Source: an uncultured Gemmatimonadales bacterium
Lineage (GTDB): Bacteria; Gemmatimonadota; Gemmatimonadetes; Longimicrobiales; Longimicrobiaceae
Assembly (NCBI GenBank): GCA_963701155.1
Contig: OY969570.1
Location: 4,728,333-4,792,332, forward strand
Length of the DNA: 64,000 nt
Reading direction: 5' to 3'
The translations under genes and the position numbers were made by a program. Below the pieces are notes generated by a model. It made no database searches. It was not told the origin of the DNA and saw only the letters and a list, made by a program, of their open reading frames with translations. Of the stretch, positions 1-64,000 are shown in pieces (within the stretch, counting starts at the first letter, position 1; each line of letters begins with the position of its first letter).

Positions 1-1065
1 TGCGGCGGCCTCACTCCATGCGCGCCGTTCCAGTGCCCAACGCGCCGGGATCGCCGCGAGCGCGAAAATACCCGCGGAGCCGGGTGCCGCACCTGTAATC
101 GCGTTCTGGTCGAAACGCGCCGCGAGCGCCGGCAATCTGTCGAGGAGTGCTTTGGCCGCCGCTTCGTCGCCCATCTGCAGATAGGCGTACATCGCGTAGT
201 CCGCGGCATGCAGCGCCTCTGAGATGGAGCCGCTGCCCAGGGCCACATCCATCGACCTCGTGTTGGTCTCGACCGATTCTTTCCACATGCCCACGCGGGT
301 GAAGGTGTGGGAGGGCATGTGGAGTGCGTGCGCCGCGGCGGGCGCGATGCCGGCATACCGCCGGGCGGCCGCTTGCGCCCGCTCGGCGAGGGGCGGGTAG
401 TCGTAGCTGTGGATGATGTAATGCGAGATCCCGGGATGGTCGGGCTGAGCCGCGAGAAGCGCTTCCAGGATGCCGCCCGCCCTTATCTGGCGCGCGTACG
501 TCTTGTCCGTCGGCGACGCCGAGGCGGCGAGCGCGATGGCGTGGAAGATGGAAGCTTCGGTGTCTGTGGGGTGACGGGCGGCAAGCTCGCCCATCGCGCG
601 CTCGTAGGCGTCGATGCGCGTTCTCTGATCCCGGTTCTCGAAGTCCGCGTACAGCTCGCTCACGGCGCGGATGTAGCCGCGCTCGCGTTCCGACGCGCGC
701 GCTCCCAGGCGCTGCGCTGCGTCGGCGGCCTGCCGCCCCTCGCGCAGCAGCGCCGGCGGACGGTTTCCGGCGGCCATGGGGTTGGTCCACCGGCTGAGCG
801 CGATCCCCCAGTGAGCCATCGCGCAGGTGGAGTCGGCCGCCAGCACCTCGTTGAAGCCCCTCATCGACGCGCCGAACTCGAATGAGTGAAGCAGCGCGAC
901 GGCCCTGTCGAAACGCGGCGCGACCGCCGGGCTGCACGATGTGGCGAAGCGGACGGTCCCCAGCGCCTCCGGTGGCTTCTCGGACGAATGCGCGTGCTGC
1001 TGCGTGACCGCGGGGACAGGAGACAGGCTGAGCACCGCGATCACAGCGATCGAAACCCGTCTCAT
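1..1065 (-). CDS. Exported TPR-like alpha-helical protein, 3' end runs off the window
   Basis: Not in the ORF track. Hand translation from ATG 1065 (GAGGAG upstream) reads MRRVSIAVIAVLSLSPVPAVTQQHAHSSEKPPEALGTVRFATSC...HYIIHSYDYP...HALHMPSHTF, open to base 1. Signal peptide then helical repeats. Confidence 0.8.
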   Translation of the reverse strand, partial: MRRVSIAVIAVLSLSPVPAVTQQHAHSSEKPPEALGTVRFATSCSPAVAPRFDRAVALLHSFEFGASMRGFNEVLAADSTCAMAHWGIALSRWTNPMAAGNRPPALLREGRQAADAAQRLGARASERERGYIRAVSELYADFENRDQRTRIDAYERAMGELAARHPTDTEASIFHAIALAASASPTDKTYARQIRAGGILEALLAAQPDHPGISHYIIHSYDYPPLAERAQAAARRYAGIAPAAAHALHMPSHTFTRVGMWKESVETNTRSMDVALGSGSISEALHAADYAMYAYLQMGDEAAAKALLDRLPALAARFDQNAITGAAPGSAGIFALAAIPARWALERRAWSEAAA

Positions 1066-1909
1066 CTCAGCTCCTCGGTAGCGGCGGACGTTCGTGCCGG
1101 GCAGTGGCGGGATACCCCTGCTTTGCCCGTCTCGGGCGGCAACCGCATCCGGGCCGTGGCTCGGTATAGGGCTCCCTGTCGCGAAGATACACGCGGCAGG
1201 ACCGATATCCTAACCTGCCCACTGTAGAGACTCATTCGATCGTGCACCGCGCCCCACGCGGTTGCTGGGGTCTCTGCAAGACGAACCACCGATCGTGCAC
1301 CTATCGGAACCATTCAATCGTGCACTTTGCTCAAAACCCGTGTCTCGGATCGGCTCCTCTGCCCATCAACAACTGAGCTCAAGAACAAAGCCCAACCGAG
1401 CGCGGGCTTGCAGCCGCGAGCTGCGACGCAAACTCCCCGCTCCTCACTTTCGACAGAGCATCGTCCACCCCGCATATGCATCCGCGAGTCCTTCCGCCAC
1501 AACGCTCGCGAGCTGTGCCGTGGTCCAATAGAACGCAACGCTCGGGGGGAGTGTGATGTATCCTGCTGCCGGGAGAAGACACTTGAGCGGTCCCCGCGGC
1601 AATGGACGGAGCGGTGCGACTGCCTTCATAGCAGCATTCGCCAGATACAAGTCGTGGCGAACCTTCTTTTCAGTTGCTTCGTCGCCGCTTCGGATTGCAG
1701 CCGGGTTGCGCCCGTAATCCGCCCGTCCGACCTGCGCCAAGCGCGCCCTTCTCCTCCGCCCTGCTCCTCCAGGTTGGCACAGCCGCCACGAGAAGCGGCA
1801 GACCCACAGGAGAAAGGAGGAAGATACGCTGGCCCTCGTTTCCCGGTGCTTCCGTGGCTCCCTGGAGAAACTCTTCCTTTCGGCGGAGTGCCGGCACCGG
1901 GGGGGGCGG

Positions 1910-3226
1910 CTACAGCTTCACGACCACCCATCGGACGCCCGGAGCGGTGGGGAGCACCAGGTTCCGCCCTCCCCCTACGCGAAGGTAGACCGCGCCGCCC
2001 TGGGCGCCCACCGGCGGAAGAGAGGCATGGGTGTCGTGCTCCGCCCAGCCATGGTTGGAGTCCGAAGTGACCGAGCGGAAGTCCGGGTCGCCGTCCCTGC
2101 CACGGTCGTCGCCACCCAGCTCGGCGGCCCACTGCGCCGCGAGCGCGTGCCCGTCGCCATCGAGCAGCCGCGCGACCGGACCGTCCGCCCCGGGACCGTC
2201 GGCCGAGCGCTCGCGAAGAGCGGCTCGCGCGACCTCGCCGAGCGCCTGCTCCCGCGATATCCCGCTACCTGCCGCGAGTCGTCCGGCGCCCCAGCGGAGA
2301 AAGGCGGCGGCGTCTCGGTACCCCGCGCCCAGCCGCCCGGACATGGAAGCGGGTTCGACCGCGACCGAGAAGTCCGGGTCGTCCGGAGAGAGGTGAACCC
2401 TCCACTCCCAGTTGGCGCTCGCGCCCGTGTGGCGCCGCGCGGCTTCCCCCGCGATCAGATCGGCCACACCCTCCGCCGCCCACGACATGGCCGGGGCGAT
2501 CCCCTGCTCCGTGCGCCACCGTGCCTCGAATGCGTGGGCGAGCTCGTGGATCGTGGTGCGCGTGCGGTAGGCGCGGGTGTCGTAGCCGGCAAGGCCGGGC
2601 ACACGGGAGCGCGTCACGTCAAGGTTCAGCACCACGTAGCTGGAGCCGGCGTCGGTCCACGTAGACGCGAGGCCGAGCGCTGGATCCCAGCGGCCGAGAA
2701 GGACGAGGAGGGGGGCTCCCGGAGCGCTCGACGGGGCCGCGGCCGCCGGGTACACGGCGCGCAGCAGCGAGAGCGTTCCCATGGCGTCGCGCACCGCCGC
2801 CCGGTCACGCGCGATCGTGGAAGCGTCGGCCCCCGCGGAAGATCCCTGGAGCACGGCGACGGCCACCCCCCCGGCGAGGACATCGACGATCCGAGCGGTG
2901 TCCGAGCCCAGGAAGGTGACGACGGGGAACTCACTCCCCACCTGGACGGCGCCCGGCATCACCAGGGTGTGCCGCGTGGCGGCGAGGCTTGCCGAGGGCG
3001 CCGCGGTCTGCCCCGCCGTGCCCGGGGTGTAGGCGCCGAGCACGAAGGCGCCACTGGGGAGCTCGATGCACCGCGCCCCGGACGGCACCACGGCCGCACC
3101 GGGCGTCGCAGGGGCGGTGACGTCGGGGGCGCAGGCCGGCGCGCTGGCCGTGGGCCCGGCGTCGCCGCACGCGGCGGTCGCGAGCAGCAGGCTGGCAAGG
3201 AGGTGGCGCGGAGTGCAGGGCTGCAT
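1910..3226 (-). CDS. Lipoprotein with HEXXH zinc-metallopeptidase motif
   Basis: Lipobox-like LATAAC-G; TIHELAH with downstream WAAEGVAD glutamate (gluzincin pattern). Confidence 0.75.
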   Translation of the reverse strand: MQPCTPRHLLASLLLATAACGDAGPTASAPACAPDVTAPATPGAAVVPSGARCIELPSGAFVLGAYTPGTAGQTAAPSASLAATRHTLVMPGAVQVGSEFPVVTFLGSDTARIVDVLAGGVAVAVLQGSSAGADASTIARDRAAVRDAMGTLSLLRAVYPAAAAPSSAPGAPLLVLLGRWDPALGLASTWTDAGSSYVVLNLDVTRSRVPGLAGYDTRAYRTRTTIHELAHAFEARWRTEQGIAPAMSWAAEGVADLIAGEAARRHTGASANWEWRVHLSPDDPDFSVAVEPASMSGRLGAGYRDAAAFLRWGAGRLAAGSGISREQALGEVARAALRERSADGPGADGPVARLLDGDGHALAAQWAAELGGDDRGRDGDPDFRSVTSDSNHGWAEHDTHASLPPVGAQGGAVYLRVGGGRNLVLPTAPGVRWVVVKL

Positions 3227-3350
3227 GGCGGCGTCTCGGCGGAGCGGGGGATGCTACGGGATGGAAGGCGGTTCAGCGAAGCGGGCGATCAACCGGCGCG
3301 GCGCCTGCCCGCGGCCGTCCGCGGACGGGACGCCGCGGCAGGGCGTCCGA

Positions 3351-3692
3351 TTACGCCACCCGTTCGGCGGGGGCGAATGCCCGGGGGCCCCACGCCGGGT
3401 CCTCGCGGAGGCTCCTTTCCCACTCCGCGCGGAGGTCATCGGCCTCCCGGAACGCGTCGAGCAACTGCCCGCCCCGCAGCATGACGGTGGCGAAGGGCTC
3501 GCCCCTCTTCCGGAAGCGGCGCCGGAAATCCCGCGTTTCGGCAAGCGCCTGAACCGCGATGACTTCGCTCGCCAGGACGTGCATCCCCTCTCCCAGATCG
3601 AGGAGCATGGAGGCCGCCTGCCCGTCCGCGGCGCTGGTGGATCCATCGTGGCGGGCGGTCACCCTGAGCGGGGCGGGAGCAAATTCGTACAT
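3351..3692 (-). CDS. Small hypothetical protein (113 aa)
   Basis: ATG preceded by AGAGGA; protein-like composition; weak resemblance of LLDLGEGMHVLASEVIAV to DUF370/RemA-RemB N-termini. Confidence 0.6.
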   Translation of the reverse strand: MYEFAPAPLRVTARHDGSTSAADGQAASMLLDLGEGMHVLASEVIAVQALAETRDFRRRFRKRGEPFATVMLRGGQLLDAFREADDLRAEWERSLREDPAWGPRAFAPAERVA

Positions 3693-4086
3693 GGGTTCCT
3701 CTGCAGGGTGCCGGTGGCTGAGTGACCGATCGCGCCGCCGCAGGGCACCGCGCTCTGCCGTGGGGTCAAGGCGAGACGTGTTCCACCCGCGCGATTTATC
3801 CTAAGATGTTTTTGGGCAAGCTCTTAGGCCCTCCCGGGCGCATCCCGGAATGGCACGCTCGGCGTCGCAGTTCTGGACAGGGCGAAGGTGCGCGCGCTCT
3901 TCCGCCCAGCAGAGCCGTGCGTTTATGGGAGGTGTCAAGGAACTGGGCGCCGCCTGTCCGGGGACGGGCCGGAGAAGCATCCGGTGGGGGGAGGCGCGAG
4001 AAAGCCCCTCACCGCGTGGCGGTGAGGGGCTTCATGGTCTGGTGGCGGAGATCATTCCCTCGCGTGGCATGGAGAGGCCGCGCGGT

Positions 4087-4652
4087 TCAGCGCACCCCGA
4101 AGATTTTCCCCCGGGCGGACGGCGATGGCGGGAGCGGCGCCACTCGCAGCGGCCCCTGGCCGGCGAGGAGGCGGGCCACGTTTCCGTCGGACAGGAGCCG
4201 CGCCCGTGCTTCATCGCCGCGCACCCTGGCCGCGTCCCAGGCAGCGGCGAGCGCCACCCGGCCACGCGCGTGGCAGCCGCTCGACAGGCAGCCGGCCCAG
4301 CCTCGCTCCAGAAGCTTCCAGGCGATGCTTCGCGCGCCTGCGCCAGACCTCCTGGGCAGAGAGCCGGCGTCGGCCCGCACGAGCGCGCCCATGCCCCGCC
4401 ATCGCTCCACCTCGCGAAGCGGCGCATCGAGGCCGTGGCAGCGCTCCGGATGGGCGCGGATCCGGGTCCAGGCCGCATCGGCCTCTTGAAGGCGTGCGGC
4501 GAGGCGGTGCGGATGGAAGGCGGGCGACGCGTTCAGGTGGGGAGTCGCGGCGAGGGTATGCACCCCTCTGCGTGGAGCGCGGCCACCGCCTCCCCGAGGT
4601 CCGCGCCGCCGTCGCCGGTCCCGGGGAGAAGATGGTTGTGAAGACCGATCAT
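4087..4652 (-). pseudogene. Degenerate/frameshifted CpsB-CapC (YwqE-type PHP) tyrosine phosphatase
   Basis: N-terminus MIGLHNHLLPGTGDG is in one frame; GVHTLAATPH...AHPER...SSGCH is in another. They join if one base is added in the C-run at 4563-4566. Repaired length about 188 aa, short for the family. Confidence 0.75.
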
Positions 4653-4719
4653 CTGGGGGAGCGAATCGGTGGAGCGGCGGTCTCGCGCAAAGCCGCGGCA
4701 CCAGGGCAGCCGGAAAGGC

Positions 4720-5700
4720 TCACGCGCCGCGGGCCGGCGCGGAAAGGTTTCGGTACCACTCGACCGTGGCTGCCAGCCCCTCTCGGAAGGGGACGTGCGC
4801 GCGGAAGCCGAACCACTGCAGCGCGAGGGAGGTATCCAGCGCGCGCCTCGGCTGCCCGTCTGGCTTGGTGGGATCGTACGCGAGGCGTCCCTCGTAGGCG
4901 CACGCGCCCGCGATCTCCGCGGCGAGCTCGCGGATCCGCATTTCCCCCCCCGTGCCGAGATTGACGGGCTCCCCGCCGTCGTAGTACTCGGCCGCCAGCA
5001 GGATTGCCCGCGCGCAGTCGTCCACGTACAGGAACTCGCGCGACGCCTCTCCCGTTCCCCAGAGCTGCACCTCGGGTGCACCCGCTTCCCGCGCTTCCAA
5101 CATGCGCCGGATGAGGGCCGGAATCACGTGGCTGCTGGACGGGTCGAAGTTGTCGCGGGGACCGTACAGATTCACCGGGAGAAGGTAGATCCCGTTGAGC
5201 CCGTACTGCTGGCGGTACGCCTGGAGCTGCACCAGCAGCGCCTTCTTCGCGATCCCGTACGGCGCATTCGTCTCCTCCGGGTATCCCATCCACAGGTCCG
5301 CCTCCCGGAACGGGACCGCCGTGTACTTGGGGTATGCGCAGATCGTACCCAGTTGGACGAACTTCGCCACTCCGCGACGGCGCGCCTCCTCGATCATGTG
5401 AATGCCCATGATCGCGTTCGCGTAAAAGAAGCGGCCGGGGTTCTCCCGGTTCGCGCCGATCCCCCCCACCTCGGCCGCCAGGTGTATCACGAGGTCCGGA
5501 CGCGCGTCGTCGTACAGGCGCTGCACGGCCTCCGCGTTCGTGAGGTCGTACACCGCGCGGCGCGGCACGGCCACATCGTGGCAGCCCAGCGATCGCAGGC
5601 GGTCCACCACGTGCGAGCCCAGAAAGCCCGCGCCCCCGGTCACCACCACCCGGCGCCCAGCCCAGAAACCGGGTGAGGATACCCGCTCGTCCGGGAGCAT
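4720..5700 (-). CDS. fcl: GDP-L-fucose synthase
   Basis: [12 protein letters not shown] Rossmann motif, [65 protein letters not shown]. Confidence 0.93.
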
Positions 5701-6039
5701 CGACGCTTCTGCTGGTTCCAGCCGCGGAGTTGGTGTAGAGGGCGCCGGGCGAAGGCTGGTCGTGCTGGAGTGTGAGGTCACGCGTGTATGCTCCGTCAGC
5801 AGAGGAAGAACCCCGCGGCAGGCGTGGGTGCGGCCGCAGGGCGCGAATCCCGGGCCGCGGAGCTTGCCGTGGCCGCCGCGGCCCAGGATTCGAGGAGTGT
5901 GTGTCCCGGCAGCCACCAGGCGCCCGCACCGGTCAGGCGTGCGCCGCCCGCACCTCCAGGGTGTGGCCGTGTAGCGGCCGGCCGCGAGAACCGAGGCAGC
6001 ACCCACACTTGTGGTGGATGCGCGAAATATCTATCGTAC

Positions 6040-7629
6040 ATGCACATAGCCTTCCACCTGCCTTTCCCGCCCTCGCGGCACTTCCGGCTCTCCCCGAACT
6101 CATTGCTCGCTCTCGCGCTCGCATTCGGATCGTCCGCCCTGGCGTCGTTGATCCTGACGCCGCGGGTCGCGCGCGCGTGCGTACGGCGCGGGATCTACGG
6201 CCACGTGCGCCCGCGCGCGGAGGGGGGGCAGCGGATCGTCCCCCGGCTGGGTGGCGTGGCCGTCTTTGCTTCGTCGCTGGCCGGGGCGCTGTGCACGCTC
6301 GCGCTGGGGGCGTTCGTCCCTGGCGCGCTCCCCCCGGTGTCGCCGGGCTTCTCGGTGGGGCTGGCGCTGGCCGGGGGGCTGCTGTTCGGGGCGGGGCTCA
6401 CGGATGACTTCCTGGACCTTTCGCCGCGTGTCAAGCTCGCGCTCCAGTGCACGGCCGCCCTCCTGGCGTGGGTCGCGGGGTTCCGCATCGAGCAGGTGAC
6501 GTTCGGGGGCACGGGGACGCTGGGATGGATGTCGCTGCCGCTCACCGTGCTCTGGGTGGTTGGGGTGACGAACGCCTTCAACCTCATCGACGGGCTGGAC
6601 GGGCTGGCCACCGGCGTGGCGCTCGTGGCGCTCGGCACCACCTTCGCGCTTGCGCTGGCATTGGGCAACACCGAGGTGACGCTGGCGTGCGCCGCGCTGG
6701 GCGGGGCGCTCCTGGGCTTCCTGCGCTACAACATCCGCCCCGCACTGATCTTCCTGGGCGACTCGGGAAGCCTGTTCGTGGGCTTCATGCTGGCGATCCT
6801 TTCCGTACACGGTTCCACCAAGAGCGCCACGGCCGTGCTCACGGTGGTGCCGCTCCTGGTGCTGGCGCTTCCGCTGCTGGACGTGGTGCTCGCCATCCTC
6901 CGGCGCTGGCTGCGCGGCATCCCCGTTTTCGGCGCCGACGAGCGGCACCTCCACCACCGCCTGGTGGCGATCGGCCTCACGCACACGCGCGCGGCCGTTC
7001 TCCTCCTCCTCGTGGCGGCGGGGATGGCATCGCTGGCGCTGGCGCTCGCGCTGGCCCCCTCGGCCATGGTGGCGGGGATCGCCGGGGCGGGGGCGGGCGC
7101 ATCGGTCCTCCTTATCCTGTTCGGGATCAAGCGGCTGGGGTACCACGAGTTCGTGGAGGCCGCCGCTGCCGTGGCGCACGGGGCATCGCGGGTGCGGCAT
7201 GCCATCCGCGACCGCATCCACGCGCGCGACGTGGCGCAGCTCCTCGCCAGGGCGGACGCGCTGGCCCACATCCACGCGATCCTTCAGGACAACGCGGAAG
7301 TGCAGGGCTTCCTGTGGATGGGGATCTGCCGGGAAAGCTCCGGCGCCGGGAGCCGCGCCGCGCTGCCGCGGCTACACGCGCGCGGGGCCCTGCGGATGGA
7401 CTATCCACTCTCCGCCGGCTCCGATGAGGACCCGCTGGTGCTGCGCGCGTGGTGCGCGCCGCGCGAGGACGGCACCTTCGCCGACACCGGGCGCCCGCTC
7501 GCCCTTCTGGCGCGCGCCGTCGAGCGCAGGCTGGCCGATTTGCCGGCGCCGGGGCACATGCCCGCGCCGGAGACCGCGGAGATCACGATCGCCCCGTCCG
7601 CGCGCCTCCCCCGCGCCCTGCTACCCTGA
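6040..7629 (+). CDS. wecA: Undecaprenyl-phosphate GlcNAc-1-P transferase (WecA/MraY, GT4 MraY-like) with C-terminal extension
   Basis: PRLGGVAV, GLTDD, NAFNLIDGLDGLA, FLGDSGS, HLHHRL motifs and many TM segments. Start chosen at ATG 6040. Confidence 0.88.
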   Translation: MHIAFHLPFPPSRHFRLSPNSLLALALAFGSSALASLILTPRVARACVRRGIYGHVRPRAEGGQRIVPRLGGVAVFASSLAGALCTLALGAFVPGALPPVSPGFSVGLALAGGLLFGAGLTDDFLDLSPRVKLALQCTAALLAWVAGFRIEQVTFGGTGTLGWMSLPLTVLWVVGVTNAFNLIDGLDGLATGVALVALGTTFALALALGNTEVTLACAALGGALLGFLRYNIRPALIFLGDSGSLFVGFMLAILSVHGSTKSATAVLTVVPLLVLALPLLDVVLAILRRWLRGIPVFGADERHLHHRLVAIGLTHTRAAVLLLLVAAGMASLALALALAPSAMVAGIAGAGAGASVLLILFGIKRLGYHEFVEAAAAVAHGASRVRHAIRDRIHARDVAQLLARADALAHIHAILQDNAEVQGFLWMGICRESSGAGSRAALPRLHARGALRMDYPLSAGSDEDPLVLRAWCAPREDGTFADTGRPLALLARAVERRLADLPAPGHMPAPETAEITIAPSARLPRALLP

Positions 7630-7975
7630 TCCGCCCTGCGAGCACCCGGGTGCGGTCCGGGCCACCCGGCTCCCGGGGCAAGGTCCACGAGCGTTGCTCC
7701 GCGCCCCTGCTCCGTGTGCTGGCGGCATGCCGGGTGGCCACGCCGGCCCGCGCCGCCCTCACCCTGAGCGCCGCGCCGGATCCGCGGCTGCTCCGCCGCG
7801 TGGCGCGTGGCGAAAGACCGGCCGTGCCCGCCGACGAGCTCGCGACGGGTCGCGCGATCGCCGCGCCCGCCGCTTCCGGCCGCTGCCGTGCGCGGGTGGC
7901 GGGCCCAGGGCGGCGAAGCGGCTGCCCGCGAGTGGCGGAGGGGGCTGTGGATGCGAGTAAATTCCGGAGGCCAGC

Positions 7976-9175
7976 GTGAGGATCGTGTACCTGTCCGCCT
8001 CGGCGGGGATGGGGGGCGCGGAGCGCGCGCTGCTGGAGCTGCTGGCCGCGCTGCGGGTGGCGGAGCCCGCGTGGGAGCTGCACCTGGTATGCGGCGCGGA
8101 CGGGCCGCTGCGTGCCGCGGCGGAAGCCGCGGGGGCCACCGTGCACCTGCTCCCCCTGCGGCGGGCGCTGGAGCGCTCCGGCGATGCGGGCGTGCGCTCG
8201 GCCGCGTCGTGGGGCGGGGCGTTGCTGCGCATGACGGCCGCCGTGCCAGGCGCGCTCGTGTGGGGGGCGCAACTGCACCGCCTGCTTGCCACGCTTCGCG
8301 CGGACGTGGTGCATAGCAACGGCTTCAAAACGCACCTGCTGGGCGCCGCCGCTCTGCCGCGCGGAACGCGGCTCGTGTGGCACCTCCACGATTACCTGTC
8401 CACGCGGGCCGTCATGTCCACGCTGATGCGCCGCTCGCGGGCGCGCTGCTCCGCCGCCGTGGCCGTATCGCGGAGCGTGGCCGCCGATGCGCGCGCGGTT
8501 TGTGGCCCGGACCTCTCCGTGCACGCGGTCCACAACGCGGTGGATCTGGATCTCTTTCGCCCGGACGGCCCCACACTGTCGCTCCACGGGCGCGCCGGGA
8601 TGCCGCCCGCGCCGCCGGGCAGCGTGACGGTGGGGCTGGTGGCCACGATGGGGCTGTGGAAGGGGCACGACGTCTTCCTGCGCGCCCTGGCCCTCCTTCC
8701 CAGGGGCCTTTCGCTTCGCGCGTACGTGGTAGGGGGGGCGATCTACCGGACCGCGGGGAGCGAGGTGGACCCGAACGCGTTGCGCCGCCAGGCCGCGGAG
8801 CTGGGCATCGCGGAATGGGTGGGCTTTACGGGCTTCGTGGAGGACCCCGCCGCCGCCATGCGCGCGCTGGACGTGGTGGTGCACGCCAGCACCGCGCCCG
8901 AACCCTTCGGCCTGGTGATCGCCGAGGCCATGGCGTGCGGGCGGCCCGTGGTGGTGAGCGACGCGGGAGGCGCGGCCGAGATCGCGGGCGCGGGGGCCCT
9001 CCGCGTCCCGCCGGGGGACGCGCAGGCACTGGCCGGCGCGCTCCTCCGGCTCGTGGGCGACCTGGAGCTCCGCGCGCGCCTGGGCCGGGCCGGGCGCGCC
9101 CACGCCGAGGCCCGGTTCGGCCGGGCGCGCCTCGCGGCCGAGATGGGAGCCGTGTACCGCGGCGTGGTGGCGTGA
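7976..9175 (+). CDS. Glycosyltransferase family 4 (GT-B)
   Basis: GGAERAL N-terminus, KGHDVF, PEPFGLVIAEAMACG motif. Confidence 0.9.
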   Translation: MRIVYLSASAGMGGAERALLELLAALRVAEPAWELHLVCGADGPLRAAAEAAGATVHLLPLRRALERSGDAGVRSAASWGGALLRMTAAVPGALVWGAQLHRLLATLRADVVHSNGFKTHLLGAAALPRGTRLVWHLHDYLSTRAVMSTLMRRSRARCSAAVAVSRSVAADARAVCGPDLSVHAVHNAVDLDLFRPDGPTLSLHGRAGMPPAPPGSVTVGLVATMGLWKGHDVFLRALALLPRGLSLRAYVVGGAIYRTAGSEVDPNALRRQAAELGIAEWVGFTGFVEDPAAAMRALDVVVHASTAPEPFGLVIAEAMACGRPVVVSDAGGAAEIAGAGALRVPPGDAQALAGALLRLVGDLELRARLGRAGRAHAEARFGRARLAAEMGAVYRGVVA

Positions 9176-10269
9176 TGCGGGTGCTTCACGTGTATGCCGG
9201 CAACCTGTACGGCGGGGTGGAGGCGATGCTCGCCACCCTCGCACGGGAGCGGAGCGCCGCGCCCGCGATGGTGCCGGGCTTCGCGCTGGCGTACGACGGG
9301 CGCCTGGCCGGCGAGCTGCGCGCCCTGGGCGCGGAGGTGGAGGTGGTGGGCGGAGCCCGCCTCAGCCGCCCGTGGTCGATCGCGGCCGCGCGGCGGCGAA
9401 TGCGCGACACCATGCGCCGCTCGCGCCCGGACGTGGTGGTCTGCCACTCCGCCTGGAGCCACGGCATCTTCGGGCCCTGCGCGCGGCACCTGGGGGTCCG
9501 GCTCGCCTTCTGGCTTCACGACGCGCCCTCCGGCGGGTGGGCGGAGCGCCTGGCGCGCCGCACCCGCCCGGATGTGGCCGTGTGCACCAGCGCGTGGGTG
9601 TCCGCGCGGCTCGCGGGCCTGTTTCCCGCGGTTCCAGCCGCCGTGGTGTACCCGCCCGTACCGGCGCCCGCCGCCGCGCCGGGCGAGCGCGCCGCCGTCC
9701 GCGCGGAGCTGGACACCGCGATGGACGCCGTCGTGGTGATGCAGGCCAGCCGCATGGAGGCATGGAAGGGGCACGAGGTGCACCTGCGTGCCCTCGCCGC
9801 GCTGGCGGACGACCCACGCTGGGTGTGCTGGTTGGCCGGCGGCGCGCAGCGCCCCGCCGAGGAGCGCCACCGCGACCGGATGCACGCCCTGGCCCGCACA
9901 CTGGGGATCGCCCCGCGCGTGCGCTGGCTGGGCGAGCGGACGGACGTGCCGCGGCTTCTGGCCGGGGCGGACGTGCTCTGCCAACCCAACCTGGGGCCGG
10001 AGCCATTCGGGATGAGCTATGTGGAAGCGATGTACGCCGGAGTGCCCGTGATCGCCGCCGCCACCGGCGGCGCGCTGGAGGTGGTGGACGACACGTGCGG
10101 AATTCGCGTTGCCGTGGGCGACGTGCCGGCCACCGCGTCCGCGCTGCGCGTGCTGCTTGGCGACGCGTCCGTCCGCGCGCGCATGTCCGCCGCGGGGCCG
10201 GCGCGCGCCCGGGCGCTGTGCGACCCCGCCACCCAGCTCCGGCGGCTCCACGCCGCGGTGGCGCCGTGA
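9175..10269 (+). CDS. Glycosyltransferase family 4
   Basis: TGATG coupling to the previous gene; GNLYGGVE, WKGHEV, PEPFGMSYVEAMYAG. Confidence 0.88.
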   Translation: MRVLHVYAGNLYGGVEAMLATLARERSAAPAMVPGFALAYDGRLAGELRALGAEVEVVGGARLSRPWSIAAARRRMRDTMRRSRPDVVVCHSAWSHGIFGPCARHLGVRLAFWLHDAPSGGWAERLARRTRPDVAVCTSAWVSARLAGLFPAVPAAVVYPPVPAPAAAPGERAAVRAELDTAMDAVVVMQASRMEAWKGHEVHLRALAALADDPRWVCWLAGGAQRPAEERHRDRMHALARTLGIAPRVRWLGERTDVPRLLAGADVLCQPNLGPEPFGMSYVEAMYAGVPVIAAATGGALEVVDDTCGIRVAVGDVPATASALRVLLGDASVRARMSAAGPARARALCDPATQLRRLHAAVAP

Positions 10270-10925
10270 CGCCCGGCGTGGAGGAGCGGGCCCGGATGAC
10301 CCTGGGCACCAGCGGCGACGCCATCTACCGCATGGTGGCCACCGCCGTGGCCCAGCACCTTCCGGCCGGGGGCACGCTGCTGGACGTGGGGTGCGGCACC
10401 GGCGCGCTGTGGGCCCACCTGCGCCCCCGCTTCGAGCGCTACGTGGGCGTCGACGCCGTCCGCTACGACGGCTTCCCGGCCGACGGCGAATGGGTGGCGG
10501 CGGATCTGGACGCGGGCGACGTCCCCCTCCCGGACGGGTGCGCGGACGTGGTGGCGGCGGTGGAGACGATCGAGCACCTGGAGAACCCGCGCGCATTCGT
10601 CCGTACGCTGGCGCGCCTGGTGCGCCCTGGCGGGTGGGTGTTCGTCACCACCCCCAACCAGCTCTCCCTCCTCAGCCGCGCCACCCTGCTCACGCGGGGC
10701 GAGCACAACGCCTTCCGCGACGCGTCGTACCCGGCGCACATCACGGCGCTGCTGGAGGTGGACCTGCGCCGCATCGTGGCCGAGTGCGGGCTGCGGGACG
10801 TGGCGGTGCGCTACAGCGGAAGCGGGCGCCTGGCGCTCACCGGGCGGCACTACCCGCGCTGGGTGTCGCGCCTGTGGCCGCGGGGGTTCTCGGACAACGT
10901 GCTCGTGGCGGGGAGGAAGCCGTGA
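10266..10925 (+). CDS. Class I SAM-dependent methyltransferase
   Basis: LLDVGCGTG, AVETIEHL, PGGWVFVTTPN; GTGA overlaps at both ends. Alternative start ATG about 30 nt downstream. Confidence 0.88.
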   Translation: MTPGVEERARMTLGTSGDAIYRMVATAVAQHLPAGGTLLDVGCGTGALWAHLRPRFERYVGVDAVRYDGFPADGEWVAADLDAGDVPLPDGCADVVAAVETIEHLENPRAFVRTLARLVRPGGWVFVTTPNQLSLLSRATLLTRGEHNAFRDASYPAHITALLEVDLRRIVAECGLRDVAVRYSGSGRLALTGRHYPRWVSRLWPRGFSDNVLVAGRKP

Positions 10926-12268
10926 GCACCCTGGCACCGCGGGCGCCGGCCGCCCCCCACCCGCACCGGGGGAGCGACGTTCGGGTGGTGCAGGCGTTCG
11001 TGGCCGTGCTCCTGGCGTGCCAACTGGCGCTGCTGGTTCCCGCCATCGGCCCGCTGCGCATGTTCGTGCGCATGGCGGCGTTCGGGTTGTCGCTGGCCCT
11101 CCTGCTCGCGGTGCGCGGCCGCGGACGTCCGCACCCGGCCCATCTGCCGGCGCTGGTGGTGGCGGGGCTGCTGGGGCTGGCCCTCCTCCGCCCGGAAACG
11201 GTGAACATGACGGCGGGGGCGGCACAGGCCGGGCTGTACCTTGCCGTGCTCGCCCCGCTCTTCTGGGTCGCGCGCCTCAGCGTGGACATGCGCACCGTGC
11301 GGCAGACGGCGGCGCTGATGTGGGTCTTTCACACCGTCAGCGCCGCGCTGGGGGTGCTGCAGGTACAGTTCCCCGGCCGCTTTCAGCCGCCGCTCTCCAG
11401 CATCATCGTGGCGAAGGGGCACGGCTACATCTCCAGCCTGATGATCACCAACGCCGCGGGGGTGCGCGTCTTCCGGCCGATGGGGCTGACGGACATTCCG
11501 GGGGGCGCCTCCGTGTCGGCGCTGTACGCGGTGCTCTTCGGGATCGGGTTCTTCCTCACCGCCCGCACGCTGGGGATGCGGGTGGCGGCCGCGGCCAGCA
11601 TGGGTGCCGGGTTCACCTGCCTGTACCTGTCGCAGGTGCGCTCGGTGCTCCTGATGACGGGGATCGCGGTGGCGGTGGTGATCGGCGTGCTGGCCTGGCG
11701 GCGCGACCTCCCGCGCCTTGCGCTGCTGGGCGCCACGGCGGTGTGCGTGATGCTGGGCGGGTACGCGGCGGCGACGGCGCTGGCGGGGCCGGCCGTCGCC
11801 CGGCGCATGGCTTCGCTGACCACGCAGCGCCCCGGCGCCGTGTACTACAACGCGCGCGGCAAGTTCTTCATGGATGCGATGACGGAAACGCTTCCGCAGG
11901 CGCCCTTCGGCACGGGGCTGGGGCACTGGGGGATGACGGCCAGCTACTTCGGCGGGGGCGACGACCCGTACGGTACCTGGGTGGAGATCCAGTGGGCCGG
12001 GTGGGTGGTGGACGGCGGCGCGCCGCTGGTGCTGGCCTACTGCGCCACCCTGTTCCTCGCTCTGCTTGCGGTGTGGCGCATCGCGCGCGCGCGCGCGCCG
12101 GCCGGTGCCCCGGACCTTCCGTTCTGGGCGGGCGTGGTGCTGGCGCACGGCATCGGCGCGTTCGCGCTCACCTTCTCGTTTCCCCTGTTCGTGTCGCAGC
12201 CCGGGATGGAGTTCTGGCTCCTGAACGCGCTCCTCCTGGCCGCCGCCCGTACCCGGGCCGCCGCATGA
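10922..12268 (+). CDS. Wzy-like polymerase / O-antigen ligase family membrane protein
   Basis: About 11-12 hydrophobic segments with a large late loop (PFGTGLG); position inside the GT operon. Confidence 0.7.
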   Translation: MSTLAPRAPAAPHPHRGSDVRVVQAFVAVLLACQLALLVPAIGPLRMFVRMAAFGLSLALLLAVRGRGRPHPAHLPALVVAGLLGLALLRPETVNMTAGAAQAGLYLAVLAPLFWVARLSVDMRTVRQTAALMWVFHTVSAALGVLQVQFPGRFQPPLSSIIVAKGHGYISSLMITNAAGVRVFRPMGLTDIPGGASVSALYAVLFGIGFFLTARTLGMRVAAAASMGAGFTCLYLSQVRSVLLMTGIAVAVVIGVLAWRRDLPRLALLGATAVCVMLGGYAAATALAGPAVARRMASLTTQRPGAVYYNARGKFFMDAMTETLPQAPFGTGLGHWGMTASYFGGGDDPYGTWVEIQWAGWVVDGGAPLVLAYCATLFLALLAVWRIARARAPAGAPDLPFWAGVVLAHGIGAFALTFSFPLFVSQPGMEFWLLNALLLAAARTRAAA

Positions 12269-13197
12269 GCGCGCCGGCCGTGACCGTGGTGATCCCCACG
12301 TTCAACGGGTGCACCCGGGTGCCCCTGGTGCTGGAGGCGCTGCGGGACCAGGCGGGGGGGGTGGCGTTCGAGGTGCTGGTCGTGGACAACGCGAGCACCG
12401 ACGGAACGGCGGCGGTGGGGGCGCACCCAGCGGCATCGGCGCTGCGCGCGGCGGGGGTGGAGGTACGCGTGCTGCCGGAGGCGCGCGCGGGCCTCACCCA
12501 CGCCCGGGCGCGCGGGATCGCCGGCGCGCGCGCGGAGCTGGTGTGCTTCCTGGACGACGACAACCTTCCCCAGCCCGGCTATCTGGCGTGTGGAGTGGCG
12601 GCGTTCCGCGACCCGGGGGTGGGGCTCCTGACCTCGCGTGTCTTCCCGCGCTACCAGGCGGAGCCCGCGCCGGCGATGCGCCGCCGGGAGCACCTCCTGG
12701 CCATCAACCACCGGCTGGGAGACGAGGTGCTGGACTGGGGCGCCACCGCGTCCGTGGCGCCCACCCTGGGTGCGGGGCTGTGGGTGCGGAAGAGCGCCTT
12801 CGAGCGCACCACGAGCGCGCGGCTCCCGGACCGGCTCCCCGGCTCGCTCTCGTCGGGGGGCGACGTGGAGCTGGGTGTGGCCATAGGCGGCGCGGGGTTC
12901 CGGCGCCTCTACGTCCCCTGCCTGCGCCTGTGGCACGTGATCCCGCCGGAGCGGGTGCGGACGCGGTACTTCTGCCGCCTGATCTACGGGATCGTGCGGA
13001 GCCGGCTGGCGGTGGAGGCGCTGTACGAGGGGCGCGGCGGCCGGCGCCGCGACCGTGCCGCCGCGCTGGCCCGCCTGCTGGTCGGCGCGGGCGCCGTCCC
13101 CGCCCTGCTGGCGCGGCGGGACGGGGGGCGCGAGGCGCTCTTCGTGCTGGCGAGCCGGTGGGCCGAGCTGCGGGGGCCGCTCCGTGACCGCGTCTGA
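12265..13197 (+). CDS. Glycosyltransferase family 2
   Basis: VTVVIPTFN, VVDNASTDGT, CFLDDD, GGDVEL. Confidence 0.9.
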   Translation: MSAPAVTVVIPTFNGCTRVPLVLEALRDQAGGVAFEVLVVDNASTDGTAAVGAHPAASALRAAGVEVRVLPEARAGLTHARARGIAGARAELVCFLDDDNLPQPGYLACGVAAFRDPGVGLLTSRVFPRYQAEPAPAMRRREHLLAINHRLGDEVLDWGATASVAPTLGAGLWVRKSAFERTTSARLPDRLPGSLSSGGDVELGVAIGGAGFRRLYVPCLRLWHVIPPERVRTRYFCRLIYGIVRSRLAVEALYEGRGGRRRDRAAALARLLVGAGAVPALLARRDGGREALFVLASRWAELRGPLRDRV

Positions 13198-14398
13198 GCT
13201 CCCCCGGTGGACGGTGGCCGCCGGCGACTTCGTGACCACCGGGGGGATGGATGCCGCCAACCACGCCCTGGCTTCCTACCTGGCCCGCGCGGGACGCGAC
13301 CTGTGCCTGGTGGCGCACCGGGTGGATCCGGCGCTGGCCTCGCTCGGCGGGGTGCGGGTGCGCGCGGTGCCGCGCCCGCTCGGCTCGCACCTGCTGGGAT
13401 TTCCGCTGCTGGCGCGGGCGGCGGCGGGCGAGGCCGGGGCGCGGGGCGGCGTGGCGCTGGCCAACGGGGGCAACTTCGCCGCGGCGGCCACCTGGCTGCA
13501 CTACGTACACGCGGCATACCGCCCGCGGGTGGGGGGGCAGCCGCTGCGGCGGGTGCTGCAGCGCGCGGCGGCGGCCCGCGCCCGGCGCGACGAGCGGCGC
13601 GTGGTGGGGCGGGCACGCGTGCTGGTGGCCAACTCCGCGCTCACCGCGCGGCACGCCGTGGAGCTGCTGGGTGCCGACCCGGCGGCCGTGCACGTGGTCT
13701 ACTACGGCGCGGACGCCGCGCGCTTCCGCCCCCCGGCGCCGGAGGAGCGTGCCCTTGCGCGCCGGACGCTCGGGATCGAAGCCGGCACGCCCGTGCTGGC
13801 GTTCGTGGGGGCGCTCGGCGACCGCCGCAAGGGGTTCGATACGCTGTTCGGCGCCTTCGCCCGCCTGGTGCGGGGCGACTCCGGCTGGGACGCCGTGCTG
13901 CTGGTGGCGGGCGCCGGGGGCGAGCTGGAGGCGTGGCGGCGCCGCGCGCGCGGCGAGGGCCTGGATGGCCGCATCCGCTTCCTCGGCTTCCAGCCGGACG
14001 TGCTCCCCCTCCTTCACGCCAGCGACGCCCTGGTGGCGCCCACCCGGTACGAAGCGTACGGCCTGGCGGTGCAGGAAGCGCTCTGCACCGGGCTCCCGGC
14101 GCTGGTTTCCCGGGCGGCGGGGGTGGCGGAGCGCATCTCGTCCCCGCTGGAGGCCCTGCTCCCCGCCGACCCCGACGACGCCGACGAGCTGGCGGAGCGG
14201 CTGCGCGTATGGCGCTCGGGCGTGGAGCGGTTTCGCGCCGACGCGATCGCCCTTTCCGCCACCCTGCGCGGATGGACGTGGGATCACATGGCGGCGCGCA
14301 TAGTGGACATTCTGGAGGGAGAGGTTAGCTTGGTGACTTCCGCGAATGGGCTTCCCCGCGCGCCTGGCCTCACGGCCATCCCATGTCCCCTGCCATGA
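13184..14398 (+). CDS. Glycosyltransferase family 4
   Basis: DRRKGFD, YEAYGLAVQEALCTG; GTG start inferred at 13184. Confidence 0.87.
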   Translation: MTASELPRWTVAAGDFVTTGGMDAANHALASYLARAGRDLCLVAHRVDPALASLGGVRVRAVPRPLGSHLLGFPLLARAAAGEAGARGGVALANGGNFAAAATWLHYVHAAYRPRVGGQPLRRVLQRAAAARARRDERRVVGRARVLVANSALTARHAVELLGADPAAVHVVYYGADAARFRPPAPEERALARRTLGIEAGTPVLAFVGALGDRRKGFDTLFGAFARLVRGDSGWDAVLLVAGAGGELEAWRRRARGEGLDGRIRFLGFQPDVLPLLHASDALVAPTRYEAYGLAVQEALCTGLPALVSRAAGVAERISSPLEALLPADPDDADELAERLRVWRSGVERFRADAIALSATLRGWTWDHMAARIVDILEGEVSLVTSANGLPRAPGLTAIPCPLP

Positions 14399-15339
14399 CG
14401 GGTGCACCCCACGCGGGCTTCGCCGCGGTAGCCGGGTGCTGGGTGTGCGGCGCCACCGAGCAGGCGCCGGCGGGGAGCGCCATCTTCGAGCTTTCGGAGT
14501 ACACCCGGCAGGACCCGGAGCTGGCGCGCTACTCCGGGGCCACACTCCGGCTGGTGCGCTGCGCGCGGTGCGGCTTCGGCCAGCCGGAGGCGCTCCCCGC
14601 GCTCCCCGGTTACTTCGCCCGGATGTACGACCAGCGCTGGTCCGCGGAGTGGATGGAGACGGAGTTCGCCTCCGGCTACAAGGACCTCATCTTCACCGCC
14701 GTGCTGCGTGGGCTGGAGGCGCGTGCCGGCGGTCCGGGCGCGCTGCTGGACCTGGGTGCGCACGTGGGACGGCTGATGCACCTGGCCGCCGGGCGCGGGT
14801 GGGCCGCCGAGGGGGTGGAGCTGAACCCCGCGACCGCCGCGTTCGCGGCCCGGGCCACCGGGCTGCCGGTGCACCGGATGGATGCGCGGGCCCTTTCCGC
14901 CGCGGGGCGCAGGTGGGGCTGCGTGACGCTGGTGGATGTGCTGGAGCACATCCCGGAGCCGGTGGAGGCGCTGGTCGCCGCGCGCGGGGTGATGGAGCGG
15001 GGCGGGTGGATCGCCGTCAAGGTTCCCCACGGCCGCGTGCAGCTCGCCAAGGAGCATCTGCGCGCCCGGCTGCGCCCGGGGTATCGTGCCACGGTGGCGG
15101 ACAACCTGGTGCACGTGAGCCACTTCGGGGTGCGCTCCCTGGAGCGCGCGCTGCGCCGCGCCGGCTTCGGCGAGGTCCGCGTGGAGGTGGCCCCGCCGGA
15201 GCTTCCCCCGGGGGGGGGCGCCCGCGCGTCCGCCGCCCGCGCCGCCCGCCGCGCCGCGTGGTGGCTCGGGCGCGTCCTTCCCGCGGGCGTGGAGTCTCCC
15301 CTCTCGCTTCACCTCCTGGCCTATGCCCGCCGCCCATGA
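14395..15339 (+). CDS. Class I SAM methyltransferase with N-terminal CxxC...CxxC zinc motif
   Basis: CWVC...CARC, LLDLGAHVG, GVELN, DVLEHIPEP; ATGA overlap. Confidence 0.85.
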   Translation: MTGAPHAGFAAVAGCWVCGATEQAPAGSAIFELSEYTRQDPELARYSGATLRLVRCARCGFGQPEALPALPGYFARMYDQRWSAEWMETEFASGYKDLIFTAVLRGLEARAGGPGALLDLGAHVGRLMHLAAGRGWAAEGVELNPATAAFAARATGLPVHRMDARALSAAGRRWGCVTLVDVLEHIPEPVEALVAARGVMERGGWIAVKVPHGRVQLAKEHLRARLRPGYRATVADNLVHVSHFGVRSLERALRRAGFGEVRVEVAPPELPPGGGARASAARAARRAAWWLGRVLPAGVESPLSLHLLAYARRP

Positions 15340-16246
15340 CCCGCCGTCCGCCCCTCCGTTGAGCGCCCCGCTTCTCTCCGTCATCATCGCGACGCACGAC
15401 AACCTGGAGATGCTGCGCCGCTGCCTGGACGCGTGGCGCCGGCACGCCGCCGGCTTGCCGGTGGAGCTGATCGTGGTGGAGGACGGGTGCACCGACGGTA
15501 CCCCGGCGTACCTCCGAGAGGTGGCGGCGACCGCGTGGGGGCGGCGCCACCTGCGCTGGATCCACACCGACGACGTGCACGAGCTGGTCTGCACCAACCG
15601 GGGGCTGGCCGAGGCGCGGGCGCCGCTGGTGCTGAGCTGGCACGACGACATGTTCCTGCAGGGTGGGTGGATGGTCCCCGAGCTGCTCGCCACCTTCGCC
15701 CAGGTCCCCGAGATCGGGCTGCTGAGCCTGAGCCGCGGCCTCACCTTCACCCCCGTGGACGAGCCGCTGGCCACCTGGCACGACTCGGTGGACTGGCGCC
15801 GCGTGCAGAGCACCATCGGGGCGGGGCCGCTCAACTGGGGACGCGTGTACGAGGTGGACGGGGTGATGCGCCCCTGGGCGGTGCGGCGCGCGTGCGTGGA
15901 GCGGGTGGGGCCGCTGGACGAGGCGTTCCGCCCCACCGAGTGGGACGAGGTGGACCTGTGCTACCGGATCCGGGCGGCGGGGTGGAAGGTGGCCACCCAC
16001 GGGTACGAGCGTGACGGCGCCTACCTGCACGCCGTAAGCTCCACGTACGGCCGCACCGTGTCCGAACGGCGGATGGAGCAGGGGCTTCGCAACGCCCGGC
16101 TCTTCTTCGACCGCTGGGGCGGCGCCATCCGGGGTGAGCACCCGCGCGCGCGCGCGCACTGGCGCCGGCGCGCCACCGCGGCCGGGTGGGCGGCCACGCT
16201 GCGGCAGATGGCGCGCTACGCGGCGGGCCGCCGCCCGCCGGGATGA
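15323..16246 (+). CDS. Glycosyltransferase family 2
   Basis: LSVIIATHD, VVEDGCTDGT, HDDM, GPLDEAF, DEVDLCYR. Confidence 0.87.
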   Translation: MPAAHDPPSAPPLSAPLLSVIIATHDNLEMLRRCLDAWRRHAAGLPVELIVVEDGCTDGTPAYLREVAATAWGRRHLRWIHTDDVHELVCTNRGLAEARAPLVLSWHDDMFLQGGWMVPELLATFAQVPEIGLLSLSRGLTFTPVDEPLATWHDSVDWRRVQSTIGAGPLNWGRVYEVDGVMRPWAVRRACVERVGPLDEAFRPTEWDEVDLCYRIRAAGWKVATHGYERDGAYLHAVSSTYGRTVSERRMEQGLRNARLFFDRWGGAIRGEHPRARAHWRRRATAAGWAATLRQMARYAAGRRPPG

Positions 16247-17766
16247 GCCGCACGCGGCGCGCGGGGATCACGGCGCTCTTCGGATACGCCCAGTTCGCGC
16301 TGGCGCTGACGTCGGGGATCATCCTCGTCCCCTTCGTCCTCGCGCGGGTCCGCACGGACCTGTACGGGGTGTGGCTGGCCTTTGGAGAGGTGCTGGCGTA
16401 CTCCAGCATGGTGGACCTGGGGGTGGTGGGCGTCGTCCCCTGGCTCGTGGCGGAGAACGACGGCCGCGGCGACCGCCACGCCATCCGCGGCGTGCTGGCC
16501 GCGGCGGTGCTCTTCTCGTCGCTCGCCGCGGCGCTGTTCCTGGTGCTCGCCGCGGGCGCGCTGAACCTGGTTCCCTCGCTCGGCCGGCTCCCGGCGGAGC
16601 TGGCGGCGGAAGCGCGGGGGCCGCTCCTGATGGTGGCGGTGCTGATGGCCGTGGGAATGCCGCTGCGCAGCTTCAGCGCCACGCTCATCGGGCTTCAGGA
16701 CGCTACCTTCGCGGGACTTCTGGGGGTGGCGCAGCTTGCGCTGGGAGTGTCGCTCACGGTGGGGCTGCTGCTGGGCGGGTGGGGGCTGTACGCCCTGGCC
16801 GCCGCCGCCACGGTGCCCGGCCTGGTGGCGTCGCTCGCGAGCTGGGCCCGCCTGCGCGCGCTGGCGCCGGAGCTGCTTCGCGGCTGGCGGCTTCCCACCC
16901 GCGCCACCCTGCGGCAGGTGAGCACCCAGGGGATGGGCTCCTGGACGGCGGGGCTGGGGTGGCGCATGGTGGCGGCCAGCGACAGCGTGGTGATCCTTTC
17001 CCTGCTGGGGCCCGCCGCCGCGGTGGCCTACGCGCTCACGGCCAAGATGGGGACCATCGGGATGCAGATGAGCTGGCAGGCCCCCGATGCCGCCCTGGTG
17101 GGGCTGGCGCAGCTCAAGGGCGAGGGGCGCGCGGAGCGGGTGCGCGAGGTGGCCACTTCCCTGCTTCGGCTGCTGCTGGTGGCCTCGGGCGGGGTGGCGT
17201 GCGCGATGCTGGCGCTGAACCCCGCCTTCGTGGCGCTGTGGGTGGGGCCGGAGCGGTTCGGCGGCCTGGCGCTGAACGCGGCGCTGGCGGCGCTGATCCT
17301 GTCGCACTCGCTCGCGCACGGCCTGTTCACCACCAGCGCCACGCTCGGCACGCGCGTGGAGGCGGGGTGGGCCTCGCTCGCGCAGGGCGCCGTGAACCTG
17401 GCGGCCGCCCTGGTTCTCGGCCGCCTGTTCGGCCTGGTGGGCGTGGCGCTGGCCGCGGTGGCCAGCACCTTTCTGGTGGCCTACCCCGCGGGGGTGTGGA
17501 TGCTGAGAAAGACCACCGGGATGAGCCAGGCGGAGCTGTGGCGTGGCGCCATCGGCCCGTGGGCGGCGCGCGGCGGGGCCATGCTGCTCCTGGGGGTGCT
17601 GGTGTCGCTGGTGGGCGAGCGCACCTCGCCGTGGGTGCCGCTGGCGCTCACGGCTCCGCTCGGGTTCCTTTACCTTCGGGTGATGCGCCCCCTGTACGCG
17701 GGGCTCCCCCTCCCCGCGCGAGCCCGGCCGCTCCTGGCGCGGCTCCGGCTGCTGCCGCGGACCTGA
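16243..17766 (+). CDS. wzx: Polysaccharide flippase (Wzx/MOP superfamily)
   Basis: About 12-14 TM segments, YGVW in the second helix, inside the EPS operon. Confidence 0.8.
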   Translation: MSRTRRAGITALFGYAQFALALTSGIILVPFVLARVRTDLYGVWLAFGEVLAYSSMVDLGVVGVVPWLVAENDGRGDRHAIRGVLAAAVLFSSLAAALFLVLAAGALNLVPSLGRLPAELAAEARGPLLMVAVLMAVGMPLRSFSATLIGLQDATFAGLLGVAQLALGVSLTVGLLLGGWGLYALAAAATVPGLVASLASWARLRALAPELLRGWRLPTRATLRQVSTQGMGSWTAGLGWRMVAASDSVVILSLLGPAAAVAYALTAKMGTIGMQMSWQAPDAALVGLAQLKGEGRAERVREVATSLLRLLLVASGGVACAMLALNPAFVALWVGPERFGGLALNAALAALILSHSLAHGLFTTSATLGTRVEAGWASLAQGAVNLAAALVLGRLFGLVGVALAAVASTFLVAYPAGVWMLRKTTGMSQAELWRGAIGPWAARGGAMLLLGVLVSLVGERTSPWVPLALTAPLGFLYLRVMRPLYAGLPLPARARPLLARLRLLPRT

Positions 17767-17775
17767 CGGAATGGG

Positions 17776-17864
17776 CTCACACAGAGGCACAGAGGCACAG
17801 AGGCAGAACAGCAACCGATGCTTTATCAGGTAGTTCTCTCTGTGCCTCTGTGTCTCTGTGTGAG
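17776..17864. repeat. REP-like palindrome built of CACAGAGG octamers (copy 1)
   Basis: CTCA(CACAGAGG)3 ... reverse-complement arm ending TGTGTGAG; intergenic directly after wzx. Confidence 0.85.
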
Positions 17865-17950
17865 ACCCGCTGTCCAGAGTTCTATGGAAATGGCATGACA
17901 GGGGGATCTATGCGGACCGGGGCCAGGAACATCGTGCGCGGAGGGGTGGC

Positions 17951-18667
17951 GTGATCCGGCGTGTGCTGCGCCGCCTGCGTCGCGCTTCGCCCGCGGAGCG
18001 GGAGTACGAGCGCCAGCTCCCGGCGGTGGCGGCCGGGGCGGCGGCGCGGGGGTGGGAGGTGTTCCGCTACCCCGTCTTCGAGGCGGGCGACCATCCGGAG
18101 GGGTACATCGACTTCGAGTGCCGCTTCGCCGCGCTGCACCTGCGGCGGGAGGGAGCCCGCACCGTGCTCGACGTAGGCTCGTACCGGCAGTTCGTGCTGG
18201 GGCTGGCGGCGGGGTTCAACGTGACCGCGCTGGACGTGCGCCCCCGCCACGCGGGGCTGGGCCCCGAAACGAACCTGGTGGGCGATGCTTCCCGCATCCC
18301 CGCGCCCGACGGGGCCTTCGACGCGGTGGTGTCTCTTTCGTCGATCGAGCACTTCGGGCTCGGGCGCTATGGCGACGCGGTGGACCTGGACGCCGACCGC
18401 CGCGCCGCCGCCGAGATGCGGCGCGTGCTGCGCCCCGGCGGCACGCTGGTGGTCACCACCTCGCTCACGGCGGGCCGCCCCACGCTCGCGTTCAACGCGC
18501 ACCGCATCTACGGGCTGCAGCAGGCGCGGGCGCTCTTCGCCGGAATGGAGCGCGTGGACGAGCGCTTCTTCTCCCACCGCGCGGGTGCGCAGGTGGCGCT
18601 GGACGGCGTCACGCGGCGGCCGCGCGATTGGGACGTGTACTGCGCGTGCCTGCGGAAGCCCGCGTGA
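17951..18667 (+). CDS. SAM methyltransferase, DUF268-like
   Basis: VLDVGS, SLSSIEHFGLGRYGD motif typical of DUF268-type proteins. Confidence 0.78.
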   Translation: MIRRVLRRLRRASPAEREYERQLPAVAAGAAARGWEVFRYPVFEAGDHPEGYIDFECRFAALHLRREGARTVLDVGSYRQFVLGLAAGFNVTALDVRPRHAGLGPETNLVGDASRIPAPDGAFDAVVSLSSIEHFGLGRYGDAVDLDADRRAAAEMRRVLRPGGTLVVTTSLTAGRPTLAFNAHRIYGLQQARALFAGMERVDERFFSHRAGAQVALDGVTRRPRDWDVYCACLRKPA

Positions 18668-19833
18668 GCGCGGCGCCGGGCGGCGCCCTGCGCGCGCTCT
18701 TCGTCAACACGGGAATCCTGGGGCACCGCACCGTGGCGCACGTGCTGGGGCGGGCGATGGAGGCGCAGGCCGGGATCGAGGCCACGCGCGTGGAGCTGGC
18801 GGCGGGGCTCTCGGTGCGCGACCGCGTCGTCCGCCGGCTCCTGACGCTGGGCCCGCGCCCGGGCACCGCGCTGGGCGCGGCGACCGCGGCCCGCTTCCGG
18901 CACGAGATGAACGCCGGCCTCACCGCCGCCCGCCGGATCCACGCGCTGGAGCGGGGAGGAGCGTGCTGGGACGTCCTCCACTTCCACACGCAGGCCGCCG
19001 CGTGGGGCAGCGTGGGCCGGATGCGCGGCACGCCCTCCATCGTTTCCATCGACGCCACCCAGCGCCTCGCCATGATGGAGCTGCCACCCGGCCCGGCGCG
19101 CGGCGACTACCTTCCGAACGCCGCCTGGGACCGCCGCGTCTTCCGCGCCGCCGCGGCCATCGTATCCACTTCCCGCTGGGCCGCGGACGACGTGGCGCGC
19201 GATCTGCCGGAGTGCGCGGGGCGTCTTCACGTGATGCCGTATCCTGTTCCGCTGGAAGGCTTTGGCGCGCACTGGCCGGAGGAGCGCCGCGCGCGTCCGG
19301 CGTCGCGGCCCGTGCGCGTCCTCTTCATCGGGGGGGACTTTGGGCGGAAGGGGGGGGCGGAGCTGCTGGCGGCGTGGCGCGGGGCCGGCCTGGGTGTGGC
19401 GGCGCGGCTCACGCTGGTCACCGAGTCCCCGCTGAGCGAAGCCGGGCTCCCGGACGGGGTGGAGGTGCGCCGCGGCGTGCGCGCCTACACGCCGGAGTGG
19501 TTCGCGCTCTGGCGGCAGGCGGACCTGTTCGTCCTCCCCACGCGGGGCGAGGCGTTCGGGATGGTGTTCCAGGAGGCGGCGGCGGCCGGCCTCCCCGCCA
19601 TCGGCACCGCGCTCAACGCGATCCCCGAGATCGTGGCGCACGGGGAAACGGGCGTCCTGGTGCCGCCCGGCGAGATTCCCGCGCTGGTGGACGCGCTGCG
19701 CGGAATGGTCCGGTCACCGGAGAGGCGAATCGAGATGGGAACGGCGGCGCGGAGGCGGATCGAGAGGACGGGCTCCATCGGCGGCTATGGCGAGCGGCTG
19801 GCGTCGATCGCGCGGGCGGTGGCGCGTGGATGA
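18664..19833 (+). CDS. Glycosyltransferase family 4
   Basis: DFGRKGG, GEAFGMVFQEAAAAG, EIVAHGETG; GTGA overlap. Confidence 0.88.
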   Translation: MSAAPGGALRALFVNTGILGHRTVAHVLGRAMEAQAGIEATRVELAAGLSVRDRVVRRLLTLGPRPGTALGAATAARFRHEMNAGLTAARRIHALERGGACWDVLHFHTQAAAWGSVGRMRGTPSIVSIDATQRLAMMELPPGPARGDYLPNAAWDRRVFRAAAAIVSTSRWAADDVARDLPECAGRLHVMPYPVPLEGFGAHWPEERRARPASRPVRVLFIGGDFGRKGGAELLAAWRGAGLGVAARLTLVTESPLSEAGLPDGVEVRRGVRAYTPEWFALWRQADLFVLPTRGEAFGMVFQEAAAAGLPAIGTALNAIPEIVAHGETGVLVPPGEIPALVDALRGMVRSPERRIEMGTAARRRIERTGSIGGYGERLASIARAVARG

Positions 19834-20668
19834 CGGCCCGCGGCCCACGGTGGCCGGCAGCAGCGCGTTCCGCACCCCCACGGCGCTGGAGCGGCTGGGC
19901 ACGGCCGCGGGGCGGCTCCTTCCTGGCGGCGCGGCGCGCGACGCGCTGCGCGCCGTGTACCGCCTGGCGGTCCGCCTGCGCACGGGCGGAAGCGTGCGTG
20001 CGCGCCTCCCCGGCGGCGAGGAGGTGCGCCTCCTCCCCGAGTACCGCTTCGTCACCTGGAACCGCGCCGAGTACGACGCGTTCCGCGCGGCGGCCGTGCC
20101 GGGCACCGTCGCGCTGGACGTGGGCGCCAACGTGGGCGCCTACACGCTGGTGATGGCGAGGTGGGTGGGGCACGAGGGGCGGGTCTTCGCGTTCGAGCCC
20201 GCCCCGGACGCGTTCCACGGGCTCACGCGGCACGTGGCGCTGAACGGCCTGGACGGCGTGGTCACCCCGGTGCGCGCCGCGGCGGCGGGGCGCACCGGCA
20301 CCGCCACCCTCGCCGTGGACGGCGCGAGCGGCGCCAATCGCCTGGGCGTGGGCGGAGAGCGGGTGGAAACGATCACCCTGGACGATTTCTGCGCGCGCGA
20401 GAACGTCGCTCCCGCCCTGATCAAGATCGACGTGGAGGGCGCCGAGCTGGAAGTGCTCCGCGGCGCGCGAGAGACCATCCGGCGGGGCGGAGCCGGGCTG
20501 GCGCTCTTCGTGGAGATGCACCCCACCCTCTGGAGCGGCATGGGGATCCGCGCCGCCGACGTGCGGGCGGAGCTGGACGCCCAGGGGCTGCGCGCCGAGC
20601 CGCTGCGCCCCGGCGTGGCGGACCCGTGGGCGCTGGAGGGCGAATGCCTGCGGCTGGTGCGGAAGTGA
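19826..20668 (+). CDS. FkbM family methyltransferase
   Basis: LDVGANVGAY, FAFEP, TLDD, IKIDVEGAELEVL. Confidence 0.9.
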   Translation: MDDGPRPTVAGSSAFRTPTALERLGTAAGRLLPGGAARDALRAVYRLAVRLRTGGSVRARLPGGEEVRLLPEYRFVTWNRAEYDAFRAAAVPGTVALDVGANVGAYTLVMARWVGHEGRVFAFEPAPDAFHGLTRHVALNGLDGVVTPVRAAAAGRTGTATLAVDGASGANRLGVGGERVETITLDDFCARENVAPALIKIDVEGAELEVLRGARETIRRGGAGLALFVEMHPTLWSGMGIRAADVRAELDAQGLRAEPLRPGVADPWALEGECLRLVRK

Positions 20669-20682
20669 TCCGGAGCGGGTGA

Positions 20683-21858
20683 GTGCGGATCCTCTTCGCC
20701 AACGACGGGATCGGAGATGCGGGCGGGGTGCAGTCGTACCTGGCCGCCGTGATCCCGGCGCTGGCCGCCCGGGGGCACGCCGTGGCCCTTCTGCACCGCG
20801 ATCCGCTCGGGGGCTCGCGGTCGCCGGCGCCGCAGGGGGCACCGCACTTCTGTACCGCGGAACGGGGCGTGGACGGAGCGCTCGCGGCGGCGGCGGCGTG
20901 GGGACCGGATGTGGCGTTCTCGCACAACATGGGGCCGCTGGAGGTGGAGCGGGGGCTGCTGGACGCCGGGCCGGTGGTGAAGATGATGCACGGCTACTTC
21001 GGCACGTGCATCGGCGGGCAGAAGGCGCACCTCTTCCCCCGCGCGGAGCCGTGCGGCCGCCGGTTCGGGCCGGGATGCCTGGCGCTCTACCTCCCCCGCC
21101 GCAACGGACCGCTCCGCCTTCCGTACCTCGCGGAGCAGTGGCGTTGGGCCGTGGACCAGAACGCCCTCTTCTCCCGCTACGCCGCCGTGGTGACGGCCAG
21201 CGGCCACATGCGCGCCGAGTACGTGCGCAACGGGGTGCCCGACGCGCGCGCGCACTCCCTCCCGCTCTTCCCCACCATCCCGGCGGTCACGCTCCCCGCC
21301 CCCGCGCCCGCCGGCTTCCGCGCCCTGTTCCTCGGCCGCATGACGCAGCTCAAGGGGGGCGACGTGCTGATCCGCGCGGCGGCGCGGGCGGGCGAGGTTC
21401 TCGGGCGCGCGGTGCCGCTCACCCTGGCCGGCGACGGGCCCCGGCGCGCGGAGTGGGAGGCGCTGGCGCGGAGGCTGGGAGTGGAGGCGGAGTTCACGGG
21501 GTGGGTGGAGGGGGAGGAGCGCCTCGGACTGCTGAGGGGCGCGTCGGTGCTCGTGGTGCCCAGCGTGTGGCCGGAGCCGTTCGGCCTGGTGGGGCTGGAG
21601 GCGGGCTCACAGGGCGTCCCCGCCCTGGCCTTCGACGTGGGCGGCATCGGCGAGTGGCTGGCCGACTGCGTCAACGGCCGCCTGGTGCCGGGCGACCCGC
21701 CGCGCGCGGATGCGCTGGCGGGCGCGCTGGTGTGGGCCGCCACCCACCCCCAGGAGCTCGCCGCATTGCGCGCGGGGGCCCTGGCTGCCGCGCGGCGCCT
21801 GTCGCTGGACGCGCACGTGGGGCGGCTGGAGCGGGTGCTGGGGGGGGCGCGTGGATAG
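20683..21858 (+). CDS. Glycosyltransferase family 4
   Basis: GGVQSY, LKGGD, SVWPEPFGLVGLEA. Confidence 0.9.
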   Translation: MRILFANDGIGDAGGVQSYLAAVIPALAARGHAVALLHRDPLGGSRSPAPQGAPHFCTAERGVDGALAAAAAWGPDVAFSHNMGPLEVERGLLDAGPVVKMMHGYFGTCIGGQKAHLFPRAEPCGRRFGPGCLALYLPRRNGPLRLPYLAEQWRWAVDQNALFSRYAAVVTASGHMRAEYVRNGVPDARAHSLPLFPTIPAVTLPAPAPAGFRALFLGRMTQLKGGDVLIRAAARAGEVLGRAVPLTLAGDGPRRAEWEALARRLGVEAEFTGWVEGEERLGLLRGASVLVVPSVWPEPFGLVGLEAGSQGVPALAFDVGGIGEWLADCVNGRLVPGDPPRADALAGALVWAATHPQELAALRAGALAAARRLSLDAHVGRLERVLGGARG

Positions 21859-22963
21859 CGCCTGGCACCTCGTCACCGGCGAATACCCTCCCGGGGCCGG
21901 CGGGGTGGGGGAGTACACCGCGCTCCTGGCCCGCGCGCTGGCCGGGCGCGGCCGCCCCGTGCACGTCTGGACCCCGGCCGGCACCGGCTCCGGGGACGGA
22001 GTGGAGGTGCACGCGGTGGGGCGGTTCCATGGCCGGGAGCTGCGCCGGCTGGACGCGGCGCTGGAGCGGACTCCCGCGCCGCGCACGCTCCTGGTGCAGT
22101 ACGCGCCGCAGGCGTTCGGGCTGCGGGGGATGAACGTGGCGTTCTGCCGCTGGGTGCTGCGCCGCGCCCGCCGCGGCGACGAGGTGCGGGTGATGTTCCA
22201 CGAGCCGTTCGTCCGGTGGAGCGCCCGCCACCCCCGCCGCAACGTCCTTGCGGCGGCCACGCATGGCATGGCGTGGCTCCTCCTCCGGGCATCGCGCGTG
22301 GCCTATGTCTCCACCCCCGCGTGGGAACGCCTCCTCCGCCCGCTGGCGAGCCGTGCGCGGGGCGCGATGCCATGGCTCCCCATCCCATCCACCGTGCCGC
22401 GGGTGGTGGACGCCGGCGCGGTAGCCGGCCTGCGCCGCCGGCTCGGCGGCGTTCCGGTGGTGGGGCATTTCGGCACGTACGGGGGCCACGTGGCTCCGCT
22501 GCTGGAGAAGGCGCTGCTCGCGACCCTCGCCGCATCGCCCGCGGTGGCGCTCCTGCTGGGCGCCGGGGGACCGGAGTTCGCGGCCCGGCTGGAGCGGGCG
22601 CACCCCACGCTCCGCGGCCGGCTCGTGGCCCCGGGACGGCAGGAGCCCGGGGCGCTGTCCATGCACCTGCAGGCGTGCGACGTGGCCCTCCAACCCTACC
22701 CGGACGGCGTGACCGCGCGCCGTACCACCGCCATGGCCGCGCTCGCCAACGGAGTGGCCCTGGTGTCCATGGACGGCACCTTCACCGAGCCGCTGTGGCG
22801 CGCCTCCGGCGTTCCGCTGGCGGACGGGCCCGCGGCGATGGCCGCCACGGCGCTGCGCCTCCTCGGCGATCCCTCGCTGCGGCGGCGGGCGGCGGCGGAC
22901 GGGCTCGCCCTGTACGAGCGGGAATTCTCTATGGTGCGCACGCTGCGCGCGTTGGAGGGGTGA
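21851..22963 (+). CDS. Glycosyltransferase family 4-like
   Basis: EYPPGAGGVGEYT, HEPF, GHFG, PYPDG...TTAMAALANG. Confidence 0.82.
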   Translation: MDSAWHLVTGEYPPGAGGVGEYTALLARALAGRGRPVHVWTPAGTGSGDGVEVHAVGRFHGRELRRLDAALERTPAPRTLLVQYAPQAFGLRGMNVAFCRWVLRRARRGDEVRVMFHEPFVRWSARHPRRNVLAAATHGMAWLLLRASRVAYVSTPAWERLLRPLASRARGAMPWLPIPSTVPRVVDAGAVAGLRRRLGGVPVVGHFGTYGGHVAPLLEKALLATLAASPAVALLLGAGGPEFAARLERAHPTLRGRLVAPGRQEPGALSMHLQACDVALQPYPDGVTARRTTAMAALANGVALVSMDGTFTEPLWRASGVPLADGPAAMAATALRLLGDPSLRRRAAADGLALYEREFSMVRTLRALEG

Positions 22964-23799
22964 TGAGCGTGGTCCTGGGCGTCAACGCCTTTGCGGCGGG
23001 CGGCGAAGCGGCGGGGCGCCAGGCGCGCGCGCTGGCGGCGTGGACGGCGCTGGAGGGGGTGCGCCTCGTGAACCTCCAGTGGGCGGACGACGTACACGAG
23101 GTCCCGGGCTTCCACACGCTCGCCGTGCTCGCGGAGAGCGCGAGCACGGCGGCGGGGGTGCGCGGGCGCCGGCTTCCCGTGGTGCGCGAGTGCATGGACC
23201 GCCTGGCGGAGCATGCGCGGGCCGTGGGCGCCCACGCCTTCGCGTACGCCAACTCCGATGTCGCCTTCACCCCCGCCGCGGTGGAGCTGATGCAGGCCGG
23301 CGGGCACGATGGATGGGCGTTCAGCCGGATGGACGCCGATCCGGCCACCGGGCGCGAGCTCGGGGTGGTGACGGCGGGGGTGGACGCGGTGGCGGCGCGG
23401 GTCGGGTGGTGGAGCGCGCACCGGCACCGCTTTCGCGCGTACCCCGGCGGCGAGCCGGTGTGGGACAACGTGTATGCCGCGCTGCTCCTGGCGCACGGCG
23501 ACTCCCTCCTCCTCAACCGGGGTGCCTGGGTGCTGCACGAGAGGCACGCTCCCGGCGATTGGCGCGCCAGCCCGTACGCCCGCTACATCCAGTACCTGGC
23601 CGCGCTGGACCGCCCCTACTTCTCCCTCTGGGCGGAGTACCATGCAGCCCTCACGGTCCTTCGCTCGCGCGGGGCGGGAGGCGACGAGGAGCTCCGGCTC
23701 CAGCGCGAAGTCTTCCGCCGCCGTGCCGGCCCGTGGGCGCGCGCTCTCCAGGCCGGGCGCGCCGCGAAAGCCACCGCGCGCTGGATCGCCGCCCGGTGA
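22963..23799 (+). CDS. Hypothetical protein, possible GT-A fold
   Basis: TGATG coupling; YANSDV (NxD) motif, FSRMD, WDN. Confidence 0.65.
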   Translation: MSVVLGVNAFAAGGEAAGRQARALAAWTALEGVRLVNLQWADDVHEVPGFHTLAVLAESASTAAGVRGRRLPVVRECMDRLAEHARAVGAHAFAYANSDVAFTPAAVELMQAGGHDGWAFSRMDADPATGRELGVVTAGVDAVAARVGWWSAHRHRFRAYPGGEPVWDNVYAALLLAHGDSLLLNRGAWVLHERHAPGDWRASPYARYIQYLAALDRPYFSLWAEYHAALTVLRSRGAGGDEELRLQREVFRRRAGPWARALQAGRAAKATARWIAAR

Positions 23800-23864
23800 G
23801 CGGCGGGTACGCGGGGGCGCGGAGCGATGCGTCGGATGCCGCCCCGAGGAGAGAGAGCGGGTCC

Positions 23865-24977
23865 ATGAAGATCCTGCTGGTGGGGGACTACCCGGACGAC
23901 CCGCGGCTGGGCTCGGGCAAGGTGTACCACAAGCTGCGTGAGGAGATCTCGCGGCTGGGCCACACCTGCGACGTGCTGCTGGCACCCCAGCTCGGCCCGC
24001 GCCCGGCGAAGGCGCGGGTGCGCTGGCTCGTGGGCCCGGCGCTGGCGGCGCGCGCCGTGGCGCGGGCGGCTCGCGAGCGGGGCCCCTACGACGTCGTGGA
24101 CGTGGCGAGCGCCGAAGGGGCGCTGCTGGGCCACGGCACGGCCCTCGTGAGCCGGTCGCACGGGCTGGAGCACCTCAACTTCCAGCGGATGGTGGACGAC
24201 CACCGGCACGGGCTGGCGCACAAGCCGTGGTACCGCAGGCTCTGGTACCCCGCCGCGCGCATGAGCCAGGTGGCCCTCGCCGCGCGGCGCGCCGACCGGA
24301 TGATCGTTCTCAATACCGCGGATCGTGACTTCGCCCTGCGCCGCGGCTGGAAACATGCGGACGCGGTGGACCTCATTCCGCACGGGGTGTCGCAGCGCTT
24401 CCTGGACGCGCCGCCTCCGCCGGATGCCCCGCGCGGCGCCGGAGTCCTCTTCTGCGGTAGCTGGGACGGGGTGAAGGGGGTGCACTATCTCGTCCGCGCC
24501 ATGGAGCGGCTGGCCAGGGAGGGACGCGCGCCCCGGCTCACCGTGCTGGGCCCCGGCCTCCCCGCCGAAGCGGTGCTCGCCTCGTTTCCCCCTGGCATGC
24601 GCCGGTACGTGACCGTGATCCCCCGAACGGACGAGGAGTCCGTGATGCGCCACTACCGCGAGCACGACCTCCTGGTGATGCCCAGTACCTACGAGGGATT
24701 CGGAATGGTGGTGGCCGAGGCGATGAGCCAGCGCCTCCCGGTGGTCGCCAGCGCCGTGGGCGGTGCGCCGGCGCTTCTGCGGGGCGGGCACGGCATCCTC
24801 GTTCCCCCGCGCGGCGCGGAAGAGCTCGCCGCCGCCGTGGGGCTGCTGCTGGACGATGAGCCGCTGCGCCGCCGCCTGGGAGACGCGGGGCACGAGCGCG
24901 TCCGCGGGATGAGCTGGACCGAGACCGCCCGGCGCACCCTGGCCTGCTACCGCGCGGCGATGGACGCCCGGCGATGA
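23865..24977 (+). CDS. Glycosyltransferase family 4
   Basis: MKILLVGDY, KGVHYL, YEGFGMVVAEAM. Confidence 0.9.
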   Translation: MKILLVGDYPDDPRLGSGKVYHKLREEISRLGHTCDVLLAPQLGPRPAKARVRWLVGPALAARAVARAARERGPYDVVDVASAEGALLGHGTALVSRSHGLEHLNFQRMVDDHRHGLAHKPWYRRLWYPAARMSQVALAARRADRMIVLNTADRDFALRRGWKHADAVDLIPHGVSQRFLDAPPPPDAPRGAGVLFCGSWDGVKGVHYLVRAMERLAREGRAPRLTVLGPGLPAEAVLASFPPGMRRYVTVIPRTDEESVMRHYREHDLLVMPSTYEGFGMVVAEAMSQRLPVVASAVGGAPALLRGGHGILVPPRGAEELAAAVGLLLDDEPLRRRLGDAGHERVRGMSWTETARRTLACYRAAMDARR

Positions 24978-25687
24978 GTGCCGCGCGGCGGGTTTTGAAC
25001 GCGGCGCGCCGGCGCTTCCCCGCCGCGTACGAGCGCGCGCGCCGCGCGTCCTCGCTCCCTCGCGGCCTCGCCGCATGGTACGCTCAGCGCCTCTTCGGCC
25101 CCGCCGAGGCATACGGCGAGGAGTTCTGGGACTTCCACCAGGGAGGCGATTGGGACGGCTTCGCGCGCGTGCTGCTGGCGCACGCGCCCGCCCGCTCCGT
25201 GCTCGACGTGGGATGTGGGGACGCCAAGCTGCTGGCCGCCGTGCTGCGCGAGGCGCCAGGGACACGCGTGCTCGGGGTCGACGGGTCCCCCGCCGCGCTC
25301 GCCGCGGCGCGGGCGCGCGGCGTCGGGACGCGCGCGCTGGACCTGTCCAGCGTCCCGCATCGCGAAGTGGAAGCGGAGGCGCGCGCGCTGGGGAGCTTCG
25401 ACCTCGCGATCTCGCTCGAAACGGCGGAGCACTTCCCGCCCTGGCACAGCGGCAAGCTGCTGCGGCTGATGGCGTGCGCGCCCGTGGTGGCCTTCTCCGC
25501 GGCGCGTCCGGGGCAGGGCGGGACCCTGCACGTCAACGAGCGCCCCGCGGAGCACTGGGTGCGCCGGTTCCGGCGGCTGGGGTACACCCTCCACCCCCGC
25601 AACGACGGGTTCCGGAGGGCGGTCGCGGAGCTGGACCTCCCGTGGTGGTACGCGGACAACATCAACCTCTTCGTTCGCCGGCCATGA
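24974..25687 (+). CDS. Class I SAM methyltransferase
   Basis: VLDVGCGDA, SLETAEH, PGQGGTLHVNE. Confidence 0.85.
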   Translation: MSAARRVLNAARRRFPAAYERARRASSLPRGLAAWYAQRLFGPAEAYGEEFWDFHQGGDWDGFARVLLAHAPARSVLDVGCGDAKLLAAVLREAPGTRVLGVDGSPAALAAARARGVGTRALDLSSVPHREVEAEARALGSFDLAISLETAEHFPPWHSGKLLRLMACAPVVAFSAARPGQGGTLHVNERPAEHWVRRFRRLGYTLHPRNDGFRRAVAELDLPWWYADNINLFVRRP

Positions 25688-26586
25688 GCGGCCCGGTCAC
25701 CCTGGGGATCGCCACCCGCGACCGGCCCGAAGCGCTGGAGCGGTGCCTCGCCTCGCTGGCGGATCTCACCGGCCTCGTCGCGGAGGTGATCGTGGTGGAC
25801 GACGGCTCCACCCCGCCCGCCGCGGGCCGGGAGCGCGCGCGGGAGGGACCCCCCGTGCGCTTCATCCGCCACGAACGAAGCCGCAGCGTGGCCGCCTGCC
25901 GCAACCGCATCGCGGCGGAAGCGCGCACCCCCTGGGTGCTGAACCTGGACGACGACGCGTTCGTGCTCACCCGCCACGCCGTGGAGCGCGCGGTGCGGGT
26001 GCTGGAGCGTGACCCCACGGTAGCCGCGGTCGCCCTGGCGCAGGCAGACGCACGGGGACGCCCCTACCCGCCCGCCGCCCAGCCCTACCCGGTGGACTAC
26101 CCGGCGTACGTCCCCACCTTCCTGGGCTATGGCTTCCTGGCGCGCCGCCACGCGTTCCTGGAGGTGGGCGGCTTCCGGGCGCGGCTGGGGATCAACGGCG
26201 AGGAGAAGGAGCTGTGCCTCCGGCTGCTCGACCGGGGGTGGCGAGTGGTGTACCTTCCCCACGCGTACGTGGGGCACGTGGCGGCGCACGCCGGGCGCGA
26301 CGCGCGGCGCTACCTGCACCAGACGGTGCGCAACACCACTCTGGGTGCCCTGCTCGACGAGCCCTTTCCGCTGGTGCTGGCCGGGGTGGCGCTGCGGCTG
26401 TACAGCTATTACCCCATGCGGCGCGGGTGGGGGATCGACGACCCGGGCGGAATGCGGGTGCTGCTGCGCGGCCTGGCGCGAGAGCTCCCCGCCGTGCTGC
26501 GCGAGCGGACCCCGGTGCGCTGGGGCACCATCCGCCGGTGGCGCGCCCTCACGCGCGACGAGCTCGAACCCTACCGCGAGCCGTGA
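25684..26586 (+). CDS. Glycosyltransferase family 2
   Basis: IVVDDGS, LNLDDD, GEEKELC; ATGA overlap. Confidence 0.88.
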   Translation: MSGPVTLGIATRDRPEALERCLASLADLTGLVAEVIVVDDGSTPPAAGRERAREGPPVRFIRHERSRSVAACRNRIAAEARTPWVLNLDDDAFVLTRHAVERAVRVLERDPTVAAVALAQADARGRPYPPAAQPYPVDYPAYVPTFLGYGFLARRHAFLEVGGFRARLGINGEEKELCLRLLDRGWRVVYLPHAYVGHVAAHAGRDARRYLHQTVRNTTLGALLDEPFPLVLAGVALRLYSYYPMRRGWGIDDPGGMRVLLRGLARELPAVLRERTPVRWGTIRRWRALTRDELEPYREP

Positions 26587-27722
26587 AGCGCCTCCTCACC
26601 ATCGGGCACAGCTACGTGGTGGCCGCCAACCGGCGCCTGGCGCACGAGATGGCGCTGGCGGGCGCCGGCGGGTGGGAGGTGACGTGCGCCGCCCCCCTCC
26701 GCTACCCCGGCGACCTCCGCCCGGTGGAGCTGGAGCCCATCCCCGGCGAAGCGTGCCGGCTGGTGCCGATTCCCGTGCGTGGCGCGCGCGTCCCGCAGTT
26801 GATGCACTACGGGCGCGGCCTGCGCGCCCTGCTGCGCGAGCCCTGGGACGTCGTCCACTGCTGGCAGGAGCCCTTTGTTCTGGCGGCCGCGCAGGTGGCG
26901 CTCGGTGCCCGGCGCGACGCGGCGCTCGCCGTCGCCACCTTCCAGAACCTCCCCAAGCGGTACCCCCCGCCCTTCGCGCAGATGGAGCGCGCCGTGCTGC
27001 GCCGCGCGGACGGGTGGATCGCCTTCGGGCGCACGGTGGAGGCGACGCTGGCCGCCCGCCCCGGGTACCGCGACCGGCCGCACACCGTGATCCCCCCGGG
27101 AGTCGACGTCACGCGCTTCCGCCCGGACCCCATCGCCCGCCGCGAGATCCATCGCCAGCTCGGGTGGGCGGATGACACCACGCCCGTGGTCGGGTTCCTG
27201 GGGCGCTTCGTGGAAGCCAAGGGAATCGGCGTGCTGACCGAGGCGCTGGGCAGGGTGCGGGCGCCCTGGCGGGCCCTTTTTGTCGGGGGCGGGCCCCTGG
27301 AAGGGGCGCTCCGGGAGATCGCCGCCGCGCGGAGCGGGCAAGTGCGGGTGGTGACGGGGGTTCCGCACGAGCGCGTGCCCGCGTACGTTTCTGCGATGGA
27401 TGTCCTCGCCGCTCCAAGCCTCACCGCGCCGCGGTGGCGCGAGCAGTTCGGCCGGATGCTCACCGAGGCCATGGCGTGTGGCGTCGCGGTGGTGGGAAGC
27501 GACAGCGGCGAGATCCCGCACGTGCTGGGCACCGCGGGGCTCGTGGTGCCCGAAGGGGACGCGAATGCCCTCGCCGTCGCCCTGGGCACCCTGCTGGCCG
27601 ACCCGGCTCTCCGCGCGCGCCTGGCCGCGGCGGGGCACGCCCGAGCCGCGACGGACTTCGCGCTCCCCCGGGTGGCGGCTCGCCACCTCGACTTCTTCGA
27701 GCGCCTTCTCGCCCTCCGATGA
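26583..27722 (+). CDS. Glycosyltransferase family 4
   Basis: GRFVEAKG, WREQFGRMLTEAMACG, DSGEIP. Confidence 0.9.
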   Translation: MKRLLTIGHSYVVAANRRLAHEMALAGAGGWEVTCAAPLRYPGDLRPVELEPIPGEACRLVPIPVRGARVPQLMHYGRGLRALLREPWDVVHCWQEPFVLAAAQVALGARRDAALAVATFQNLPKRYPPPFAQMERAVLRRADGWIAFGRTVEATLAARPGYRDRPHTVIPPGVDVTRFRPDPIARREIHRQLGWADDTTPVVGFLGRFVEAKGIGVLTEALGRVRAPWRALFVGGGPLEGALREIAAARSGQVRVVTGVPHERVPAYVSAMDVLAAPSLTAPRWREQFGRMLTEAMACGVAVVGSDSGEIPHVLGTAGLVVPEGDANALAVALGTLLADPALRARLAAAGHARAATDFALPRVAARHLDFFERLLALR

Positions 27723-28519
27723 ACCGCACCCCAGAGGCATCCTTGCACGGCGACGAGCGGCTGCGCGGCGGCACGTACTCACGCAGGCAGCTCTTCGGCT
27801 CCCTGGGGATGCTGCGCTGGAGCCACGGCTCGCGCTTCCGCGTGGCCCGGCGCCTGGTGGAGCCGCTCGCCGGCGCGCGGCTCCTGGACTACGGGTGCGG
27901 CGACGGCACCTTTCTGGCCCTGGTGCGCGACCTGTTCCCCAGTGCCGTGGGCGCCGAAGCGGACGCGGCCCTGGCCGCGGAAGCATCCACCCGCTTCGCC
28001 GGCGAGCCAGGGCTCCGCTTCGTCCACACCGCCGCGCTCGCGGACGAACCGGCGGGCGGCTTCGGGGCGGCGGTGTGCATGGAGGTGCTGGAGCACTGCA
28101 CGGTGCCCGCGGTGAACGCGGTTGTGGCCGACCTGCGCCGCCTCGTGGCCCCGGGCGGCACCGTGGTCGTGAGCGTTCCGGTGGAGACGGGGCCCACGCT
28201 GCTGGGAAAGCAGCTCGTCCGCGCCCTTGCGGCACGGCGCGGAATGGAGGGGTACGTCCAGCGCGAAACGTACACCGCGGCCGAGATGGCGCGGATGCTC
28301 TTCGCGGGGAGCGATGCCCCCGTCCCGCGCCCCGTCTACCACACCCGCTTCGCCTCGGGCGAGCCGAACGTATACCACGGCCACAAGGGGTTCAACTGGC
28401 GCGCGCTTCGCAGCCGGCTGCAGGCGGACTTCGTGGTGCGCCGCACGCTCTTCTCCCCGGTCTACTTTGCCGGGCCGCTCCTCAACAGTCAGGCATGGCT
28501 CATCCTGACGCCCCGGTGA
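27719..28519 (+). CDS. Class I SAM methyltransferase
   Basis: LLDYGCGDG, CMEVLEH, PGGTVVVSVP. Confidence 0.87.
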   Translation: MNRTPEASLHGDERLRGGTYSRRQLFGSLGMLRWSHGSRFRVARRLVEPLAGARLLDYGCGDGTFLALVRDLFPSAVGAEADAALAAEASTRFAGEPGLRFVHTAALADEPAGGFGAAVCMEVLEHCTVPAVNAVVADLRRLVAPGGTVVVSVPVETGPTLLGKQLVRALAARRGMEGYVQRETYTAAEMARMLFAGSDAPVPRPVYHTRFASGEPNVYHGHKGFNWRALRSRLQADFVVRRTLFSPVYFAGPLLNSQAWLILTPR

Positions 28520-29610
28520 CGCGCGTAGGCGTGGTCGCGGACTTTCTGGAGGAGCGCTGGCCCAGCATGGACCTGGCCGCGGAGCTCACCGTGCGCGCGC
28601 TGCGGCGCGGCCCCTTCTCCCCCGTGCTGCTGCGGCCGGCTATGCCCCGCCTGGGCGCCCCCCACAACGTGGAGCGCTACGTGGGGCGGTACGCCGTGTA
28701 CCCGCGCTGGCTGCGGCGCATGCGCGGCGGGGCGGACCTCTTCCACGTGATCGACCACAGCTACGCGCACCTGGTGCACGCCCTTCCCGCGGCGCGCACC
28801 GTGGTCACCTGCCACGACCTGGACGCGTTCCGCTCCGTGTCCGGCGCGGAGCGGGAAGCACGCCCTCTGTGGTTCCGGTGGACGATGCGGCGCGTGCTCG
28901 CCGGGCTGCGCAGGGCGGCCCACGTGGTGTGCGACAGCCGGGCCGTACGCGACCAACTGGCGGCCGGCGGCCTGGTTCCCGCCGGACGCTCTTCCGTGGT
29001 GCCGCTTCCGGTGCACCCGGACTTCGGCCCGGCGCCCGACGCCCGCGCCGACGCGCGCGCCGCGGAGCTCCTGGGCCCGCGGGGCCAGCCCGAGCTGCTG
29101 CACGTGGGCGCCAACGTCCCGCGCAAGCGCATCCCGTTCGTGCTGGAGGCGGCGGCCGCCGTGCGGGAGCGCCGTCCGGGAGCGCGCCTGGTGCGTGTGG
29201 GAGGCGCGCTTACGGCGGAGCAGCGGGAACGCGCGGAGCGGCTGGGGCTCTCCGTGGCGGAGCTCCCGCCGCTGGAGCGCCCGGTGCTCGCCGCCGTCTA
29301 CCGCCGCGCCCACGCCCTCCTGCTCCCCTCGGAGCGCGAGGGGTTCGGGTGGCCGGTGCTGGAGGCGATGGCGTGCGGCACCCCGGTGGTGGCCTCCAGC
29401 GCCCTCCCCACCGTGCGCGACACCGGCGGGGATGCGGTGCTCTATGCATCTCCGGGCGACGCGCGCGCCTGGGCGGACGCGGTGGATCTGCTGCTCGGCG
29501 GCGCCGCTCCGCCCGCCGCCGCCCTGCGCCGCGCCGCGGGCTTCTCGGTCGCGGCGTACGCGGCGGGGCTGGCGGAAGTGTACGGGCGCGTGCTGCGGGC
29601 GGTGGGGTGA
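28516..29610 (+). CDS. Glycosyltransferase family 4
   Basis: PRKRIP, EGFGWPVLEAMACG. Confidence 0.9.
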   Translation: MTRVGVVADFLEERWPSMDLAAELTVRALRRGPFSPVLLRPAMPRLGAPHNVERYVGRYAVYPRWLRRMRGGADLFHVIDHSYAHLVHALPAARTVVTCHDLDAFRSVSGAEREARPLWFRWTMRRVLAGLRRAAHVVCDSRAVRDQLAAGGLVPAGRSSVVPLPVHPDFGPAPDARADARAAELLGPRGQPELLHVGANVPRKRIPFVLEAAAAVRERRPGARLVRVGGALTAEQRERAERLGLSVAELPPLERPVLAAVYRRAHALLLPSEREGFGWPVLEAMACGTPVVASSALPTVRDTGGDAVLYASPGDARAWADAVDLLLGGAAPPAAALRRAAGFSVAAYAAGLAEVYGRVLRAVG

Positions 29611-30716
29611 CGCGCAGGCTACGGGTCCTCCACGTGGGCAAGTTCTACCCGCCGTACCTGGGCGGGATGGAATCGCACCTGGAGCTGCTCTGCCAGTCCA
29701 CCCGCGCCGAGGTGGACATCCAGGTGCTGGTGAGCGACGCGGGCCCACGCACGGTGCGCGAGGTGGTCGACGGCATCCCCGTGACCCGGGTGGGCACGCG
29801 GGCGAGAGTAGCCTCCAGCTCGTTCTGCCCGGGAATGGCGGCGGAAATCCGCCGCGCCAGAGCGGACGTGGTGCACTTCCACCACCCCAATCCGCTGGCG
29901 GCGTTGTCCTATCTGGCCGCGCGGGTCGGTGGGCGGCTGGTGGTGACGTACCACAGCGACATCATCCGCCAGCGCGTGCTGGGCGCCCTGCTGTCCCCGC
30001 TCCACCGCGCCCTCCTCGCCCGCGCGGACGCCATCATCGCCAGCTCCCCGCAGTACGCCGCGTCGTCGCCGGTGCTGCGGGCCCACGCCGGGCGTGTGCG
30101 CGTCGTTCCCTTCGGCATCGACGTCGCGGCCATGCGCCGCGTGGATCCGGCCGAGGTCGCGCGCGTGCGGGCGGAGCACGGCCCGCGGATCGTGCTGGCG
30201 GTGGGGCGCCTCGTGGAGTACAAGGGATTGGAGGTCCTCATCCGCGCCATGCGCGGTCTGGACGCGCGGCTGCTGGTGGCCGGGTCGGGGCCTCTGGGCG
30301 GCGCGCTTGCCCGGCAGGCGCGGCGCGACGGCGTGGAGGACCGGGTCAGGTTCCTGGGCGCTGTCCCGGACGTGCGCCCTCTGTACCACGCCGCCGACGT
30401 TTTCACCCTTCCGTCGGTAGCGCGCAGCGAGGCGTTCGGCATCGTGCAGTTGGAGGCGATGGCGTGCGGTGTCCCCGTGGTGAACACGATGCTCGACAGC
30501 GGTGTACCATTCGTCTCTCCTCACGGGGTGACGGGGCTCACCGTGCCTCCCGGCGATCCCGGGGCCCTGGCGGCCGCCCTCGACATACTCCTGGACGACC
30601 CCGTGCTGCGCCATCGCATGGGCGAAGCGGGCCGCCACCGCGTGGAAACGGTGCTGTGCGCCCGGCGCATGGCCACCGAGACCGTGGCGCTGTACCGCGA
30701 GCTGGCCGGCCGCTGA
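29607..30716 (+). CDS. Glycosyltransferase family 4
   Basis: GKFYPPYLGGME, GRLVEYKG, SEAFGIVQLEAMACG. Confidence 0.92.
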   Translation: MTRRLRVLHVGKFYPPYLGGMESHLELLCQSTRAEVDIQVLVSDAGPRTVREVVDGIPVTRVGTRARVASSSFCPGMAAEIRRARADVVHFHHPNPLAALSYLAARVGGRLVVTYHSDIIRQRVLGALLSPLHRALLARADAIIASSPQYAASSPVLRAHAGRVRVVPFGIDVAAMRRVDPAEVARVRAEHGPRIVLAVGRLVEYKGLEVLIRAMRGLDARLLVAGSGPLGGALARQARRDGVEDRVRFLGAVPDVRPLYHAADVFTLPSVARSEAFGIVQLEAMACGVPVVNTMLDSGVPFVSPHGVTGLTVPPGDPGALAAALDILLDDPVLRHRMGEAGRHRVETVLCARRMATETVALYRELAGR

Positions 30717-30791
30717 ACGGTTCTTCCGGCTGGGCTCCCCCGGAACACGATCTCATACGGAATCCGGATGGACCGGTGCTGTCGCGGCATC

Positions 30792-30908
30792 GCCGGGGGT
30801 TGAAACCCCCGGCTGGAACCACGGGAAGCCTGCTGAAGCATCGTGTGGGTCCGGCTACCGAGCCCGCTTCAGCGGGCTTCCCGTCTCCCCAGCGGGGGCT
30901 TCAGCCCC
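30792..30908. repeat. REP/BIME-like composite hairpin element (GCTGAAGC type)
   Basis: GCCGGGGGTTGAAACCCCCGGC hairpin; ACGGGAAGCCTGCTGAAGC pairs with GCTTCAGCGGGCTTCCCGT; GGGGCTTCAGCCCC. Confidence 0.6.
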
Positions 30909-31043
30909 TCGTGGCGGAGGCGCACCGATTCCAGCGGATTCGATCTCACGTCGAAACGAGGTGAACGAAGTCCTTCCCTCTGCGGCACCCGGCCGACGCT
31001 CGCTTCTTCACGCCGCGGACGCGGTTCTCAAAGGACCTGTCTC

Positions 31044-33470
31044 ATGCGCACACCACGCCTTCCCGCACGATCGCTCCCGGCCATCCACGACGCCCAGGCG
31101 GCGGGCCTCGTTCTCCGCTCCTCGCTCACGCCCGCCGAGGAGAAACAGGAGGGCATCCCCTTCTCCCAATACCTGGCCGCGGTGCGCCGGTACCTGTGGC
31201 TGGTCGCCGTGTGCGTGGCGTTGTCGCTAAGCTATGCGGTGTACAAGCTCGCCAGGGTGCTCCCCGTCTACGTGGCGAGCACCTCCGTGCGGCTGGTGGA
31301 CACGCGGGTGGGGATGTCCGGCGATCTGGAGCAGACGGGGGGCACCTCGGACCAGCTCCCCGGCTTCTACATGGATCCCATCCTGTCGCAGATCCAGGTG
31401 CTGCGCAGCCGCGCCGTGCTGGGGCAGGTGGTGGACTCGCTGGGGCTGCGCCTGTCGCCCACCAATCCCACGTTCTCCTGGCGCGTGCTGGAGCGCGCGC
31501 GCGTCAACTCGGCCGCGCGCGACGGCGACACGGTGGAGGTCCGCTTCGCGGAGGGCGGCGTCACGGCACGTATGCGGCGGGTGACCGCGCGCGCCGCGTA
31601 CGGAGCGCCGCTTCAGCTTCCGGGAGTGGAGATGGTGTTCTCCGGGCGCCCGGCGTCCGCCTCCGAGTCTTTCGTGGTCATGCCGCAGATGGACGTCATC
31701 GGCACCGTGGGCGGCGGGCTCCAGGTGCGCCCGCGCGAGATGACGAACATCGTGGACATCGCCTACCTGACGCACGACCCCATGCTGGCGCAGCGGGTGG
31801 CGAACGCCGCGGCCGCTTCGTTCCAGGAGTTCAGCACCGAGGCCGCGCGGCAGAGCTCGCGCCGGCGCCGCGTCTTCATCCAGGAGCAGCTTCGCAGCAC
31901 GGACGAGCTGCTCGCCACGGCGCAGTTCCAGCTCAGCGCGTTCCGCAAGCGCGCGGGCTCCATGAACCCGCGCGACAAATTCCGCAGCACCGAGGAGGGG
32001 ATGGGCGCCCTCCTCCTCCGCCGCAGCGAGCTGGAGCAGGAGAAGCAACTGTACGACCAGGTGAGCGGGGCGCTGCGCGGCTCCAACTCCCCGGAGGCGC
32101 TGAACCAGGTGGCCGCGCTGGTGGCCTCGCCCCAGGCGGGAAACAACCGCGGGATGGTGGACCTGTACGACCAGTACCTGCGACTGCAGACGATGCGCGA
32201 CTCGGTGACGACGGGGCCGTGGTCGAGATCCACGAGCAACCCGGACGTACAGCGGCTGGACTCGATGATCCTCACCTCCCGCACGCGCCTGATCCAGGCG
32301 GCCGTGGGGCGTTCCACGGCGCTCGCGGCGCAGATCGGCGTCATCCAGAGCCTGGCCTCGTCGAACGTCGCCACGATGGCCGAGCTTCCCGACGCGGAGG
32401 CCGAGGAGCAGCGCCTGGCCCGGCGTGTGGCCACGCTTCAGACGCTGGCGGACGACCTGCTGCGCGAGCAGCAGAAGGCGCGCATCGACGAGGCGGTGCA
32501 GGTGGGGCAGGTGGAGATCGTGGACCCCGCCGTGGTCCCCGGGGGGCCGATCGGCAAGGGGACGGGGAAGCGCCTGGCGTTCGCGCTGGTGCTGGGGCTC
32601 GCGGTGGGAGCGGGCGGCGCGCTGTCGCTCAACCGCCTCAACGGCTCGATCCTGCGGCGCGACGAGATGGAGTCGCTGCTGAACCTTCCCGTGCTGGGGA
32701 TCACCCCGCGGGTGCAGCGCCTGGCCGGCACGGCCGGCTGGACGCGCCACCTGAACGTTTCACGGCGGGTGCGCGGAAAAGGTGCGCCCGCCGGGCCGCA
32801 GTCGCTCGCCTCAGACGTGCAGTCGCCCGCCGCGCAGGCGTACTGGAAGCTGCGCACGCACCTCCTCTTCGCCGCCTCGGACCAGCCGCAACGGGTGCTC
32901 ATGGTGACGAGCGCCGAAGCGGCGGAGGGAAAGAGCACGGTGGCGGCCAACCTGGCGCTCAATTTCGCGCAGCAGGGGGTGCGGGTCCTTCTGGTGGATG
33001 GCGACGCCCGGCGTGCCCGCCAGCACCGCATCTTCGGCGTGGAGCGCTCGCCCGGCGTGTCCGAGGTGCTGGCGGGCCTCGCTTCCTTCGATGACGCGGT
33101 GCGGTCCACCACCGTCCCGGAGCTCTCCGTGCTCCCGGCCGGCCTGCTCGTACCCAACATCACGGACCTGCTGGAGCGGGAGATGGCCGCGCGGGTCCTG
33201 GGTGAGGCGGTGCGCCGGTTCGAGCTCGTGATCGTGGACACCCCCCCGGTGGCCGCGGCCGCCGATGCCGAGATCCTGAGCGCACATGCGGACGCGGTGC
33301 TCCTGGTGGTGCGCGCGGGGCAGACGGACCGGCGCGCCGCCCAGCACGCGGTGCAGCAACTGCGCGCCGTGGGCGCACCCCTCATCGGCGGCGTGCTCAA
33401 CGACCCGGACGAGAAGACCGAAGGCTACTCGTCCTACAAGTACTACGCCGGCTACCGGGACGAGGACTGA
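31044..33470 (+). CDS. wzc: Polysaccharide co-polymerase / BY-kinase
   Basis: Two TM segments flanking a coiled-coil periplasmic region, AEGKST Walker A, VLLVDGD, VIVDTPP, C-terminal Tyr cluster GYSSYKYYAGY. Confidence 0.92.
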   Translation: MRTPRLPARSLPAIHDAQAAGLVLRSSLTPAEEKQEGIPFSQYLAAVRRYLWLVAVCVALSLSYAVYKLARVLPVYVASTSVRLVDTRVGMSGDLEQTGGTSDQLPGFYMDPILSQIQVLRSRAVLGQVVDSLGLRLSPTNPTFSWRVLERARVNSAARDGDTVEVRFAEGGVTARMRRVTARAAYGAPLQLPGVEMVFSGRPASASESFVVMPQMDVIGTVGGGLQVRPREMTNIVDIAYLTHDPMLAQRVANAAAASFQEFSTEAARQSSRRRRVFIQEQLRSTDELLATAQFQLSAFRKRAGSMNPRDKFRSTEEGMGALLLRRSELEQEKQLYDQVSGALRGSNSPEALNQVAALVASPQAGNNRGMVDLYDQYLRLQTMRDSVTTGPWSRSTSNPDVQRLDSMILTSRTRLIQAAVGRSTALAAQIGVIQSLASSNVATMAELPDAEAEEQRLARRVATLQTLADDLLREQQKARIDEAVQVGQVEIVDPAVVPGGPIGKGTGKRLAFALVLGLAVGAGGALSLNRLNGSILRRDEMESLLNLPVLGITPRVQRLAGTAGWTRHLNVSRRVRGKGAPAGPQSLASDVQSPAAQAYWKLRTHLLFAASDQPQRVLMVTSAEAAEGKSTVAANLALNFAQQGVRVLLVDGDARRARQHRIFGVERSPGVSEVLAGLASFDDAVRSTTVPELSVLPAGLLVPNITDLLEREMAARVLGEAVRRFELVIVDTPPVAAAADAEILSAHADAVLLVVRAGQTDRRAAQHAVQQLRAVGAPLIGGVLNDPDEKTEGYSSYKYYAGYRDED

Positions 33471-33557
33471 TCTCACACAGAGGCACAGAGCCACAGAGAG
33501 GAGGAAGGAAGATGAGCTCCTTCTTTTCTCTCTGTGGCTCTGTGCCTCTGTGTGAGA
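33471..33557. repeat. REP-like CACAGAG palindrome (copy 2), likely bidirectional terminator
   Basis: Perfect 30-bp arms TCTCACACAGAGGCACAGAGCCACAGAGAG between convergent wzc and ABC genes. Confidence 0.88.
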
Positions 33558-33571
33558 TTGCCTGTGTAGAC

Positions 33572-35377
33572 TCAGCCCGCTTCGCTCTCCTGGGCGCGCC
33601 ACATATCCTGGAAGCGGCCGGGGGTGGACACCAGCTCGCTCCACGTGCCGCTCTGTACCACGCGTCCTTCTTCCATCACGTGCACCGTGTCCGCATCGCG
33701 CACGCTGGCGAGGCGGTGGGTGATGAGGAGCACCGTGATGGTGCCATGCAGCGAGCGAAGCGCGTCGCGGATCCGGCGCTCGTTCTCCGCGTCCAGGGCG
33801 CTCGTGGCCTCGTCCAGCACCAGGAGGGCGGGGCGGCGGAGGAGGGCGCGGGCCAGCGCGATTCGCTGCCGCTCGCCACCGGAGAGGCTCACCCCGCGCT
33901 CTCCCACCCTCGTGTCCATCCCGTCGGGGAGCGCGTCCACGAAGCCGGCCGCCGCCGCCGACCGCAGGGCGGCGCGCAGCTCCTCCTCCGCCGCTTCTGG
34001 GCGTGCCCACAGGAGGTTGGCGCGCACCGTGTCGTCAAAGATCACCGCGTCCTGCCCCACGTAGCCGATCGCGCCCCGCCACACCCGCATCCACGTGCCG
34101 TCCAGCGTGCGTCCATCCACCACCACCCGCCCTCTGGACGAGGACACCAGCCCCGTCGCGATGTCCGCCAGCGTGGTCTTCCCCGACCCGGAGGGCCCAA
34201 CGACCGCCACGGTGGCGTGCGCGGGTACCCGCAGCGTCACCCCCCGCACGGCGTCGCCGCGCGCCCCGGGATAGGCGAACGACACCCCTTCCAGCACCAG
34301 CGCGTCCCGCAGAGAGGCGGGCTCCCCGGCGGGCCCGAGTATCTCCACGTCGCGCTCCAGCTCCGCGATGGTCCGGAGGAGGGGGGCGTACGCGGAGAGG
34401 TCGTGCAGGACCTGCTGATGCACCGCCTGCACCGACTGGAGCCGGGGGACCAGCCGCGCGAACAGGAAGACGAGGAGCAGGGCCACCGAGCCGGGGAGAC
34501 CCACCCACCTCACGGCGGCGAACGTGACGCCCCCCAGGAGCGCCGCGCCCCCGGCCGAGAACACGGCGCCGGAGGTTGCGAACGCGCGCGCTCCGTGCAG
34601 AGTGGCGTCGCGGGCGTCGCGGGCGGCGGCGGCGAGCCGCGCCACGTCGCGCGCTTCGCCACCATGGCTCTTCACCACCTTGACCCCATGCAGGTGCTCG
34701 CCGGCCGCGGCCAGCATGCGGGCTTGAGCCGTGGAAAGGAGTGCGCCGGCCCGGCGAGTGGCGCGTGCCTGCGGGCGGGTGGCGGCAAGGAGGAGGGCGC
34801 CGCACGCCACGGTCACGGCCGCGCCCCCGGGAGACAGGCGCAGCGCCAGCCCCAGGTACACCACCGCCACCAGCGCCTGGGACACCAGCGTGAGGAGCGC
34901 CGCCGCGGCCCTTCCCACTCTCTCCGACTCGTGCGTGAGCGCCTGCAGTACATCGGAGGAGCGGAGCCGCGCCACCGAGGTCCAGCGCGCGCCCGCGAGG
35001 GCGCGGTACAGGCGCAGGCGCAGCGCCAGCGCCACCTCCTGCTCCACGCGCCACCCCAGCAGTGCAAGCCCGCGCAGGGCCAGCGCCTGGGCCGCGGCCA
35101 GCGCCACGTACAGGGCGAGAGCGCTCCCCAGCTCCGGTGAAGCGCCCACCAGTACCCGCGCCGCCGCGGCCATGCGGGCCGACTCGGCGGGTGGCAGAGG
35201 AACCCCCAGCGCCACCGTGACCGCCACCAGCGCCCCCACCGCCATCACCTCCAGCCCCGCCACGGCCATCGCCAGCACGACTCCCGCCACTGCCGCCGTC
35301 CGCGCGCGCCACGCCTCCCGCGCCAGCGCGCGCACGCCGGCCGGAGCGGAGGGTTCGGGGGTGCCAGGTGGGATCAT
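33572..35377 (-). CDS. ABC exporter, fused permease-ATPase (lasso D-type)
   Basis: N-terminal TM domain; GPSGSGKT, LSGGERQR, LVLDEATS, ITHRL. No C39 peptidase domain visible. Confidence 0.9.
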   Translation of the reverse strand: MIPPGTPEPSAPAGVRALAREAWRARTAAVAGVVLAMAVAGLEVMAVGALVAVTVALGVPLPPAESARMAAAARVLVGASPELGSALALYVALAAAQALALRGLALLGWRVEQEVALALRLRLYRALAGARWTSVARLRSSDVLQALTHESERVGRAAAALLTLVSQALVAVVYLGLALRLSPGGAAVTVACGALLLAATRPQARATRRAGALLSTAQARMLAAAGEHLHGVKVVKSHGGEARDVARLAAAARDARDATLHGARAFATSGAVFSAGGAALLGGVTFAAVRWVGLPGSVALLLVFLFARLVPRLQSVQAVHQQVLHDLSAYAPLLRTIAELERDVEILGPAGEPASLRDALVLEGVSFAYPGARGDAVRGVTLRVPAHATVAVVGPSGSGKTTLADIATGLVSSSRGRVVVDGRTLDGTWMRVWRGAIGYVGQDAVIFDDTVRANLLWARPEAAEEELRAALRSAAAAGFVDALPDGMDTRVGERGVSLSGGERQRIALARALLRRPALLVLDEATSALDAENERRIRDALRSLHGTITVLLITHRLASVRDADTVHVMEEGRVVQSGTWSELVSTPGRFQDMWRAQESEAG

Positions 35378-35453
35378 ACCGCTGTCTCGCACGAAGGCAG
35401 GAAGACACAAGGGAAAGCGGCCTCTCCCCGGGGTCGCTTCGTGGGAGCCCCCA

Positions 35454-36605
35454 TCAGCGGGGCCGGCGCGGAAGGTAGCGCATCAGAAGGCGCAGCGGAC
35501 GCACGACGCGGTACGCCGCGAGGAGCCGGTCCGGGAGGGAGAGCCAGGCCCAGTCCTCGGGACCGGGGATCGTGGCCCACCGCCATGCGTAGCGAAGCTG
35601 GTCGGCGCGGGAGTCGCGCGCCGCAAGGTTGAAGCGCAGGTTGGCCGCCGTTTCCTCCTCCGGCTCCGGACCACGGATACGCGCTTCGGCCTCGTCGCAC
35701 AGCGCATCCAGCCCGGGCTCGCGCCCCACCGCGGCGGCGAGCGCGGGCGGGAGCGGGAGGGCCAGAAGGCGTCGCGCGAGGGCAAGGCCCAGCAGAACGG
35801 TGCGTCGCGCTCCCAACGCGGCGGCATGCTCCAGGCACCGGGCGGGATGGGCACCGCCAGACCGGGCGAGCTCGGCTACCGCCACCAGCCACTCCAGCCG
35901 CTTCCAGCGGTGCTTGGCGCCGTGGATGCACAACACCAGGAGGAGGTCGTCGGGCCCGGGCGCGCGCACCTCCGCGCCGCCCACGCGTACCCCCACGGCG
36001 CTTCCGAGCAGCGCCTCCGTTTCCACGGGCATGGCGAAGCGCAGCGACGAGACGCGCGCGTGCAGCTCCACCAGCACGCCGGTGGTGCGGTGCAGGTATG
36101 CCCGGTCCCCATCTACCCGGTTGAAGAGCGCCTCGCGCCCGGGGGTCAGCTTCAGGTGCGGATCGTATCCGCACTCCCGCAGCACCCGGCCCGCGGCGGG
36201 CATGTCCGCGGGGAGTACCAGGAGGTCCAGGTCTGCGAAGTAGCGCAGCGCGAGGTCGCCGTAGACCTGCACTGCCTGCGCGGGCCCTTTGTAGGCGAGC
36301 GACCGGATTCCCCGGGCCTCCAGCGCCTCCGCCAGCCGCCGAAGCTCGCGCGACAGCCGCAGCGCCCGGTGGACGTTGTGGCGGTGGGCCTCCGCCAGCT
36401 CCGCCTCCAGCCCTCCAGGCAGCGCCACGCCCGCCAGGTGGCGGTGCAGGAAGCCGATCAGCCCATGGCGCCGCGCCAGCGCCAGCAGCGCTTCTCCGTC
36501 CAGCGGCCCGGCCGCCACCACACGCAGCCGGCTGGCCTCGCCGGGCGTAAGGGTGAGGCGGGCGCAGAGGAAAAGGACCTCCTCCTCCGGCGTACGCGAG
36601 ATCAT
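35454..36605 (-). CDS. Nucleotidyltransferase family protein (NTP_transf_5-like)
   Basis: AYKGPA...RYFADLDLLV, VELH, LCIHGAKH signature of the uncharacterised NTase found in lasso clusters. Confidence 0.85.
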   Translation of the reverse strand: MISRTPEEEVLFLCARLTLTPGEASRLRVVAAGPLDGEALLALARRHGLIGFLHRHLAGVALPGGLEAELAEAHRHNVHRALRLSRELRRLAEALEARGIRSLAYKGPAQAVQVYGDLALRYFADLDLLVLPADMPAAGRVLRECGYDPHLKLTPGREALFNRVDGDRAYLHRTTGVLVELHARVSSLRFAMPVETEALLGSAVGVRVGGAEVRAPGPDDLLLVLCIHGAKHRWKRLEWLVAVAELARSGGAHPARCLEHAAALGARRTVLLGLALARRLLALPLPPALAAAVGREPGLDALCDEAEARIRGPEPEEETAANLRFNLAARDSRADQLRYAWRWATIPGPEDWAWLSLPDRLLAAYRVVRPLRLLMRYLPRRPR

Positions 36606-36749
36606 CCGGGCTCCCCGGGACCCCATGGGCACGTGGGGGCGCGGCTCGACGCGCCCGCCGCCTGGGCACGGACGGGTCCCGGCGTTCCGGCACGATGGCC
36701 GGCTCGCGCGCGAGCCGGCCGGGATGAATCCTGTCTCACGAATCCGAGG

Positions 36750-37895
36750 TCACCGGGCCAGCCGCTCCGCGAGCTGGCCGGCACGCGTGAGCGCCGCCTC
36801 CCGGGTGGGAAACAGGTGCGGACAGGCAGCCCACAGCGCCGCGGCGATGTCGGCCAGCGTCGCCGTGCCGTCCATCATCGAGAGCGCGGCCGCCTCCGCG
36901 CGCCCTTCGTCGCTCAGGGAGGGGCGGAAGCCGTCGTCGCGCAGGCGGAGGCGCGCGGGCGAGGGCGGGGCCGCGAAGAACGTGGAATGGCGCATCTCCG
37001 CCGGCTCGCGGCCGGGGCGCTCCACCCGCGCACTCCACCCCCACACGTAGTCGCCTCCCGCCCTCCGGGCGGAAAGCTCCGCGCGCACCGTGTCTCCCGG
37101 CTCCACCTCCACGGCCTCGGCCCAGGGAAGGAAGGAAGTGCGATAGGTGGTGCGCGTTCCCGGGCCCGTGTGGAACGAGACGCCGTCCGCCAGCTCCGCG
37201 TGGAACCACACCGCCAGGCCGTGCATCCGGCCGGCGCGCTCCACCGTCCACTCGGGGGTGCCCGCCGCATGTGCGTCGGTGCGGGCCAGATAGTCCAGCG
37301 TGGCCCAGCGCGCCGCGGGAGCCAACTGCTGACCCGGGTCCAGCTCCACGCGCCGCACCGTGTGCACCGCCCGCCGGCGCGCGGCGTCCATGTCGAACCC
37401 CAGTGCGCACTCGTCCCACGGGGCGACGACTTCCGCCCAGGCCGCGGCGGCGTCCACCGGCGCCGCCACCAGGTGGTCGGCGCGCGGGATCATCACGCCG
37501 CCGGGCGCCAGGTGGCGCTCCCGCGCGTCGGCCAGGGAATCGATGATCCCCTGGAAGAGCGGGAGGGAGCCGCGGAGGTCGGACACGATCACGTCCGCGC
37601 GCTCGGGCAGGGTAGCGCGGGTGGACAACGCCTGGATGAACTCGATGCGGTCCGCCACGCCGTTGGCCCGCGCGATCTCCCGCGCCACCTGCACCGCTTC
37701 CGCCGGCTCCAGGGCGAACACGCGCCGCGCGCCGAAGCGGCAGGCGAGCATCGCCATCACCCCCGTTCCCGTGCCGATGTCCAGCACGACGGAGCCGGGA
37801 CGCACGGTCGCCTCCATCGCGCGGGCGTAGGCGTCCATGCGCGCGCGGTCGGCCAGCATCCGGCCGTACCCCACCACGTCGTAGCCGCTCGTCAT
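36750..37895 (-). CDS. PRMT-fold SAM methyltransferase
   Basis: MLADRARMDAY, VLDIGTGTG, LPERADVIVSD, GGVMIP, HGLAVWF: matches the protein-arginine-methyltransferase core plus beta-barrel. ATGA overlap with the kinase. Confidence 0.82.
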   Translation of the reverse strand: MTSGYDVVGYGRMLADRARMDAYARAMEATVRPGSVVLDIGTGTGVMAMLACRFGARRVFALEPAEAVQVAREIARANGVADRIEFIQALSTRATLPERADVIVSDLRGSLPLFQGIIDSLADARERHLAPGGVMIPRADHLVAAPVDAAAAWAEVVAPWDECALGFDMDAARRRAVHTVRRVELDPGQQLAPAARWATLDYLARTDAHAAGTPEWTVERAGRMHGLAVWFHAELADGVSFHTGPGTRTTYRTSFLPWAEAVEVEPGDTVRAELSARRAGGDYVWGWSARVERPGREPAEMRHSTFFAAPPSPARLRLRDDGFRPSLSDEGRAEAAALSMMDGTATLADIAAALWAACPHLFPTREAALTRAGQLAERLAR

Positions 37896-38830
37896 CCGTC
37901 CCGCATCGCGCCGGCCTCGATGCACGCGCACAGCTCGCCGATGCGCGCCGGGTCTTTGTGCGGCACCAGGCGCACCACGCGGGCGCGCGCGGCCACCGCG
38001 CCCAGGCGCACCAGGTCCCGCCCGCGCGCCGCGGCGTCTGGAAGCCACGCCATGTACACGTTGGCCAGCAGGTTCAGCACCGCCTCCGCCGCGGGAAGCG
38101 GCTCCACCCGGGGCGCCCCGTCCTCCTCGCGCCCGGCCAGCACGTAGACGGTGCGCAGCGGAAGCGGTGTGCCATGGAAGGCTTCCATGCGCCGGTAGCG
38201 CTTGTCCCACCCGGCGCTGAGGCGTGGAAGGCCGGCGTCGCCGTACAGGGCGCGCCCCGCCTCCGGCCAGAGCCGCACGACCGGGTATCCCGGCTGCACC
38301 TGCACGGCGTCCGCGGTTTCGATGAGGGGGGAGATGTCGTCGGAGAGAAGGGTGTGGCCGCGCGCCGCGAGTGCCGCGGCGGTGGTGGACTTTCCCGCCC
38401 CGCCCGGGCCACAGACGAGCACCGCGGCGCCCCCCACCTTCACGGCGCTGGCGTGCAGGCAGGTGGCGCCGCGCAGGCGCAGAATGAGCCCCATGACGGG
38501 GCCCGTCAGGTAGGTGGCGGCGTCGTCAAGCGACAGCCCCGCGGGCCAGGTGCACCCCACCCGCGCCCCGTCGGCGCGCACCGTGAACGCCACCCCGTCC
38601 GCGTACTCCAGGTGCAGCCATCCCCGCGCGCGGCGGATCACCAGCGCCGGGCGGTCGCCATCGGGCTCGCGCTCGGCGCGGTACCACACCGGCCCGGGAT
38701 CCGCGGGCGCACCCTCCGGCGCTCGCCCCAAGCGCACATCCACGTCGGCGCCGCCGGAGCCCGCAAAGGGCTCCAGCGTGGGGACGGCGGCGGTGGTCTC
38801 GACGACGAGGCCGTACAGGAGGTAGCGCAA
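37892..38830 (-). CDS. HPr kinase-related peptide kinase (lasso K-type)
   Basis: CLHASAV, GPGGAGKST Walker A, LSDD; directly downstream of the precursor. Confidence 0.85.
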   Translation of the reverse strand: MRYLLYGLVVETTAAVPTLEPFAGSGGADVDVRLGRAPEGAPADPGPVWYRAEREPDGDRPALVIRRARGWLHLEYADGVAFTVRADGARVGCTWPAGLSLDDAATYLTGPVMGLILRLRGATCLHASAVKVGGAAVLVCGPGGAGKSTTAAALAARGHTLLSDDISPLIETADAVQVQPGYPVVRLWPEAGRALYGDAGLPRLSAGWDKRYRRMEAFHGTPLPLRTVYVLAGREEDGAPRVEPLPAAEAVLNLLANVYMAWLPDAAARGRDLVRLGAVAARARVVRLVPHKDPARIGELCACIEAGAMRDG

Positions 38831-38876
38831 AGGAGAGGGGTGGGGCCGCGCGCGGGCGCGTCACGCCGGGAGAGCG

Positions 38877-38935
38877 GAGCCGCGGGTGCGCTCGTTCACG
38901 CCGGCCCGGGGCGCGGCGTGCCCTGAGCGCGGCTC
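38877..38935 (-). other. Stem-loop downstream of the precursor gene
   Basis: GAGCCGCG/CGCGGCTC outer arms and CACGCCG/CGGCGTG inner arms; could stabilise or attenuate the precursor mRNA. Confidence 0.4.
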
Positions 38936-38984
38936 TTTCACGGCGGCACGACCCGCACCGCCGGCGGGGGAAACATGAACCCCG

Positions 38985-39122
38985 TCAGGTCATCGACTGG
39001 GAGCCGTTGCCCGGGTCGTTCATGTTGTTGCTCACCGTCGTAAGAGTGAGCTCGCGCATGTCGCCGTACACCTTGAGGCGCGGCTTGCTGTACGGGCGTC
39101 GCGTGGGGCTCTGCTGCTGCAT
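38985..39122 (-). CDS. Lasso peptide precursor (45 aa), not in the ORF track
   Basis: Hand translation MQQQSPTRRPYSKPRLKVYGDMRELTL-TTVSNNMNDPGNGSQSMT; GGGAG RBS; exact YxxPxLxxxGxxxxxT leader motif; Asp at core position 9. Confidence 0.9.
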   Translation of the reverse strand: MQQQSPTRRPYSKPRLKVYGDMRELTLTTVSNNMNDPGNGSQSMT

Positions 39123-39170
39123 CGTCTTCTCCCTCAAGTGTGCGTCGACGGACGCGTTCCGCCGCGCGTG

Positions 39171-40994
39171 TCACCCCGGCTCGCTTCGCAGCCAGAGCGA
39201 GAGCGCTAGGGGGCGGAGGTCCATCCAGAGCGCTCCCGGGTCCTCCTCCGAAGCGCCGCCGACGCCGCGTGAAAGGCGTGTGCGATCCACGAAGGGCTCG
39301 ATCTCGACTCCCACCGCGCGTCCCCCGATCCACCCCGTGCCGTGGGCGCTCCGGCGGGTCGCGAGCGTGTCTCCCCCGGCGGGTGTCTTGGGCCTTCGCA
39401 ACACCGGCTCCGGAAGGCGTCCCCGCATACCTATCCGTATGGGGCCTTTATCATTATACCACTGCGCGGGGGGAATCGACAACAGCAGCGACACCACCCG
39501 GGTGTCGGCGAACGGCTGGCGCACCTCCAGCGGGACGCCCGTGGCCCACGGTCCGTAGAAGCCGAACAGGTAGCTCCAGAAGGGCGCGGAGAGCTGGGCG
39601 TGCGCTTCGGGGCGGAGCGGATGCGGCGGGGCCGGCAGCGCGCCCTGGGCCCGGACGCGCTCCGCCAGCCCCACGCGCTCCGCCAGCCCCGGCGAGATCC
39701 AGGGCGGGATCGGCGGGGGGGTCCACTCCGGCTGGCCGCGCAGCCAGGTGCGCACGCCGGGGCGCGGAAGGCGGCGGTGGTGCCACGTGTATACCGCCGC
39801 CTCGCCCAGCGCGCGCGCCGGGTGCCCGCCCGCCGCCAGCCGCACCAGCCGCGAGCGGCTTTCGCGCAGCACCGCGTCGCCCCCCATTCCCATCAGGAGC
39901 ACGCGCGAGCGGCCGGCCATCTCGCGCAGCTCGTCGTCGATCAGCGCCAGCAGCGGCTCGGCCACGGGCTGCGCGCGGCGCAGGCGCGGGTCGTCCCAGC
40001 GCTCGAACGCGCGGTACCCGTCCATCGCGTGGAAAAGGATGGGGATGCCGAGCGCCTCCCCCACCATCCGGGCGAAGGGGGGCTCGGGATCGGGGTACAG
40101 CGACTCGCAGTACGCCGTCAGGGCGTGCAGGCGGGTGTTGCGCTCCCCCCGCCCCACCACCTCACGCGCCAGCGCCGCGATCGTGGGAGAATCCCGTCCG
40201 CCGCTCAGGAAGAAGGAGGCGTCGCCCTCCGGCAGCCGGTCGCGCACCGCATCGCGAAGCACCTCCACGAAACGCTCCGAGTACTCCCGAGGGCCCCGCA
40301 GGCGCAGCTCATCGTCGCGCGGGAGATCCCAGAAACGGCGCGTCACGGCACGCCCGTCCTCCAGCACCAGCAGATGAGCGGGGCGCAGGGCCCGCACCCC
40401 GCGCCAGACGGTGGCGTCCTCGTCGAACGGGTAGCCGTGCACCAGGAAGTCCGCGATCCACGCCTCATCCAGCGCCCCGGGAACGCGGGGGTGCAGGCGC
40501 ACGCACTCCGGCGCGCTCGCGAAGATGAAGTCGTCTCCCGCCCACGCGTGGAAGAAGGGCTTGAGGCCGAAGGGGGAGCGCGCGCACAGAAGGCGGCGCG
40601 CCGTTGCATCCCACAGCGCGAAGGCGTAATCCCCCACCAGCCGCTCCACGCACGCATCGCCCCAGGCGCGGTAGGCGCGAAGGATCAGCTCGGCGGAGGG
40701 GGCGCCGGGCGGAGCCGCCTCCCCGGCGCCGCGCAGGCGGCCGAGAAGCTCGGCGCGCGCGTCCACCCGCGCATCGGCCACGATCCAGTAGCGCCCGTCC
40801 AGCGAGAGCGGCTGCGGCGGCTCGGGGAAGGGGTCGCCCGTGGCCAGAAGCGCGTGCGCCAGGCCGGCCGCTCCCACCACGCGCGCCGCGCCCCCGTCCG
40901 GAGCGCGCTGGGCCAGGAACGCGGCCATACGCTCGAGCAACGCCCCGTCCGCGGGCGCTCCGGTGGACGACACCAGCCCGGCGATTCCGCTCAT
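39171..40994 (-). CDS. Lasso cyclase (asparagine synthetase-like, C protein)
   Basis: AsnB fold but begins MSGIAG (no catalytic Cys); VGDYAFALWD, LSGGRDS, GMGGD, EVRQPFAD, LPEPVLRRPK. Confidence 0.9.
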   Translation of the reverse strand: MSGIAGLVSSTGAPADGALLERMAAFLAQRAPDGGAARVVGAAGLAHALLATGDPFPEPPQPLSLDGRYWIVADARVDARAELLGRLRGAGEAAPPGAPSAELILRAYRAWGDACVERLVGDYAFALWDATARRLLCARSPFGLKPFFHAWAGDDFIFASAPECVRLHPRVPGALDEAWIADFLVHGYPFDEDATVWRGVRALRPAHLLVLEDGRAVTRRFWDLPRDDELRLRGPREYSERFVEVLRDAVRDRLPEGDASFFLSGGRDSPTIAALAREVVGRGERNTRLHALTAYCESLYPDPEPPFARMVGEALGIPILFHAMDGYRAFERWDDPRLRRAQPVAEPLLALIDDELREMAGRSRVLLMGMGGDAVLRESRSRLVRLAAGGHPARALGEAAVYTWHHRRLPRPGVRTWLRGQPEWTPPPIPPWISPGLAERVGLAERVRAQGALPAPPHPLRPEAHAQLSAPFWSYLFGFYGPWATGVPLEVRQPFADTRVVSLLLSIPPAQWYNDKGPIRIGMRGRLPEPVLRRPKTPAGGDTLATRRSAHGTGWIGGRAVGVEIEPFVDRTRLSRGVGGASEEDPGALWMDLRPLALSLWLRSEPG

Positions 40995-41000
40995 CGCCCG

Positions 41001-41297
41001 CTACGGCACATCACCGGGAAGCACCTCCAGCAGCCGTCGCGTCGCGAGATCTTCCAGCAGCTCCCGGAGATCCGCATCCACCGTGGCGGCATCCACGTCG
41101 TACTCCGCGGTCACGGCGTCGCGCAGCTCGGCCAGGGTGCGCGGCTCGCGCAAAAGCTCCCACACCCGCGCGCCCACCCCGTCCAGCCCGTAGTACACCT
41201 CGTCGGCGAAGTTGAGGATCACCAGCTCCCCCTCCACCGTACACGAGACTTCGTTGCGCGTCGCGCGCAGGCGCGCTCCGGGCGGAAGCTTCGTCAC
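41001..41297 (-). CDS. PqqD-family RiPP recognition element (lasso B1)
   Basis: GELVILN...YYGLDGVGARVWELL...L.AEYDV...DLRELLEDL; GTG start overlaps the upstream stop. Confidence 0.9.
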   Translation of the reverse strand: MTKLPPGARLRATRNEVSCTVEGELVILNFADEVYYGLDGVGARVWELLREPRTLAELRDAVTAEYDVDAATVDADLRELLEDLATRRLLEVLPGDVP

Positions 41298-41920
41298 CGG
41301 CGGCCCGGGCGGCGCGTCGACTTCAGCAGCACGCCCTGCAGCGCGTCGTGGACGGTGAGCAGCTCGGCCGGGGGGGGGGCGAGGACCGCGTCCGGAAGGG
41401 CGCGCAGCAGGGCATGGTATGCCCGGATGGCTTCCCTCCACCGTCCCGCTTCCGGGAACTCGCCGGCATCATCCGGGCACCCGGCGGGAGGGGCATAGAG
41501 CCCATGCAGCGCGTCCGAAAGCCGGCGAGCCTCCTCCTGCGCACGCGGTGCTCCCCGCGACAGCGCACTCGCCACGGCCGCCGCGTCGGCGGAGGGGGTT
41601 CCCAGCAGCAGCGCCAACACGGCGGGGCTCCCCGCGCCCCGCGGGGCGGCGGCCACGCTGTCGGCATACATGCGGGCCGCGGTGCGCACCGTGCATCCCA
41701 CGCCCGCGCTGCGAAAGCGCGTCCCCAACGCGTCGCTGGCGAACAGCGCGTTCACCGAGCGCAGCCCGGGGCCGGCAAAGCTCCCTCCCGCTGCTCCGCT
41801 CCCCGTGGTGTTCGGAAAGGCGATGTCGGACTGGTTCCCGGACTGCGCCGCGGCACGCACCGGGAGGAGGAACACGGCCGCGGCTGGGGCGGCAAGGCAG
41901 AATCGGAGGATCGGGTGCAT
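41294..41920 (-). CDS. Exported hypothetical protein coupled to the RRE gene
   Basis: Signal peptide ending AAA-Q; stop overlaps RRE start (GTGA). Confidence 0.72.
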   Translation of the reverse strand: MHPILRFCLAAPAAAVFLLPVRAAAQSGNQSDIAFPNTTGSGAAGGSFAGPGLRSVNALFASDALGTRFRSAGVGCTVRTAARMYADSVAAAPRGAGSPAVLALLLGTPSADAAAVASALSRGAPRAQEEARRLSDALHGLYAPPAGCPDDAGEFPEAGRWREAIRAYHALLRALPDAVLAPPPAELLTVHDALQGVLLKSTRRPGRR

Positions 41921-41937
41921 CGGTGATGCCTCGCTGC

Positions 41938-43044
41938 TCAGAAGATGTGCGGAATGCGGAAGCCGTACCCCACGGACGCGATCAGCCGTGCGCCGTCGCC
42001 CGCGCTTCCCGTGATGTCCGCCACTCCCACGGTGGCCACCACCGGGACGCGCCGCACGGGGCGGACCGAGACGGCGGCGTACAGGTCCTGCCCGGTCCAA
42101 TCGGCGCTCAGGGAGACGGGCTCCGCGACCCGCACGCCCACCGCGCCGAACACGTTCACCGTTTCCCGGCCCGCGACGACGTCCTCCTCGCTGCGGAAGC
42201 GGCCGTTCCCGATTCCCAGCGTCAGTGCGGCGGACGAGAAGAGCGCGGACGATGCCTTTCTCAGTTGCAGGAGGCGCGTGGCGGCTCCGTACACGCTGAC
42301 TCCCGCGTCCGTCCGTCCCCAGCGGACCCCGTTCTCCACCCCGACGGCAACCGCCAGATCGCGACCGAACGCGCGATGCACTTTGGCGCTGAGCGAGCCG
42401 TCGGAGAACGGGCCGCCGTCGTGCACGGTGGCGTACGAAGTCGCCGCGAGCTCCACCGCCACGAAGCGGTCACGGTCGCCCAGCCCCACGCCCAACACGA
42501 GCGCGCCGTCCTGAAGGTCGGTGTAGCGGGTACGCGCCTGGTACGCGCCCCCCGCGAATGCTTCGCCGCCGTGCAGGGCAAACGCGGTCGGTGAGCTCAC
42601 ACTGGCTCCGGGAACGGCGATCACTCGCTCGCGCAGGGGCAGCAGCGCCAGCCGGCTCCTCCACTCCTGAGGGCTCAGCGAGGGGATCTCCTCGCGCGTC
42701 ACCGCGCTCTCCACGGGGCGAGTGGCCGCGGCGGGCGCGGCGGGCGCGGCGGGCGCGGCGGGTGCGGCGGGCGCAGCGGGTGCGGCGGGTGCGGCGGGTG
42801 CGGCGGGTGCGGCGGGTGCGGCGGGTGCGGCGGGTGCAGCGGGCGCGGCGGGTGCAGCCGGGGGAAGCGGCGCGACCTCGCCGCTCCCACGCTGCTTCCG
42901 GACCGGCATCCCCGGTCTCCTCGCGGCTGGGCGGGCCACGGCGGTATCGCTCCCGCTCGGCAGCGGCCGCTGCTGGGATTCCAGGCACGTGTGCCCGGCC
43001 AGGACGAGCGTGGTCAGGAGAAGACCCGTACGGTGCGAGAGCAT
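41938..43044 (-). CDS. Probable outer-membrane beta-barrel protein with Pro-Ala linker
   Basis: Signal-like N-terminus, (PAA)n linker, alternating beta strands, terminal aromatic end [10 protein letters not shown]. Confidence 0.68.
42728..42862. repeat. 9-bp tandem repeat, about 15 units (GCRGCGGGY), encoding PAA
   Basis: Counted directly in the sequence. Confidence 0.9.
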
Positions 43045-43213
43045 GTGGATGGCGGATGACGGAGGGAGCTGCGCAGGGCACGGAAGTCATTGGCGCACCG
43101 GCGAATATGGTTCCATTGGAGGCGTGGGGCAAGGGAACTCGCTGGACGGCGCGGGGGGAGCGCCGATACCTTGCGCATCCCTTCGTCCTCCCCACCGCAA
43201 TCCGGGAAATAGA

Positions 43214-43828
43214 ATGCACCGCGCGCTCACCGCGTTCTTTGTGCTGGCCCTCGCGGCCCTTCCCGCGCGCGCCGCAGCACAGTCGGTCTCCCCCGACACC
43301 ATCTTCGTGCGGCCCGGCGACGCCATCCAGCTCGCCGTGTGGCGCCAGCCCGAGCTGTCCGGCGAGTTCCCCGTGGGTTCGGACGGGACGATCCAGCACC
43401 CGCTGCTCAGCTCCATCGCCGTGGCGGGCGTCCCGCGCTCCGTCATCCGCGAGCGGCTCACGCAAGCTCTCTCGCGATTGGACCGGGAGCCCCACTTCGT
43501 TTTCGACTTCCGCTACCGAGTCGCGGTGGGAGGTGACGTGCGGCTCCCCGGCCTCTATCGCATCGCCCCGCAGACCACCGTGGGCGAAGCAATCGCCACG
43601 GCTGGGGGAGCCAACGCCAGCGCACGGCTGGATCGCGTGATCCTCGCGCGCGCCGGCAGCCAGATCGTGGTGAACTTGCGAGATTCGGACGCGGCCGCCT
43701 ACTCCGTCCCGCTTCGCTCCGGCGACGAGATCCGGGTTCCCCGCGCGCGCGTCATCCTTCGCGACATCATCGGCCCGTTGGCCGCCGTGGTCGGAGCCAT
43801 GGGCGCGGTCGTCTCCCTCTTCCGATAG
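43214..43828 (+). CDS. wza: Polysaccharide export protein (Poly_export + SLBB, short Wza-like)
   Basis: RPGDAIQLAVWRQPELSGEFPV..DGTIQHPLL, VGGDVRLPGLY, LRSGDEIRVP, C-terminal amphipathic helix. Confidence 0.85.
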   Translation: MHRALTAFFVLALAALPARAAAQSVSPDTIFVRPGDAIQLAVWRQPELSGEFPVGSDGTIQHPLLSSIAVAGVPRSVIRERLTQALSRLDREPHFVFDFRYRVAVGGDVRLPGLYRIAPQTTVGEAIATAGGANASARLDRVILARAGSQIVVNLRDSDAAAYSVPLRSGDEIRVPRARVILRDIIGPLAAVVGAMGAVVSLFR

Positions 43829-44190
43829 CGTGCGCCCGATTGGGACCGGGGTTCCTCCCCATGCTTCCTCGGGCAGCGATGTCGGCTTGGATTAGCAGAG
43901 GGGGCCAGCCGAACCGCACACAGGCGGATCAGGGGCGCACCTGCGCCGCGGCCTGCCCGCCGCGGAGCGCTCCCTCAGCGCAATCGGTACTCGGGGCTGG
44001 TGAGAAGAGACGGCGGGGCAGAACAGGTTCTACCTGCACGCGAACGCAGTTCATGGTGCGCCTGCTCGGCTACCCCTCCGGCTTCTGGCGCGCGCACATC
44101 GCCCAGGAAGGCGAGTGACTTCGACACGCTCGGGCGGGGGAGCAAGCCCTACCCTGCTCCCCCTGATGAAACCCCTTCGAGGATTTTCAC

Positions 44191-44586
44191 ATGAGCATCC
44201 CGGACGCGTGTCGCCCGCTGGTAGCGATGGCCGACGACGATGAGATGCACGCCACGTGGGTGGAGCTGTGGCTCGACATGCACGGTTTCGACGTCGTGCG
44301 CTTCGGGACGGGCGACGCGCTGCTGCAGTGGGCGGCCGACGCGGCGCGAGGGCGCGGCGCTCCGGTGCACGCCGTGCTGCTCGACGTGGAGATGCCGGGC
44401 CGCGACGGTTTCGCGACCCACGCCGAACTCCGCAAACTCGAGCGTTTCACGGGAACCCCGATCCTGTTCGTGAGCGGGATGTCTCCGGACCAACTTTCGA
44501 TCCGAGCCGGCTCGGTGTCAGAGCCCGCGATGCAAAAGGGCGCGGACCTGCTCCCTCGTCTCACGGAGTGGCTCAGAGCATGTTAG
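44191..44586 (+). CDS. Single-domain response regulator (CheY-like)
   Basis: ADDD, LLDVEMPGRDG phospho-acceptor, FVSG, QKG. Confidence 0.88.
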   Translation: MSIPDACRPLVAMADDDEMHATWVELWLDMHGFDVVRFGTGDALLQWAADAARGRGAPVHAVLLDVEMPGRDGFATHAELRKLERFTGTPILFVSGMSPDQLSIRAGSVSEPAMQKGADLLPRLTEWLRAC

Positions 44587-44871
44587 TCCAACCGTTTCGT
44601 TGTCGTCGAGCCCGTGTTCGGCAGTGACACTTCCGAGCTCGGGTCTGGTGCTGTCGTCACCAGTAGTGTCCGCGGGTGGGTGGCCAGGCTGGGTGAAAGT
44701 CGATTGCGGCGGTAGGGATAAGCCTGCGTCCGGGTACTTTTCCTTCAGCTTACGAGCGGTACGGCGCGCGACCTGTTTCTTCGAGACGTTGGAGTCGAAC
44801 GTGATCTCAAGAAGAACTTCCAGCGCACACTCCTTCACTTTCGGGGGCAAAGAGACATTCACTGGCTCCAT
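44518..44871 (-). CDS. Possible hypothetical protein in an A/T-richer patch
   Basis: ORF only; overlaps the regulator 3' end and has no clear RBS. Confidence 0.25.
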   Translation of the reverse strand: MEPVNVSLPPKVKECALEVLLEITFDSNVSKKQVARRTARKLKEKYPDAGLSLPPQSTFTQPGHPPADTTGDDSTRPELGSVTAEHGLDDNETVGLTCSEPLRETREQVRALLHRGL

Positions 44872-45173
44872 TCAACGCAACCCCATGATTGCAACAACAT
44901 ACGCGTTGTCCCTTTGGGTTAGTGACTGTCCCGGACGTGTAAATGTTGGATGTCTGCGCGCACATGCTTTTGCCACACAACCATTTACGATTTTGATACG
45001 TCGGGCTGAGACGCGCCCGGCATCTAATCTGACGAACCTCCGGAGTGGACGGGTACAAGCTGAGGGGCGCCCCCTGCAATCTGGAGGCTGCCCCCCGGCT
45101 TATGTGTTGTGGCAGACTAGGTGGTTCCCCCTGGCAAGGTTGTGGCAAACTAGAATGGTTCCCTACACCCACG

Positions 45174-46307
45174 TCATGCGCCCAGCCGCGCGACCTTGAA
45201 GAGCGGCAGGTAGATGCCGAACACCAGCGTCGCCACAAGGCCGAAGACGAGGAGGATCAGGACCGGCTCGATCAGCTTGGCGGCGGTGTCCACCTCTTCG
45301 AGGACGAACTCCTCGTAGTACTCGGCGAGGAGCTCCATCTGCTCGGGGAGGGTGCCGCCCGTCTCGCCGACGCCGGTGCTGGAGAGGACCTCGGCGGGGA
45401 TAGCGCGCGTGCGCTCCAGCGCTTCCTCCACCCGCATCCCGGCCCCCACGTCCGCGGCGGCGGAGCGGATCGCATCGGCCAGGTGGTGGTTGCCCAGCGT
45501 GTCCGCCGACATGCGCATGGCGGACGAGACGCCTACGCCGCCGAAGAGCATGGTGCTGAGCATCCGGCAGTACTGAGCCATCGCCCCGCCCTCGGCCAGC
45601 GGCCCGACCACGGGAACCTTTACCAGGTAACGGTCCGTGGCGCGCCGGATTCGCGGACGCGCGTAGAGCCGCGCGAGCCCCATCCCGGCTCCGGCGGCCA
45701 CGAGCAGGACGCCGGGCCCCAGCCGCGTCGCGGTGGCGGACGCCCACAGGAGGGAGCGCGTGACGGCGGGAAGCTCCACCCCCGCGTCGGCGAAGATGCT
45801 CGCGAACTGCGGCATGATCCGGGTGAGCATGTACCAACCCACCAGCCCCAGCGCCACGAGCACGAACACGGGGTAGATGGCGGCCGACCTGATCTTCGCC
45901 CGCACCTGCTGCGTGCGGTGAAGCGCCGTGCCCATGCGCTTCAGCACCACGTCCAGCGAGCCGGTGCGCTCGCCCACGGCGACGCTCGCCACGTAGCTGG
46001 GCGGGAAGACTTTCGGGTGCTCCTCCATGGCGTCGGCGAGCGTGCTCCCCGACTGGACACGTACGGTGATCTGGTCCACCACCCGGCGCAGCGCCTTCTG
46101 CGCCAGCCGGCGGCGGAGCACCGCGAGCGCGCCCGCCGGCGTCAGCCCGCTGTGGAGGAGCGAGGCCAGCCGGCGCGTGAAGAGCATCATCTGCTTCTTC
46201 GGCACCCGCCCGCCGCCGAGCTCCAGCGCCAGGAACCTGCGCAGCGCCGGCGGCGCCGAGATGGCGGCCATACCGCTCCGTTTCCGAGTGTGAGCCGCGA
46301 CGTTCAT
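45174..46307 (-). CDS. pilC: Type II secretion/type IV pilus platform protein (GspF/PilC)
   Basis: FTRRLASLLHSG, GERTGSLD, AAIYP, GETGGTL, IEPVLI, IYLPLF; ATGA overlap with PilB stop. Confidence 0.92.
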   Translation of the reverse strand: MNVAAHTRKRSGMAAISAPPALRRFLALELGGGRVPKKQMMLFTRRLASLLHSGLTPAGALAVLRRRLAQKALRRVVDQITVRVQSGSTLADAMEEHPKVFPPSYVASVAVGERTGSLDVVLKRMGTALHRTQQVRAKIRSAAIYPVFVLVALGLVGWYMLTRIMPQFASIFADAGVELPAVTRSLLWASATATRLGPGVLLVAAGAGMGLARLYARPRIRRATDRYLVKVPVVGPLAEGGAMAQYCRMLSTMLFGGVGVSSAMRMSADTLGNHHLADAIRSAAADVGAGMRVEEALERTRAIPAEVLSSTGVGETGGTLPEQMELLAEYYEEFVLEEVDTAAKLIEPVLILLVFGLVATLVFGIYLPLFKVARLGA

Positions 46308-48073
46308 CCCTGCATCGTCTCCCGCGTCACCTCCGCCAGCGTCGTCTCCCCCGCCCGCATCCGCTCGATCCCCGCCTGGCGCAGCGTCGTCATCCCCTCC
46401 GCCACGGCGAGCGCGCGCAGCTCGGCGCCGGGGCGGCGCGCCACGATCGCATCCCGCAGCGCCGGTGACAGCGGCATCATCTCGAATACACCGATCCGCC
46501 CGAAGTAGCCGCTGCGGTTGCAGTACGAGCACCCCGCCCCCGCGCGGAAGGGGATCTCCGCAGCTTCCGCGCGCGCAAGGCCGGCGCGGCTGAGCTCGTG
46601 CGCGGACGGAGCGTACTCCCCGCGGCAGCGGGGACAGATCCGGCGCACGAGGCGCTGCGCCACGACGAGCGAGAGGGCGTCCACGAGGTTGTACGGCTCG
46701 ATGCCGATGTCCAGCAGGCGCGCCACGGTAGAGGGCGCGTCGTTGGTGTGGAGGGTGGAGAGGAGCAGGTGCCCCGTCATCGCGGCCTTGACCGCGGTGC
46801 CGGCGGTCTCCGCGTCGCGGATCTCGCCCACCATGATGACGTCGGGGTCCTGGCGGAGGATGGAGCGGAGCGCGGTGGCGAACGTCATCCCCGTGCTCGC
46901 GCCCACGGAGGTCTGCCGGATGCCGCGGATCTTCCGCTCCACCGGGTCCTCGATGGTGATGATGCTGCGCGCCGGATCGTTCAGGTGATCGAGCGCGGCG
47001 TAGAGCGTGGTGGACTTGCCGGAACCCGTGGGGCCCGTCACCAGAATCATCCCCTGCGGGCGCTCGACGGCCTCGGCGAAAACGGTGTGATCGCGCCCCG
47101 CCATCCCGACGCTCGACAGCTCCACCGGCGTCTGGGCGCGGGCCAGAACGCGGAGGACGGCGTGCTCGCACCCCCAGTCGGTGGGGAGGGTGGAGACGCG
47201 CAGCTCCACCTCGGCTCCGTCTTCCAGCACGTGCTTCATCCGCCCGTCTTCCGGGATGCGGTCCTGCGCCGAGTTCAGGCCTGACAGCACCTTGATGCGG
47301 TTGACGATCTCGCGTCCCCAGGTGGGGTCCAGCTCCCGCGCCACCACGAGCTGCCCGTCGATGCGGTAGCGGATGCGGCCCTGGTGGTCAAAGAACTCGA
47401 AGTGCACGTCGGATGCGCGCTTCTTGACGGCGTCTTCGATGAACGCCTCCACCATGCGCGGCACCTGCGCGCCGCGCACCGCGTTCTCGATCTCGTCGGA
47501 GATGCTGGCCCGGGCGCGCACCCGCGCTCCGCTCCGCTGCGCCTCGCCCATGACGCGGTGGAGCTTGTCTGCCCCCGCGTACGCGGTGCGCAGCAGGGTG
47601 TCGAGCGAGTGGTCGTCCGCCAGGAGCGGCACGGGCGAGAGCCCGGTGATGTCGCGGATGCGGCTCAGCGAGGCGAGGTCGTACGGGTCCCCGTTGGCCA
47701 CCCACAGGTCGCGCCCCTCCACGCGCAGCGGGACCACGCGGAGCTGCCGCGCCGTCTCCCCGTCGATCAGCTCGAGGACGCCGCGGTGGGGGCGCTCGGC
47801 GGCCAGGCTCACCGTCTCCACTCCGAACACCCGCCCCAGCACCTCCAGCGCGCGGCCCACGGTAAGGCGTTCCATCTCCACCAGGTGGAAGATGGCGCTG
47901 CGCCGCTCGCGGTCCGCCGCCGCCGCCTGGTACGCCTCGTCCACGTCGCGCGGCGCCAGCTCCCCGGCCTCCAGCAGCGGGCGGACGATGCGGTCCTGGA
48001 TCGCACCCTCGCGCTCGCGCTGGCCGGCACGGGACAGCTCGGTGGCTTCGAGCGTGGGCGGTTCGCCGTGCAT
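46304..48073 (-). CDS. pilB: Type IV pilus/T2SS assembly ATPase (PilB/GspE); in frame with the upstream SLT
   Basis: ASDVHFE, RYRIDG, PEDGR, GPTGSGKST, TIEDPVE, RQDPDVIMVGEIRD, CPRC...CSYC. Internal ATG 48073 would give 589 aa. Confidence 0.92.
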   Translation of the reverse strand: MHGEPPTLEATELSRAGQREREGAIQDRIVRPLLEAGELAPRDVDEAYQAAAADRERRSAIFHLVEMERLTVGRALEVLGRVFGVETVSLAAERPHRGVLELIDGETARQLRVVPLRVEGRDLWVANGDPYDLASLSRIRDITGLSPVPLLADDHSLDTLLRTAYAGADKLHRVMGEAQRSGARVRARASISDEIENAVRGAQVPRMVEAFIEDAVKKRASDVHFEFFDHQGRIRYRIDGQLVVARELDPTWGREIVNRIKVLSGLNSAQDRIPEDGRMKHVLEDGAEVELRVSTLPTDWGCEHAVLRVLARAQTPVELSSVGMAGRDHTVFAEAVERPQGMILVTGPTGSGKSTTLYAALDHLNDPARSIITIEDPVERKIRGIRQTSVGASTGMTFATALRSILRQDPDVIMVGEIRDAETAGTAVKAAMTGHLLLSTLHTNDAPSTVARLLDIGIEPYNLVDALSLVVAQRLVRRICPRCRGEYAPSAHELSRAGLARAEAAEIPFRAGAGCSYCNRSGYFGRIGVFEMMPLSPALRDAIVARRPGAELRALAVAEGMTTLRQAGIERMRAGETTLAEVTRETMQG

Positions 48074-49075
48074 CGTGGAATCCGGCTGGAGAAGGGGGAG
48101 ACGTACGAGCCAGCGGCGCCCCGGCGGCGTCTGCCCGCGCACCAGGTGGGGGTTGAGGGCGGCGACGTGGGCTACCGGCACCCCGGCCCAGCGCGCCACC
48201 TGCCCCAATCCCGTACCGCCGGAGACCAGCACTTCGCGGTACGCGAGCGGTGCGTCGCCGGTGGCCGAGAAGCCGAACGCGGCCGGGTCGCGGGCGATGC
48301 GCGCCGCGGCGAGGAGCCGCGGGACGTACTCTCGCGTCTCCCGCGGGAGGTGAGGGCGGACGCGCCAGTAGAGAAGGTCCCCGCGCCCGCCGCCGCCGTG
48401 GAGGCGCACCGCGCGCTCCACGCACCCCGCGCCGCAGTTGTACGCGGCCAGCGCCAGGTGCCAACTGCCCACCCTGTCCCGCAGGTCGCGGAGGTGGCGC
48501 GCCGCGGCCCGCGAGGCGCGCACGGGATCGCGCCGCTCGTCCACCCAGGGTCCCACTTCGAGCCCGTACCCGCGCGCGGTCGCCGGCATGAACTGCCACA
48601 CCCCGGCGGCGCCCGCGCGGCTGGTCGCCGCGGGCCGGTAGCTGGACTCCACCAGCGCCAGGTAGAGCAGGTCACGCGGTATCCCCTCCCGCGCGAGAGG
48701 CACGCGGATCACCTGCTCCAGGTGCCGCATCCGCTCCAGGGCGCGCCGGGTCTCTTCGCGATACGGGGGCGAGGTCGCCAGCCGCAGCGTCCATTCGTCC
48801 ACCTCGCCCGCGGGCGTGCGGGTTCCGCCGTGCGCCAGCCGCGCCCTGACTGATCCCAGCGACTCCCAGCGCACCGCGACAACGCGCAACGGCCTTCGGC
48901 CCTCCGGCTCCTGGGCGGTGATCAGCTCGGGCAACTCCACACTGCCCGACACCGAGCTCACCCGCCAGCTCGCGAGCCCGCCGGAGAGCGCAAGCACCAC
49001 GAGGAGCATCGCCCACAGTCTGCCCGGCACACCCGGCGGTGCCGCGAACCCGCTCGATCTGCGCTCTGTCTGCAT
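48074..49075 (-). CDS. MltD-like lytic transglycosylase (SLT + LysM-like); no stop before pilB
   Basis: TM/signal segment, LALVESS, AAGVWQFMP, DERRDP, LAAYNCG, ETREYVP, AALNPHL. Confidence 0.85.
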
Positions 49076-49328
49076 CGGAACCGGTGGAGGAGGTGCGCGC
49101 GCCGACACTGGACTCGCTACATACGAGATACCCCGGGTGCGGGAATGCGGCTCCCGGCAACCGCGATTTGCGGTGAACACGGCCAGGGTGAGAACGGCTT
49201 GGCTACGGCGATGACTGCTTTGGAGCGCGGAGGGGGTTTGGCGACGACGGAGGTGCCGATCCGGGGTATCTACAAGGAGGGACATCGAAGATCCCGGACA
49301 CAGCTCTCCCGTCATCCCGCACCGCGCC

Positions 49329-50288
49329 GTGCCCGAGACCAGGCGAATCGACAACACCCGTCCCGCACACACCGCCGTCTGGGTAGCCGCCCTCCTGATC
49401 GCGGCGTTCCTGGGCGTCGCGCTGGGTGCCGCCGCGCCCGCCCGAGTCGCCGTGACTCCGCCGCCCGGCGCGACTGCGCTCGCCGCGCAGCGCCCGGCCG
49501 CAGCTCGCGCGGCACGCGTGCCGCAGGTACCGGCGGAGCCTGGGCGCGGGTACGTGCCCATCAGCGAAGAGCCGGAGCTCGGCGCGGCGCCGGCCTTTCC
49601 GGTGGCCGCGGGGGTTGAAGCGAGCGAACCGGCTGCGGCCGAGCCCCGGCGCGAGCGTGCCGTGGGGGTGTCCCTTCAGCGCGCGAGCGGCCCGCCGCTG
49701 CTGGCCGTGCGGCGGGGAAGCGGGCGGATCGTGTTCCACGCGCTCGAGCGGGCGGGCACCGACGGGGCTGGGCTCGAGGGGGAATGGGCGGTCGCCGGAG
49801 AGTGCGGGGAGCGGCTGCGGCTGGACCTGGCGCAGCCCGCGCGCGGCGCCGGCGCTCCCCGCGGCGTCGGAGGGGAGCTGTCCTCTTCCGGCGGCTGGCG
49901 GACGGCGGTCGCGATCCCGGTACAGGAATGCGCTGCCAGGCGGGTCCTCATCGGGCGCTCCCCGACACCCGTGGACCGGGAGCGCTTCTCCGGATTCTCG
50001 AGCGACGAGCTGAGGCAGGTGGCCACGACGGAAGGCGCGGCGTGGCTCGTCTTCGGCGGGCCCGGGAGGAGCCGGGCAGCGGTGGTGGTTCGGCGGGACG
50101 GGGCATGGCGGGAGGCGTGGTCGCGCGAGACGGACGGGATGCAGGAGATCCTTGCCGTCCTGCGTCGCGGCGACGATTGGGAAGGGTTGTTCGTGACCCT
50201 CCGCGGAGACACGCCGGATGCGCTCCAGCGCGTACGGGTCAGCGGTGGCGGCGCCCATCCCGACGCGCCCGCGTCGCTCCGCGGATGA
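49329..50288 (+). CDS. Hypothetical membrane-anchored protein
   Basis: N-terminal hydrophobic helix; first gene of a coupled run. Confidence 0.6.
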   Translation: MPETRRIDNTRPAHTAVWVAALLIAAFLGVALGAAAPARVAVTPPPGATALAAQRPAAARAARVPQVPAEPGRGYVPISEEPELGAAPAFPVAAGVEASEPAAAEPRRERAVGVSLQRASGPPLLAVRRGSGRIVFHALERAGTDGAGLEGEWAVAGECGERLRLDLAQPARGAGAPRGVGGELSSSGGWRTAVAIPVQECAARRVLIGRSPTPVDRERFSGFSSDELRQVATTEGAAWLVFGGPGRSRAAVVVRRDGAWREAWSRETDGMQEILAVLRRGDDWEGLFVTLRGDTPDALQRVRVSGGGAHPDAPASLRG

Positions 50289-50950
50289 TGCCGGTGCGCA
50301 TCGCCGTCATCGGGCTGGCGCTGCTGGCGTGCGCCCCGCCGCCACGCCTTCCGCGAGCCGCGCGCATGGCCCCGCCGCCGCGCGGGTGGACGGAGCACGA
50401 CCTGCGCTCGGTGCGGGGTCCGGCCATCCTCCCGCTCGCCGTGGACTCGCCGGGTCGCGCGGGGTACCCGGCCGACCCGCACGTTTTCAGCACGGGCGTC
50501 GCCCTGCCACCCGAGTCGTACGCGGCGGTCCGGGCGCTGCGGCTCACCGAAGTGCGGGCACGGCGCATCCTGGCTGTTCTCCCGGTGCTCGGGACGGTGC
50601 CGCTGCGCACCGGCGTGTGGCCGGGCTCCGCGCGCGTGGTGGAGCACGACTCCCTGGGCGCTCTGGTCGCCACTGAGCCCGTCTCGCTCGCCTCGCTGGG
50701 GACGGAGGTCGTGTGCGCCGGCGTACGGTGGCCGCGGGAGGTCGCGGTGCGCCTGGAGGCGTACGTCGCGCTGGAGAGCGGCGCCGTGTCGATCCGCCCG
50801 CGGATGTCCGTCGCCGGCGCGGGGGACGGGGTGTGCCGGAGCGGCGGCGTGGGCCAGGACCGCACCGCCGCGTTCGCCGCCGACGTTGCCGCCGCGTTAC
50901 GCCAGGCGGCGCGCATGGGCGTGCCCATCCCCGTGCGCCGCCACCCATGA
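50285..50950 (+). CDS. Hypothetical lipoprotein
   Basis: Lipobox LLAC; overlaps with both neighbours. Confidence 0.65.
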   Translation: MMPVRIAVIGLALLACAPPPRLPRAARMAPPPRGWTEHDLRSVRGPAILPLAVDSPGRAGYPADPHVFSTGVALPPESYAAVRALRLTEVRARRILAVLPVLGTVPLRTGVWPGSARVVEHDSLGALVATEPVSLASLGTEVVCAGVRWPREVAVRLEAYVALESGAVSIRPRMSVAGAGDGVCRSGGVGQDRTAAFAADVAAALRQAARMGVPIPVRRHP

Positions 50951-51627
50951 TGCCTCCGATGGACGAGATCGCCGCAGTCATTGCGCCGCGGGCGTCCGGC
51001 GCCGACAGCCTCGCCACGGCGGCGTGCGGCGCCCTTCTCGTCGCCATCGTCGTTCACGACGCGCGGACGGGCGAGATCCCTCTCCGCTACACCCTGGGTG
51101 GCGGAGCGGCGGCGCTCGCGTGGACGGTCTTCCGCATGGGACCCTCGGCAGCGGGGGTGCGCGCGCTTGCCGCCGCGGGCGCCGCGCTCGGGCTGTGGGC
51201 GCTGGGTCACTGCGTGGGGCGGATGGCTCGGCGCGAGGTGGTGGGCGAGGGTGACGCGCTCCTGCTCGGCCTGCTAGCCGTCCTCGTGGGTCCGGCACGA
51301 ACCGGGACGGTCCTGGCGGGCGCGGCGGCGCTCGCGCTGGCCGTCTTCGCCGCGCGTCTCCTCCCCGCCCGCTGGCGCGCTCCGGCCATGGGACTGTCGG
51401 CGCTGCTGGCGGGCGGCGCGTTCGTGGCCGGCGGGTGGGCGCGGCTCGGCGCGCTCGCGATCCCGCTCGTTTTCGTGTGGCCACAGCGGCAGCGGGTGAG
51501 CGGGCCCCTGCCCTTTGGGCCGATGCTGGCGGCGGGTGCCGTGCTCGCCCTCTTCACCGCTGCTCCCTCCGCGGGGCCGCCGAACGCGGCACTCGACACG
51601 CCCCTCATCCGGATCTCGTCTCGATGA
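50947..51627 (+). CDS. Prepilin peptidase (A24), lacking the N-terminal Cys/Zn domain
   Basis: VHDARTGEIP and VGEGD catalytic-Asp motifs, PLPFGPMLA. Confidence 0.82.
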   Translation: MMPPMDEIAAVIAPRASGADSLATAACGALLVAIVVHDARTGEIPLRYTLGGGAAALAWTVFRMGPSAAGVRALAAAGAALGLWALGHCVGRMARREVVGEGDALLLGLLAVLVGPARTGTVLAGAAALALAVFAARLLPARWRAPAMGLSALLAGGAFVAGGWARLGALAIPLVFVWPQRQRVSGPLPFGPMLAAGAVLALFTAAPSAGPPNAALDTPLIRISSR

Positions 51628-52850
51628 AGCTCCTGCGCACCCTCTGCATCCCGCTGGTACTGCCGGCGACGCTGGCATCGGCGCAGCGCCCGGTGGAGAC
51701 CGGCACGGCGCTGGGCGGTACCGGCGTAACCGACGCGTGGCGCGCGGACGCTCTCCTCTTCAATCCCGCGCTCCTGGGCGTCTGGGACGGCGGGCCGGCC
51801 GCGTCGCACTCCTTTCTCGCGCTGGAGATGGCGCGCCTGCCGAGCGAGGGCACCTTCGGCGGCGCCGTGCGGCTGGGGCTGATGGGCGGCGGGCGCCGCT
51901 CGATCCAGTACTCGGCGCCGCTCGCCGACTGGACTACCTACCCCGGCGCGCTGGGCGGCGTCACCTGGGGTGCCTTCCAGAACCGCGACTTCGCCCTCGC
52001 CCTCTCCACCCACGCCGCGTCGTACGCGGACATCCCGCCCGCCATCCGCGGCGCGCTCGGCGCAGGCACGGCAGAAAGCCCCGCGACGGGCGAGAGCGGG
52101 CGGAGCCTGGCCACCGTTCTCGCGGTGGGGCGGGCATTCGCGTTGGGGCACCTCCCCGGAGGCGGTCCGGTCTGGGCGGGCGCCACGGGGAAAGCGTGGT
52201 ACCTCCACACGCACGCACGCGGCATCTTCGTCGCCGACGCGCCGGGTGGGGAGGTGTATCGCGAGACGGTGTTCCGCGGTGTCCCGGGCTACGGCGTGGA
52301 CGTGGGGATCTCCGCCAGCCCTGGCCCGCTGCGGCTCGCGGCTTCGGTGAGCAACGCGCTCGCGGCGACGGTTCGCCCCGGCTCGGGCCCGCGTGAGCGG
52401 AGTGTCTCGGTGGAGGAGAACGCCGCCGGGCGCGCGATCGTCACGGAGCGGCTTGGGCCGGAGATCGGGTTCGATTCCCTGGATACGGCAGCGCGCCGGG
52501 CTTGGGACGAGGCCTTCTTCCCCACGGTGCTGCGTGCCGGCGCGGCGTGGGAGACTGAGGCCGGGCGCGTGGCGCTGGCATTCAGCGAAGTGCTCCGCCA
52601 GGGCGGCCTGGAGCGCGCCGGGAGCACGGATCGCTTCGCCGCCTCCGTGCGCGGCCCAGGACGATTCCCGCTGCGTGCGTCGTACGGCTGGGGAGGTGGA
52701 GCGCGGAGCTACACGTTCGGGATGGATGCCGGCTCGTGCGCGCGGCGGTGGACGGTGGGGATGTCGTACCGGGAAGGAACGGAGGGTTCGTCGGTCGGTC
52801 TTTCCGCGTCGCTGCGGCTGATGGATGCGTCCTGCTCCGGCGCACGCTGA
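51624..52850 (+). CDS. Exported, probably outer-membrane beta-barrel (TraF/FadL/DUF5723-like)
   Basis: Signal peptide; ALGGTGV...DALLFNPALLG start; GYGVDVG strand pattern. Confidence 0.6.
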   Translation: MKLLRTLCIPLVLPATLASAQRPVETGTALGGTGVTDAWRADALLFNPALLGVWDGGPAASHSFLALEMARLPSEGTFGGAVRLGLMGGGRRSIQYSAPLADWTTYPGALGGVTWGAFQNRDFALALSTHAASYADIPPAIRGALGAGTAESPATGESGRSLATVLAVGRAFALGHLPGGGPVWAGATGKAWYLHTHARGIFVADAPGGEVYRETVFRGVPGYGVDVGISASPGPLRLAASVSNALAATVRPGSGPRERSVSVEENAAGRAIVTERLGPEIGFDSLDTAARRAWDEAFFPTVLRAGAAWETEAGRVALAFSEVLRQGGLERAGSTDRFAASVRGPGRFPLRASYGWGGGARSYTFGMDAGSCARRWTVGMSYREGTEGSSVGLSASLRLMDASCSGAR

Positions 52851-52855
52851 CCGCG

Positions 52856-53804
<949 letters not shown>

Positions 53805-53833
<29 letters not shown>

Positions 53834-53866
53834 AGTCATCTCTGTGCCTCCGTGCCTCTGTGTGAG
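53805..53866. repeat. REP-like CACAGAG palindrome (copy 3, degenerate)
   Basis: CGCACAGAAACACAGAGGCACGGAGA...TCTCTGTGCCTCCGTGCCTCTGTGTGAG between convergent genes. Confidence 0.8.
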
Positions 53867-53867
53867 C

Positions 53868-54416
53868 CTACACGCCGTGCTCCCGGAACAGCCGCAGGCG
53901 CAGCGCGGCCCGGTCGGTGAGCCGCTCGGCGGGCCACCCCTCCGCGTACTCGGCGACAGCCAGGGCGATCTCCGCGTGGACGGTGCGCCAGGGGGTGCGG
54001 CCGCGCCGGATCTGCGCGATCCACCAGCCGGGGACCAGGTCGGCCAGGGCGAAGAGGTCGGCGCTGCGCTCGGGAGGGGCCATGTACCCCTCGTCGGCCA
54101 GGAACACGGCGCCGTCCGTGTCGCCGGCCAGCACGTGGGCGAGCTCGTGGCGGAGCGCGTACCAGCGGTCCGTGCGCTCGGCGAGGCGGTTGACGAAGAC
54201 GGGATACACCCCCGCGCAGCGCGGCAGCGTCATGGCCACCGTGCTGGACCGGAAGGGGAACACCTCCACGTGGCACCCGGCCGCGGCCAGCAGGCGCGAC
54301 ACCTGGTCCGTACGCATGGGCGCCGTGGCGCCCGCGTACTCCCCCTCCCAGCGGCGCGCGGCCCCCACCAGGCGCAGCGCGGCCGCGAGAACTCCGCCTT
54401 CATCAGCTTTCGCCAT
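53868..54416 (-). CDS. ImmA/IrrE-family metallopeptidase
   Basis: VFVN...RWYALRHELAH HEXXH, then PERSADLFA (E..A..FA). Confidence 0.85.
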   Translation of the reverse strand: MAKADEGGVLAAALRLVGAARRWEGEYAGATAPMRTDQVSRLLAAAGCHVEVFPFRSSTVAMTLPRCAGVYPVFVNRLAERTDRWYALRHELAHVLAGDTDGAVFLADEGYMAPPERSADLFALADLVPGWWIAQIRRGRTPWRTVHAEIALAVAEYAEGWPAERLTDRAALRLRLFREHGV

Positions 54417-54864
54417 TCTCCACGCGGTCCCGCAGCGTGTACCACCAGTCCGGGAGGACCCCGCGTGCGGTGAGCATGCGGCGCAGCCCCTCCAGCGCGT
54501 CCAGCTTCCGGTGGCGCTCCTGCCCCGCCGGCCCGATCCCCTCCACGAAGCGAGTGACGGCGTCCAGCGACGCGAAGACGTCTTCAGCCCCCGCCTGCTC
54601 CGCCTCCGGCTCCGCGGAGCGCTCGGGCTCCGCCGGCACGGGCGACTCGCCGCGCCCCGAGCGGATCCACTCCGACGACGCGCCGCACAGCTCCGCGATG
54701 CGCTCCAGCGTGTACGCGTGGGGCACCGCGCCCCCCGTCTCCCACCGCGCGATGGACCCCGAGTGCACCCCCAGCATCTCCGCGAGCTGCAGGCGATCCC
54801 ACCCGCGGCGCTCGCGGAGCGCGCGCAGGCGGTAACCCACGGAGACCCTCTCTTTCTCAGTCAT
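54403..54864 (-). CDS. XRE-family HTH repressor (ImmR/CI-like)
   Basis: LRALRERRGW...LAEMLGV...IARWETG...LERIAELCGASSEWI. Confidence 0.9.
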   Translation of the reverse strand: MTEKERVSVGYRLRALRERRGWDRLQLAEMLGVHSGSIARWETGGAVPHAYTLERIAELCGASSEWIRSGRGESPVPAEPERSAEPEAEQAGAEDVFASLDAVTRFVEGIGPAGQERHRKLDALEGLRRMLTARGVLPDWWYTLRDRVENGES

Positions 54865-54892
54865 CGCGCCCGAACCGGTTTTGGAGTTGCCG

Positions 54893-54958
54893 TTGACACC
54901 CGGCCGTGGCGGTGTAGATTGTTAAAAGCGTTAACAACATCCACGGCTCGCGTATAAA
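54893..54958 (+). promoter_or_regulatory. Tandem sigma70-like promoters with a palindromic operator
   Basis: TTGACA(54893)-16-TAGATT and TTAACA(54931)-16-TATAAA; palindrome TTGTTAA-N5-TTAACAA at 54919-54937. Confidence 0.65.
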
Positions 54959-55042
54959 GTGAGTATCGCCACCTCATCGCGCAAGAGTGTCGTGCGGCAA
55001 GCTCGCTGCAAAGACGCGAACCCAGCCTCAGGAGGAGGCCGC

Positions 55043-55315
55043 ATGGACGAACCGGACAACAATCCACCCCTCCCGCTCCGCCGCCGGCGCCTGGCGGCGC
55101 TCCCCCCCGCCGCGCCGGACGCGCAGGTGCTGCTGCGCGTGGCCACGAGCTGCCCCCGCTGCGGCACCCGCCCCGCCCTGCGCGTGACGCAGGCCATGGT
55201 GAGCGCCCTGGCCGGCTCCGACGCCCGCATCCGGCTGGGTACCTACCAGTGCCAGCGGCGCGGATGCGGCGCCATCTACGACCTGGAAGCCGGCGCCTAC
55301 CTGCGCGCCGGGTGA
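55043..55315 (+). CDS. Small zinc-ribbon protein (90 aa)
   Basis: AGGAGG RBS; CPRC...CQRRGC. Confidence 0.75.
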   Translation: MDEPDNNPPLPLRRRRLAALPPAAPDAQVLLRVATSCPRCGTRPALRVTQAMVSALAGSDARIRLGTYQCQRRGCGAIYDLEAGAYLRAG

Positions 55316-55510
55316 CCGGCCGGCGGCGAATGGGCGCAGTGCCATCAAGAAGTATCCCGAAAGACTCCCGAAGATAAGCATGCCGGCGACGTCCGGGTAG
55401 TGGGAAGGCAGGATAGGAGCGACTGCGCGGCCCCCTCAGCGGGCGCGGCGAACCACACGCCTCACGACCCCTGCCCACTTTTTTAACGTTTTGCACCGCG
55501 ACACAGCCGC

Positions 55511-55552
55511 CACAGGCCCCGCTCGGCACAGCGCCCGAGCCCGGGGCTTTTT
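55511..55552 (+). terminator. GC hairpin with U-tract (hairpin motif copy A)
   Basis: GCCCCGCTCGG-CACAGCGC-CCGAGCCCGGGGC followed by TTTTT. Confidence 0.6.
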
Positions 55553-55655
55553 CGTTTGCCAGCGGTTCTCGCCCCGGTGCGCCGCTTCAACGGGAGGCGG
55601 CCCGCGGGGAGCCTCCAGCCGCCGCCATCGCGCCCTCACAACCAGGAGACAGCCA

Positions 55656-57278
55656 GTGGCCGACCCTACTCTCGACCCTGATCTCGACCCACGCAAGCGG
55701 CAGGGAAGCACGATGGGCACCCTGGTCGCCAGGGTCACCGACCCGTCGAACCTCGTCCGCGACGTCAATTTCTACCGGAGGCTGCCCACGCAGGCCGCGC
55801 CGGGCTCGGGTCCGTATCCGCCTGACATCGTGCGGCGCCCCGCGCCGGCCGCCGGCGTGTACGAGTACGACTTCGTGCTCGACACCGAGTTCGAGACCAT
55901 CGGGATCATCGAGCTGGTGCTGGAAGACGGCACCATCATTCGCAGCGCCGAGCAGACGTTTCTCCGCCGCAACCCCGACGCCGCTGCCGGCGGATACCTG
56001 CCCCTCAGCGGCGGCACGCTCACGGGGGCCCTCAACGCCAACGCCGGCCTCAGCGCCACCGGCGTGGTCAACAGCACCGGTCCGTTCTACTCGCGCATGA
56101 ACTACTCGGATGCGTCCGGCGGTGTCGGGTTCGGGCTCCTGCATTCCGGCACCGGCATCCGCCGCTTCGCCCTTGGGCTGGTGAGTACGGAAAACGGTTC
56201 CAACTCCGGCGGGAACCTGACGCTGTGGAGGTACTCCGACACGGGAGCGAACCTCGGCTCGCCGATCTCCGTGCATCGCGCCACCGGCGTGGTCACCTTC
56301 AGCGCCGCGCCCCGGGCGAACGGGTCCGACCTGGCGCTCGTGTCGCAGCTCGCGGGCTACCTGCCGCTGGCGGGAGGCACGATCTCAGGCCCGCTGGCGG
56401 TGAGGCGGGACAGCGGGGGTACCCCCAACCACGCAACCGGGCAGATGGAGCTCAACAGCACCGGCTCCAACCCGGTGGTGCTGGGGCTGAACCGCGGGGC
56501 CCATTCGGCGCTCGCGCTGCGCCACGCGAGCGGCAACCGCCTGGACCTGCTGAACCAGGACGGCGGGTACGCCACGTACGCCGGGGCCTCGTTCGAGGCG
56601 GTGGGCGGAAACTCGTCGTGGGGGAACGCGAAGCTCTACAACGGCGGCGAATGGGGCGGAGGCGTCACCTACCCGACGGTCGGCAGCACGTTGAGCGGCG
56701 GGCTCATCATGCTGCGAAGGCCCCACGTTCCCTACCACGACGATGGCGCATACGTGCGCATGGCCGCGGTGGGAAGTGCGAGCAGCTACTGGGACATGGG
56801 GATCGTGGGAGACCAGCTCATCGTGCGGCGCAACGCGGGGAACCCTTCCTTCTGGATCGACAACGGGGGGGTATCGCACTTCCAGCGGCAGTCCGCCGCG
56901 TCCGGCTACACACTCGACGTGCAGGGGCAGGCGTTCGCGAGCGCGGGGCTGGTGACCGGCGGCACGGAGTGGCTCCGGTCCGCCTTCCACGGGTCCAGCA
57001 TCCACGGCGTGGAAGAGTACATCGTCACCCGGAGCGGGTACGGGATCGTGGTGCAGAACCATTCCGGGAACACCCACATGGGCTACGTGGCGTACGACGC
57101 GTCCGGGTTCGGACTGAAGCACCGCGATGGTGAATGGGCCGTGCTCACGTCGCCCAGCGGCGTCAAGCTGTACGGACGGGCGGAGGACGACCGGGGCCAC
57201 GCGTTCGCCACTTCGCTGAGCGGCTCGGACAACCCCACGGCGATGGCCCGCGAGGGTGCCATCTACATCCAGTACTGA
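55656..57278 (+). CDS. Phage tail-fibre-like protein (540 aa)
   Basis: AGGAG + GTG; two YLPLxGGTxxG repeats; Gly/Asn/Ser-rich beta modules; tail-fibre-type end SDNPTAMAREGAIYIQY. Confidence 0.78.
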   Translation: MADPTLDPDLDPRKRQGSTMGTLVARVTDPSNLVRDVNFYRRLPTQAAPGSGPYPPDIVRRPAPAAGVYEYDFVLDTEFETIGIIELVLEDGTIIRSAEQTFLRRNPDAAAGGYLPLSGGTLTGALNANAGLSATGVVNSTGPFYSRMNYSDASGGVGFGLLHSGTGIRRFALGLVSTENGSNSGGNLTLWRYSDTGANLGSPISVHRATGVVTFSAAPRANGSDLALVSQLAGYLPLAGGTISGPLAVRRDSGGTPNHATGQMELNSTGSNPVVLGLNRGAHSALALRHASGNRLDLLNQDGGYATYAGASFEAVGGNSSWGNAKLYNGGEWGGGVTYPTVGSTLSGGLIMLRRPHVPYHDDGAYVRMAAVGSASSYWDMGIVGDQLIVRRNAGNPSFWIDNGGVSHFQRQSAASGYTLDVQGQAFASAGLVTGGTEWLRSAFHGSSIHGVEEYIVTRSGYGIVVQNHSGNTHMGYVAYDASGFGLKHRDGEWAVLTSPSGVKLYGRAEDDRGHAFATSLSGSDNPTAMAREGAIYIQY

Positions 57279-57280
57279 CC

Positions 57281-57784
57281 ATGGGAGTCCAACGGCACAA
57301 CGGCACGGCCTGGGCTGGCCCGGCGCGCGCCACCTACACGCTCTTCGAAAAGAACATCTACAACGGCGGCCCGCCGATCTGGCTGCGGGCACGGCAGATC
57401 TGGCGCAGGATCGGCGGCGTCTGGCACCCCGCCTCCGCCGGTTTCGCCGCGGCCGCCGACATCGCCTCGATCTCCGTACAGACGGTGCTGAAGAGCGAGA
57501 CGGGGGGGGCGATCCCCATGCCGGGCGACTACTGGGAGTCCAGCGTCAGGGTGAGCGCCGGCCCCACGTGCCACGGATACGCGCTCTGGTTCCTGGACGA
57601 CAACGGGGAGGCCGGGACGTGGCAGTTCGCGGGCTCGTTCTCCCCGGGCCAGGCGCCGCATGTGTTCGAGTCGGCCAGCAGGAACCTGGTGCACTGGTGC
57701 GCGACGGCGTGGGACGGCGGGGCGCCGGACCCCAACGCGCTTCCGCAGGGCCAGCAGGGGTTCAGCCGCTTCGCCAGCGGCTGA
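57281..57784 (+). CDS. Phage tail-associated hypothetical protein
   Basis: 2-nt gap after the fibre gene; W..A.QIWRRIGGVW motif of the type seen after fibre genes. Confidence 0.6.
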   Translation: MGVQRHNGTAWAGPARATYTLFEKNIYNGGPPIWLRARQIWRRIGGVWHPASAGFAAAADIASISVQTVLKSETGGAIPMPGDYWESSVRVSAGPTCHGYALWFLDDNGEAGTWQFAGSFSPGQAPHVFESASRNLVHWCATAWDGGAPDPNALPQGQQGFSRFASG

Positions 57785-57852
57785 GCGCCGCACCCGGCGC
57801 GCGGCGGCCGGATTCCGCCGGCGCCCCCTCCAACTCACGGACAGGTACGGAG

Positions 57853-58284
57853 ATGACCACGCTGGAGATGAGCACCGAACAGCTTGCCCACGCCTCGCGC
57901 GCGCTGGCGGAGCTGATGAAGGAGAACCGCCCCTTCCGCCTGGGCCTCGCCCTGCGGCGCGTGGCCCGCCAGGTGGAGCCGGCGGCGAACGACGCGGCCG
58001 AGCTGGAGCGCGGCATCGTGGAGCGCCACGCGCGGCGCGACGATCGCGGCGAGCTGGTGCCGGGGCGCGACGCCGCGGGCGAGGTGCAGCCCGGCACCGT
58101 GGAGATCGTGGACCCGCGGGCGTGCCAGGCCGAGCTGGACCAGCTCCGGCTGACCCGCGTAAAGGTGCAGGTGGAGCCGCTCACCCTTGAAGACTTCCGT
58201 GACCCCGGGCCCGACGTGGCTCCGTGGGTGCTCCTCGGCCTGGGCGAGCTGATCGACGACCGCAGCTCCGTGGCGCCGCGCTAG
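57853..58284 (+). CDS. Phage protein, DUF1617-like
   Basis: GGAG RBS; L.ELM...PFRLGLALRR...VEP, ...L.V.V...TLED pattern (recalled similarity). Confidence 0.6.
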   Translation: MTTLEMSTEQLAHASRALAELMKENRPFRLGLALRRVARQVEPAANDAAELERGIVERHARRDDRGELVPGRDAAGEVQPGTVEIVDPRACQAELDQLRLTRVKVQVEPLTLEDFRDPGPDVAPWVLLGLGELIDDRSSVAPR

Positions 58285-58355
58285 CCATCCTGGCGGTCGC
58301 CCTTCCGCCCGCGGCCCATGCCGCGGACGACATTTCCCCGATGGAGAACGAGACG

Positions 58356-58559
58356 ATGATCGCAACGCAGACGCTTGAAGTGCTCGGGGTTCGCCGCCGC
58401 GACTCCGCCACGGTGACGGTGGAGCTCGGCGCGGTGCAGGCGGATGCCGCTACCGGCCCCATCCCCATGCCCTTCGCCACTCACGTGATCGACGTGGCCG
58501 AGGCGGACCTCCCGGATCTCGGCGCCCTGGTGACCGTGACCTACGCGCTCCAGGTGTAG
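58356..58559 (+). CDS. Small hypothetical protein
   Basis: GGAG 9 nt upstream; beta-rich sequence. Alternative start 58341. Confidence 0.5.
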   Translation: MIATQTLEVLGVRRRDSATVTVELGAVQADAATGPIPMPFATHVIDVAEADLPDLGALVTVTYALQV

Positions 58560-58592
58560 CCACCCGGCGCTCCGAACCTCGACACCGGCCGG

Positions 58593-58747
58593 CACAGGCC
58601 ATCCCGGCAGAGCGCCCGGGCGGGGTCCGGTGACCCCACGTATTCCATGGCGGAATCGAGCTCCGTGCCCATGGGCCGGAACCAACGACCGATGAGAAGG
58701 CCCGCGGAGGCCCCGCCCGGCACAGCGCCCGGGAGCGGGGCCTCCGC
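58593..58747 (+). repeat. Hairpin motif copies B (58593-58628) and C (58704-58747)
   Basis: CCGG-CASAGCGC-CCGG core shared with copy A at 55511. Confidence 0.65.
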
Positions 58748-58863
58748 CGTTCTCCACGCGGCAGGCCAGGCGTAGCGCGACCCAGCAGAGACGACTCCCA
58801 GGAGGCCCTCACCCTACACGGGGTGCGGGCCCCCATTCGTTGCACCGACTCCGAGGACCATCG

Positions 58864-61800
58864 ATGAAGCACCTGACAAGGATACTTGCCCTCGCGGCGG
58901 CGCTGGCTTCGTCCGGCGTCCTCGCCGCGGGGACCCTCATGGGGGGGACGGCGCCGCCGCAGGTGAGCGTGGCGGACGTGAACCCCGGCACCGCCGTGGA
59001 GCGCGACCTGTGCCTGAGCGTCTCCGTGGGCCCGGGCGCCGCCTCCGAGTGCGGCGACCTGCGCCTGGCGCACGCCCTCCCCGCCGTGCGCACGCTCAAC
59101 CAGGCGCGCGCTCCCGTGCTCCTCTACAACAGCCAGCACGCCAGCCCCCACCCCGTGGTGGCCGCCCACGTGATGCTCCCCTCCGGCGCGGCGGGGCTCT
59201 CGCGCGTGGTGGCCATCCTCAGGGTCAACGGCACTCCTCGCGGGCAGGGGGTGTGGAAGGGAACCGCCTGGCCCGGCGGCGGCCCCGTGCGCATCGCGGT
59301 GGGCTACGACGCCGGGGGCGACGCGACGGGCCCGTACCGCTACGCCCTGGAGGTGCGCGCCCACTACGGCACCACGGTCGTGGCCGACACCGCGCGCGGC
59401 GAGCTGGTGGTGGTCAACCGGCGCGAGAGCCCCTTCGGCGCGGGGTGGTGGCTGGCGGGGCTGGAGCGGCTGGTGATGGACCCCACCGGCCGCCCCCTGC
59501 TGTGGGTGGGAGGCGACGGGAGCACGCGGCGCTACACCGTCACGGCCGACACCGCCGTGTGGGGCGCCGCTTCTCTGGACCGTCCGGACACGCTGAAGCG
59601 CGCCGGCGCCGGGTGGGAGCGCATCCTTCCCGGCGGCGTGCGCGTGCGCTTCGACGCGGCCGGGAACCACGTCGCCACCCGCAGCCGCGTCGGATACGAG
59701 ACGAGCTTCGGCTACGTGGGAGGGCGCCTGGGCAGCGTGAGCGTGCCGCCCGCGGGCTCCGCCCTCTCGTACAGCTTCGTGTACGGCACGGACGGCTTTC
59801 TCCAGCGCGTGGAAGCGCCCGGCGTGCAGGGCACCCGGACGGTGACCCTCACCCGCGCCGGCGACGAGCTGAGCATCCAGGACCCCGACGGCACCCGCAT
59901 CGCCTTCACCCACGCGGACGGCACGCGGCGCCGCATCGTGGCGCGGAGCGATCGGCTGGGGCGCACCACCGTCTTCCGCTACGACGCGGGCGGGCGGATC
60001 GCCTCGTCGCGCCATGACCTGGCGGGCGACAGCATCGTGACGCGGCTCACCGCGCTGGAGAGCCTCGGGCTCGCCGCCGCCGTGGACACCGCGCAGGCGT
60101 TCGCGCTGCTGGACGGGCCGCGCACCGACGTACTGGACCACACCCGGCTGTGGCTGGACCGCTGGGGGGCGCCGCGCCGCGTGCGCGACGCGTTGGGCCG
60201 CGAGACGCGCATCACCCGCGGCGACCCCCGCTTCCCCGCGCTGGTCACGCGCGTGGAGCAGCCCGGCGGCCGGGTGATGGGCGCCGAGTACGACGGGCGT
60301 GGCAACCTGGCGGCGCAGACCGACTCGTCCACACGCAACGCGGCCGGCCGCTACGCCACCACGCGCTACGCATACGACACGCGCTGGGACGCCGTCACCC
60401 GCGTGACCCTCCCCGAGGGCGAGGTGACGATCTCCGAGTACGACGACTCCGCGCGCGTGCGCTGGGTGCAGCAGGGGAACGACACGCTGCGCCGGACCCG
60501 CTTCCTCTACCACCCGCTGGGCGTGAACGGCGGCGGCCTCCCCAGCTCGGTGAAGGGCCCGCTGGCCACGGCCGAGCGCATGGCGTACGACGCACTGGGC
60601 AACCTGCAGGAGAGCTCCACCGTCGACCAGGGCACCACGCTGCGTACGCACCACCAGCGCGACGCCATCGGCCGCGACACCCTGGTGACGAACCCCGCCG
60701 GCGCGCGCTCCATCCTGCGCTACGACGCGGCCGGCCGGGTGGTGGAGACGCTCAGCATCGGGCCGGCGACGGAGTACAACAACCAGCTCACCTTTCAACT
60801 GGTCGGGATCCCCGAGCAGAAGCTCTGGGTGTACTCGTACTTCGACGCGGAGGGGCGGCCGGACAGCATCGCGCGCGGGCAGAGCCCCGACCCCTCGGCG
60901 ATCGGCCGGATCGTGACGCGGTGGCGCCGCGACGCGCTGGGACGCCAGGTACAGGAGATCGCCCCCGACGCCACGCCGGCGAACCTGGCGGACAACCCGC
61001 GCGACAGCACGGTCTTCGACGCGGCGGGGAACGCGGTGGCGGTGCGCAGCCGGCGCGGGCTGTGGACGCGCATGGAGTACGACGCGCTCAGCCGCCTGAC
61101 GGCGCGCAGGGGGGACGCGGCTTCATACGGCCCGCTCGCGGTCGTGGTCGGCGATTCCATCCGGCGCACCCTCCGCTTCCCCCTCTTCGCGCAGGACGCG
61201 GAGGGCAACTTCACGCTGGCAAACACCACCGGGAGCGCGGGGCTCACGATCCGCGGCGACACCGCTACGTTCGAGTACGACGCAGCCGGCAACATGACCG
61301 GGGCGATCAACCGCGACGCGGTAGTGCGGCGCGAGTACAACGTGAACGGCACGATGCGCAGCGAGACGCAGCGCATCCGCACCTACGCGGGGCTGGACAC
61401 CACGGCGCACACGTACCGCTTAGAGTACACGTACGACCTCAACGGGCGCCGCACGTCGCTGACGCACCCGCAGATCTTCGACCTGAGCGCGCCCCGCCAG
61501 ACCGGGTATGGATACGACACCATCGCGGGCGCGCTCGCCTTCGTGAGCGACCCCAATGGCGGAGGCTATACCTACCGCTACGACCTGGCGGGACGCGTGG
61601 ACCAGCGGACGCGCGGGTCCGTGGTGGAGGCCTTCAGCTACGACTCGCTGGGGCGGCTGGAGCACCGGGTGGAGACATCGGGCGGCGTGGCCGTTCACGA
61701 TGACCATCTCGCCTACAAGGACAGCACGGGCAAGCTCATCGCGGTCACGAGCTCGGTGACCGGGAAGAGTGGCTCCGCCAACCTCGCCTACACCGGCATG

Positions 61801-63495
61801 GGAGCGCTGGCGTACAGCGACGAGACCGATCGCTCGGGACGGGGCATCCGCAAGACGGAGGCGTACGAAACCGATGCCCTGGGCAACCAGCTCTCGTCGA
61901 GCTTCTGGTCGACTCCGCTCACCACGTACGTTCCGGCCGACGCGGACACGTACGCACGCGTCTACGAGCCGGCCACCGGGCGGCTGATCCGTTCCCAGTC
62001 CTCTTCGCTTCCGGCGTTCTCGTTGGATTCGAGCACCTACGATCCCGCGGGCAACCGCGTCTTCTCGGGCTCGCGCCGCGCAGGCAAGGCTCCCTATGGG
62101 CTCACACGGGAGTGGCAGAGGCAATCGATCTATGAGGAGCCGACGGACGCGGTCACGGACGAGCGGGCGACCTACTACTACGGAGCGGATGAGCGGCTGC
62201 GGGTAGTGGACCGCCGCGGGTGCCTGTCGTTCTACCCCTATTACAACCGGCAGGGGTGCGACCAGCAGATGGAGCCCGCCTTCGAGAAGAAGAGCGCGTT
62301 CGAGGAGTACCGCTACGACGCACTGGGCCGGCGCGTGCTGGTGCGCACACGGCAGGAGTTCGCGTGCACCAGCAACTGCTTCCGCCAGCTTCGCCGCGCC
62401 ATCTGGGACGGCGACCAGCTCCTCTACGAGATCGCCGCCCCCGGCCAGAGCGGCGCCGGCCCCGCCATGATGGAGCGCGACACGGGGCTTGCTCCCAGCT
62501 TCAAGACGGGCTTCTACCAGACCGGCCGCGTGGAGTACGTGCACGGCGCCGAGCTGGACGCGCCCCTGGCCCTCTACCGCGCCGAGTACAGCGACAGCAT
62601 CGGCGGCGGCTACTACATCCCGCTCGCAAACTGGAAGGGCTCCTACGACGGCGGCTACTCCATCGAGCAATGCTACACGCGTGAGTGGTCCACCGCAGTA
62701 GCGCCGCCCGTCGGCCCGCAGATCGGCAGCGACACGACGAAGAGCAACGCCACCTCGGGCACCGAGGAGCTGTGCCCCACCATCGAGTGGCCGGCGCAGC
62801 ACGAGTGGACCGCCCGCCAGTACCGGCGCGGCTACGGAGGCCCGCGCACCTGGATGGGCAGCCTCATCTACGGCCAGCGCGACTTCTCGGGTCTGCACTA
62901 CCGCCGCAACCGCTTCTACGACTCCGAGCAGGGCCGCTTCACCCAGGAGGATCCGATCGGGCTGGCTGGAGGGATCAACCTCTACGGCTTTGCGAACGGC
63001 GACCCGGTCGGGTATTCTGATCCCTTCGGGTTGAGCGCTGAGGACAACACCGGAGACTGCCGCATTAAAGCGACCCGTTGCCCTAGGAGCGCACAAGAAC
63101 TTGTGCGCAATCGTGATGTGCAGCGATTTGCGCGGGAGCTGCTACGCCGGTCCCGTGCCGACAACGGACGCGAGTATGGAGCATTCTTGTTCCGTAACCG
63201 CGATGGCTCAATCCGGATGGGACAAGTGTATCGAGGACAGAGGGGCACCACGGCAGGGTCAGGCATGCCGTCAGGAGAGAACATGCCAGCCAACGCAATT
63301 GCCCGAGTTCACACGCACCCTGATGAGGTACATTCGGGTGGTTTTGTTCTTCCAGGTCGGGAGGTTCCGAGTCCCGGTGACGTGATCAACGCCAACCGGG
63401 GGCATGTCTGGGGAGTGGTTGTCACTGAAAGGAAGTTGCTCATAATCCCCGTCGACAAGAACACGTATCAAACTTACGACCGCCCTCAACCATAG
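58864..63495 (+). CDS. Rhs/YD-repeat polymorphic toxin with Sec-like signal and JAB-like C-terminus (1543 aa)
   Basis: GAGGA RBS; many YD repeats; core end RNRFYDSEQGRFTQEDPIGLAGGINLYGFANGDPVGYSDPFGL; C-terminus REYG...HTHP...PSPGD. Confidence 0.93.
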   Translation: MKHLTRILALAAALASSGVLAAGTLMGGTAPPQVSVADVNPGTAVERDLCLSVSVGPGAASECGDLRLAHALPAVRTLNQARAPVLLYNSQHASPHPVVAAHVMLPSGAAGLSRVVAILRVNGTPRGQGVWKGTAWPGGGPVRIAVGYDAGGDATGPYRYALEVRAHYGTTVVADTARGELVVVNRRESPFGAGWWLAGLERLVMDPTGRPLLWVGGDGSTRRYTVTADTAVWGAASLDRPDTLKRAGAGWERILPGGVRVRFDAAGNHVATRSRVGYETSFGYVGGRLGSVSVPPAGSALSYSFVYGTDGFLQRVEAPGVQGTRTVTLTRAGDELSIQDPDGTRIAFTHADGTRRRIVARSDRLGRTTVFRYDAGGRIASSRHDLAGDSIVTRLTALESLGLAAAVDTAQAFALLDGPRTDVLDHTRLWLDRWGAPRRVRDALGRETRITRGDPRFPALVTRVEQPGGRVMGAEYDGRGNLAAQTDSSTRNAAGRYATTRYAYDTRWDAVTRVTLPEGEVTISEYDDSARVRWVQQGNDTLRRTRFLYHPLGVNGGGLPSSVKGPLATAERMAYDALGNLQESSTVDQGTTLRTHHQRDAIGRDTLVTNPAGARSILRYDAAGRVVETLSIGPATEYNNQLTFQLVGIPEQKLWVYSYFDAEGRPDSIARGQSPDPSAIGRIVTRWRRDALGRQVQEIAPDATPANLADNPRDSTVFDAAGNAVAVRSRRGLWTRMEYDALSRLTARRGDAASYGPLAVVVGDSIRRTLRFPLFAQDAEGNFTLANTTGSAGLTIRGDTATFEYDAAGNMTGAINRDAVVRREYNVNGTMRSETQRIRTYAGLDTTAHTYRLEYTYDLNGRRTSLTHPQIFDLSAPRQTGYGYDTIAGALAFVSDPNGGGYTYRYDLAGRVDQRTRGSVVEAFSYDSLGRLEHRVETSGGVAVHDDHLAYKDSTGKLIAVTSSVTGKSGSANLAYTGMGALAYSDETDRSGRGIRKTEAYETDALGNQLSSSFWSTPLTTYVPADADTYARVYEPATGRLIRSQSSSLPAFSLDSSTYDPAGNRVFSGSRRAGKAPYGLTREWQRQSIYEEPTDAVTDERATYYYGADERLRVVDRRGCLSFYPYYNRQGCDQQMEPAFEKKSAFEEYRYDALGRRVLVRTRQEFACTSNCFRQLRRAIWDGDQLLYEIAAPGQSGAGPAMMERDTGLAPSFKTGFYQTGRVEYVHGAELDAPLALYRAEYSDSIGGGYYIPLANWKGSYDGGYSIEQCYTREWSTAVAPPVGPQIGSDTTKSNATSGTEELCPTIEWPAQHEWTARQYRRGYGGPRTWMGSLIYGQRDFSGLHYRRNRFYDSEQGRFTQEDPIGLAGGINLYGFANGDPVGYSDPFGLSAEDNTGDCRIKATRCPRSAQELVRNRDVQRFARELLRRSRADNGREYGAFLFRNRDGSIRMGQVYRGQRGTTAGSGMPSGENMPANAIARVHTHPDEVHSGGFVLPGREVPSPGDVINANRGHVWGVVVTERKLLIIPVDKNTYQTYDRPQP

Positions 63496-63502
63496 GGGTA
63501 CG

Positions 63503-63910
63503 ATGCGACATATTGCATTTGCGGTGATGCTAGGGACTGTGTGGATTCTCCACGGCTGTGCGAATCCTCGCAATTCCGTAGACGGGCCACCCGATTGCGC
63601 TGATCAAGCGCTACGGATCGACATCCCCTACCCAGACTCGTTGCGGAACGTAGATGTCTGCAAACTGGTTCGAAGTGGTATATCCGCGATCGGGGCTACA
63701 ACTCCTCAATCCGGCCTTGTGCCATCCGACACAATGCGGCTGACCAAGGTGACCATCATCCCCCTAGCTGAGACGCACCAAAGTGGAGTTGCAAAGCGGG
63801 CATGGATCATGGAGTTCTCCCTTCGTGGTCGCGACTACGCTGCTCAAGTTGTGGTGAACCGGGAGACTGGTGGTGCCGAAGCTTTCCGGACTCACGCGTC
63901 GCAGTTCTGA
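63503..63910 (+). CDS. Lipoprotein, candidate immunity protein
   Basis: 7 nt after the Rhs stop; lipobox LHGC; same A/T-richer composition as the toxin tip. Confidence 0.7.
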   Translation: MRHIAFAVMLGTVWILHGCANPRNSVDGPPDCADQALRIDIPYPDSLRNVDVCKLVRSGISAIGATTPQSGLVPSDTMRLTKVTIIPLAETHQSGVAKRAWIMEFSLRGRDYAAQVVVNRETGGAEAFRTHASQF

Positions 63911-64000
63911 TACGGAAGCTAAGTCTCCGTAGGTGACCATATGACGCGGGGCCGTTGTGAACCGTAGTCGCAGCCAGCAACGACGAAGAGGTCCGATCGG

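Follow-up and report, generated by a model that had tools for sequence, protein, structure and literature searches.

Lasso peptide clusters that encode a peptide kinase, such as those of paeninodin (PadeK), ThcoK/SyanK and pseudomycoidin (PsmK/PsmN), combine a PqqD-type RiPP recognition element (RRE), an asparagine-synthetase-like cyclase and a short precursor with a YxxPxL...T-x leader with an HPr-kinase-like kinase, a PF14907 nucleotidyltransferase (NTase) and an ABC exporter. In the characterised kinase systems the phospho-acceptor is the C-terminal Ser. Tailoring of lasso peptides by kinase and NTase has precedents (PMC9266682, PMC6993621), and maturation without the leader peptidase B2 was shown for pseudomycoidin (PMC6993621). 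For MccJ25, McjD, an ABC exporter whose gene is part of the lasso cluster, makes the inner-membrane step, while the outer-membrane step goes via housekeeping TolC (PMC13352647).

The envelope proteins of the locus described below resemble those of polysaccharide export. Wza of the E. coli group 1 capsule system (379 aa) combines a PES fold with two SLBB domains. The usual docking partner of an OPX protein is a PCP such as Wzc. The class-3 OPX proteins of Myxococcus xanthus (WzaX/S/B) are short lipoproteins (Poly_export plus SLBB) encoded beside outer-membrane beta-barrels (WzpX/S/B), which are PgaA-like with 18 strands. Smaller, 12-stranded barrels are found in KdgM, NanC and VhGalP, which are acidic-oligosaccharide porins, and in FapF, a secretion channel for amyloid subunits. 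Translocons made of an OPX protein and a neighbouring barrel are a documented polysaccharide export design (PMC9603273, PMC9601211, PMC12819527).

We analysed a 64-kb stretch of Gemmatimonadota DNA (the window), matched in metagenomic DNA runs only. GC3 frame analysis and Pfam confirmed in it a polysaccharide operon, a RiPP operon and a Wza-like gene; wzc (31044-33470) and the Wza-like gene (43214-43828) flank the RiPP operon, as an earlier note had it. The operon of ~9.5 kb that it described has the proposed extent (43044-33572, minus strand), but the first two genes encode an outer-membrane beta-barrel, O368 (41938-43044), and a secreted protein, O208 (41294-41920), not biosynthetic enzymes. 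We consider it fairly probable that region 33572-43828 is a self-contained, Longimicrobiaceae-specific variant of the kinase/NTase-tailored lasso cluster equipped with an outer-membrane export module of its own. Its ten genes encode OPX, barrel, secreted protein, PqqD RRE, cyclase, precursor, kinase, methyltransferase, NTase and ABC exporter.

Layout of the locus and its biosynthetic genes

The Wzx/Wzy-type polysaccharide biosynthesis operon (6040-30716, plus strand; Pfam, TM count and frame plot) reaches ~27 kb when wzc is included (~6040 to 33470). It encodes a WecA-like initiating transferase (6040-7629), ~12 GT1/GT2 glycosyltransferases (GTs) and ~7 methyltransferases, along with two polytopic proteins of 10-11 TM segments (10925-12268 and 16243-17766). 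Its last gene, on the same strand, encodes a full PCP-2a BY-kinase like Wzc of E. coli (Pfam Wzz, GNVR and AAA_31; 171.9 bits with NCBIfam eps_fam, whose cut-off is 108); it has two TM segments, and its C-terminus carries the Tyr cluster YSSYKYYAGY. Across 101 bp, the ABC exporter gene at the end of the RiPP operon converges on wzc. At the opposite end, the Wza-like gene (plus strand) diverges from the O368 gene across 169 bp. This intergenic region (43045-43213) holds conserved blocks, including TTGCCC-N17-CATATT directed toward O368 (alignment A4, five loci); a scan of it for consensus promoters gave no match. Rightward of wza lie a response regulator and T2SS/T4P genes; the polysaccharide locus therefore does not extend beyond wza. 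No second OPX or PCP gene was found in the 64-kb window, and GC content is even across the region.

All biosynthetic genes of the unit are on the minus strand. The gene for the PqqD-type RRE (B1; 41001-41297; Pfam PqqD 4e-17, top NCBIfam match lasso_PqqD) is translationally coupled to that of O208: its GTG overlaps the O208 stop codon (GTGA), and the 4-bp overlap recurs in loci L001 and L083. The asparagine-synthetase-like protein, a putative lasso macrolactam cyclase (C protein; 39171-40994; Pfam GATase_7 and Asn_synthase), has 357 homologues and matches lasso cyclase NF033535 best in NCBIfam (257 bits, under the cut-off of 525). The translated precursor (45 aa, MQQQSPTRRPYSKPRLKVYGDMRELTL/TTVSNNMNDPGNGSQSMT; 38985-39122) has the lasso leader motif YxxPxLxxxGxxxxxTx, a C-terminal M-T and an Asp at core position 9, or 8 if cleavage occurs one residue later; its family of ~40 precursors conserves the leader motif, the Thr at -2 and the Asp at core position 9. 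The HPr-kinase-like peptide kinase (37892-38830) scores 33.4 bits with Pfam Hpr_kinase_C, against a cut-off of 33.3, and has a weak HprK_rel_A match below the NCBIfam cut-off; its position is conserved in ~70 loci. The stop codon of its gene overlaps the ATG (ATGA) of a PRMT/PrmA-like SAM methyltransferase gene (36750-37895; Pfam PrmA and PRMT_C). A PF14907 protein of nucleotidyltransferase fold follows (35454-36632; Pfam NTP_transf_5, E 7e-51), a predicted PsmN-like tailoring enzyme. The last gene encodes the ABC exporter (33572-35410; Pfam ABC_membrane and ABC_tran), with TMD and NBD and without a C39 peptidase domain; its top NCBIfam matches, HepA-family and MsbA, are all under cut-off, and the gene is conserved in relatives.

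Compared with the PadeK, ThcoK/SyanK and PsmK/PsmN clusters, the unit lacks a B2 gene and has an extra methyltransferase. The predicted acceptor is a Thr after K/M/R at or near the C-terminus rather than a C-terminal Ser, and the core often begins with T, N, L or S rather than G, A, S or C. Furthermore, three envelope genes (OPX, the 12-stranded barrel and O208) are added, in a diderm host. A B2 gene was found in 52 loci from other lineages but in no Longimicrobium-type locus, the window included. Lasso formation is only putative because B2 is absent; the cyclase and kinase scores below NCBIfam cut-offs also speak against the lasso reading.

Envelope proteins of the unit

The Wza-like protein is a short OPX (204 aa; Pfam Poly_export and one SLBB domain) with a Sec signal without lipobox Cys and a 23-aa Gly/Ala/Val-rich C-terminal helix (alignment A3). 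Its OPX fold is confirmed by modelling (AF2 pLDDT 85.9; Foldseek matches to WzaB, 9n9a, ranking first, and Wza, 2j58, E ~1e-12). It differs from E. coli Wza in having one SLBB domain instead of two, and from the M. xanthus class-3 proteins in being no lipoprotein, ending in a hydrophobic helix and being encoded among RiPP enzyme rather than GT genes; the same short design with this helix is found in Gemmatimonadota EPS operons (L101, L102, L039). Unlike in wza-wzc systems, its gene is neither adjacent to nor co-transcribed with wzc.

O368 consists of a signal peptide, an N-terminal Pro/Ala-repeat linker, (PAA)n, and, in a confident model (AF2 pLDDT 88.5, pTM 0.83), a 12-stranded beta-barrel. 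Top Foldseek matches of the model are the VhGalP, KdgM and NanC porins, FapF and autotransporter barrels. With the porins and FapF it shares strand number and fold (E 4e-5 to 9e-3, TM <=0.66 on target), while sequence identity is just 8-13%, the linker is peculiar to O368, and cyanobacterial homologues of O368 have SLH domains. The 208-aa product of the next gene, O208, carries a signal peptide whose last residues are AAQ, and a GNQSD motif and two Cys are conserved in it (alignment A5). It is found in all Longimicrobium-type loci; searches of Pfam, NCBIfam and PDB gave no relative, and its fold is not recognisable.

Neighbourhood of the OPX gene in relatives

We compared Longimicrobium-type loci of Longimicrobiaceae relatives, whose cyclases are 45 to 85% identical to that of the window. 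The Wza-like gene diverges from O368 in 15 of the 17 loci reaching that far, and the genes beyond it vary by locus (GGDEF/AIRC, TPR/polyprenyl synthase, formyltransferase/ThrRS, RR/T2SS). Together with the RiPP operon it occurs in unrelated contexts (L001, L002, L083, L100, L103 and L105), and in L083, L103 and L105 the unit is complete and EPS genes are absent up to 10 kb away. Wzc lies next to the ABC exporter, convergent, in 4/13 Longimicrobium-type loci (window, L015, L027 and L104); in the remaining nine, neither a Wzc nor a GT is near. Starting conversely from Wza, homologues at least ~50% identical occurred on cyclase-bearing contigs, while those 45-48% identical (L101, L102) belong to ordinary wza-wzc EPS operons. 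In an NJ tree the RiPP-linked OPX proteins, co-inherited with lasso genes, form a clade separate from that of the EPS-operon OPXs.

Thus, the Wza-like gene travels with the peptide cluster in related soil bacteria and is not a stranded piece of a sugar-polymer locus. Synteny shows that the OPX, O368 and O208 belong to the RiPP unit, and that the polysaccharide operon is a neighbour, not a member. In L027 and L104 barrel and O208 are kept and the OPX is missing, so it is not indispensable to the unit.

In orthologous EPS operons (L087, L090, L092-L094), whose GTs are 65-73% and whose Wzc are 53-59% identical, wzc is the last gene and housekeeping genes come after it; wza and RiPP genes are both missing from these tails. 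Moreover, Gemmatimonadota operons canonically place wza before wzc (L101, L102, L039), the reverse of the order in the window. The earlier note saw Wzc and Wza as partners of one EPS system split by the RiPP operon, which both the co-travelling of wza with RiPP genes and the gene order contradict; simple insertion, its alternative, is unsupported too. That the RiPP unit lies beside wzc reflects an old, dispensable neighbourhood rather than a disrupted wza-wzc pair. Yet the 64 kb contain no OPX that belongs to the EPS operon, which does have a Wzc, so the RiPP-linked OPX could serve it in trans.

Proposed export route and its alternatives

According to the reading we prefer, the PqqD RRE would bind the YxxPxL leader, the HPr-like kinase would phosphorylate the conserved Thr at or near the precursor C-terminus, and the PF14907 enzyme would put a sugar on the phosphate, as PsmN does. 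Glycosylation of the phospho-peptide is a candidate step here by the precedent of pseudomycoidin PsmK/PsmN (PMC6993621). The PRMT-like enzyme would methylate the peptide, and the cyclase would link the new N-terminus to Asp8/9; since no B2 is present, removal of the leader is assigned to another protease. The ABC exporter would then carry the anionic phospho-glyco-peptide to the periplasm, and the OPX ring and small barrel may pass it through the outer membrane, perhaps with O208 as adaptor. The cluster may therefore encode its own outer-membrane step where MccJ25 uses TolC. If this is true, a polysaccharide-type outer-membrane exit is used for a modified peptide. Against it counts that we know of no OPX that carries a peptide, that a PCP partner such as Wzc is absent from most of these RiPP units, and that the acceptor would be Thr.

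Rather unlikely is functional coupling, whereby the peptide, once modified, would take part in Wzy/Wzc-dependent polysaccharide assembly as substrate, primer or anchor, or would regulate it; for example, a Wzy_C-type ligase could join glycan to the exported peptide, with OPX and barrel exporting the conjugate or both products. While the split wza-wzc pair fell, a looser link between this lasso subfamily and polysaccharide export genes is supported. Of 32 large loci (>=17 kb) from other phyla, 13 have a Wzc-family gene no more than 10 kb away, against ~1-2 expected even from an assumed background of 2 Wzc genes per Mb, a count that ignores shared ancestry. In Acidobacteriota, PqqD, B2, cyclase, kinase, (NTase), TPR/CBM, Wzy_C, Wza, Wzc and epimerase genes form co-directional strings, and in L039 wza-wzc-GTs are divergent from PqqD. 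The four convergent Wzc-exporter pairs and the hexose that PsmN-type enzymes place on a phospho-peptide (PMC6993621) point the same way. However, 9/13 Longimicrobium-type units lack a nearby Wzc or GT, and a WecA-like enzyme gives the window's EPS operon a lipid-linked initiation of its own, so that it needs no peptide primer. To our knowledge no such peptide-glycan conjugate has been described, and primer, anchor or signal roles of the peptide are speculation.

It is improbable that OPX, O368 and O208 form a polysaccharide translocon merely sharing a regulatory region, with the peptide exiting otherwise or staying inside. The documented OPX-barrel design fits this, as does the pairing of O368 and O208 homologues in Nostoc without lasso genes. 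Nevertheless, the O208 and RRE genes are translationally coupled, the O368 gene, 17 bp away from that of O208, reads in the direction of the operon and lies behind a conserved -35/-10-like block, the O368 barrel has 12 strands rather than the 18 of Wzp, the envelope genes are present exactly in the lineage that lost B2, and L083, L103 and L105 lack polysaccharide genes within 10 kb. Very improbable, and largely refuted by synteny, is a mobile RiPP operon between a PCP and an OPX that acts in polysaccharide export only: the window's lack of another OPX, the RiPP operon of L015, which likewise lies between Wzc and Wza, and the sister position of the RiPP-linked OPX clade to OPXs of ordinary Gemmatimonadota EPS operons would suit it, but wza stays with the RiPP operon mostly without Wzc or GT, orthologous EPS tails and canonical gene order disagree, GC content is uniform, and the divergent wza/operon junction occurs also in L039, where wzc directly follows wza.

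Gene layout and affiliation of the Wza-like gene

Genes were called by codon-position GC rather than by ORF length. At the G+C content of this DNA (~74%) longest-ORF calls are misleading, and two such ORFs, 34731-38147 (+) and 42722-43213, are shadow ORFs. Gene calls together with domain searches confirmed the layout described in an earlier note, in which a wzc gene, a RiPP operon and a Wza-like gene follow one another, as well as the coordinates given there. A co-directional polysaccharide operon with largely overlapping genes (~6040-33470, + strand) encodes, along with a WecA-like initiating transferase, some twelve glycosyltransferases of the GT1/GT2 families and some seven methyltransferases; two of its products are polytopic membrane proteins, each with 10-11 hydrophobic segments, and are candidates for Wzy and Wzx. 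Its final gene (31044-33470, +; Wzz, GNVR and AAA_31 domains) codes for a Wzc-type PCP-2a/BY-kinase: two TM segments flank its periplasmic Wzz/GNVR domain, and a P-loop kinase domain and a cluster of Tyr residues at the C-terminus are also present. The RiPP operon (43044-33572, - strand) is convergent on wzc across a gap of 101 bp and is transcribed in the order O368 (outer-membrane barrel), O208 (secreted protein), PqqD RRE, Asn-synthetase-like cyclase, 45-aa precursor, HPr-kinase-like kinase, PRMT/PrmA-like methyltransferase, PF14907 nucleotidyltransferase and ABC exporter. To the right of the Wza-like gene lie a response regulator, T2SS/T4P-type genes, an HTH/M78 pair and an RHS protein, with no polysaccharide genes among them, and the 64-kb window contains no second OPX or PCP gene. 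Two features of this right-hand part are unrelated to the RiPP and wza finding: one long ORF at 46304-49561 (-), maybe two genes, with SLT transglycosylase, MshEN and T2SSE ATPase domains, and a gene for a 1551-aa RHS-repeat protein at 58840-63495 (+).

Homologues of the cyclase come nearly all from Longimicrobium or other Longimicrobiaceae (Gemmatimonadota). Locus contexts were collected in three sets (by exact protein, by a genome-collection scan with the cyclase alignment, and by a metagenome scan with Wzc), and the window proteins were mapped onto all loci by tblastn. Among the 17 Longimicrobium-type loci that reach far enough, 15 have a short OPX gene divergent from O368-O208-PqqD-cyclase. 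Beyond OPX the gene content is variable: GGDEF/AIRC/Dus in L001, TPR/polyprenyl synthase in L002 and L103, formyltransferase/ThrRS in L083, and response regulator/T2SS in the window. L083, L103 and L105 have the complete ten-gene unit and, over 10 kb around it, no polysaccharide gene. Only four of 13 units (the window, L015, L027 and L104) have wzc next after the ABC exporter, and two of these four lack OPX.

The reverse test, starting from Wza, gave a matching picture. Homologues with at least ~50% identity reside on cyclase-bearing contigs, those at 45-48% (L101, L102) sit among epimerase, wza, wzc, flippase and GT genes in operons of the usual kind, and a NJ tree places the RiPP-linked Wza clade apart from the EPS clade. 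Orthologous EPS tails from five other loci (L087, L090, L092-L094; GT 65-73% and Wzc 53-59% identical to the window) continue after wzc with acyl-CoA dehydrogenase/RNase E, with DUF2911/AsnC/GS-III or with ZIP/MgsA; in none of them is wzc followed by wza or RiPP genes. From forward synteny, the reverse Wza test and the EPS tails taken together we conclude that the Wza-like gene belongs to the RiPP unit. The proposal that wzc and wza are partners from one polysaccharide locus parted by the RiPP operon is thus not upheld: synteny and the EPS tails show that the window does not contain a broken-up version of the wza-wzc pair usual in the phylum. What the analysis establishes is the co-inheritance of the ten genes, the gene content of the unit, its operon structure and the predicted folds. 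As a caution for annotation, proximity to an EPS locus does not make a Wza-like gene part of it.

A predicted lasso-type system without B2

The precursor gene (38985-39122, -) encodes 45 aa, MQQQSPTRRPYSKPRLKVYGDMRELTL/TTVSNNMNDPGNGSQSMT, an exact fit to the lasso leader motif YxxPxLxxxGxxxxxTx (T at -2). The ring Asp would occupy core position 9, or 8 with cleavage one residue further on, the lasso rule being Asp/Glu at 7-9. Some 40 homologous precursors taken from the collected loci share this leader, with Asp mostly at core position 9 (10 in a minority), and a [K/M/R]-T pair followed by 0-3 residues to the C-terminus is conserved across them; the window precursor ends in ...SQSMT. Frequent first core residues in precursors of L001-L072 are T, N, L and S.

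The cyclase carries Asn-synthetase-like domains (Pfam), and its best NCBIfam match is the lasso cyclase NF033535, with 257 bits (cut-off 525) and coverage of model positions 1-391 only. The RRE is of the PqqD type (B1), with 62.7 bits for Pfam PqqD (cut-off 23.4); its best NCBIfam matches are lasso PqqD chaperones, under their cut-offs. The kinase matches Hpr_kinase_C at 33.4 bits (cut-off 33.3) and keeps its position across ~70 loci. Filing the genes under HprK_rel_A / HPr-rel-A was rejected, the matches being far under the cut-offs; a literature search for these families found nothing. The nucleotidyltransferase gene encodes a PsmN-like protein of the PF14907 fold (NTP_transf_5, E 7e-51) with a predicted tailoring activity. 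Kinase tailoring of the precursor C-terminus has been published for PadeK, ThcoK and SyanK, and PF14907-dependent hexosylation of the phosphate for PsmN (PMC9266682, PMC6993621). In paeninodin-type kinase-tailored lasso peptides a conserved C-terminal Ser is the phospho-acceptor (PMC9266682); the window precursor lacks this residue, and its ~40-member family conserves the Thr of the [K/M/R]-T pair instead.

B2, the transglutaminase-like leader peptidase, is present in 52 loci of other lineages, between RRE and cyclase. A tblastn search with three B2 proteins revealed none in the 64-kb window and none in any Longimicrobium-type locus, and the RRE and cyclase genes of the window have no gap between them. 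Two candidates for the missing function were rejected: O208 as a diverged B2, by its signal peptide and its lack of the CLxxSL...AHAWVE motifs of B2, and the ABC exporter as a leader-cleaving transporter, by the lack of a C39 domain. Pseudomycoidin demonstrates that a lasso can form without B1/B2 (PMC6993621). The RiPP of the window is predicted to be of the lasso type and to belong to the kinase/NTase subfamily, with B2 missing. Its biosynthetic system would work like that of the paeninodin/pseudomycoidin family, from which it differs in two features, B2 and the C-terminal Ser. The envelope genes O368, O208 and OPX occur exactly in the lineage that lost B2, which suggests a linked change of maturation and export.

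Some units depart from the common gene content. L027:7860-11836 and L104:10001-14538 contain two tandem cyclase paralogues and three or four precursor genes, and in L104 a HicB/PIN toxin-antitoxin pair is inserted between ABC exporter and wzc. The cluster of L085 (Longimicrobium terrae) is reduced to cyclase, kinase, methyltransferase and an antisense precursor; genes for OPX, barrel, O208, NTase and ABC exporter are missing from it.

Envelope proteins of the unit and their probable promoter region

The Wza-like gene (43214-43828, +; 204 aa) is divergent from O368 over 169 bp, and its product has the domain order of OPX proteins, Poly_export (PES) followed by SLBB (Pfam). An AF2 model (pLDDT 85.9) comprises PES, one SLBB domain and a conserved, hydrophobic, Gly/Ala/Val-rich C-terminal helix of 23 residues; WzaB and Wza are the best Foldseek matches (E ~1e-12). 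By its domains and modelled fold the protein is a true OPX. It is not a lipoprotein, and neither a Pfam Wza_C match nor a lipobox Cys was found in it.

The intergenic region (43045-43213) contains conserved blocks in the order GCGCAAcCTAaG, CTTGyvC-N17-CATATT and GCTTC, kept between loci at protein identities of only 50-85%. The window version, TTGCCC-N17-CATATT, is oriented toward O368 and is therefore a likely promoter for the RiPP operon. Consensus scans for sigma-70 promoters and terminators at both junctions were uninformative, and the promoter scan missed this block. A search of sequencing runs returned metagenomic DNA only (at most 12% of words) and no RNA runs.

O368 (41938-43044, -) consists of a signal peptide, a (PAA)n linker and a C-terminal barrel. 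Its C-terminal 250 residues were modelled with high confidence (pLDDT 88.5, pTM 0.83) as a 12-stranded beta-barrel, which Foldseek groups with the acidic-oligosaccharide porins KdgM/NanC/VhGalP, the peptide-secretion channel FapF and autotransporter barrels; sequence searches against the PDB gave only low-complexity matches to the Pro/Ala repeat. The linker derives from a 9-bp tandem repeat (42720-42850, -) that encodes ~15 copies of Pro-Ala-Ala at residues ~66-110, and it probably accounts for the length range of O368 homologues (352-456 aa). A 'Collagen' Pfam match on the shadow ORF 42722-43828 is the antisense reading of this repeat.

O208 (41294-41920, -) is a secreted protein that contains two conserved cysteines; the stop codon of its gene overlaps the start of the RRE gene (GTGA). 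It has no relatives in Pfam, NCBIfam or PDB; a BamD/YfiO-like match (E 0.024) and a lone BTAD/TPR match are not significant. Cyanobacterial O368-type barrels, 43-52% identical to O368, are fused to SLH domains. At L099:8001-10620 in Nostoc an O368 homologue is followed by a distant relative of O208, with no lasso or OPX genes nearby; O368 and O208 are thus a conserved pair, and the Nostoc pair looks like an older outer-membrane module.

Proposed export route and remaining link to polysaccharide assembly

Lasso peptides of diderms are thought to exit by a cluster-encoded ABC pump and a housekeeping channel such as TolC. For the outer-membrane step, a 2026 review names only McjD/TolC, and the searchable literature yielded no RiPP cluster, lasso or other, that includes an OPX or an outer-membrane barrel dedicated to it. 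A short OPX with an adjacent barrel is an established design of polysaccharide translocons, in which the barrels are 18-stranded and a PCP is included (PMC9603273, PMC9601211, PMC12819527). Class-1 OPX (E. coli Wza) are marked by N-terminal lipidation and an amphipathic C-terminal helix across the outer membrane (Wza_C); the window OPX, with neither a lipobox Cys nor a Wza_C match, probably falls outside this class, and its hydrophobic C-terminal helix may span that membrane. The window system differs from class-3 OPX/Wzp, with an 18-stranded PgaA-like barrel and a Wzc PCP: its adjacent barrel is 12-stranded, and of 13 units only 4 have a PCP alongside.

The following scheme is based on sequence, synteny and predicted structure. 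The RRE would bind the precursor, which would be phosphorylated on its C-terminal Thr, given a sugar by the PF14907 enzyme and methylated. A protease would take off the leader, and the cyclase would close the ring onto Asp8/9. The anionic product could reach the periplasm via the ABC exporter and cross the outer membrane via OPX and the 12-stranded barrel, with O208 possibly as a bridge. A cluster encoding its own OPX ring and outer-membrane barrel, without a leader peptidase, would be a new design of RiPP export and maturation, and also the first suggestion of OPX proteins handling non-polysaccharide cargo.

The neighbourhood of RiPP and polysaccharide genes appears to be non-random. Wzc is convergent on the ABC gene in the window, L015, L027 and L104, the latter three being mutually orthologous (HK and BrkB flanks), and L039 (Gemmatimonadaceae) has its RiPP operon and wza-wzc-GTs in divergent orientation. 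Among 32 loci from other phyla that are 17 kb or longer, 13 include a Wzc-family gene; the corresponding enrichment (Poisson p < 1e-7 at 2 Wzc genes per Mb) is only suggestive because this background rate is assumed and shared ancestry is ignored. Acidobacteriota (L022:9400-21000; L033:9500-21300) have a single co-directional string of PqqD, B2, cyclase, kinase, (NTase-MT fusion), a TPR/CBM protein, Wzy_C (O-antigen-ligase-like), a 350-aa Wza, Wzc and epimerase. This co-location of lasso and wzy-wza-wzc genes across phyla is a concrete, testable lead: a functional connection may exist between phospho-glyco-peptides and surface polysaccharides in soil phyla that are abundant and little studied.

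We consider it rather improbable that an outer-membrane translocon of the polysaccharide type (an OPX, a small beta-barrel and a periplasmic partner) was recruited to secrete a ribosomal peptide with a phospho-sugar tail and that, more broadly, in Gemmatimonadota and Acidobacteriota alike this lasso subfamily is tied mechanistically to polysaccharide assembly of the Wzy/Wzc-dependent kind, with the peptide, for example, conjugated to glycan or controlling export. If true, this would mean a peptide-glycan hybrid, surface-bound or secreted, of a kind not yet described. Since the EPS operon has no OPX of its own in the 64 kb, it may use the RiPP-linked OPX in trans. The methyltransferases of this operon (6040-30716), FkbM and DUF268 types included, are unusually many beside its glycosyltransferases, which suggests a heavily O-methylated polymer.

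Follow-up and report, generated by a model that had tools for sequence, protein, structure and literature searches.

A probable lasso-type peptide gene cluster with a PRMT-fold methyltransferase and no B2 leader peptidase gene, from a widespread uncharacterised subfamily

Among described lasso peptide gene clusters, those of paeninodin and pseudomycoidin are close to the cluster reported here. In Paenibacillus dendritiformis, a homologue of HPr kinase phosphorylates the linear paeninodin precursor at its C-terminal hydroxyl residue; like the present locus this is a kinase-type cluster, but it encodes a B2 leader peptidase, lacks a nucleotidyltransferase and a methyltransferase, and its precursor ends in Ser (PMC8498205, PMC9266682). 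The pseudomycoidin cluster of Bacillus pseudomycoides, psmCAKB1B2ND, shares with the present locus a lasso-type cyclase, a split-B RRE, an HPr-kinase-like kinase, an NTP-transferase and an ABC exporter; in both, the short precursor carries a YxxPxL leader and ends in a hydroxyl residue (PMC6993621). Hexosylation of phospho-pseudomycoidin requires PsmN, and B-independent maturation was demonstrated in this system (PMC6993621). The psm cluster differs in its Firmicute host, its encoded B2, its C-terminal Ser acceptor, its Ala1-Glu9 ring and its lack of a methyltransferase (PMC6993621), whereas in the present locus the precursor ends in Thr, its predicted ring is Thr1-Asp9, and the cluster encodes a PRMT-fold methyltransferase and two additional secreted or outer-membrane proteins but no B2.

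Two Gram-negative or cyanobacterial clusters are also informative. The bsf cluster of Bradymonas sediminis is a Gram-negative lasso cluster with A, B1, B2, C, D, K and N, in which the RRE stimulates the kinase; it resembles the present locus in its kinase-motif spacing, but BsfK phosphorylates core Ser3, position -2 of the leader is Ile, and the cluster encodes B2 and lacks a methyltransferase (PMC10368454). A putative cluster of Stanieria cyanosphaera PCC 7437 is described as having a cyclase, a precursor, a PsmK-like kinase and a conventional glycosyltransferase, without B2 or indeed either B protein, whereas the present locus keeps B1 and has the PRMT-fold enzyme (PMC6993621). Kinase and nucleotidyltransferase chemistry, B-independent maturation and a natural B-less cluster all have precedents (PMC6993621, PMC8498205).

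The window analysed here is a 64-kb stretch of DNA. All seven genes that a sequence-only reading had placed in one minus-strand run, encoding the RRE, cyclase, precursor, kinase, PRMT-fold methyltransferase, nucleotidyltransferase and ABC exporter, were present and had coding-type GC3 periodicity; that reading's gene list for positions 33572-43044 had left two further genes unnamed, those for p208 and an OMP-like protein (Table 1). All nine ORFs were intact, with strong codon bias and retained catalytic motifs. The coupled junctions it described were also found, with overlaps of ATGA between kinase stop and methyltransferase start and of GTGA between p208 stop and RRE start (translational coupling), and 6 nt between the RRE stop and the cyclase ATG; the remaining junctions had gaps of 45-150 nt. 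The operon probably directs the biosynthesis of a lasso-type ribosomal peptide, and represents a B2-less member of an uncharacterised subfamily with a PRMT-fold methyltransferase.

Table 1. Features of the operon, in order of transcription (window positions)
Feature	Position	Strand	Evidence
OMP-like protein, 368 aa, secreted	41938..43044	-	first operon gene; coding GC3 pattern
p208, secreted 208-aa protein	41294..41920	-	stop overlaps RRE start
B1 / RRE, PqqD family, 98 aa	41001..41297	-	PF05402, E 4e-17
AsnB-like macrolactam (lasso) cyclase, 607 aa	39171..40994	-	PF13537 + PF00733
Promoter-like site in 3' part of cyclase gene	39453..39482	-	sigma-70-like match
Precursor peptide gene, 45 aa	38985..39122	-	GC3 0.93; SD-like GAGGGAG; leader conserved
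HPr-kinase-like peptide kinase, 312 aa	37892..38830	-	PF07475, 33.4 bits
PRMT-fold SAM-dependent methyltransferase, 381 aa	36750..37895	-	PF06325 + PF22528
24-nt palindrome, methyltransferase/nucleotidyltransferase spacer	36697..36720		single exact match
Nucleotidyltransferase (PsmN-like), 392 aa	35454..36632	-	PF14907, 173.6 bits, E 7e-51
ABC exporter, fused permease + ATPase, 601 aa	33572..35377	-	PF00664 + PF00005

The best solved relative of the RRE was the lasso RRE TbiB1 (5v1u, E 4.4e-17). Its PF05402 match exceeded the cut-off of that model, and it scored 49 bits against lasso_PqqD_Bac (NF033536), under the cut-off of 80. The cyclase has PF00733 and GATase domains and begins MSGIAG, with Ser2 replacing the glutaminase Cys2 whose loss had been noticed earlier, and its PP-loop reads SGGRDS; an M/V/L-S-G N-terminus was found in 39/39 family cyclases examined. 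The best NCBIfam model was lasso cyclase NF033535 (257.5 bits, under its cut-off of 525), compared with 149 bits for AsnB TIGR01536 and a weaker match to a PEP-CTERM amidotransferase model. On this comparison the enzyme does not group with true AsnB, an outcome in favour of the earlier reading. No sequence match of the cyclase to any solved lasso cyclase was found, and the cyclase, RRE and kinase all score under curated NCBIfam cut-offs, which counts against the assignment. The nearest matches of the RRE and cyclase, together with a canonical leader, support the reading of the operon as a lasso-type RiPP cluster with kinase and nucleotidyltransferase.

The operon is flanked by a Wzc-like gene (30843-33470) on one side and a Wza-like Poly_export gene (~43.2-43.8 kb) on the other, downstream of a 25-kb glycosyltransferase cluster. 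These polysaccharide-export surroundings, and the weaker PEP-CTERM amidotransferase match of the AsnB-like protein, would fit a model in which the kinase, methyltransferase, nucleotidyltransferase, exporter and AsnB-like enzyme serve the adjacent exopolysaccharide locus and not a peptide. We give this model almost no credence, since the best-matching models are those of lasso cyclases and lasso RREs, and since the five genes, with RRE and precursor, co-occur in many phyla beside unrelated neighbours, as at locus L083, where these include isoamylase and topoisomerase IV.

The unannotated 45-aa ORF proposed as the precursor, MQQQSPTRRPYSKPRLKVYGDMRELTLTTVSNNMNDPGNGSQSMT, has the leader MQQQSPTRRPYSKPRLKVYGDMRELTL and the predicted core TTVSNNMNDPGNGSQSMT. 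Its coding GC3, the SD-like site a few bases 5' of the ATG and the canonical lasso leader residues Tyr-17, Pro-14, Leu-12 and Thr-2 all support the proposal. Against this, a core that starts with Thr is uncommon in lasso peptides characterised so far. Asp is found at core position 9, and a Thr1-Asp9 ring is predicted, in keeping with the 7-9-residue ring rule for lasso peptides, with Asp or Glu at positions 7-9 (PMC8498205). A precursor profile recovered, from other loci, 59 distinct precursors that neighbour homologous cyclases, which rules out a chance ORF and shows that the small gene is conserved next to such cyclases; it is also conserved in L001, L003 and L004. The Y-17, P-14, L-12, T-2 register was kept with fixed spacing in 58/59 family precursors (Thr-2 likewise in 58/59). 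The window precursor ends in Thr and not in the Ser that accepts phosphate in paeninodin and pseudomycoidin, and this terminal Thr is a plausible acceptor. A C-terminal Thr was present in 20/59 family precursors and [KR]T inside the last five residues in 43/59; the window core has Met before its terminal Thr, where most members have Lys or Arg, so family-level inferences on that position may not apply to it.

The kinase match to PF07475 is barely over the cut-off of 33.3 bits, and that to HprK_rel_A (36.8 bits) is far under its cut-off. The kinase has the motif H-x14-G-x2-G-x-GKS-x15-DD, the spacing of which is identical to that of the lasso kinase BsfK (H148/G163/G166/G168/K169/S170/D186/D187; PMC10368454), in agreement with the earlier assignment as HPr-like. 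The nucleotidyltransferase assignment likewise stood, and the protein carries a D-L-D metal-binding motif (DxD). The ABC exporter resembles HepA, MsbA and NHLP-bacteriocin exporters, all under curated cut-offs. By homology, the kinase would phosphorylate the linear precursor, most likely at the C-terminal Thr18, because this residue is the counterpart of the Ser that ends paeninodin and pseudomycoidin and because Thr at or near the C-terminus is conserved in the subfamily. The PF14907 enzyme would then put a hexose on the phosphate in the manner of PsmN. By analogy, the product is probably phosphorylated, sugar-decorated and methylated, and from paeninodin and pseudomycoidin we infer product increments of +80, +14 and +hexose.

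The methyltransferase was modelled (AF2, pLDDT 89) as a Rossmann domain and a PRMT beta-barrel, with an additional domain of three helices at the C-terminus (residues ~329-379). The best Foldseek matches of the model were PRMT6/1/2 (target-normalised TM 0.74-0.86, about 25% identity), and a profile comparison with the PDB gave PRMT6 (E 2e-43). The enzyme shares with type I PRMT1/2/6 the two-domain fold and the GxGxG SAM motif, which reads DIGTGTG and is nearly invariant in the family, with D39, G41, G43 and G45 invariant. It differs in being bacterial, in its additional domain and in its altered substrate loops: in alignment to PRMT6, the type I arginine-binding residues were absent, with Asp106...Gln115 replacing both Glu of the double-E loop and the THW loop reading T-x-Y (T-T/I-Y). 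The PRMT fold proposed earlier was thus recovered, but not the PRMT arginine-binding residues, and the enzyme should not be filed as an arginine methyltransferase. Its target is probably not arginine, and family precursor cores have no conserved arginine; it would install at least one methyl group, at a position not predictable from sequence. Lasso peptides or their precursors are also tailored, with SAM as methyl donor, by the C-terminal O-methyltransferases of the StspM/LasF type, which are small-molecule O-methyltransferase-like, and by LihM/TceM of the PIMT type, which are isoaspartyl-methyltransferase-like, in contrast to the type I PRMT fold seen here (PMC9266682, PMC13352647). No published description of the present enzyme was found.

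At least 54 loci, spread over more than ten phyla, combine methyltransferase, cyclase, kinase, RRE and precursor, so that the cluster falls into a large uncharacterised lasso subfamily. Among the 54 loci that encode both the methyltransferase and a cyclase, the kinase was present in 52, the RRE in 48, the PF13471 B2 leader peptidase in 36 and the nucleotidyltransferase in 27. The subfamily is likely defined by the RRE, the AsnB-like cyclase, the precursor, the HPr-kinase-like kinase and a dedicated PRMT-fold methyltransferase, while the nucleotidyltransferase, ABC exporter and B2 are each found in some members only. Synteny was conserved at 50-57% protein identity in Longimicrobium, and at 30-45% identity in Acidobacteriota, Cyanobacteria, Chloroflexota, Myxococcota, Heliomicrobium, Binatia, Methylomirabilota and others. 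The operon had been put forward as the best candidate for a new system in the window; it is no isolated case, since the set of RRE, cyclase, precursor, kinase and methyltransferase, with or without nucleotidyltransferase and ABC exporter, recurs in many phyla. The probable Gemmatimonadota host is supported by the closest named relatives, which are Longimicrobium spp.

Where examined, the B2 gene of orthologous clusters usually lies between those for the RRE and cyclase. No B2 (PF13471) was found in any frame of the 64-kb window (hmmsearch --max, E <= 100), using an HMM built from nine family B2s that detects B2 in 40 related loci. This absence had gone unnoticed in the sequence-only reading, although most orthologous clusters have B2. 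As B2, a transglutaminase-like Cys protease, is one of the components by which lasso clusters are defined, its lack speaks against the lasso reading. None was found within about 10 kb of seven Longimicrobium clusters, or likewise at L044 (Methylomirabilota), L047 (Acidobacteriota) and L083 (Gammaproteobacteria). The window cluster is likely the B2-less version typical of Longimicrobium (Gemmatimonadota).

Leader removal would be mechanistically ordinary if this were a canonical lasso pathway whose leader is cut in trans by a PF13471 peptidase from a different part of the genome, such as a second lasso cluster. The visible sequence is 64 kb of the genome, PF13471 proteins occur in Gemmatimonadota MAGs labelled Longimicrobiales, Gemmatimonadales and Gemmatimonadetes, and the precursor retains Thr-2, the classical B2 recognition residue. 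Nevertheless, we consider this explanation doubtful, given the B2-less neighbourhoods of these Longimicrobium, L044, L047 and L083 clusters and the B-independent maturation of the related psm system (PMC6993621). As weak evidence against it, the name 'Longimicrobium sp.' was on none of the best 120 B2 relatives but on many cyclase and methyltransferase matches. Under the preferred model of a B2-less cluster, homology suggests that the leader would be cut after Leu-1 by a protease encoded outside the cluster. Candidates are a B2 from another locus and a housekeeping peptidase of the kind that serves for pseudomycoidin in E. coli and B. subtilis.

Loss of B2 could also have inactivated the pathway and left a decaying remnant with drifting genes, as might be suggested by the unusual, palindrome-bearing spacer of 115 nt that separates the methyltransferase and nucleotidyltransferase genes. 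Such decay is highly improbable in view of the nine intact, strongly codon-biased ORFs with their catalytic motifs, the leader motif intact in all precursor copies, and a B2-less gene order that Longimicrobium lineages have in common despite protein divergence to 50-57% identity. The perfect 24-nt palindrome in this spacer (GGCCGGCTCGCG/CGCGAGCCGGCC; 0 expected by chance) may form a hairpin for transcript processing or attenuation; L004 has no such spacer, its two genes being directly adjacent.

The OMP-like protein has a signal peptide and a (PAA)n low-complexity stretch, and its sequence suggests an outer-membrane location. Conservation at this place in the operon was confined to the Longimicrobium loci L003-L009 (54-68% identity). 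A signal peptide was present in p208 and in six of the six homologues read; its family is tiny (33 representatives in 1.84 billion proteins), and a single-sequence AF2 model reached pLDDT 45. Neither protein matched a Pfam, NCBIfam or PHROG family, and both may belong instead to the flanking polysaccharide-export genes. About 330 nt 5' of the precursor ATG lies the promoter-like site TTGTCG-18-TATAAT, with a TG extension, which is the sole sigma-70-like match in 10 kb. It falls within a patch of AT-ending codons (10/23) in a genome with GC3 of about 0.9; its nucleotides are identical in L003, and TGGTATAATGA is kept in L007-L009.

By homology, the cyclase would activate Asp9 with ATP and join it to the newly exposed Thr1 amine, which would close a macrolactam of nine residues. 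Bulky residues are absent from the tail, PGNGSQSMT, so stable threading would need groups installed at the C-terminus, and the product may instead be an unthreaded branched-cyclic peptide. In that case a lasso-derived pathway would make a head-to-side-chain lariat and no true lasso. In the family, 49/59 tails are without an aromatic residue and tails are ~20% Gly, and pseudomycoidin made without kinase and nucleotidyltransferase was reported to be unthreaded (PMC6993621). However, the full lasso-type enzyme set is conserved across phyla, and a proposal exists that phospho-hexose at the C-terminus acts as a lock (PMC6993621); we therefore regard a product that never threads as possible, if on the unlikely side. 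For the lasso-type product that we favour, the ABC exporter would, by homology, mediate secretion, and the co-transcribed OMP-like and periplasmic proteins might conceivably aid outer-membrane crossing. Collectively, these data suggest that lasso-type clusters with a PRMT-like methyltransferase form a widespread yet unstudied subfamily, of which the present copy does without a gene for the usual leader-cutting enzyme.

Long spurious open reading frames (ORFs) are abundant in the window, whose G+C content is approximately 75%, and genes were therefore called by third-position GC content (GC3) and frame periodicity, with domains assigned from Pfam and NCBIfam. This approach identified nine minus-strand genes in a single unbroken run from 43044 to 33572. 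Two junctions overlap (p208/RRE as GTGA, and kinase/methyltransferase as ATGA), and 6 nt separate the RRE stop codon from the cyclase ATG. The sequence-only reading was correct as to its seven genes, a cyclase beginning MSGIAG without Cys2 and a 45-aa precursor ORF, but left unmentioned the first two genes within the same range, which encode an OMP-like protein and a secreted protein, p208.

Genes of the operon and other features of the window
Feature	Position	Strand	Basis
OMP-like protein, 368 aa	41938-43044	-	GC3/periodicity
p208, secreted, 208 aa	41294-41920	-	GC3/periodicity
PqqD-family RRE, 98 aa	41001-41297	-	Pfam/NCBIfam
AsnB-like enzyme (cyclase), 607 aa	39171-40994	-	Pfam/NCBIfam
Precursor ORF, 45 aa	38985-39122	-	GC3, SD-like site, homologues
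HPr-kinase-like protein, 312 aa	37892-38830	-	PF07475
Methyltransferase, 381 aa	36750-37895	-	Pfam/NCBIfam
Nucleotidyltransferase (NTase), 392 aa	35454-36632	-	PF14907
ABC exporter, 601 aa	33572-35377	-	Pfam/NCBIfam
Exopolysaccharide-type locus	~5776-33470, ~43200-43828	+
Wzc-like gene	30843-33470
Wza-like gene	~43.2-43.8 kb		Poly_export/SLBB
GC palindrome, 24 nt	36697-36720
AT-ending codon patch in cyclase gene	39453-39482	-
9-nt tandem repeat in OMP-like gene	42728-42855	-
Type II secretion/type IV pilus-like genes	45174-49675	-
ORF, 625 aa	55401-57278	+
ORF, 1599 aa	58696-63495	+	Coding bias

The 160-nt spacer after the precursor gene, examined for a terminator or attenuator, folded no better than shuffled sequence (z = -0.86), and of the intergenic spacers only the one separating the NTase and ABC exporter genes holds a terminator-like hairpin. 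No RNA runs sharing words with the locus were found; the word-sharing runs were soil, biocrust and air DNA metagenomes. The 115-nt spacer between the methyltransferase and NTase genes contains a perfect palindrome, whereas in the Longimicrobium locus L004 these genes abut without a spacer. A cluster of AT-ending codons (TGG TAT AAT GAT AAA ... ATA ... ATA) occurs in the cyclase gene, in a genome with a GC3 of approximately 0.9. This patch supplies the sole sigma-70-like promoter match across 10 kb and includes a putative extended -10 element, TGGTATAAT. The promoter-like nucleotides are identical in the Longimicrobium locus L003, and TGGTATAATGA is shared by L007-L009 and not kept in L004 or L006.

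The closest solved relative of the RRE is the lasso RRE TbiB1 (E 4.4e-17). Among NCBIfam models, the AsnB-like protein scored best against the lasso-cyclase model (257 bits, versus 149 for true AsnB and 139 for the PEP-CTERM amidotransferase); since all of these scores fall below the curated cut-offs, it is a divergent member. The SGGxDS PP-loop is retained. In true AsnB, position 2 is the N-terminal nucleophile Cys. The family cyclases from 39 loci all begin M/V/L-S-G, with Ser2 invariant whether or not the leader peptidase B2 is present (window codons 40986-40994). A true asparagine synthetase was ruled out by the missing Cys2, the best match to the lasso-cyclase model and the context of an RRE and a precursor. 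The kinase only just passes PF07475, and the residues of its motif, H-x14-G-x2-G-x-GKS-x15-DD, are spaced exactly as are the mapped catalytic residues of the lasso kinase BsfK (PMC10368454). The NTase matches PF14907 strongly, carries a DxD motif and is likened to PsmN, an uncharacterised NTP-transferase of the same kind that is required for addition of hexose to the C-terminal phosphoserine of pseudomycoidin (PMC6993621). Judged by sequence, the operon enzymes appear to be lasso-type.

GC3 in the region peaks in the precursor ORF (0.93), which is preceded by the SD-like sequence GAGGGAG and is present in the orthologous loci. A profile built from four copies recovered 59 distinct precursors from related loci, which share the pattern Y-x-x-P-x-L-x-x-Y/F-G-x5-T-x with fixed spacing. 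When cleavage is set one residue past the Thr, the conserved residues become Tyr -17, Pro -14, Leu -12 and Thr -2, the last found in 58 of 59 precursors; the recognition residues of lasso leaders carry the same numbering (PMC10368454). The predicted window core, TTVSNNMNDPGNGSQSMT, has a single acidic residue, at position 9, which fits the 7-9-residue macrolactam of lasso peptides (PMC8498205). By these sequence features the 45-aa ORF is a genuine lasso precursor. In nine loci (L009, L010, L011, L014, L017, L021, L027, L045 and L053) there are two precursor genes, frequently arranged in tandem, whose cores differ.

The PRMT fold proposed for the methyltransferase was upheld by structure prediction and profile searching. 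An AF2 model (pLDDT 89; 28-sequence alignment) grouped in Foldseek with the type I PRMTs PRMT6, PRMT1 and PRMT2 (target-normalised TM 0.74-0.86, approximately 25% identity), and the methyltransferase profile matched PRMT6 among PDB sequences at E 2e-43. However, the double-E loop glutamates of PRMT6 are replaced by Asp106 and Gln115, and the THW loop of PRMTs reads T-x-Y. With these residues altered and no conserved arginine found in the family precursor cores, this enzyme is probably not an arginine methyltransferase. An additional C-terminal three-helix domain (residues ~329-379) has a consensus resembling the helical part of PqqD RREs; the resemblance was not significant by hhalign (25 columns, probability 11.6%). 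The lasso methyltransferases covered in reviews are solely O-MT-type or PIMT-type (PMC9266682, PMC13352647), and our literature searches found no description of a PRMT/PrmA-type methyltransferase in lasso clusters, or of lasso clusters in Gemmatimonadota.

Longimicrobium MAGs and soil metagenomes hold many homologues of the cyclase and methyltransferase (50-60% identity), which favours an origin in Gemmatimonadota. Longimicrobium contigs retain the order OMP-p208-RRE-cyclase-precursor-kinase-methyltransferase-NTase-ABC, with a divergent Wza-like gene upstream. A methyltransferase alignment scan of one genome per species recovered 80 loci, from Acidobacteriota, Cyanobacteria, Chloroflexota, Myxococcota, Heliomicrobium, Binatia, Methylomirabilota, Nitrospirota, Verrucomicrobiota, Proteobacteria and others, giving 83 with those obtained earlier. 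A cyclase homologue lies within 9 kb of the methyltransferase in 54 of the 83, and these cyclase-bearing loci also contain the kinase (52), RRE (48), NTase (27) and ABC exporter (19). Because kinase and RRE so regularly accompany methyltransferase and cyclase, the methyltransferase is a dedicated component of this lasso subfamily. A minimal cluster in Longimicrobium terrae (JACHOW010000005.1; L001:10001-14191) comprises only cyclase, kinase, methyltransferase and a convergent 47-aa precursor, with no RRE, B2, NTase or ABC exporter detectable within 10 kb.

In nine of 11 non-Longimicrobium loci examined, an ORF of approximately 155 aa lies between the RRE and cyclase genes; its motif is NCLxxSL..WW.L...G....LRIG.R.....AHAWVE and Pfam assigns it to PF13471, the B2 protease. 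An HMM built from nine family B2s gave B2 matches in 40 loci, of which 36 are among the 54 with a cyclase. The same HMM, with all filters off and E <= 100, found no B2 in any frame of the 64-kb window or in the Longimicrobium loci L001 and L003-L009. B2 was also absent from approximately 10 kb on each side of the methyltransferase in L044 (Methylomirabilota), L047 (Acidobacteriota) and L083 (Gammaproteobacteria); in L044 and L083 the Pfam-matched neighbours are housekeeping genes. Since B2 is the usual state across phyla, its loss in the B2-less lineages is the parsimonious reading. Intact genes, and a gene order that persists at identities as low as 50-57%, argue against decay of these clusters. 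In a protein search with a Longimicrobiales B2 as query, none of the best 120 matches listed was named Longimicrobium sp., which speaks weakly against supply of B2 from elsewhere in the genome. Fusion of B2 to the NTase, as in some Firmicutes (PMC8498205), was ruled out, there being no B2 signal in any frame. PsmB1/B2 proved dispensable for production of pseudomycoidin in E. coli and B. subtilis, and a B-less cyanobacterial cluster was noted in the same study (PMC6993621).

The two additional genes of the operon, those for the OMP-like protein and p208, are present only in Longimicrobium versions of the cluster. Neither product has a match in Pfam, NCBIfam or PHROGs; the p208 family is tiny (33 representatives in an all-against-all HMMER search), and a single-sequence AF2 model of p208 was unusable (pLDDT 45). 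Cyclisation depends on cytoplasmic ATP, whereas p208 carries a signal peptide in the window copy and in all six homologues read, making it an unlikely missing leader peptidase. Operon structure is what suggests a link of either protein to the peptide. The 9-nt repeat in the OMP-like gene (14.2 copies, 92% matches) encodes (PAA)n near the N-terminus and produces a spurious "collagen" Pfam match on the opposite strand.

The operon is flanked by the Wzc-like and Wza-like export genes and is preceded by a cluster of approximately 25 kb of glycosyltransferases and methyltransferases. This exopolysaccharide-type locus encodes GT4, GT2 and GT1 glycosyltransferases, two methyltransferases and the Wzc-like GNVR/AAA_31 protein; the Wza-like gene, on the opposite side of the operon, is conserved in L003-L005. 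The type II secretion/type IV pilus-like genes include a T2SSF protein and a 1123-aa stop-to-stop ORF with SLT transglycosylase, MshEN and T2SSE ATPase domains, which may be a fusion or two genes read as one. The 1599-aa ORF has strong coding bias, and the 625-aa ORF has no Pfam match at E <= 1e-5.

Beyond the ring Asp, the core tails are approximately 20% Gly, and 49 of 59 precursors lack an aromatic residue there. The dipeptide [K/R]-T occurs within the last five residues of 43 of 59 precursors, and 20, including that of the window, end exactly in Thr. Phosphate is likely to be accepted by this Thr, as it is by the C-terminal Ser in paeninodin and pseudomycoidin. The Lys/Arg before it is a candidate methyl acceptor; however, the window precursor has Met there, yet of the proteins compared between the window and L003 the methyltransferase is the most conserved (88%), so this Lys is not the sole methyl target. 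Other possible acceptors are the phosphate, the carboxylate at the C-terminus and an amide nitrogen. With the leader of the family precursors (for example L004:11899-12033, L039:9725-9943 and L044:8831-9016) in register (Y-17, P-14, L-12, T-2), 25 of the 59 have their first acidic core residue at position 9 and a further 25 have it at position 10, as in L004 and L039. The position-10 group includes most Longimicrobium copies and several clusters with B2. Its members would have either 10-residue rings, against 7-9 in known lassos, or cleavage shifted by one residue.

Homologous systems are the basis on which phosphorylation, glycosylation, the methylation site, ring, threading and leader removal are predicted. 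In a joint reading, which we regard as improbable in its entirety, small Gly-rich tails could not hold the thread alone; enzymes would build the lock at the conserved C-terminal (K/R)-T, with kinase and NTase contributing a phospho-hexose, and a PRMT-fold enzyme whose substrate is no longer arginine contributing methyl groups. Maturation would be B2-independent in Longimicrobium and several other lineages, and approximately half of the family would have 10-residue rings, larger than any known lasso.

As to kind, the original proposal thus stands: in Gemmatimonadota, a tailored RiPP of lasso type that belongs to the kinase/NTase group and involves a PRMT-fold enzyme. The cluster is neither singular nor complete, however: it belongs to a widespread subfamily for which no description was found, and it is without the canonical B2. 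Drug and probe development looks to lasso peptides for stable scaffolds, and tailoring enzymes are the chief source of their widened chemistry. If confirmed, the PRMT-fold methyltransferase, which accompanies lasso genes across more than ten phyla, would represent a new class among the enzymes that tailor RiPPs and an uncommon instance of this fold in bacteria, apparently acting on a non-arginine substrate. Natural RRE and cyclase clusters without B2 would challenge the minimal A/B/C definition of genome-mining tools, which probably miss many of them at present. The precursors would allow enzymatically added groups to be tested as a steric lock, along with rings of more than nine residues. Collectively, these findings would extend, rather than alter, the basic picture of lasso biosynthesis.
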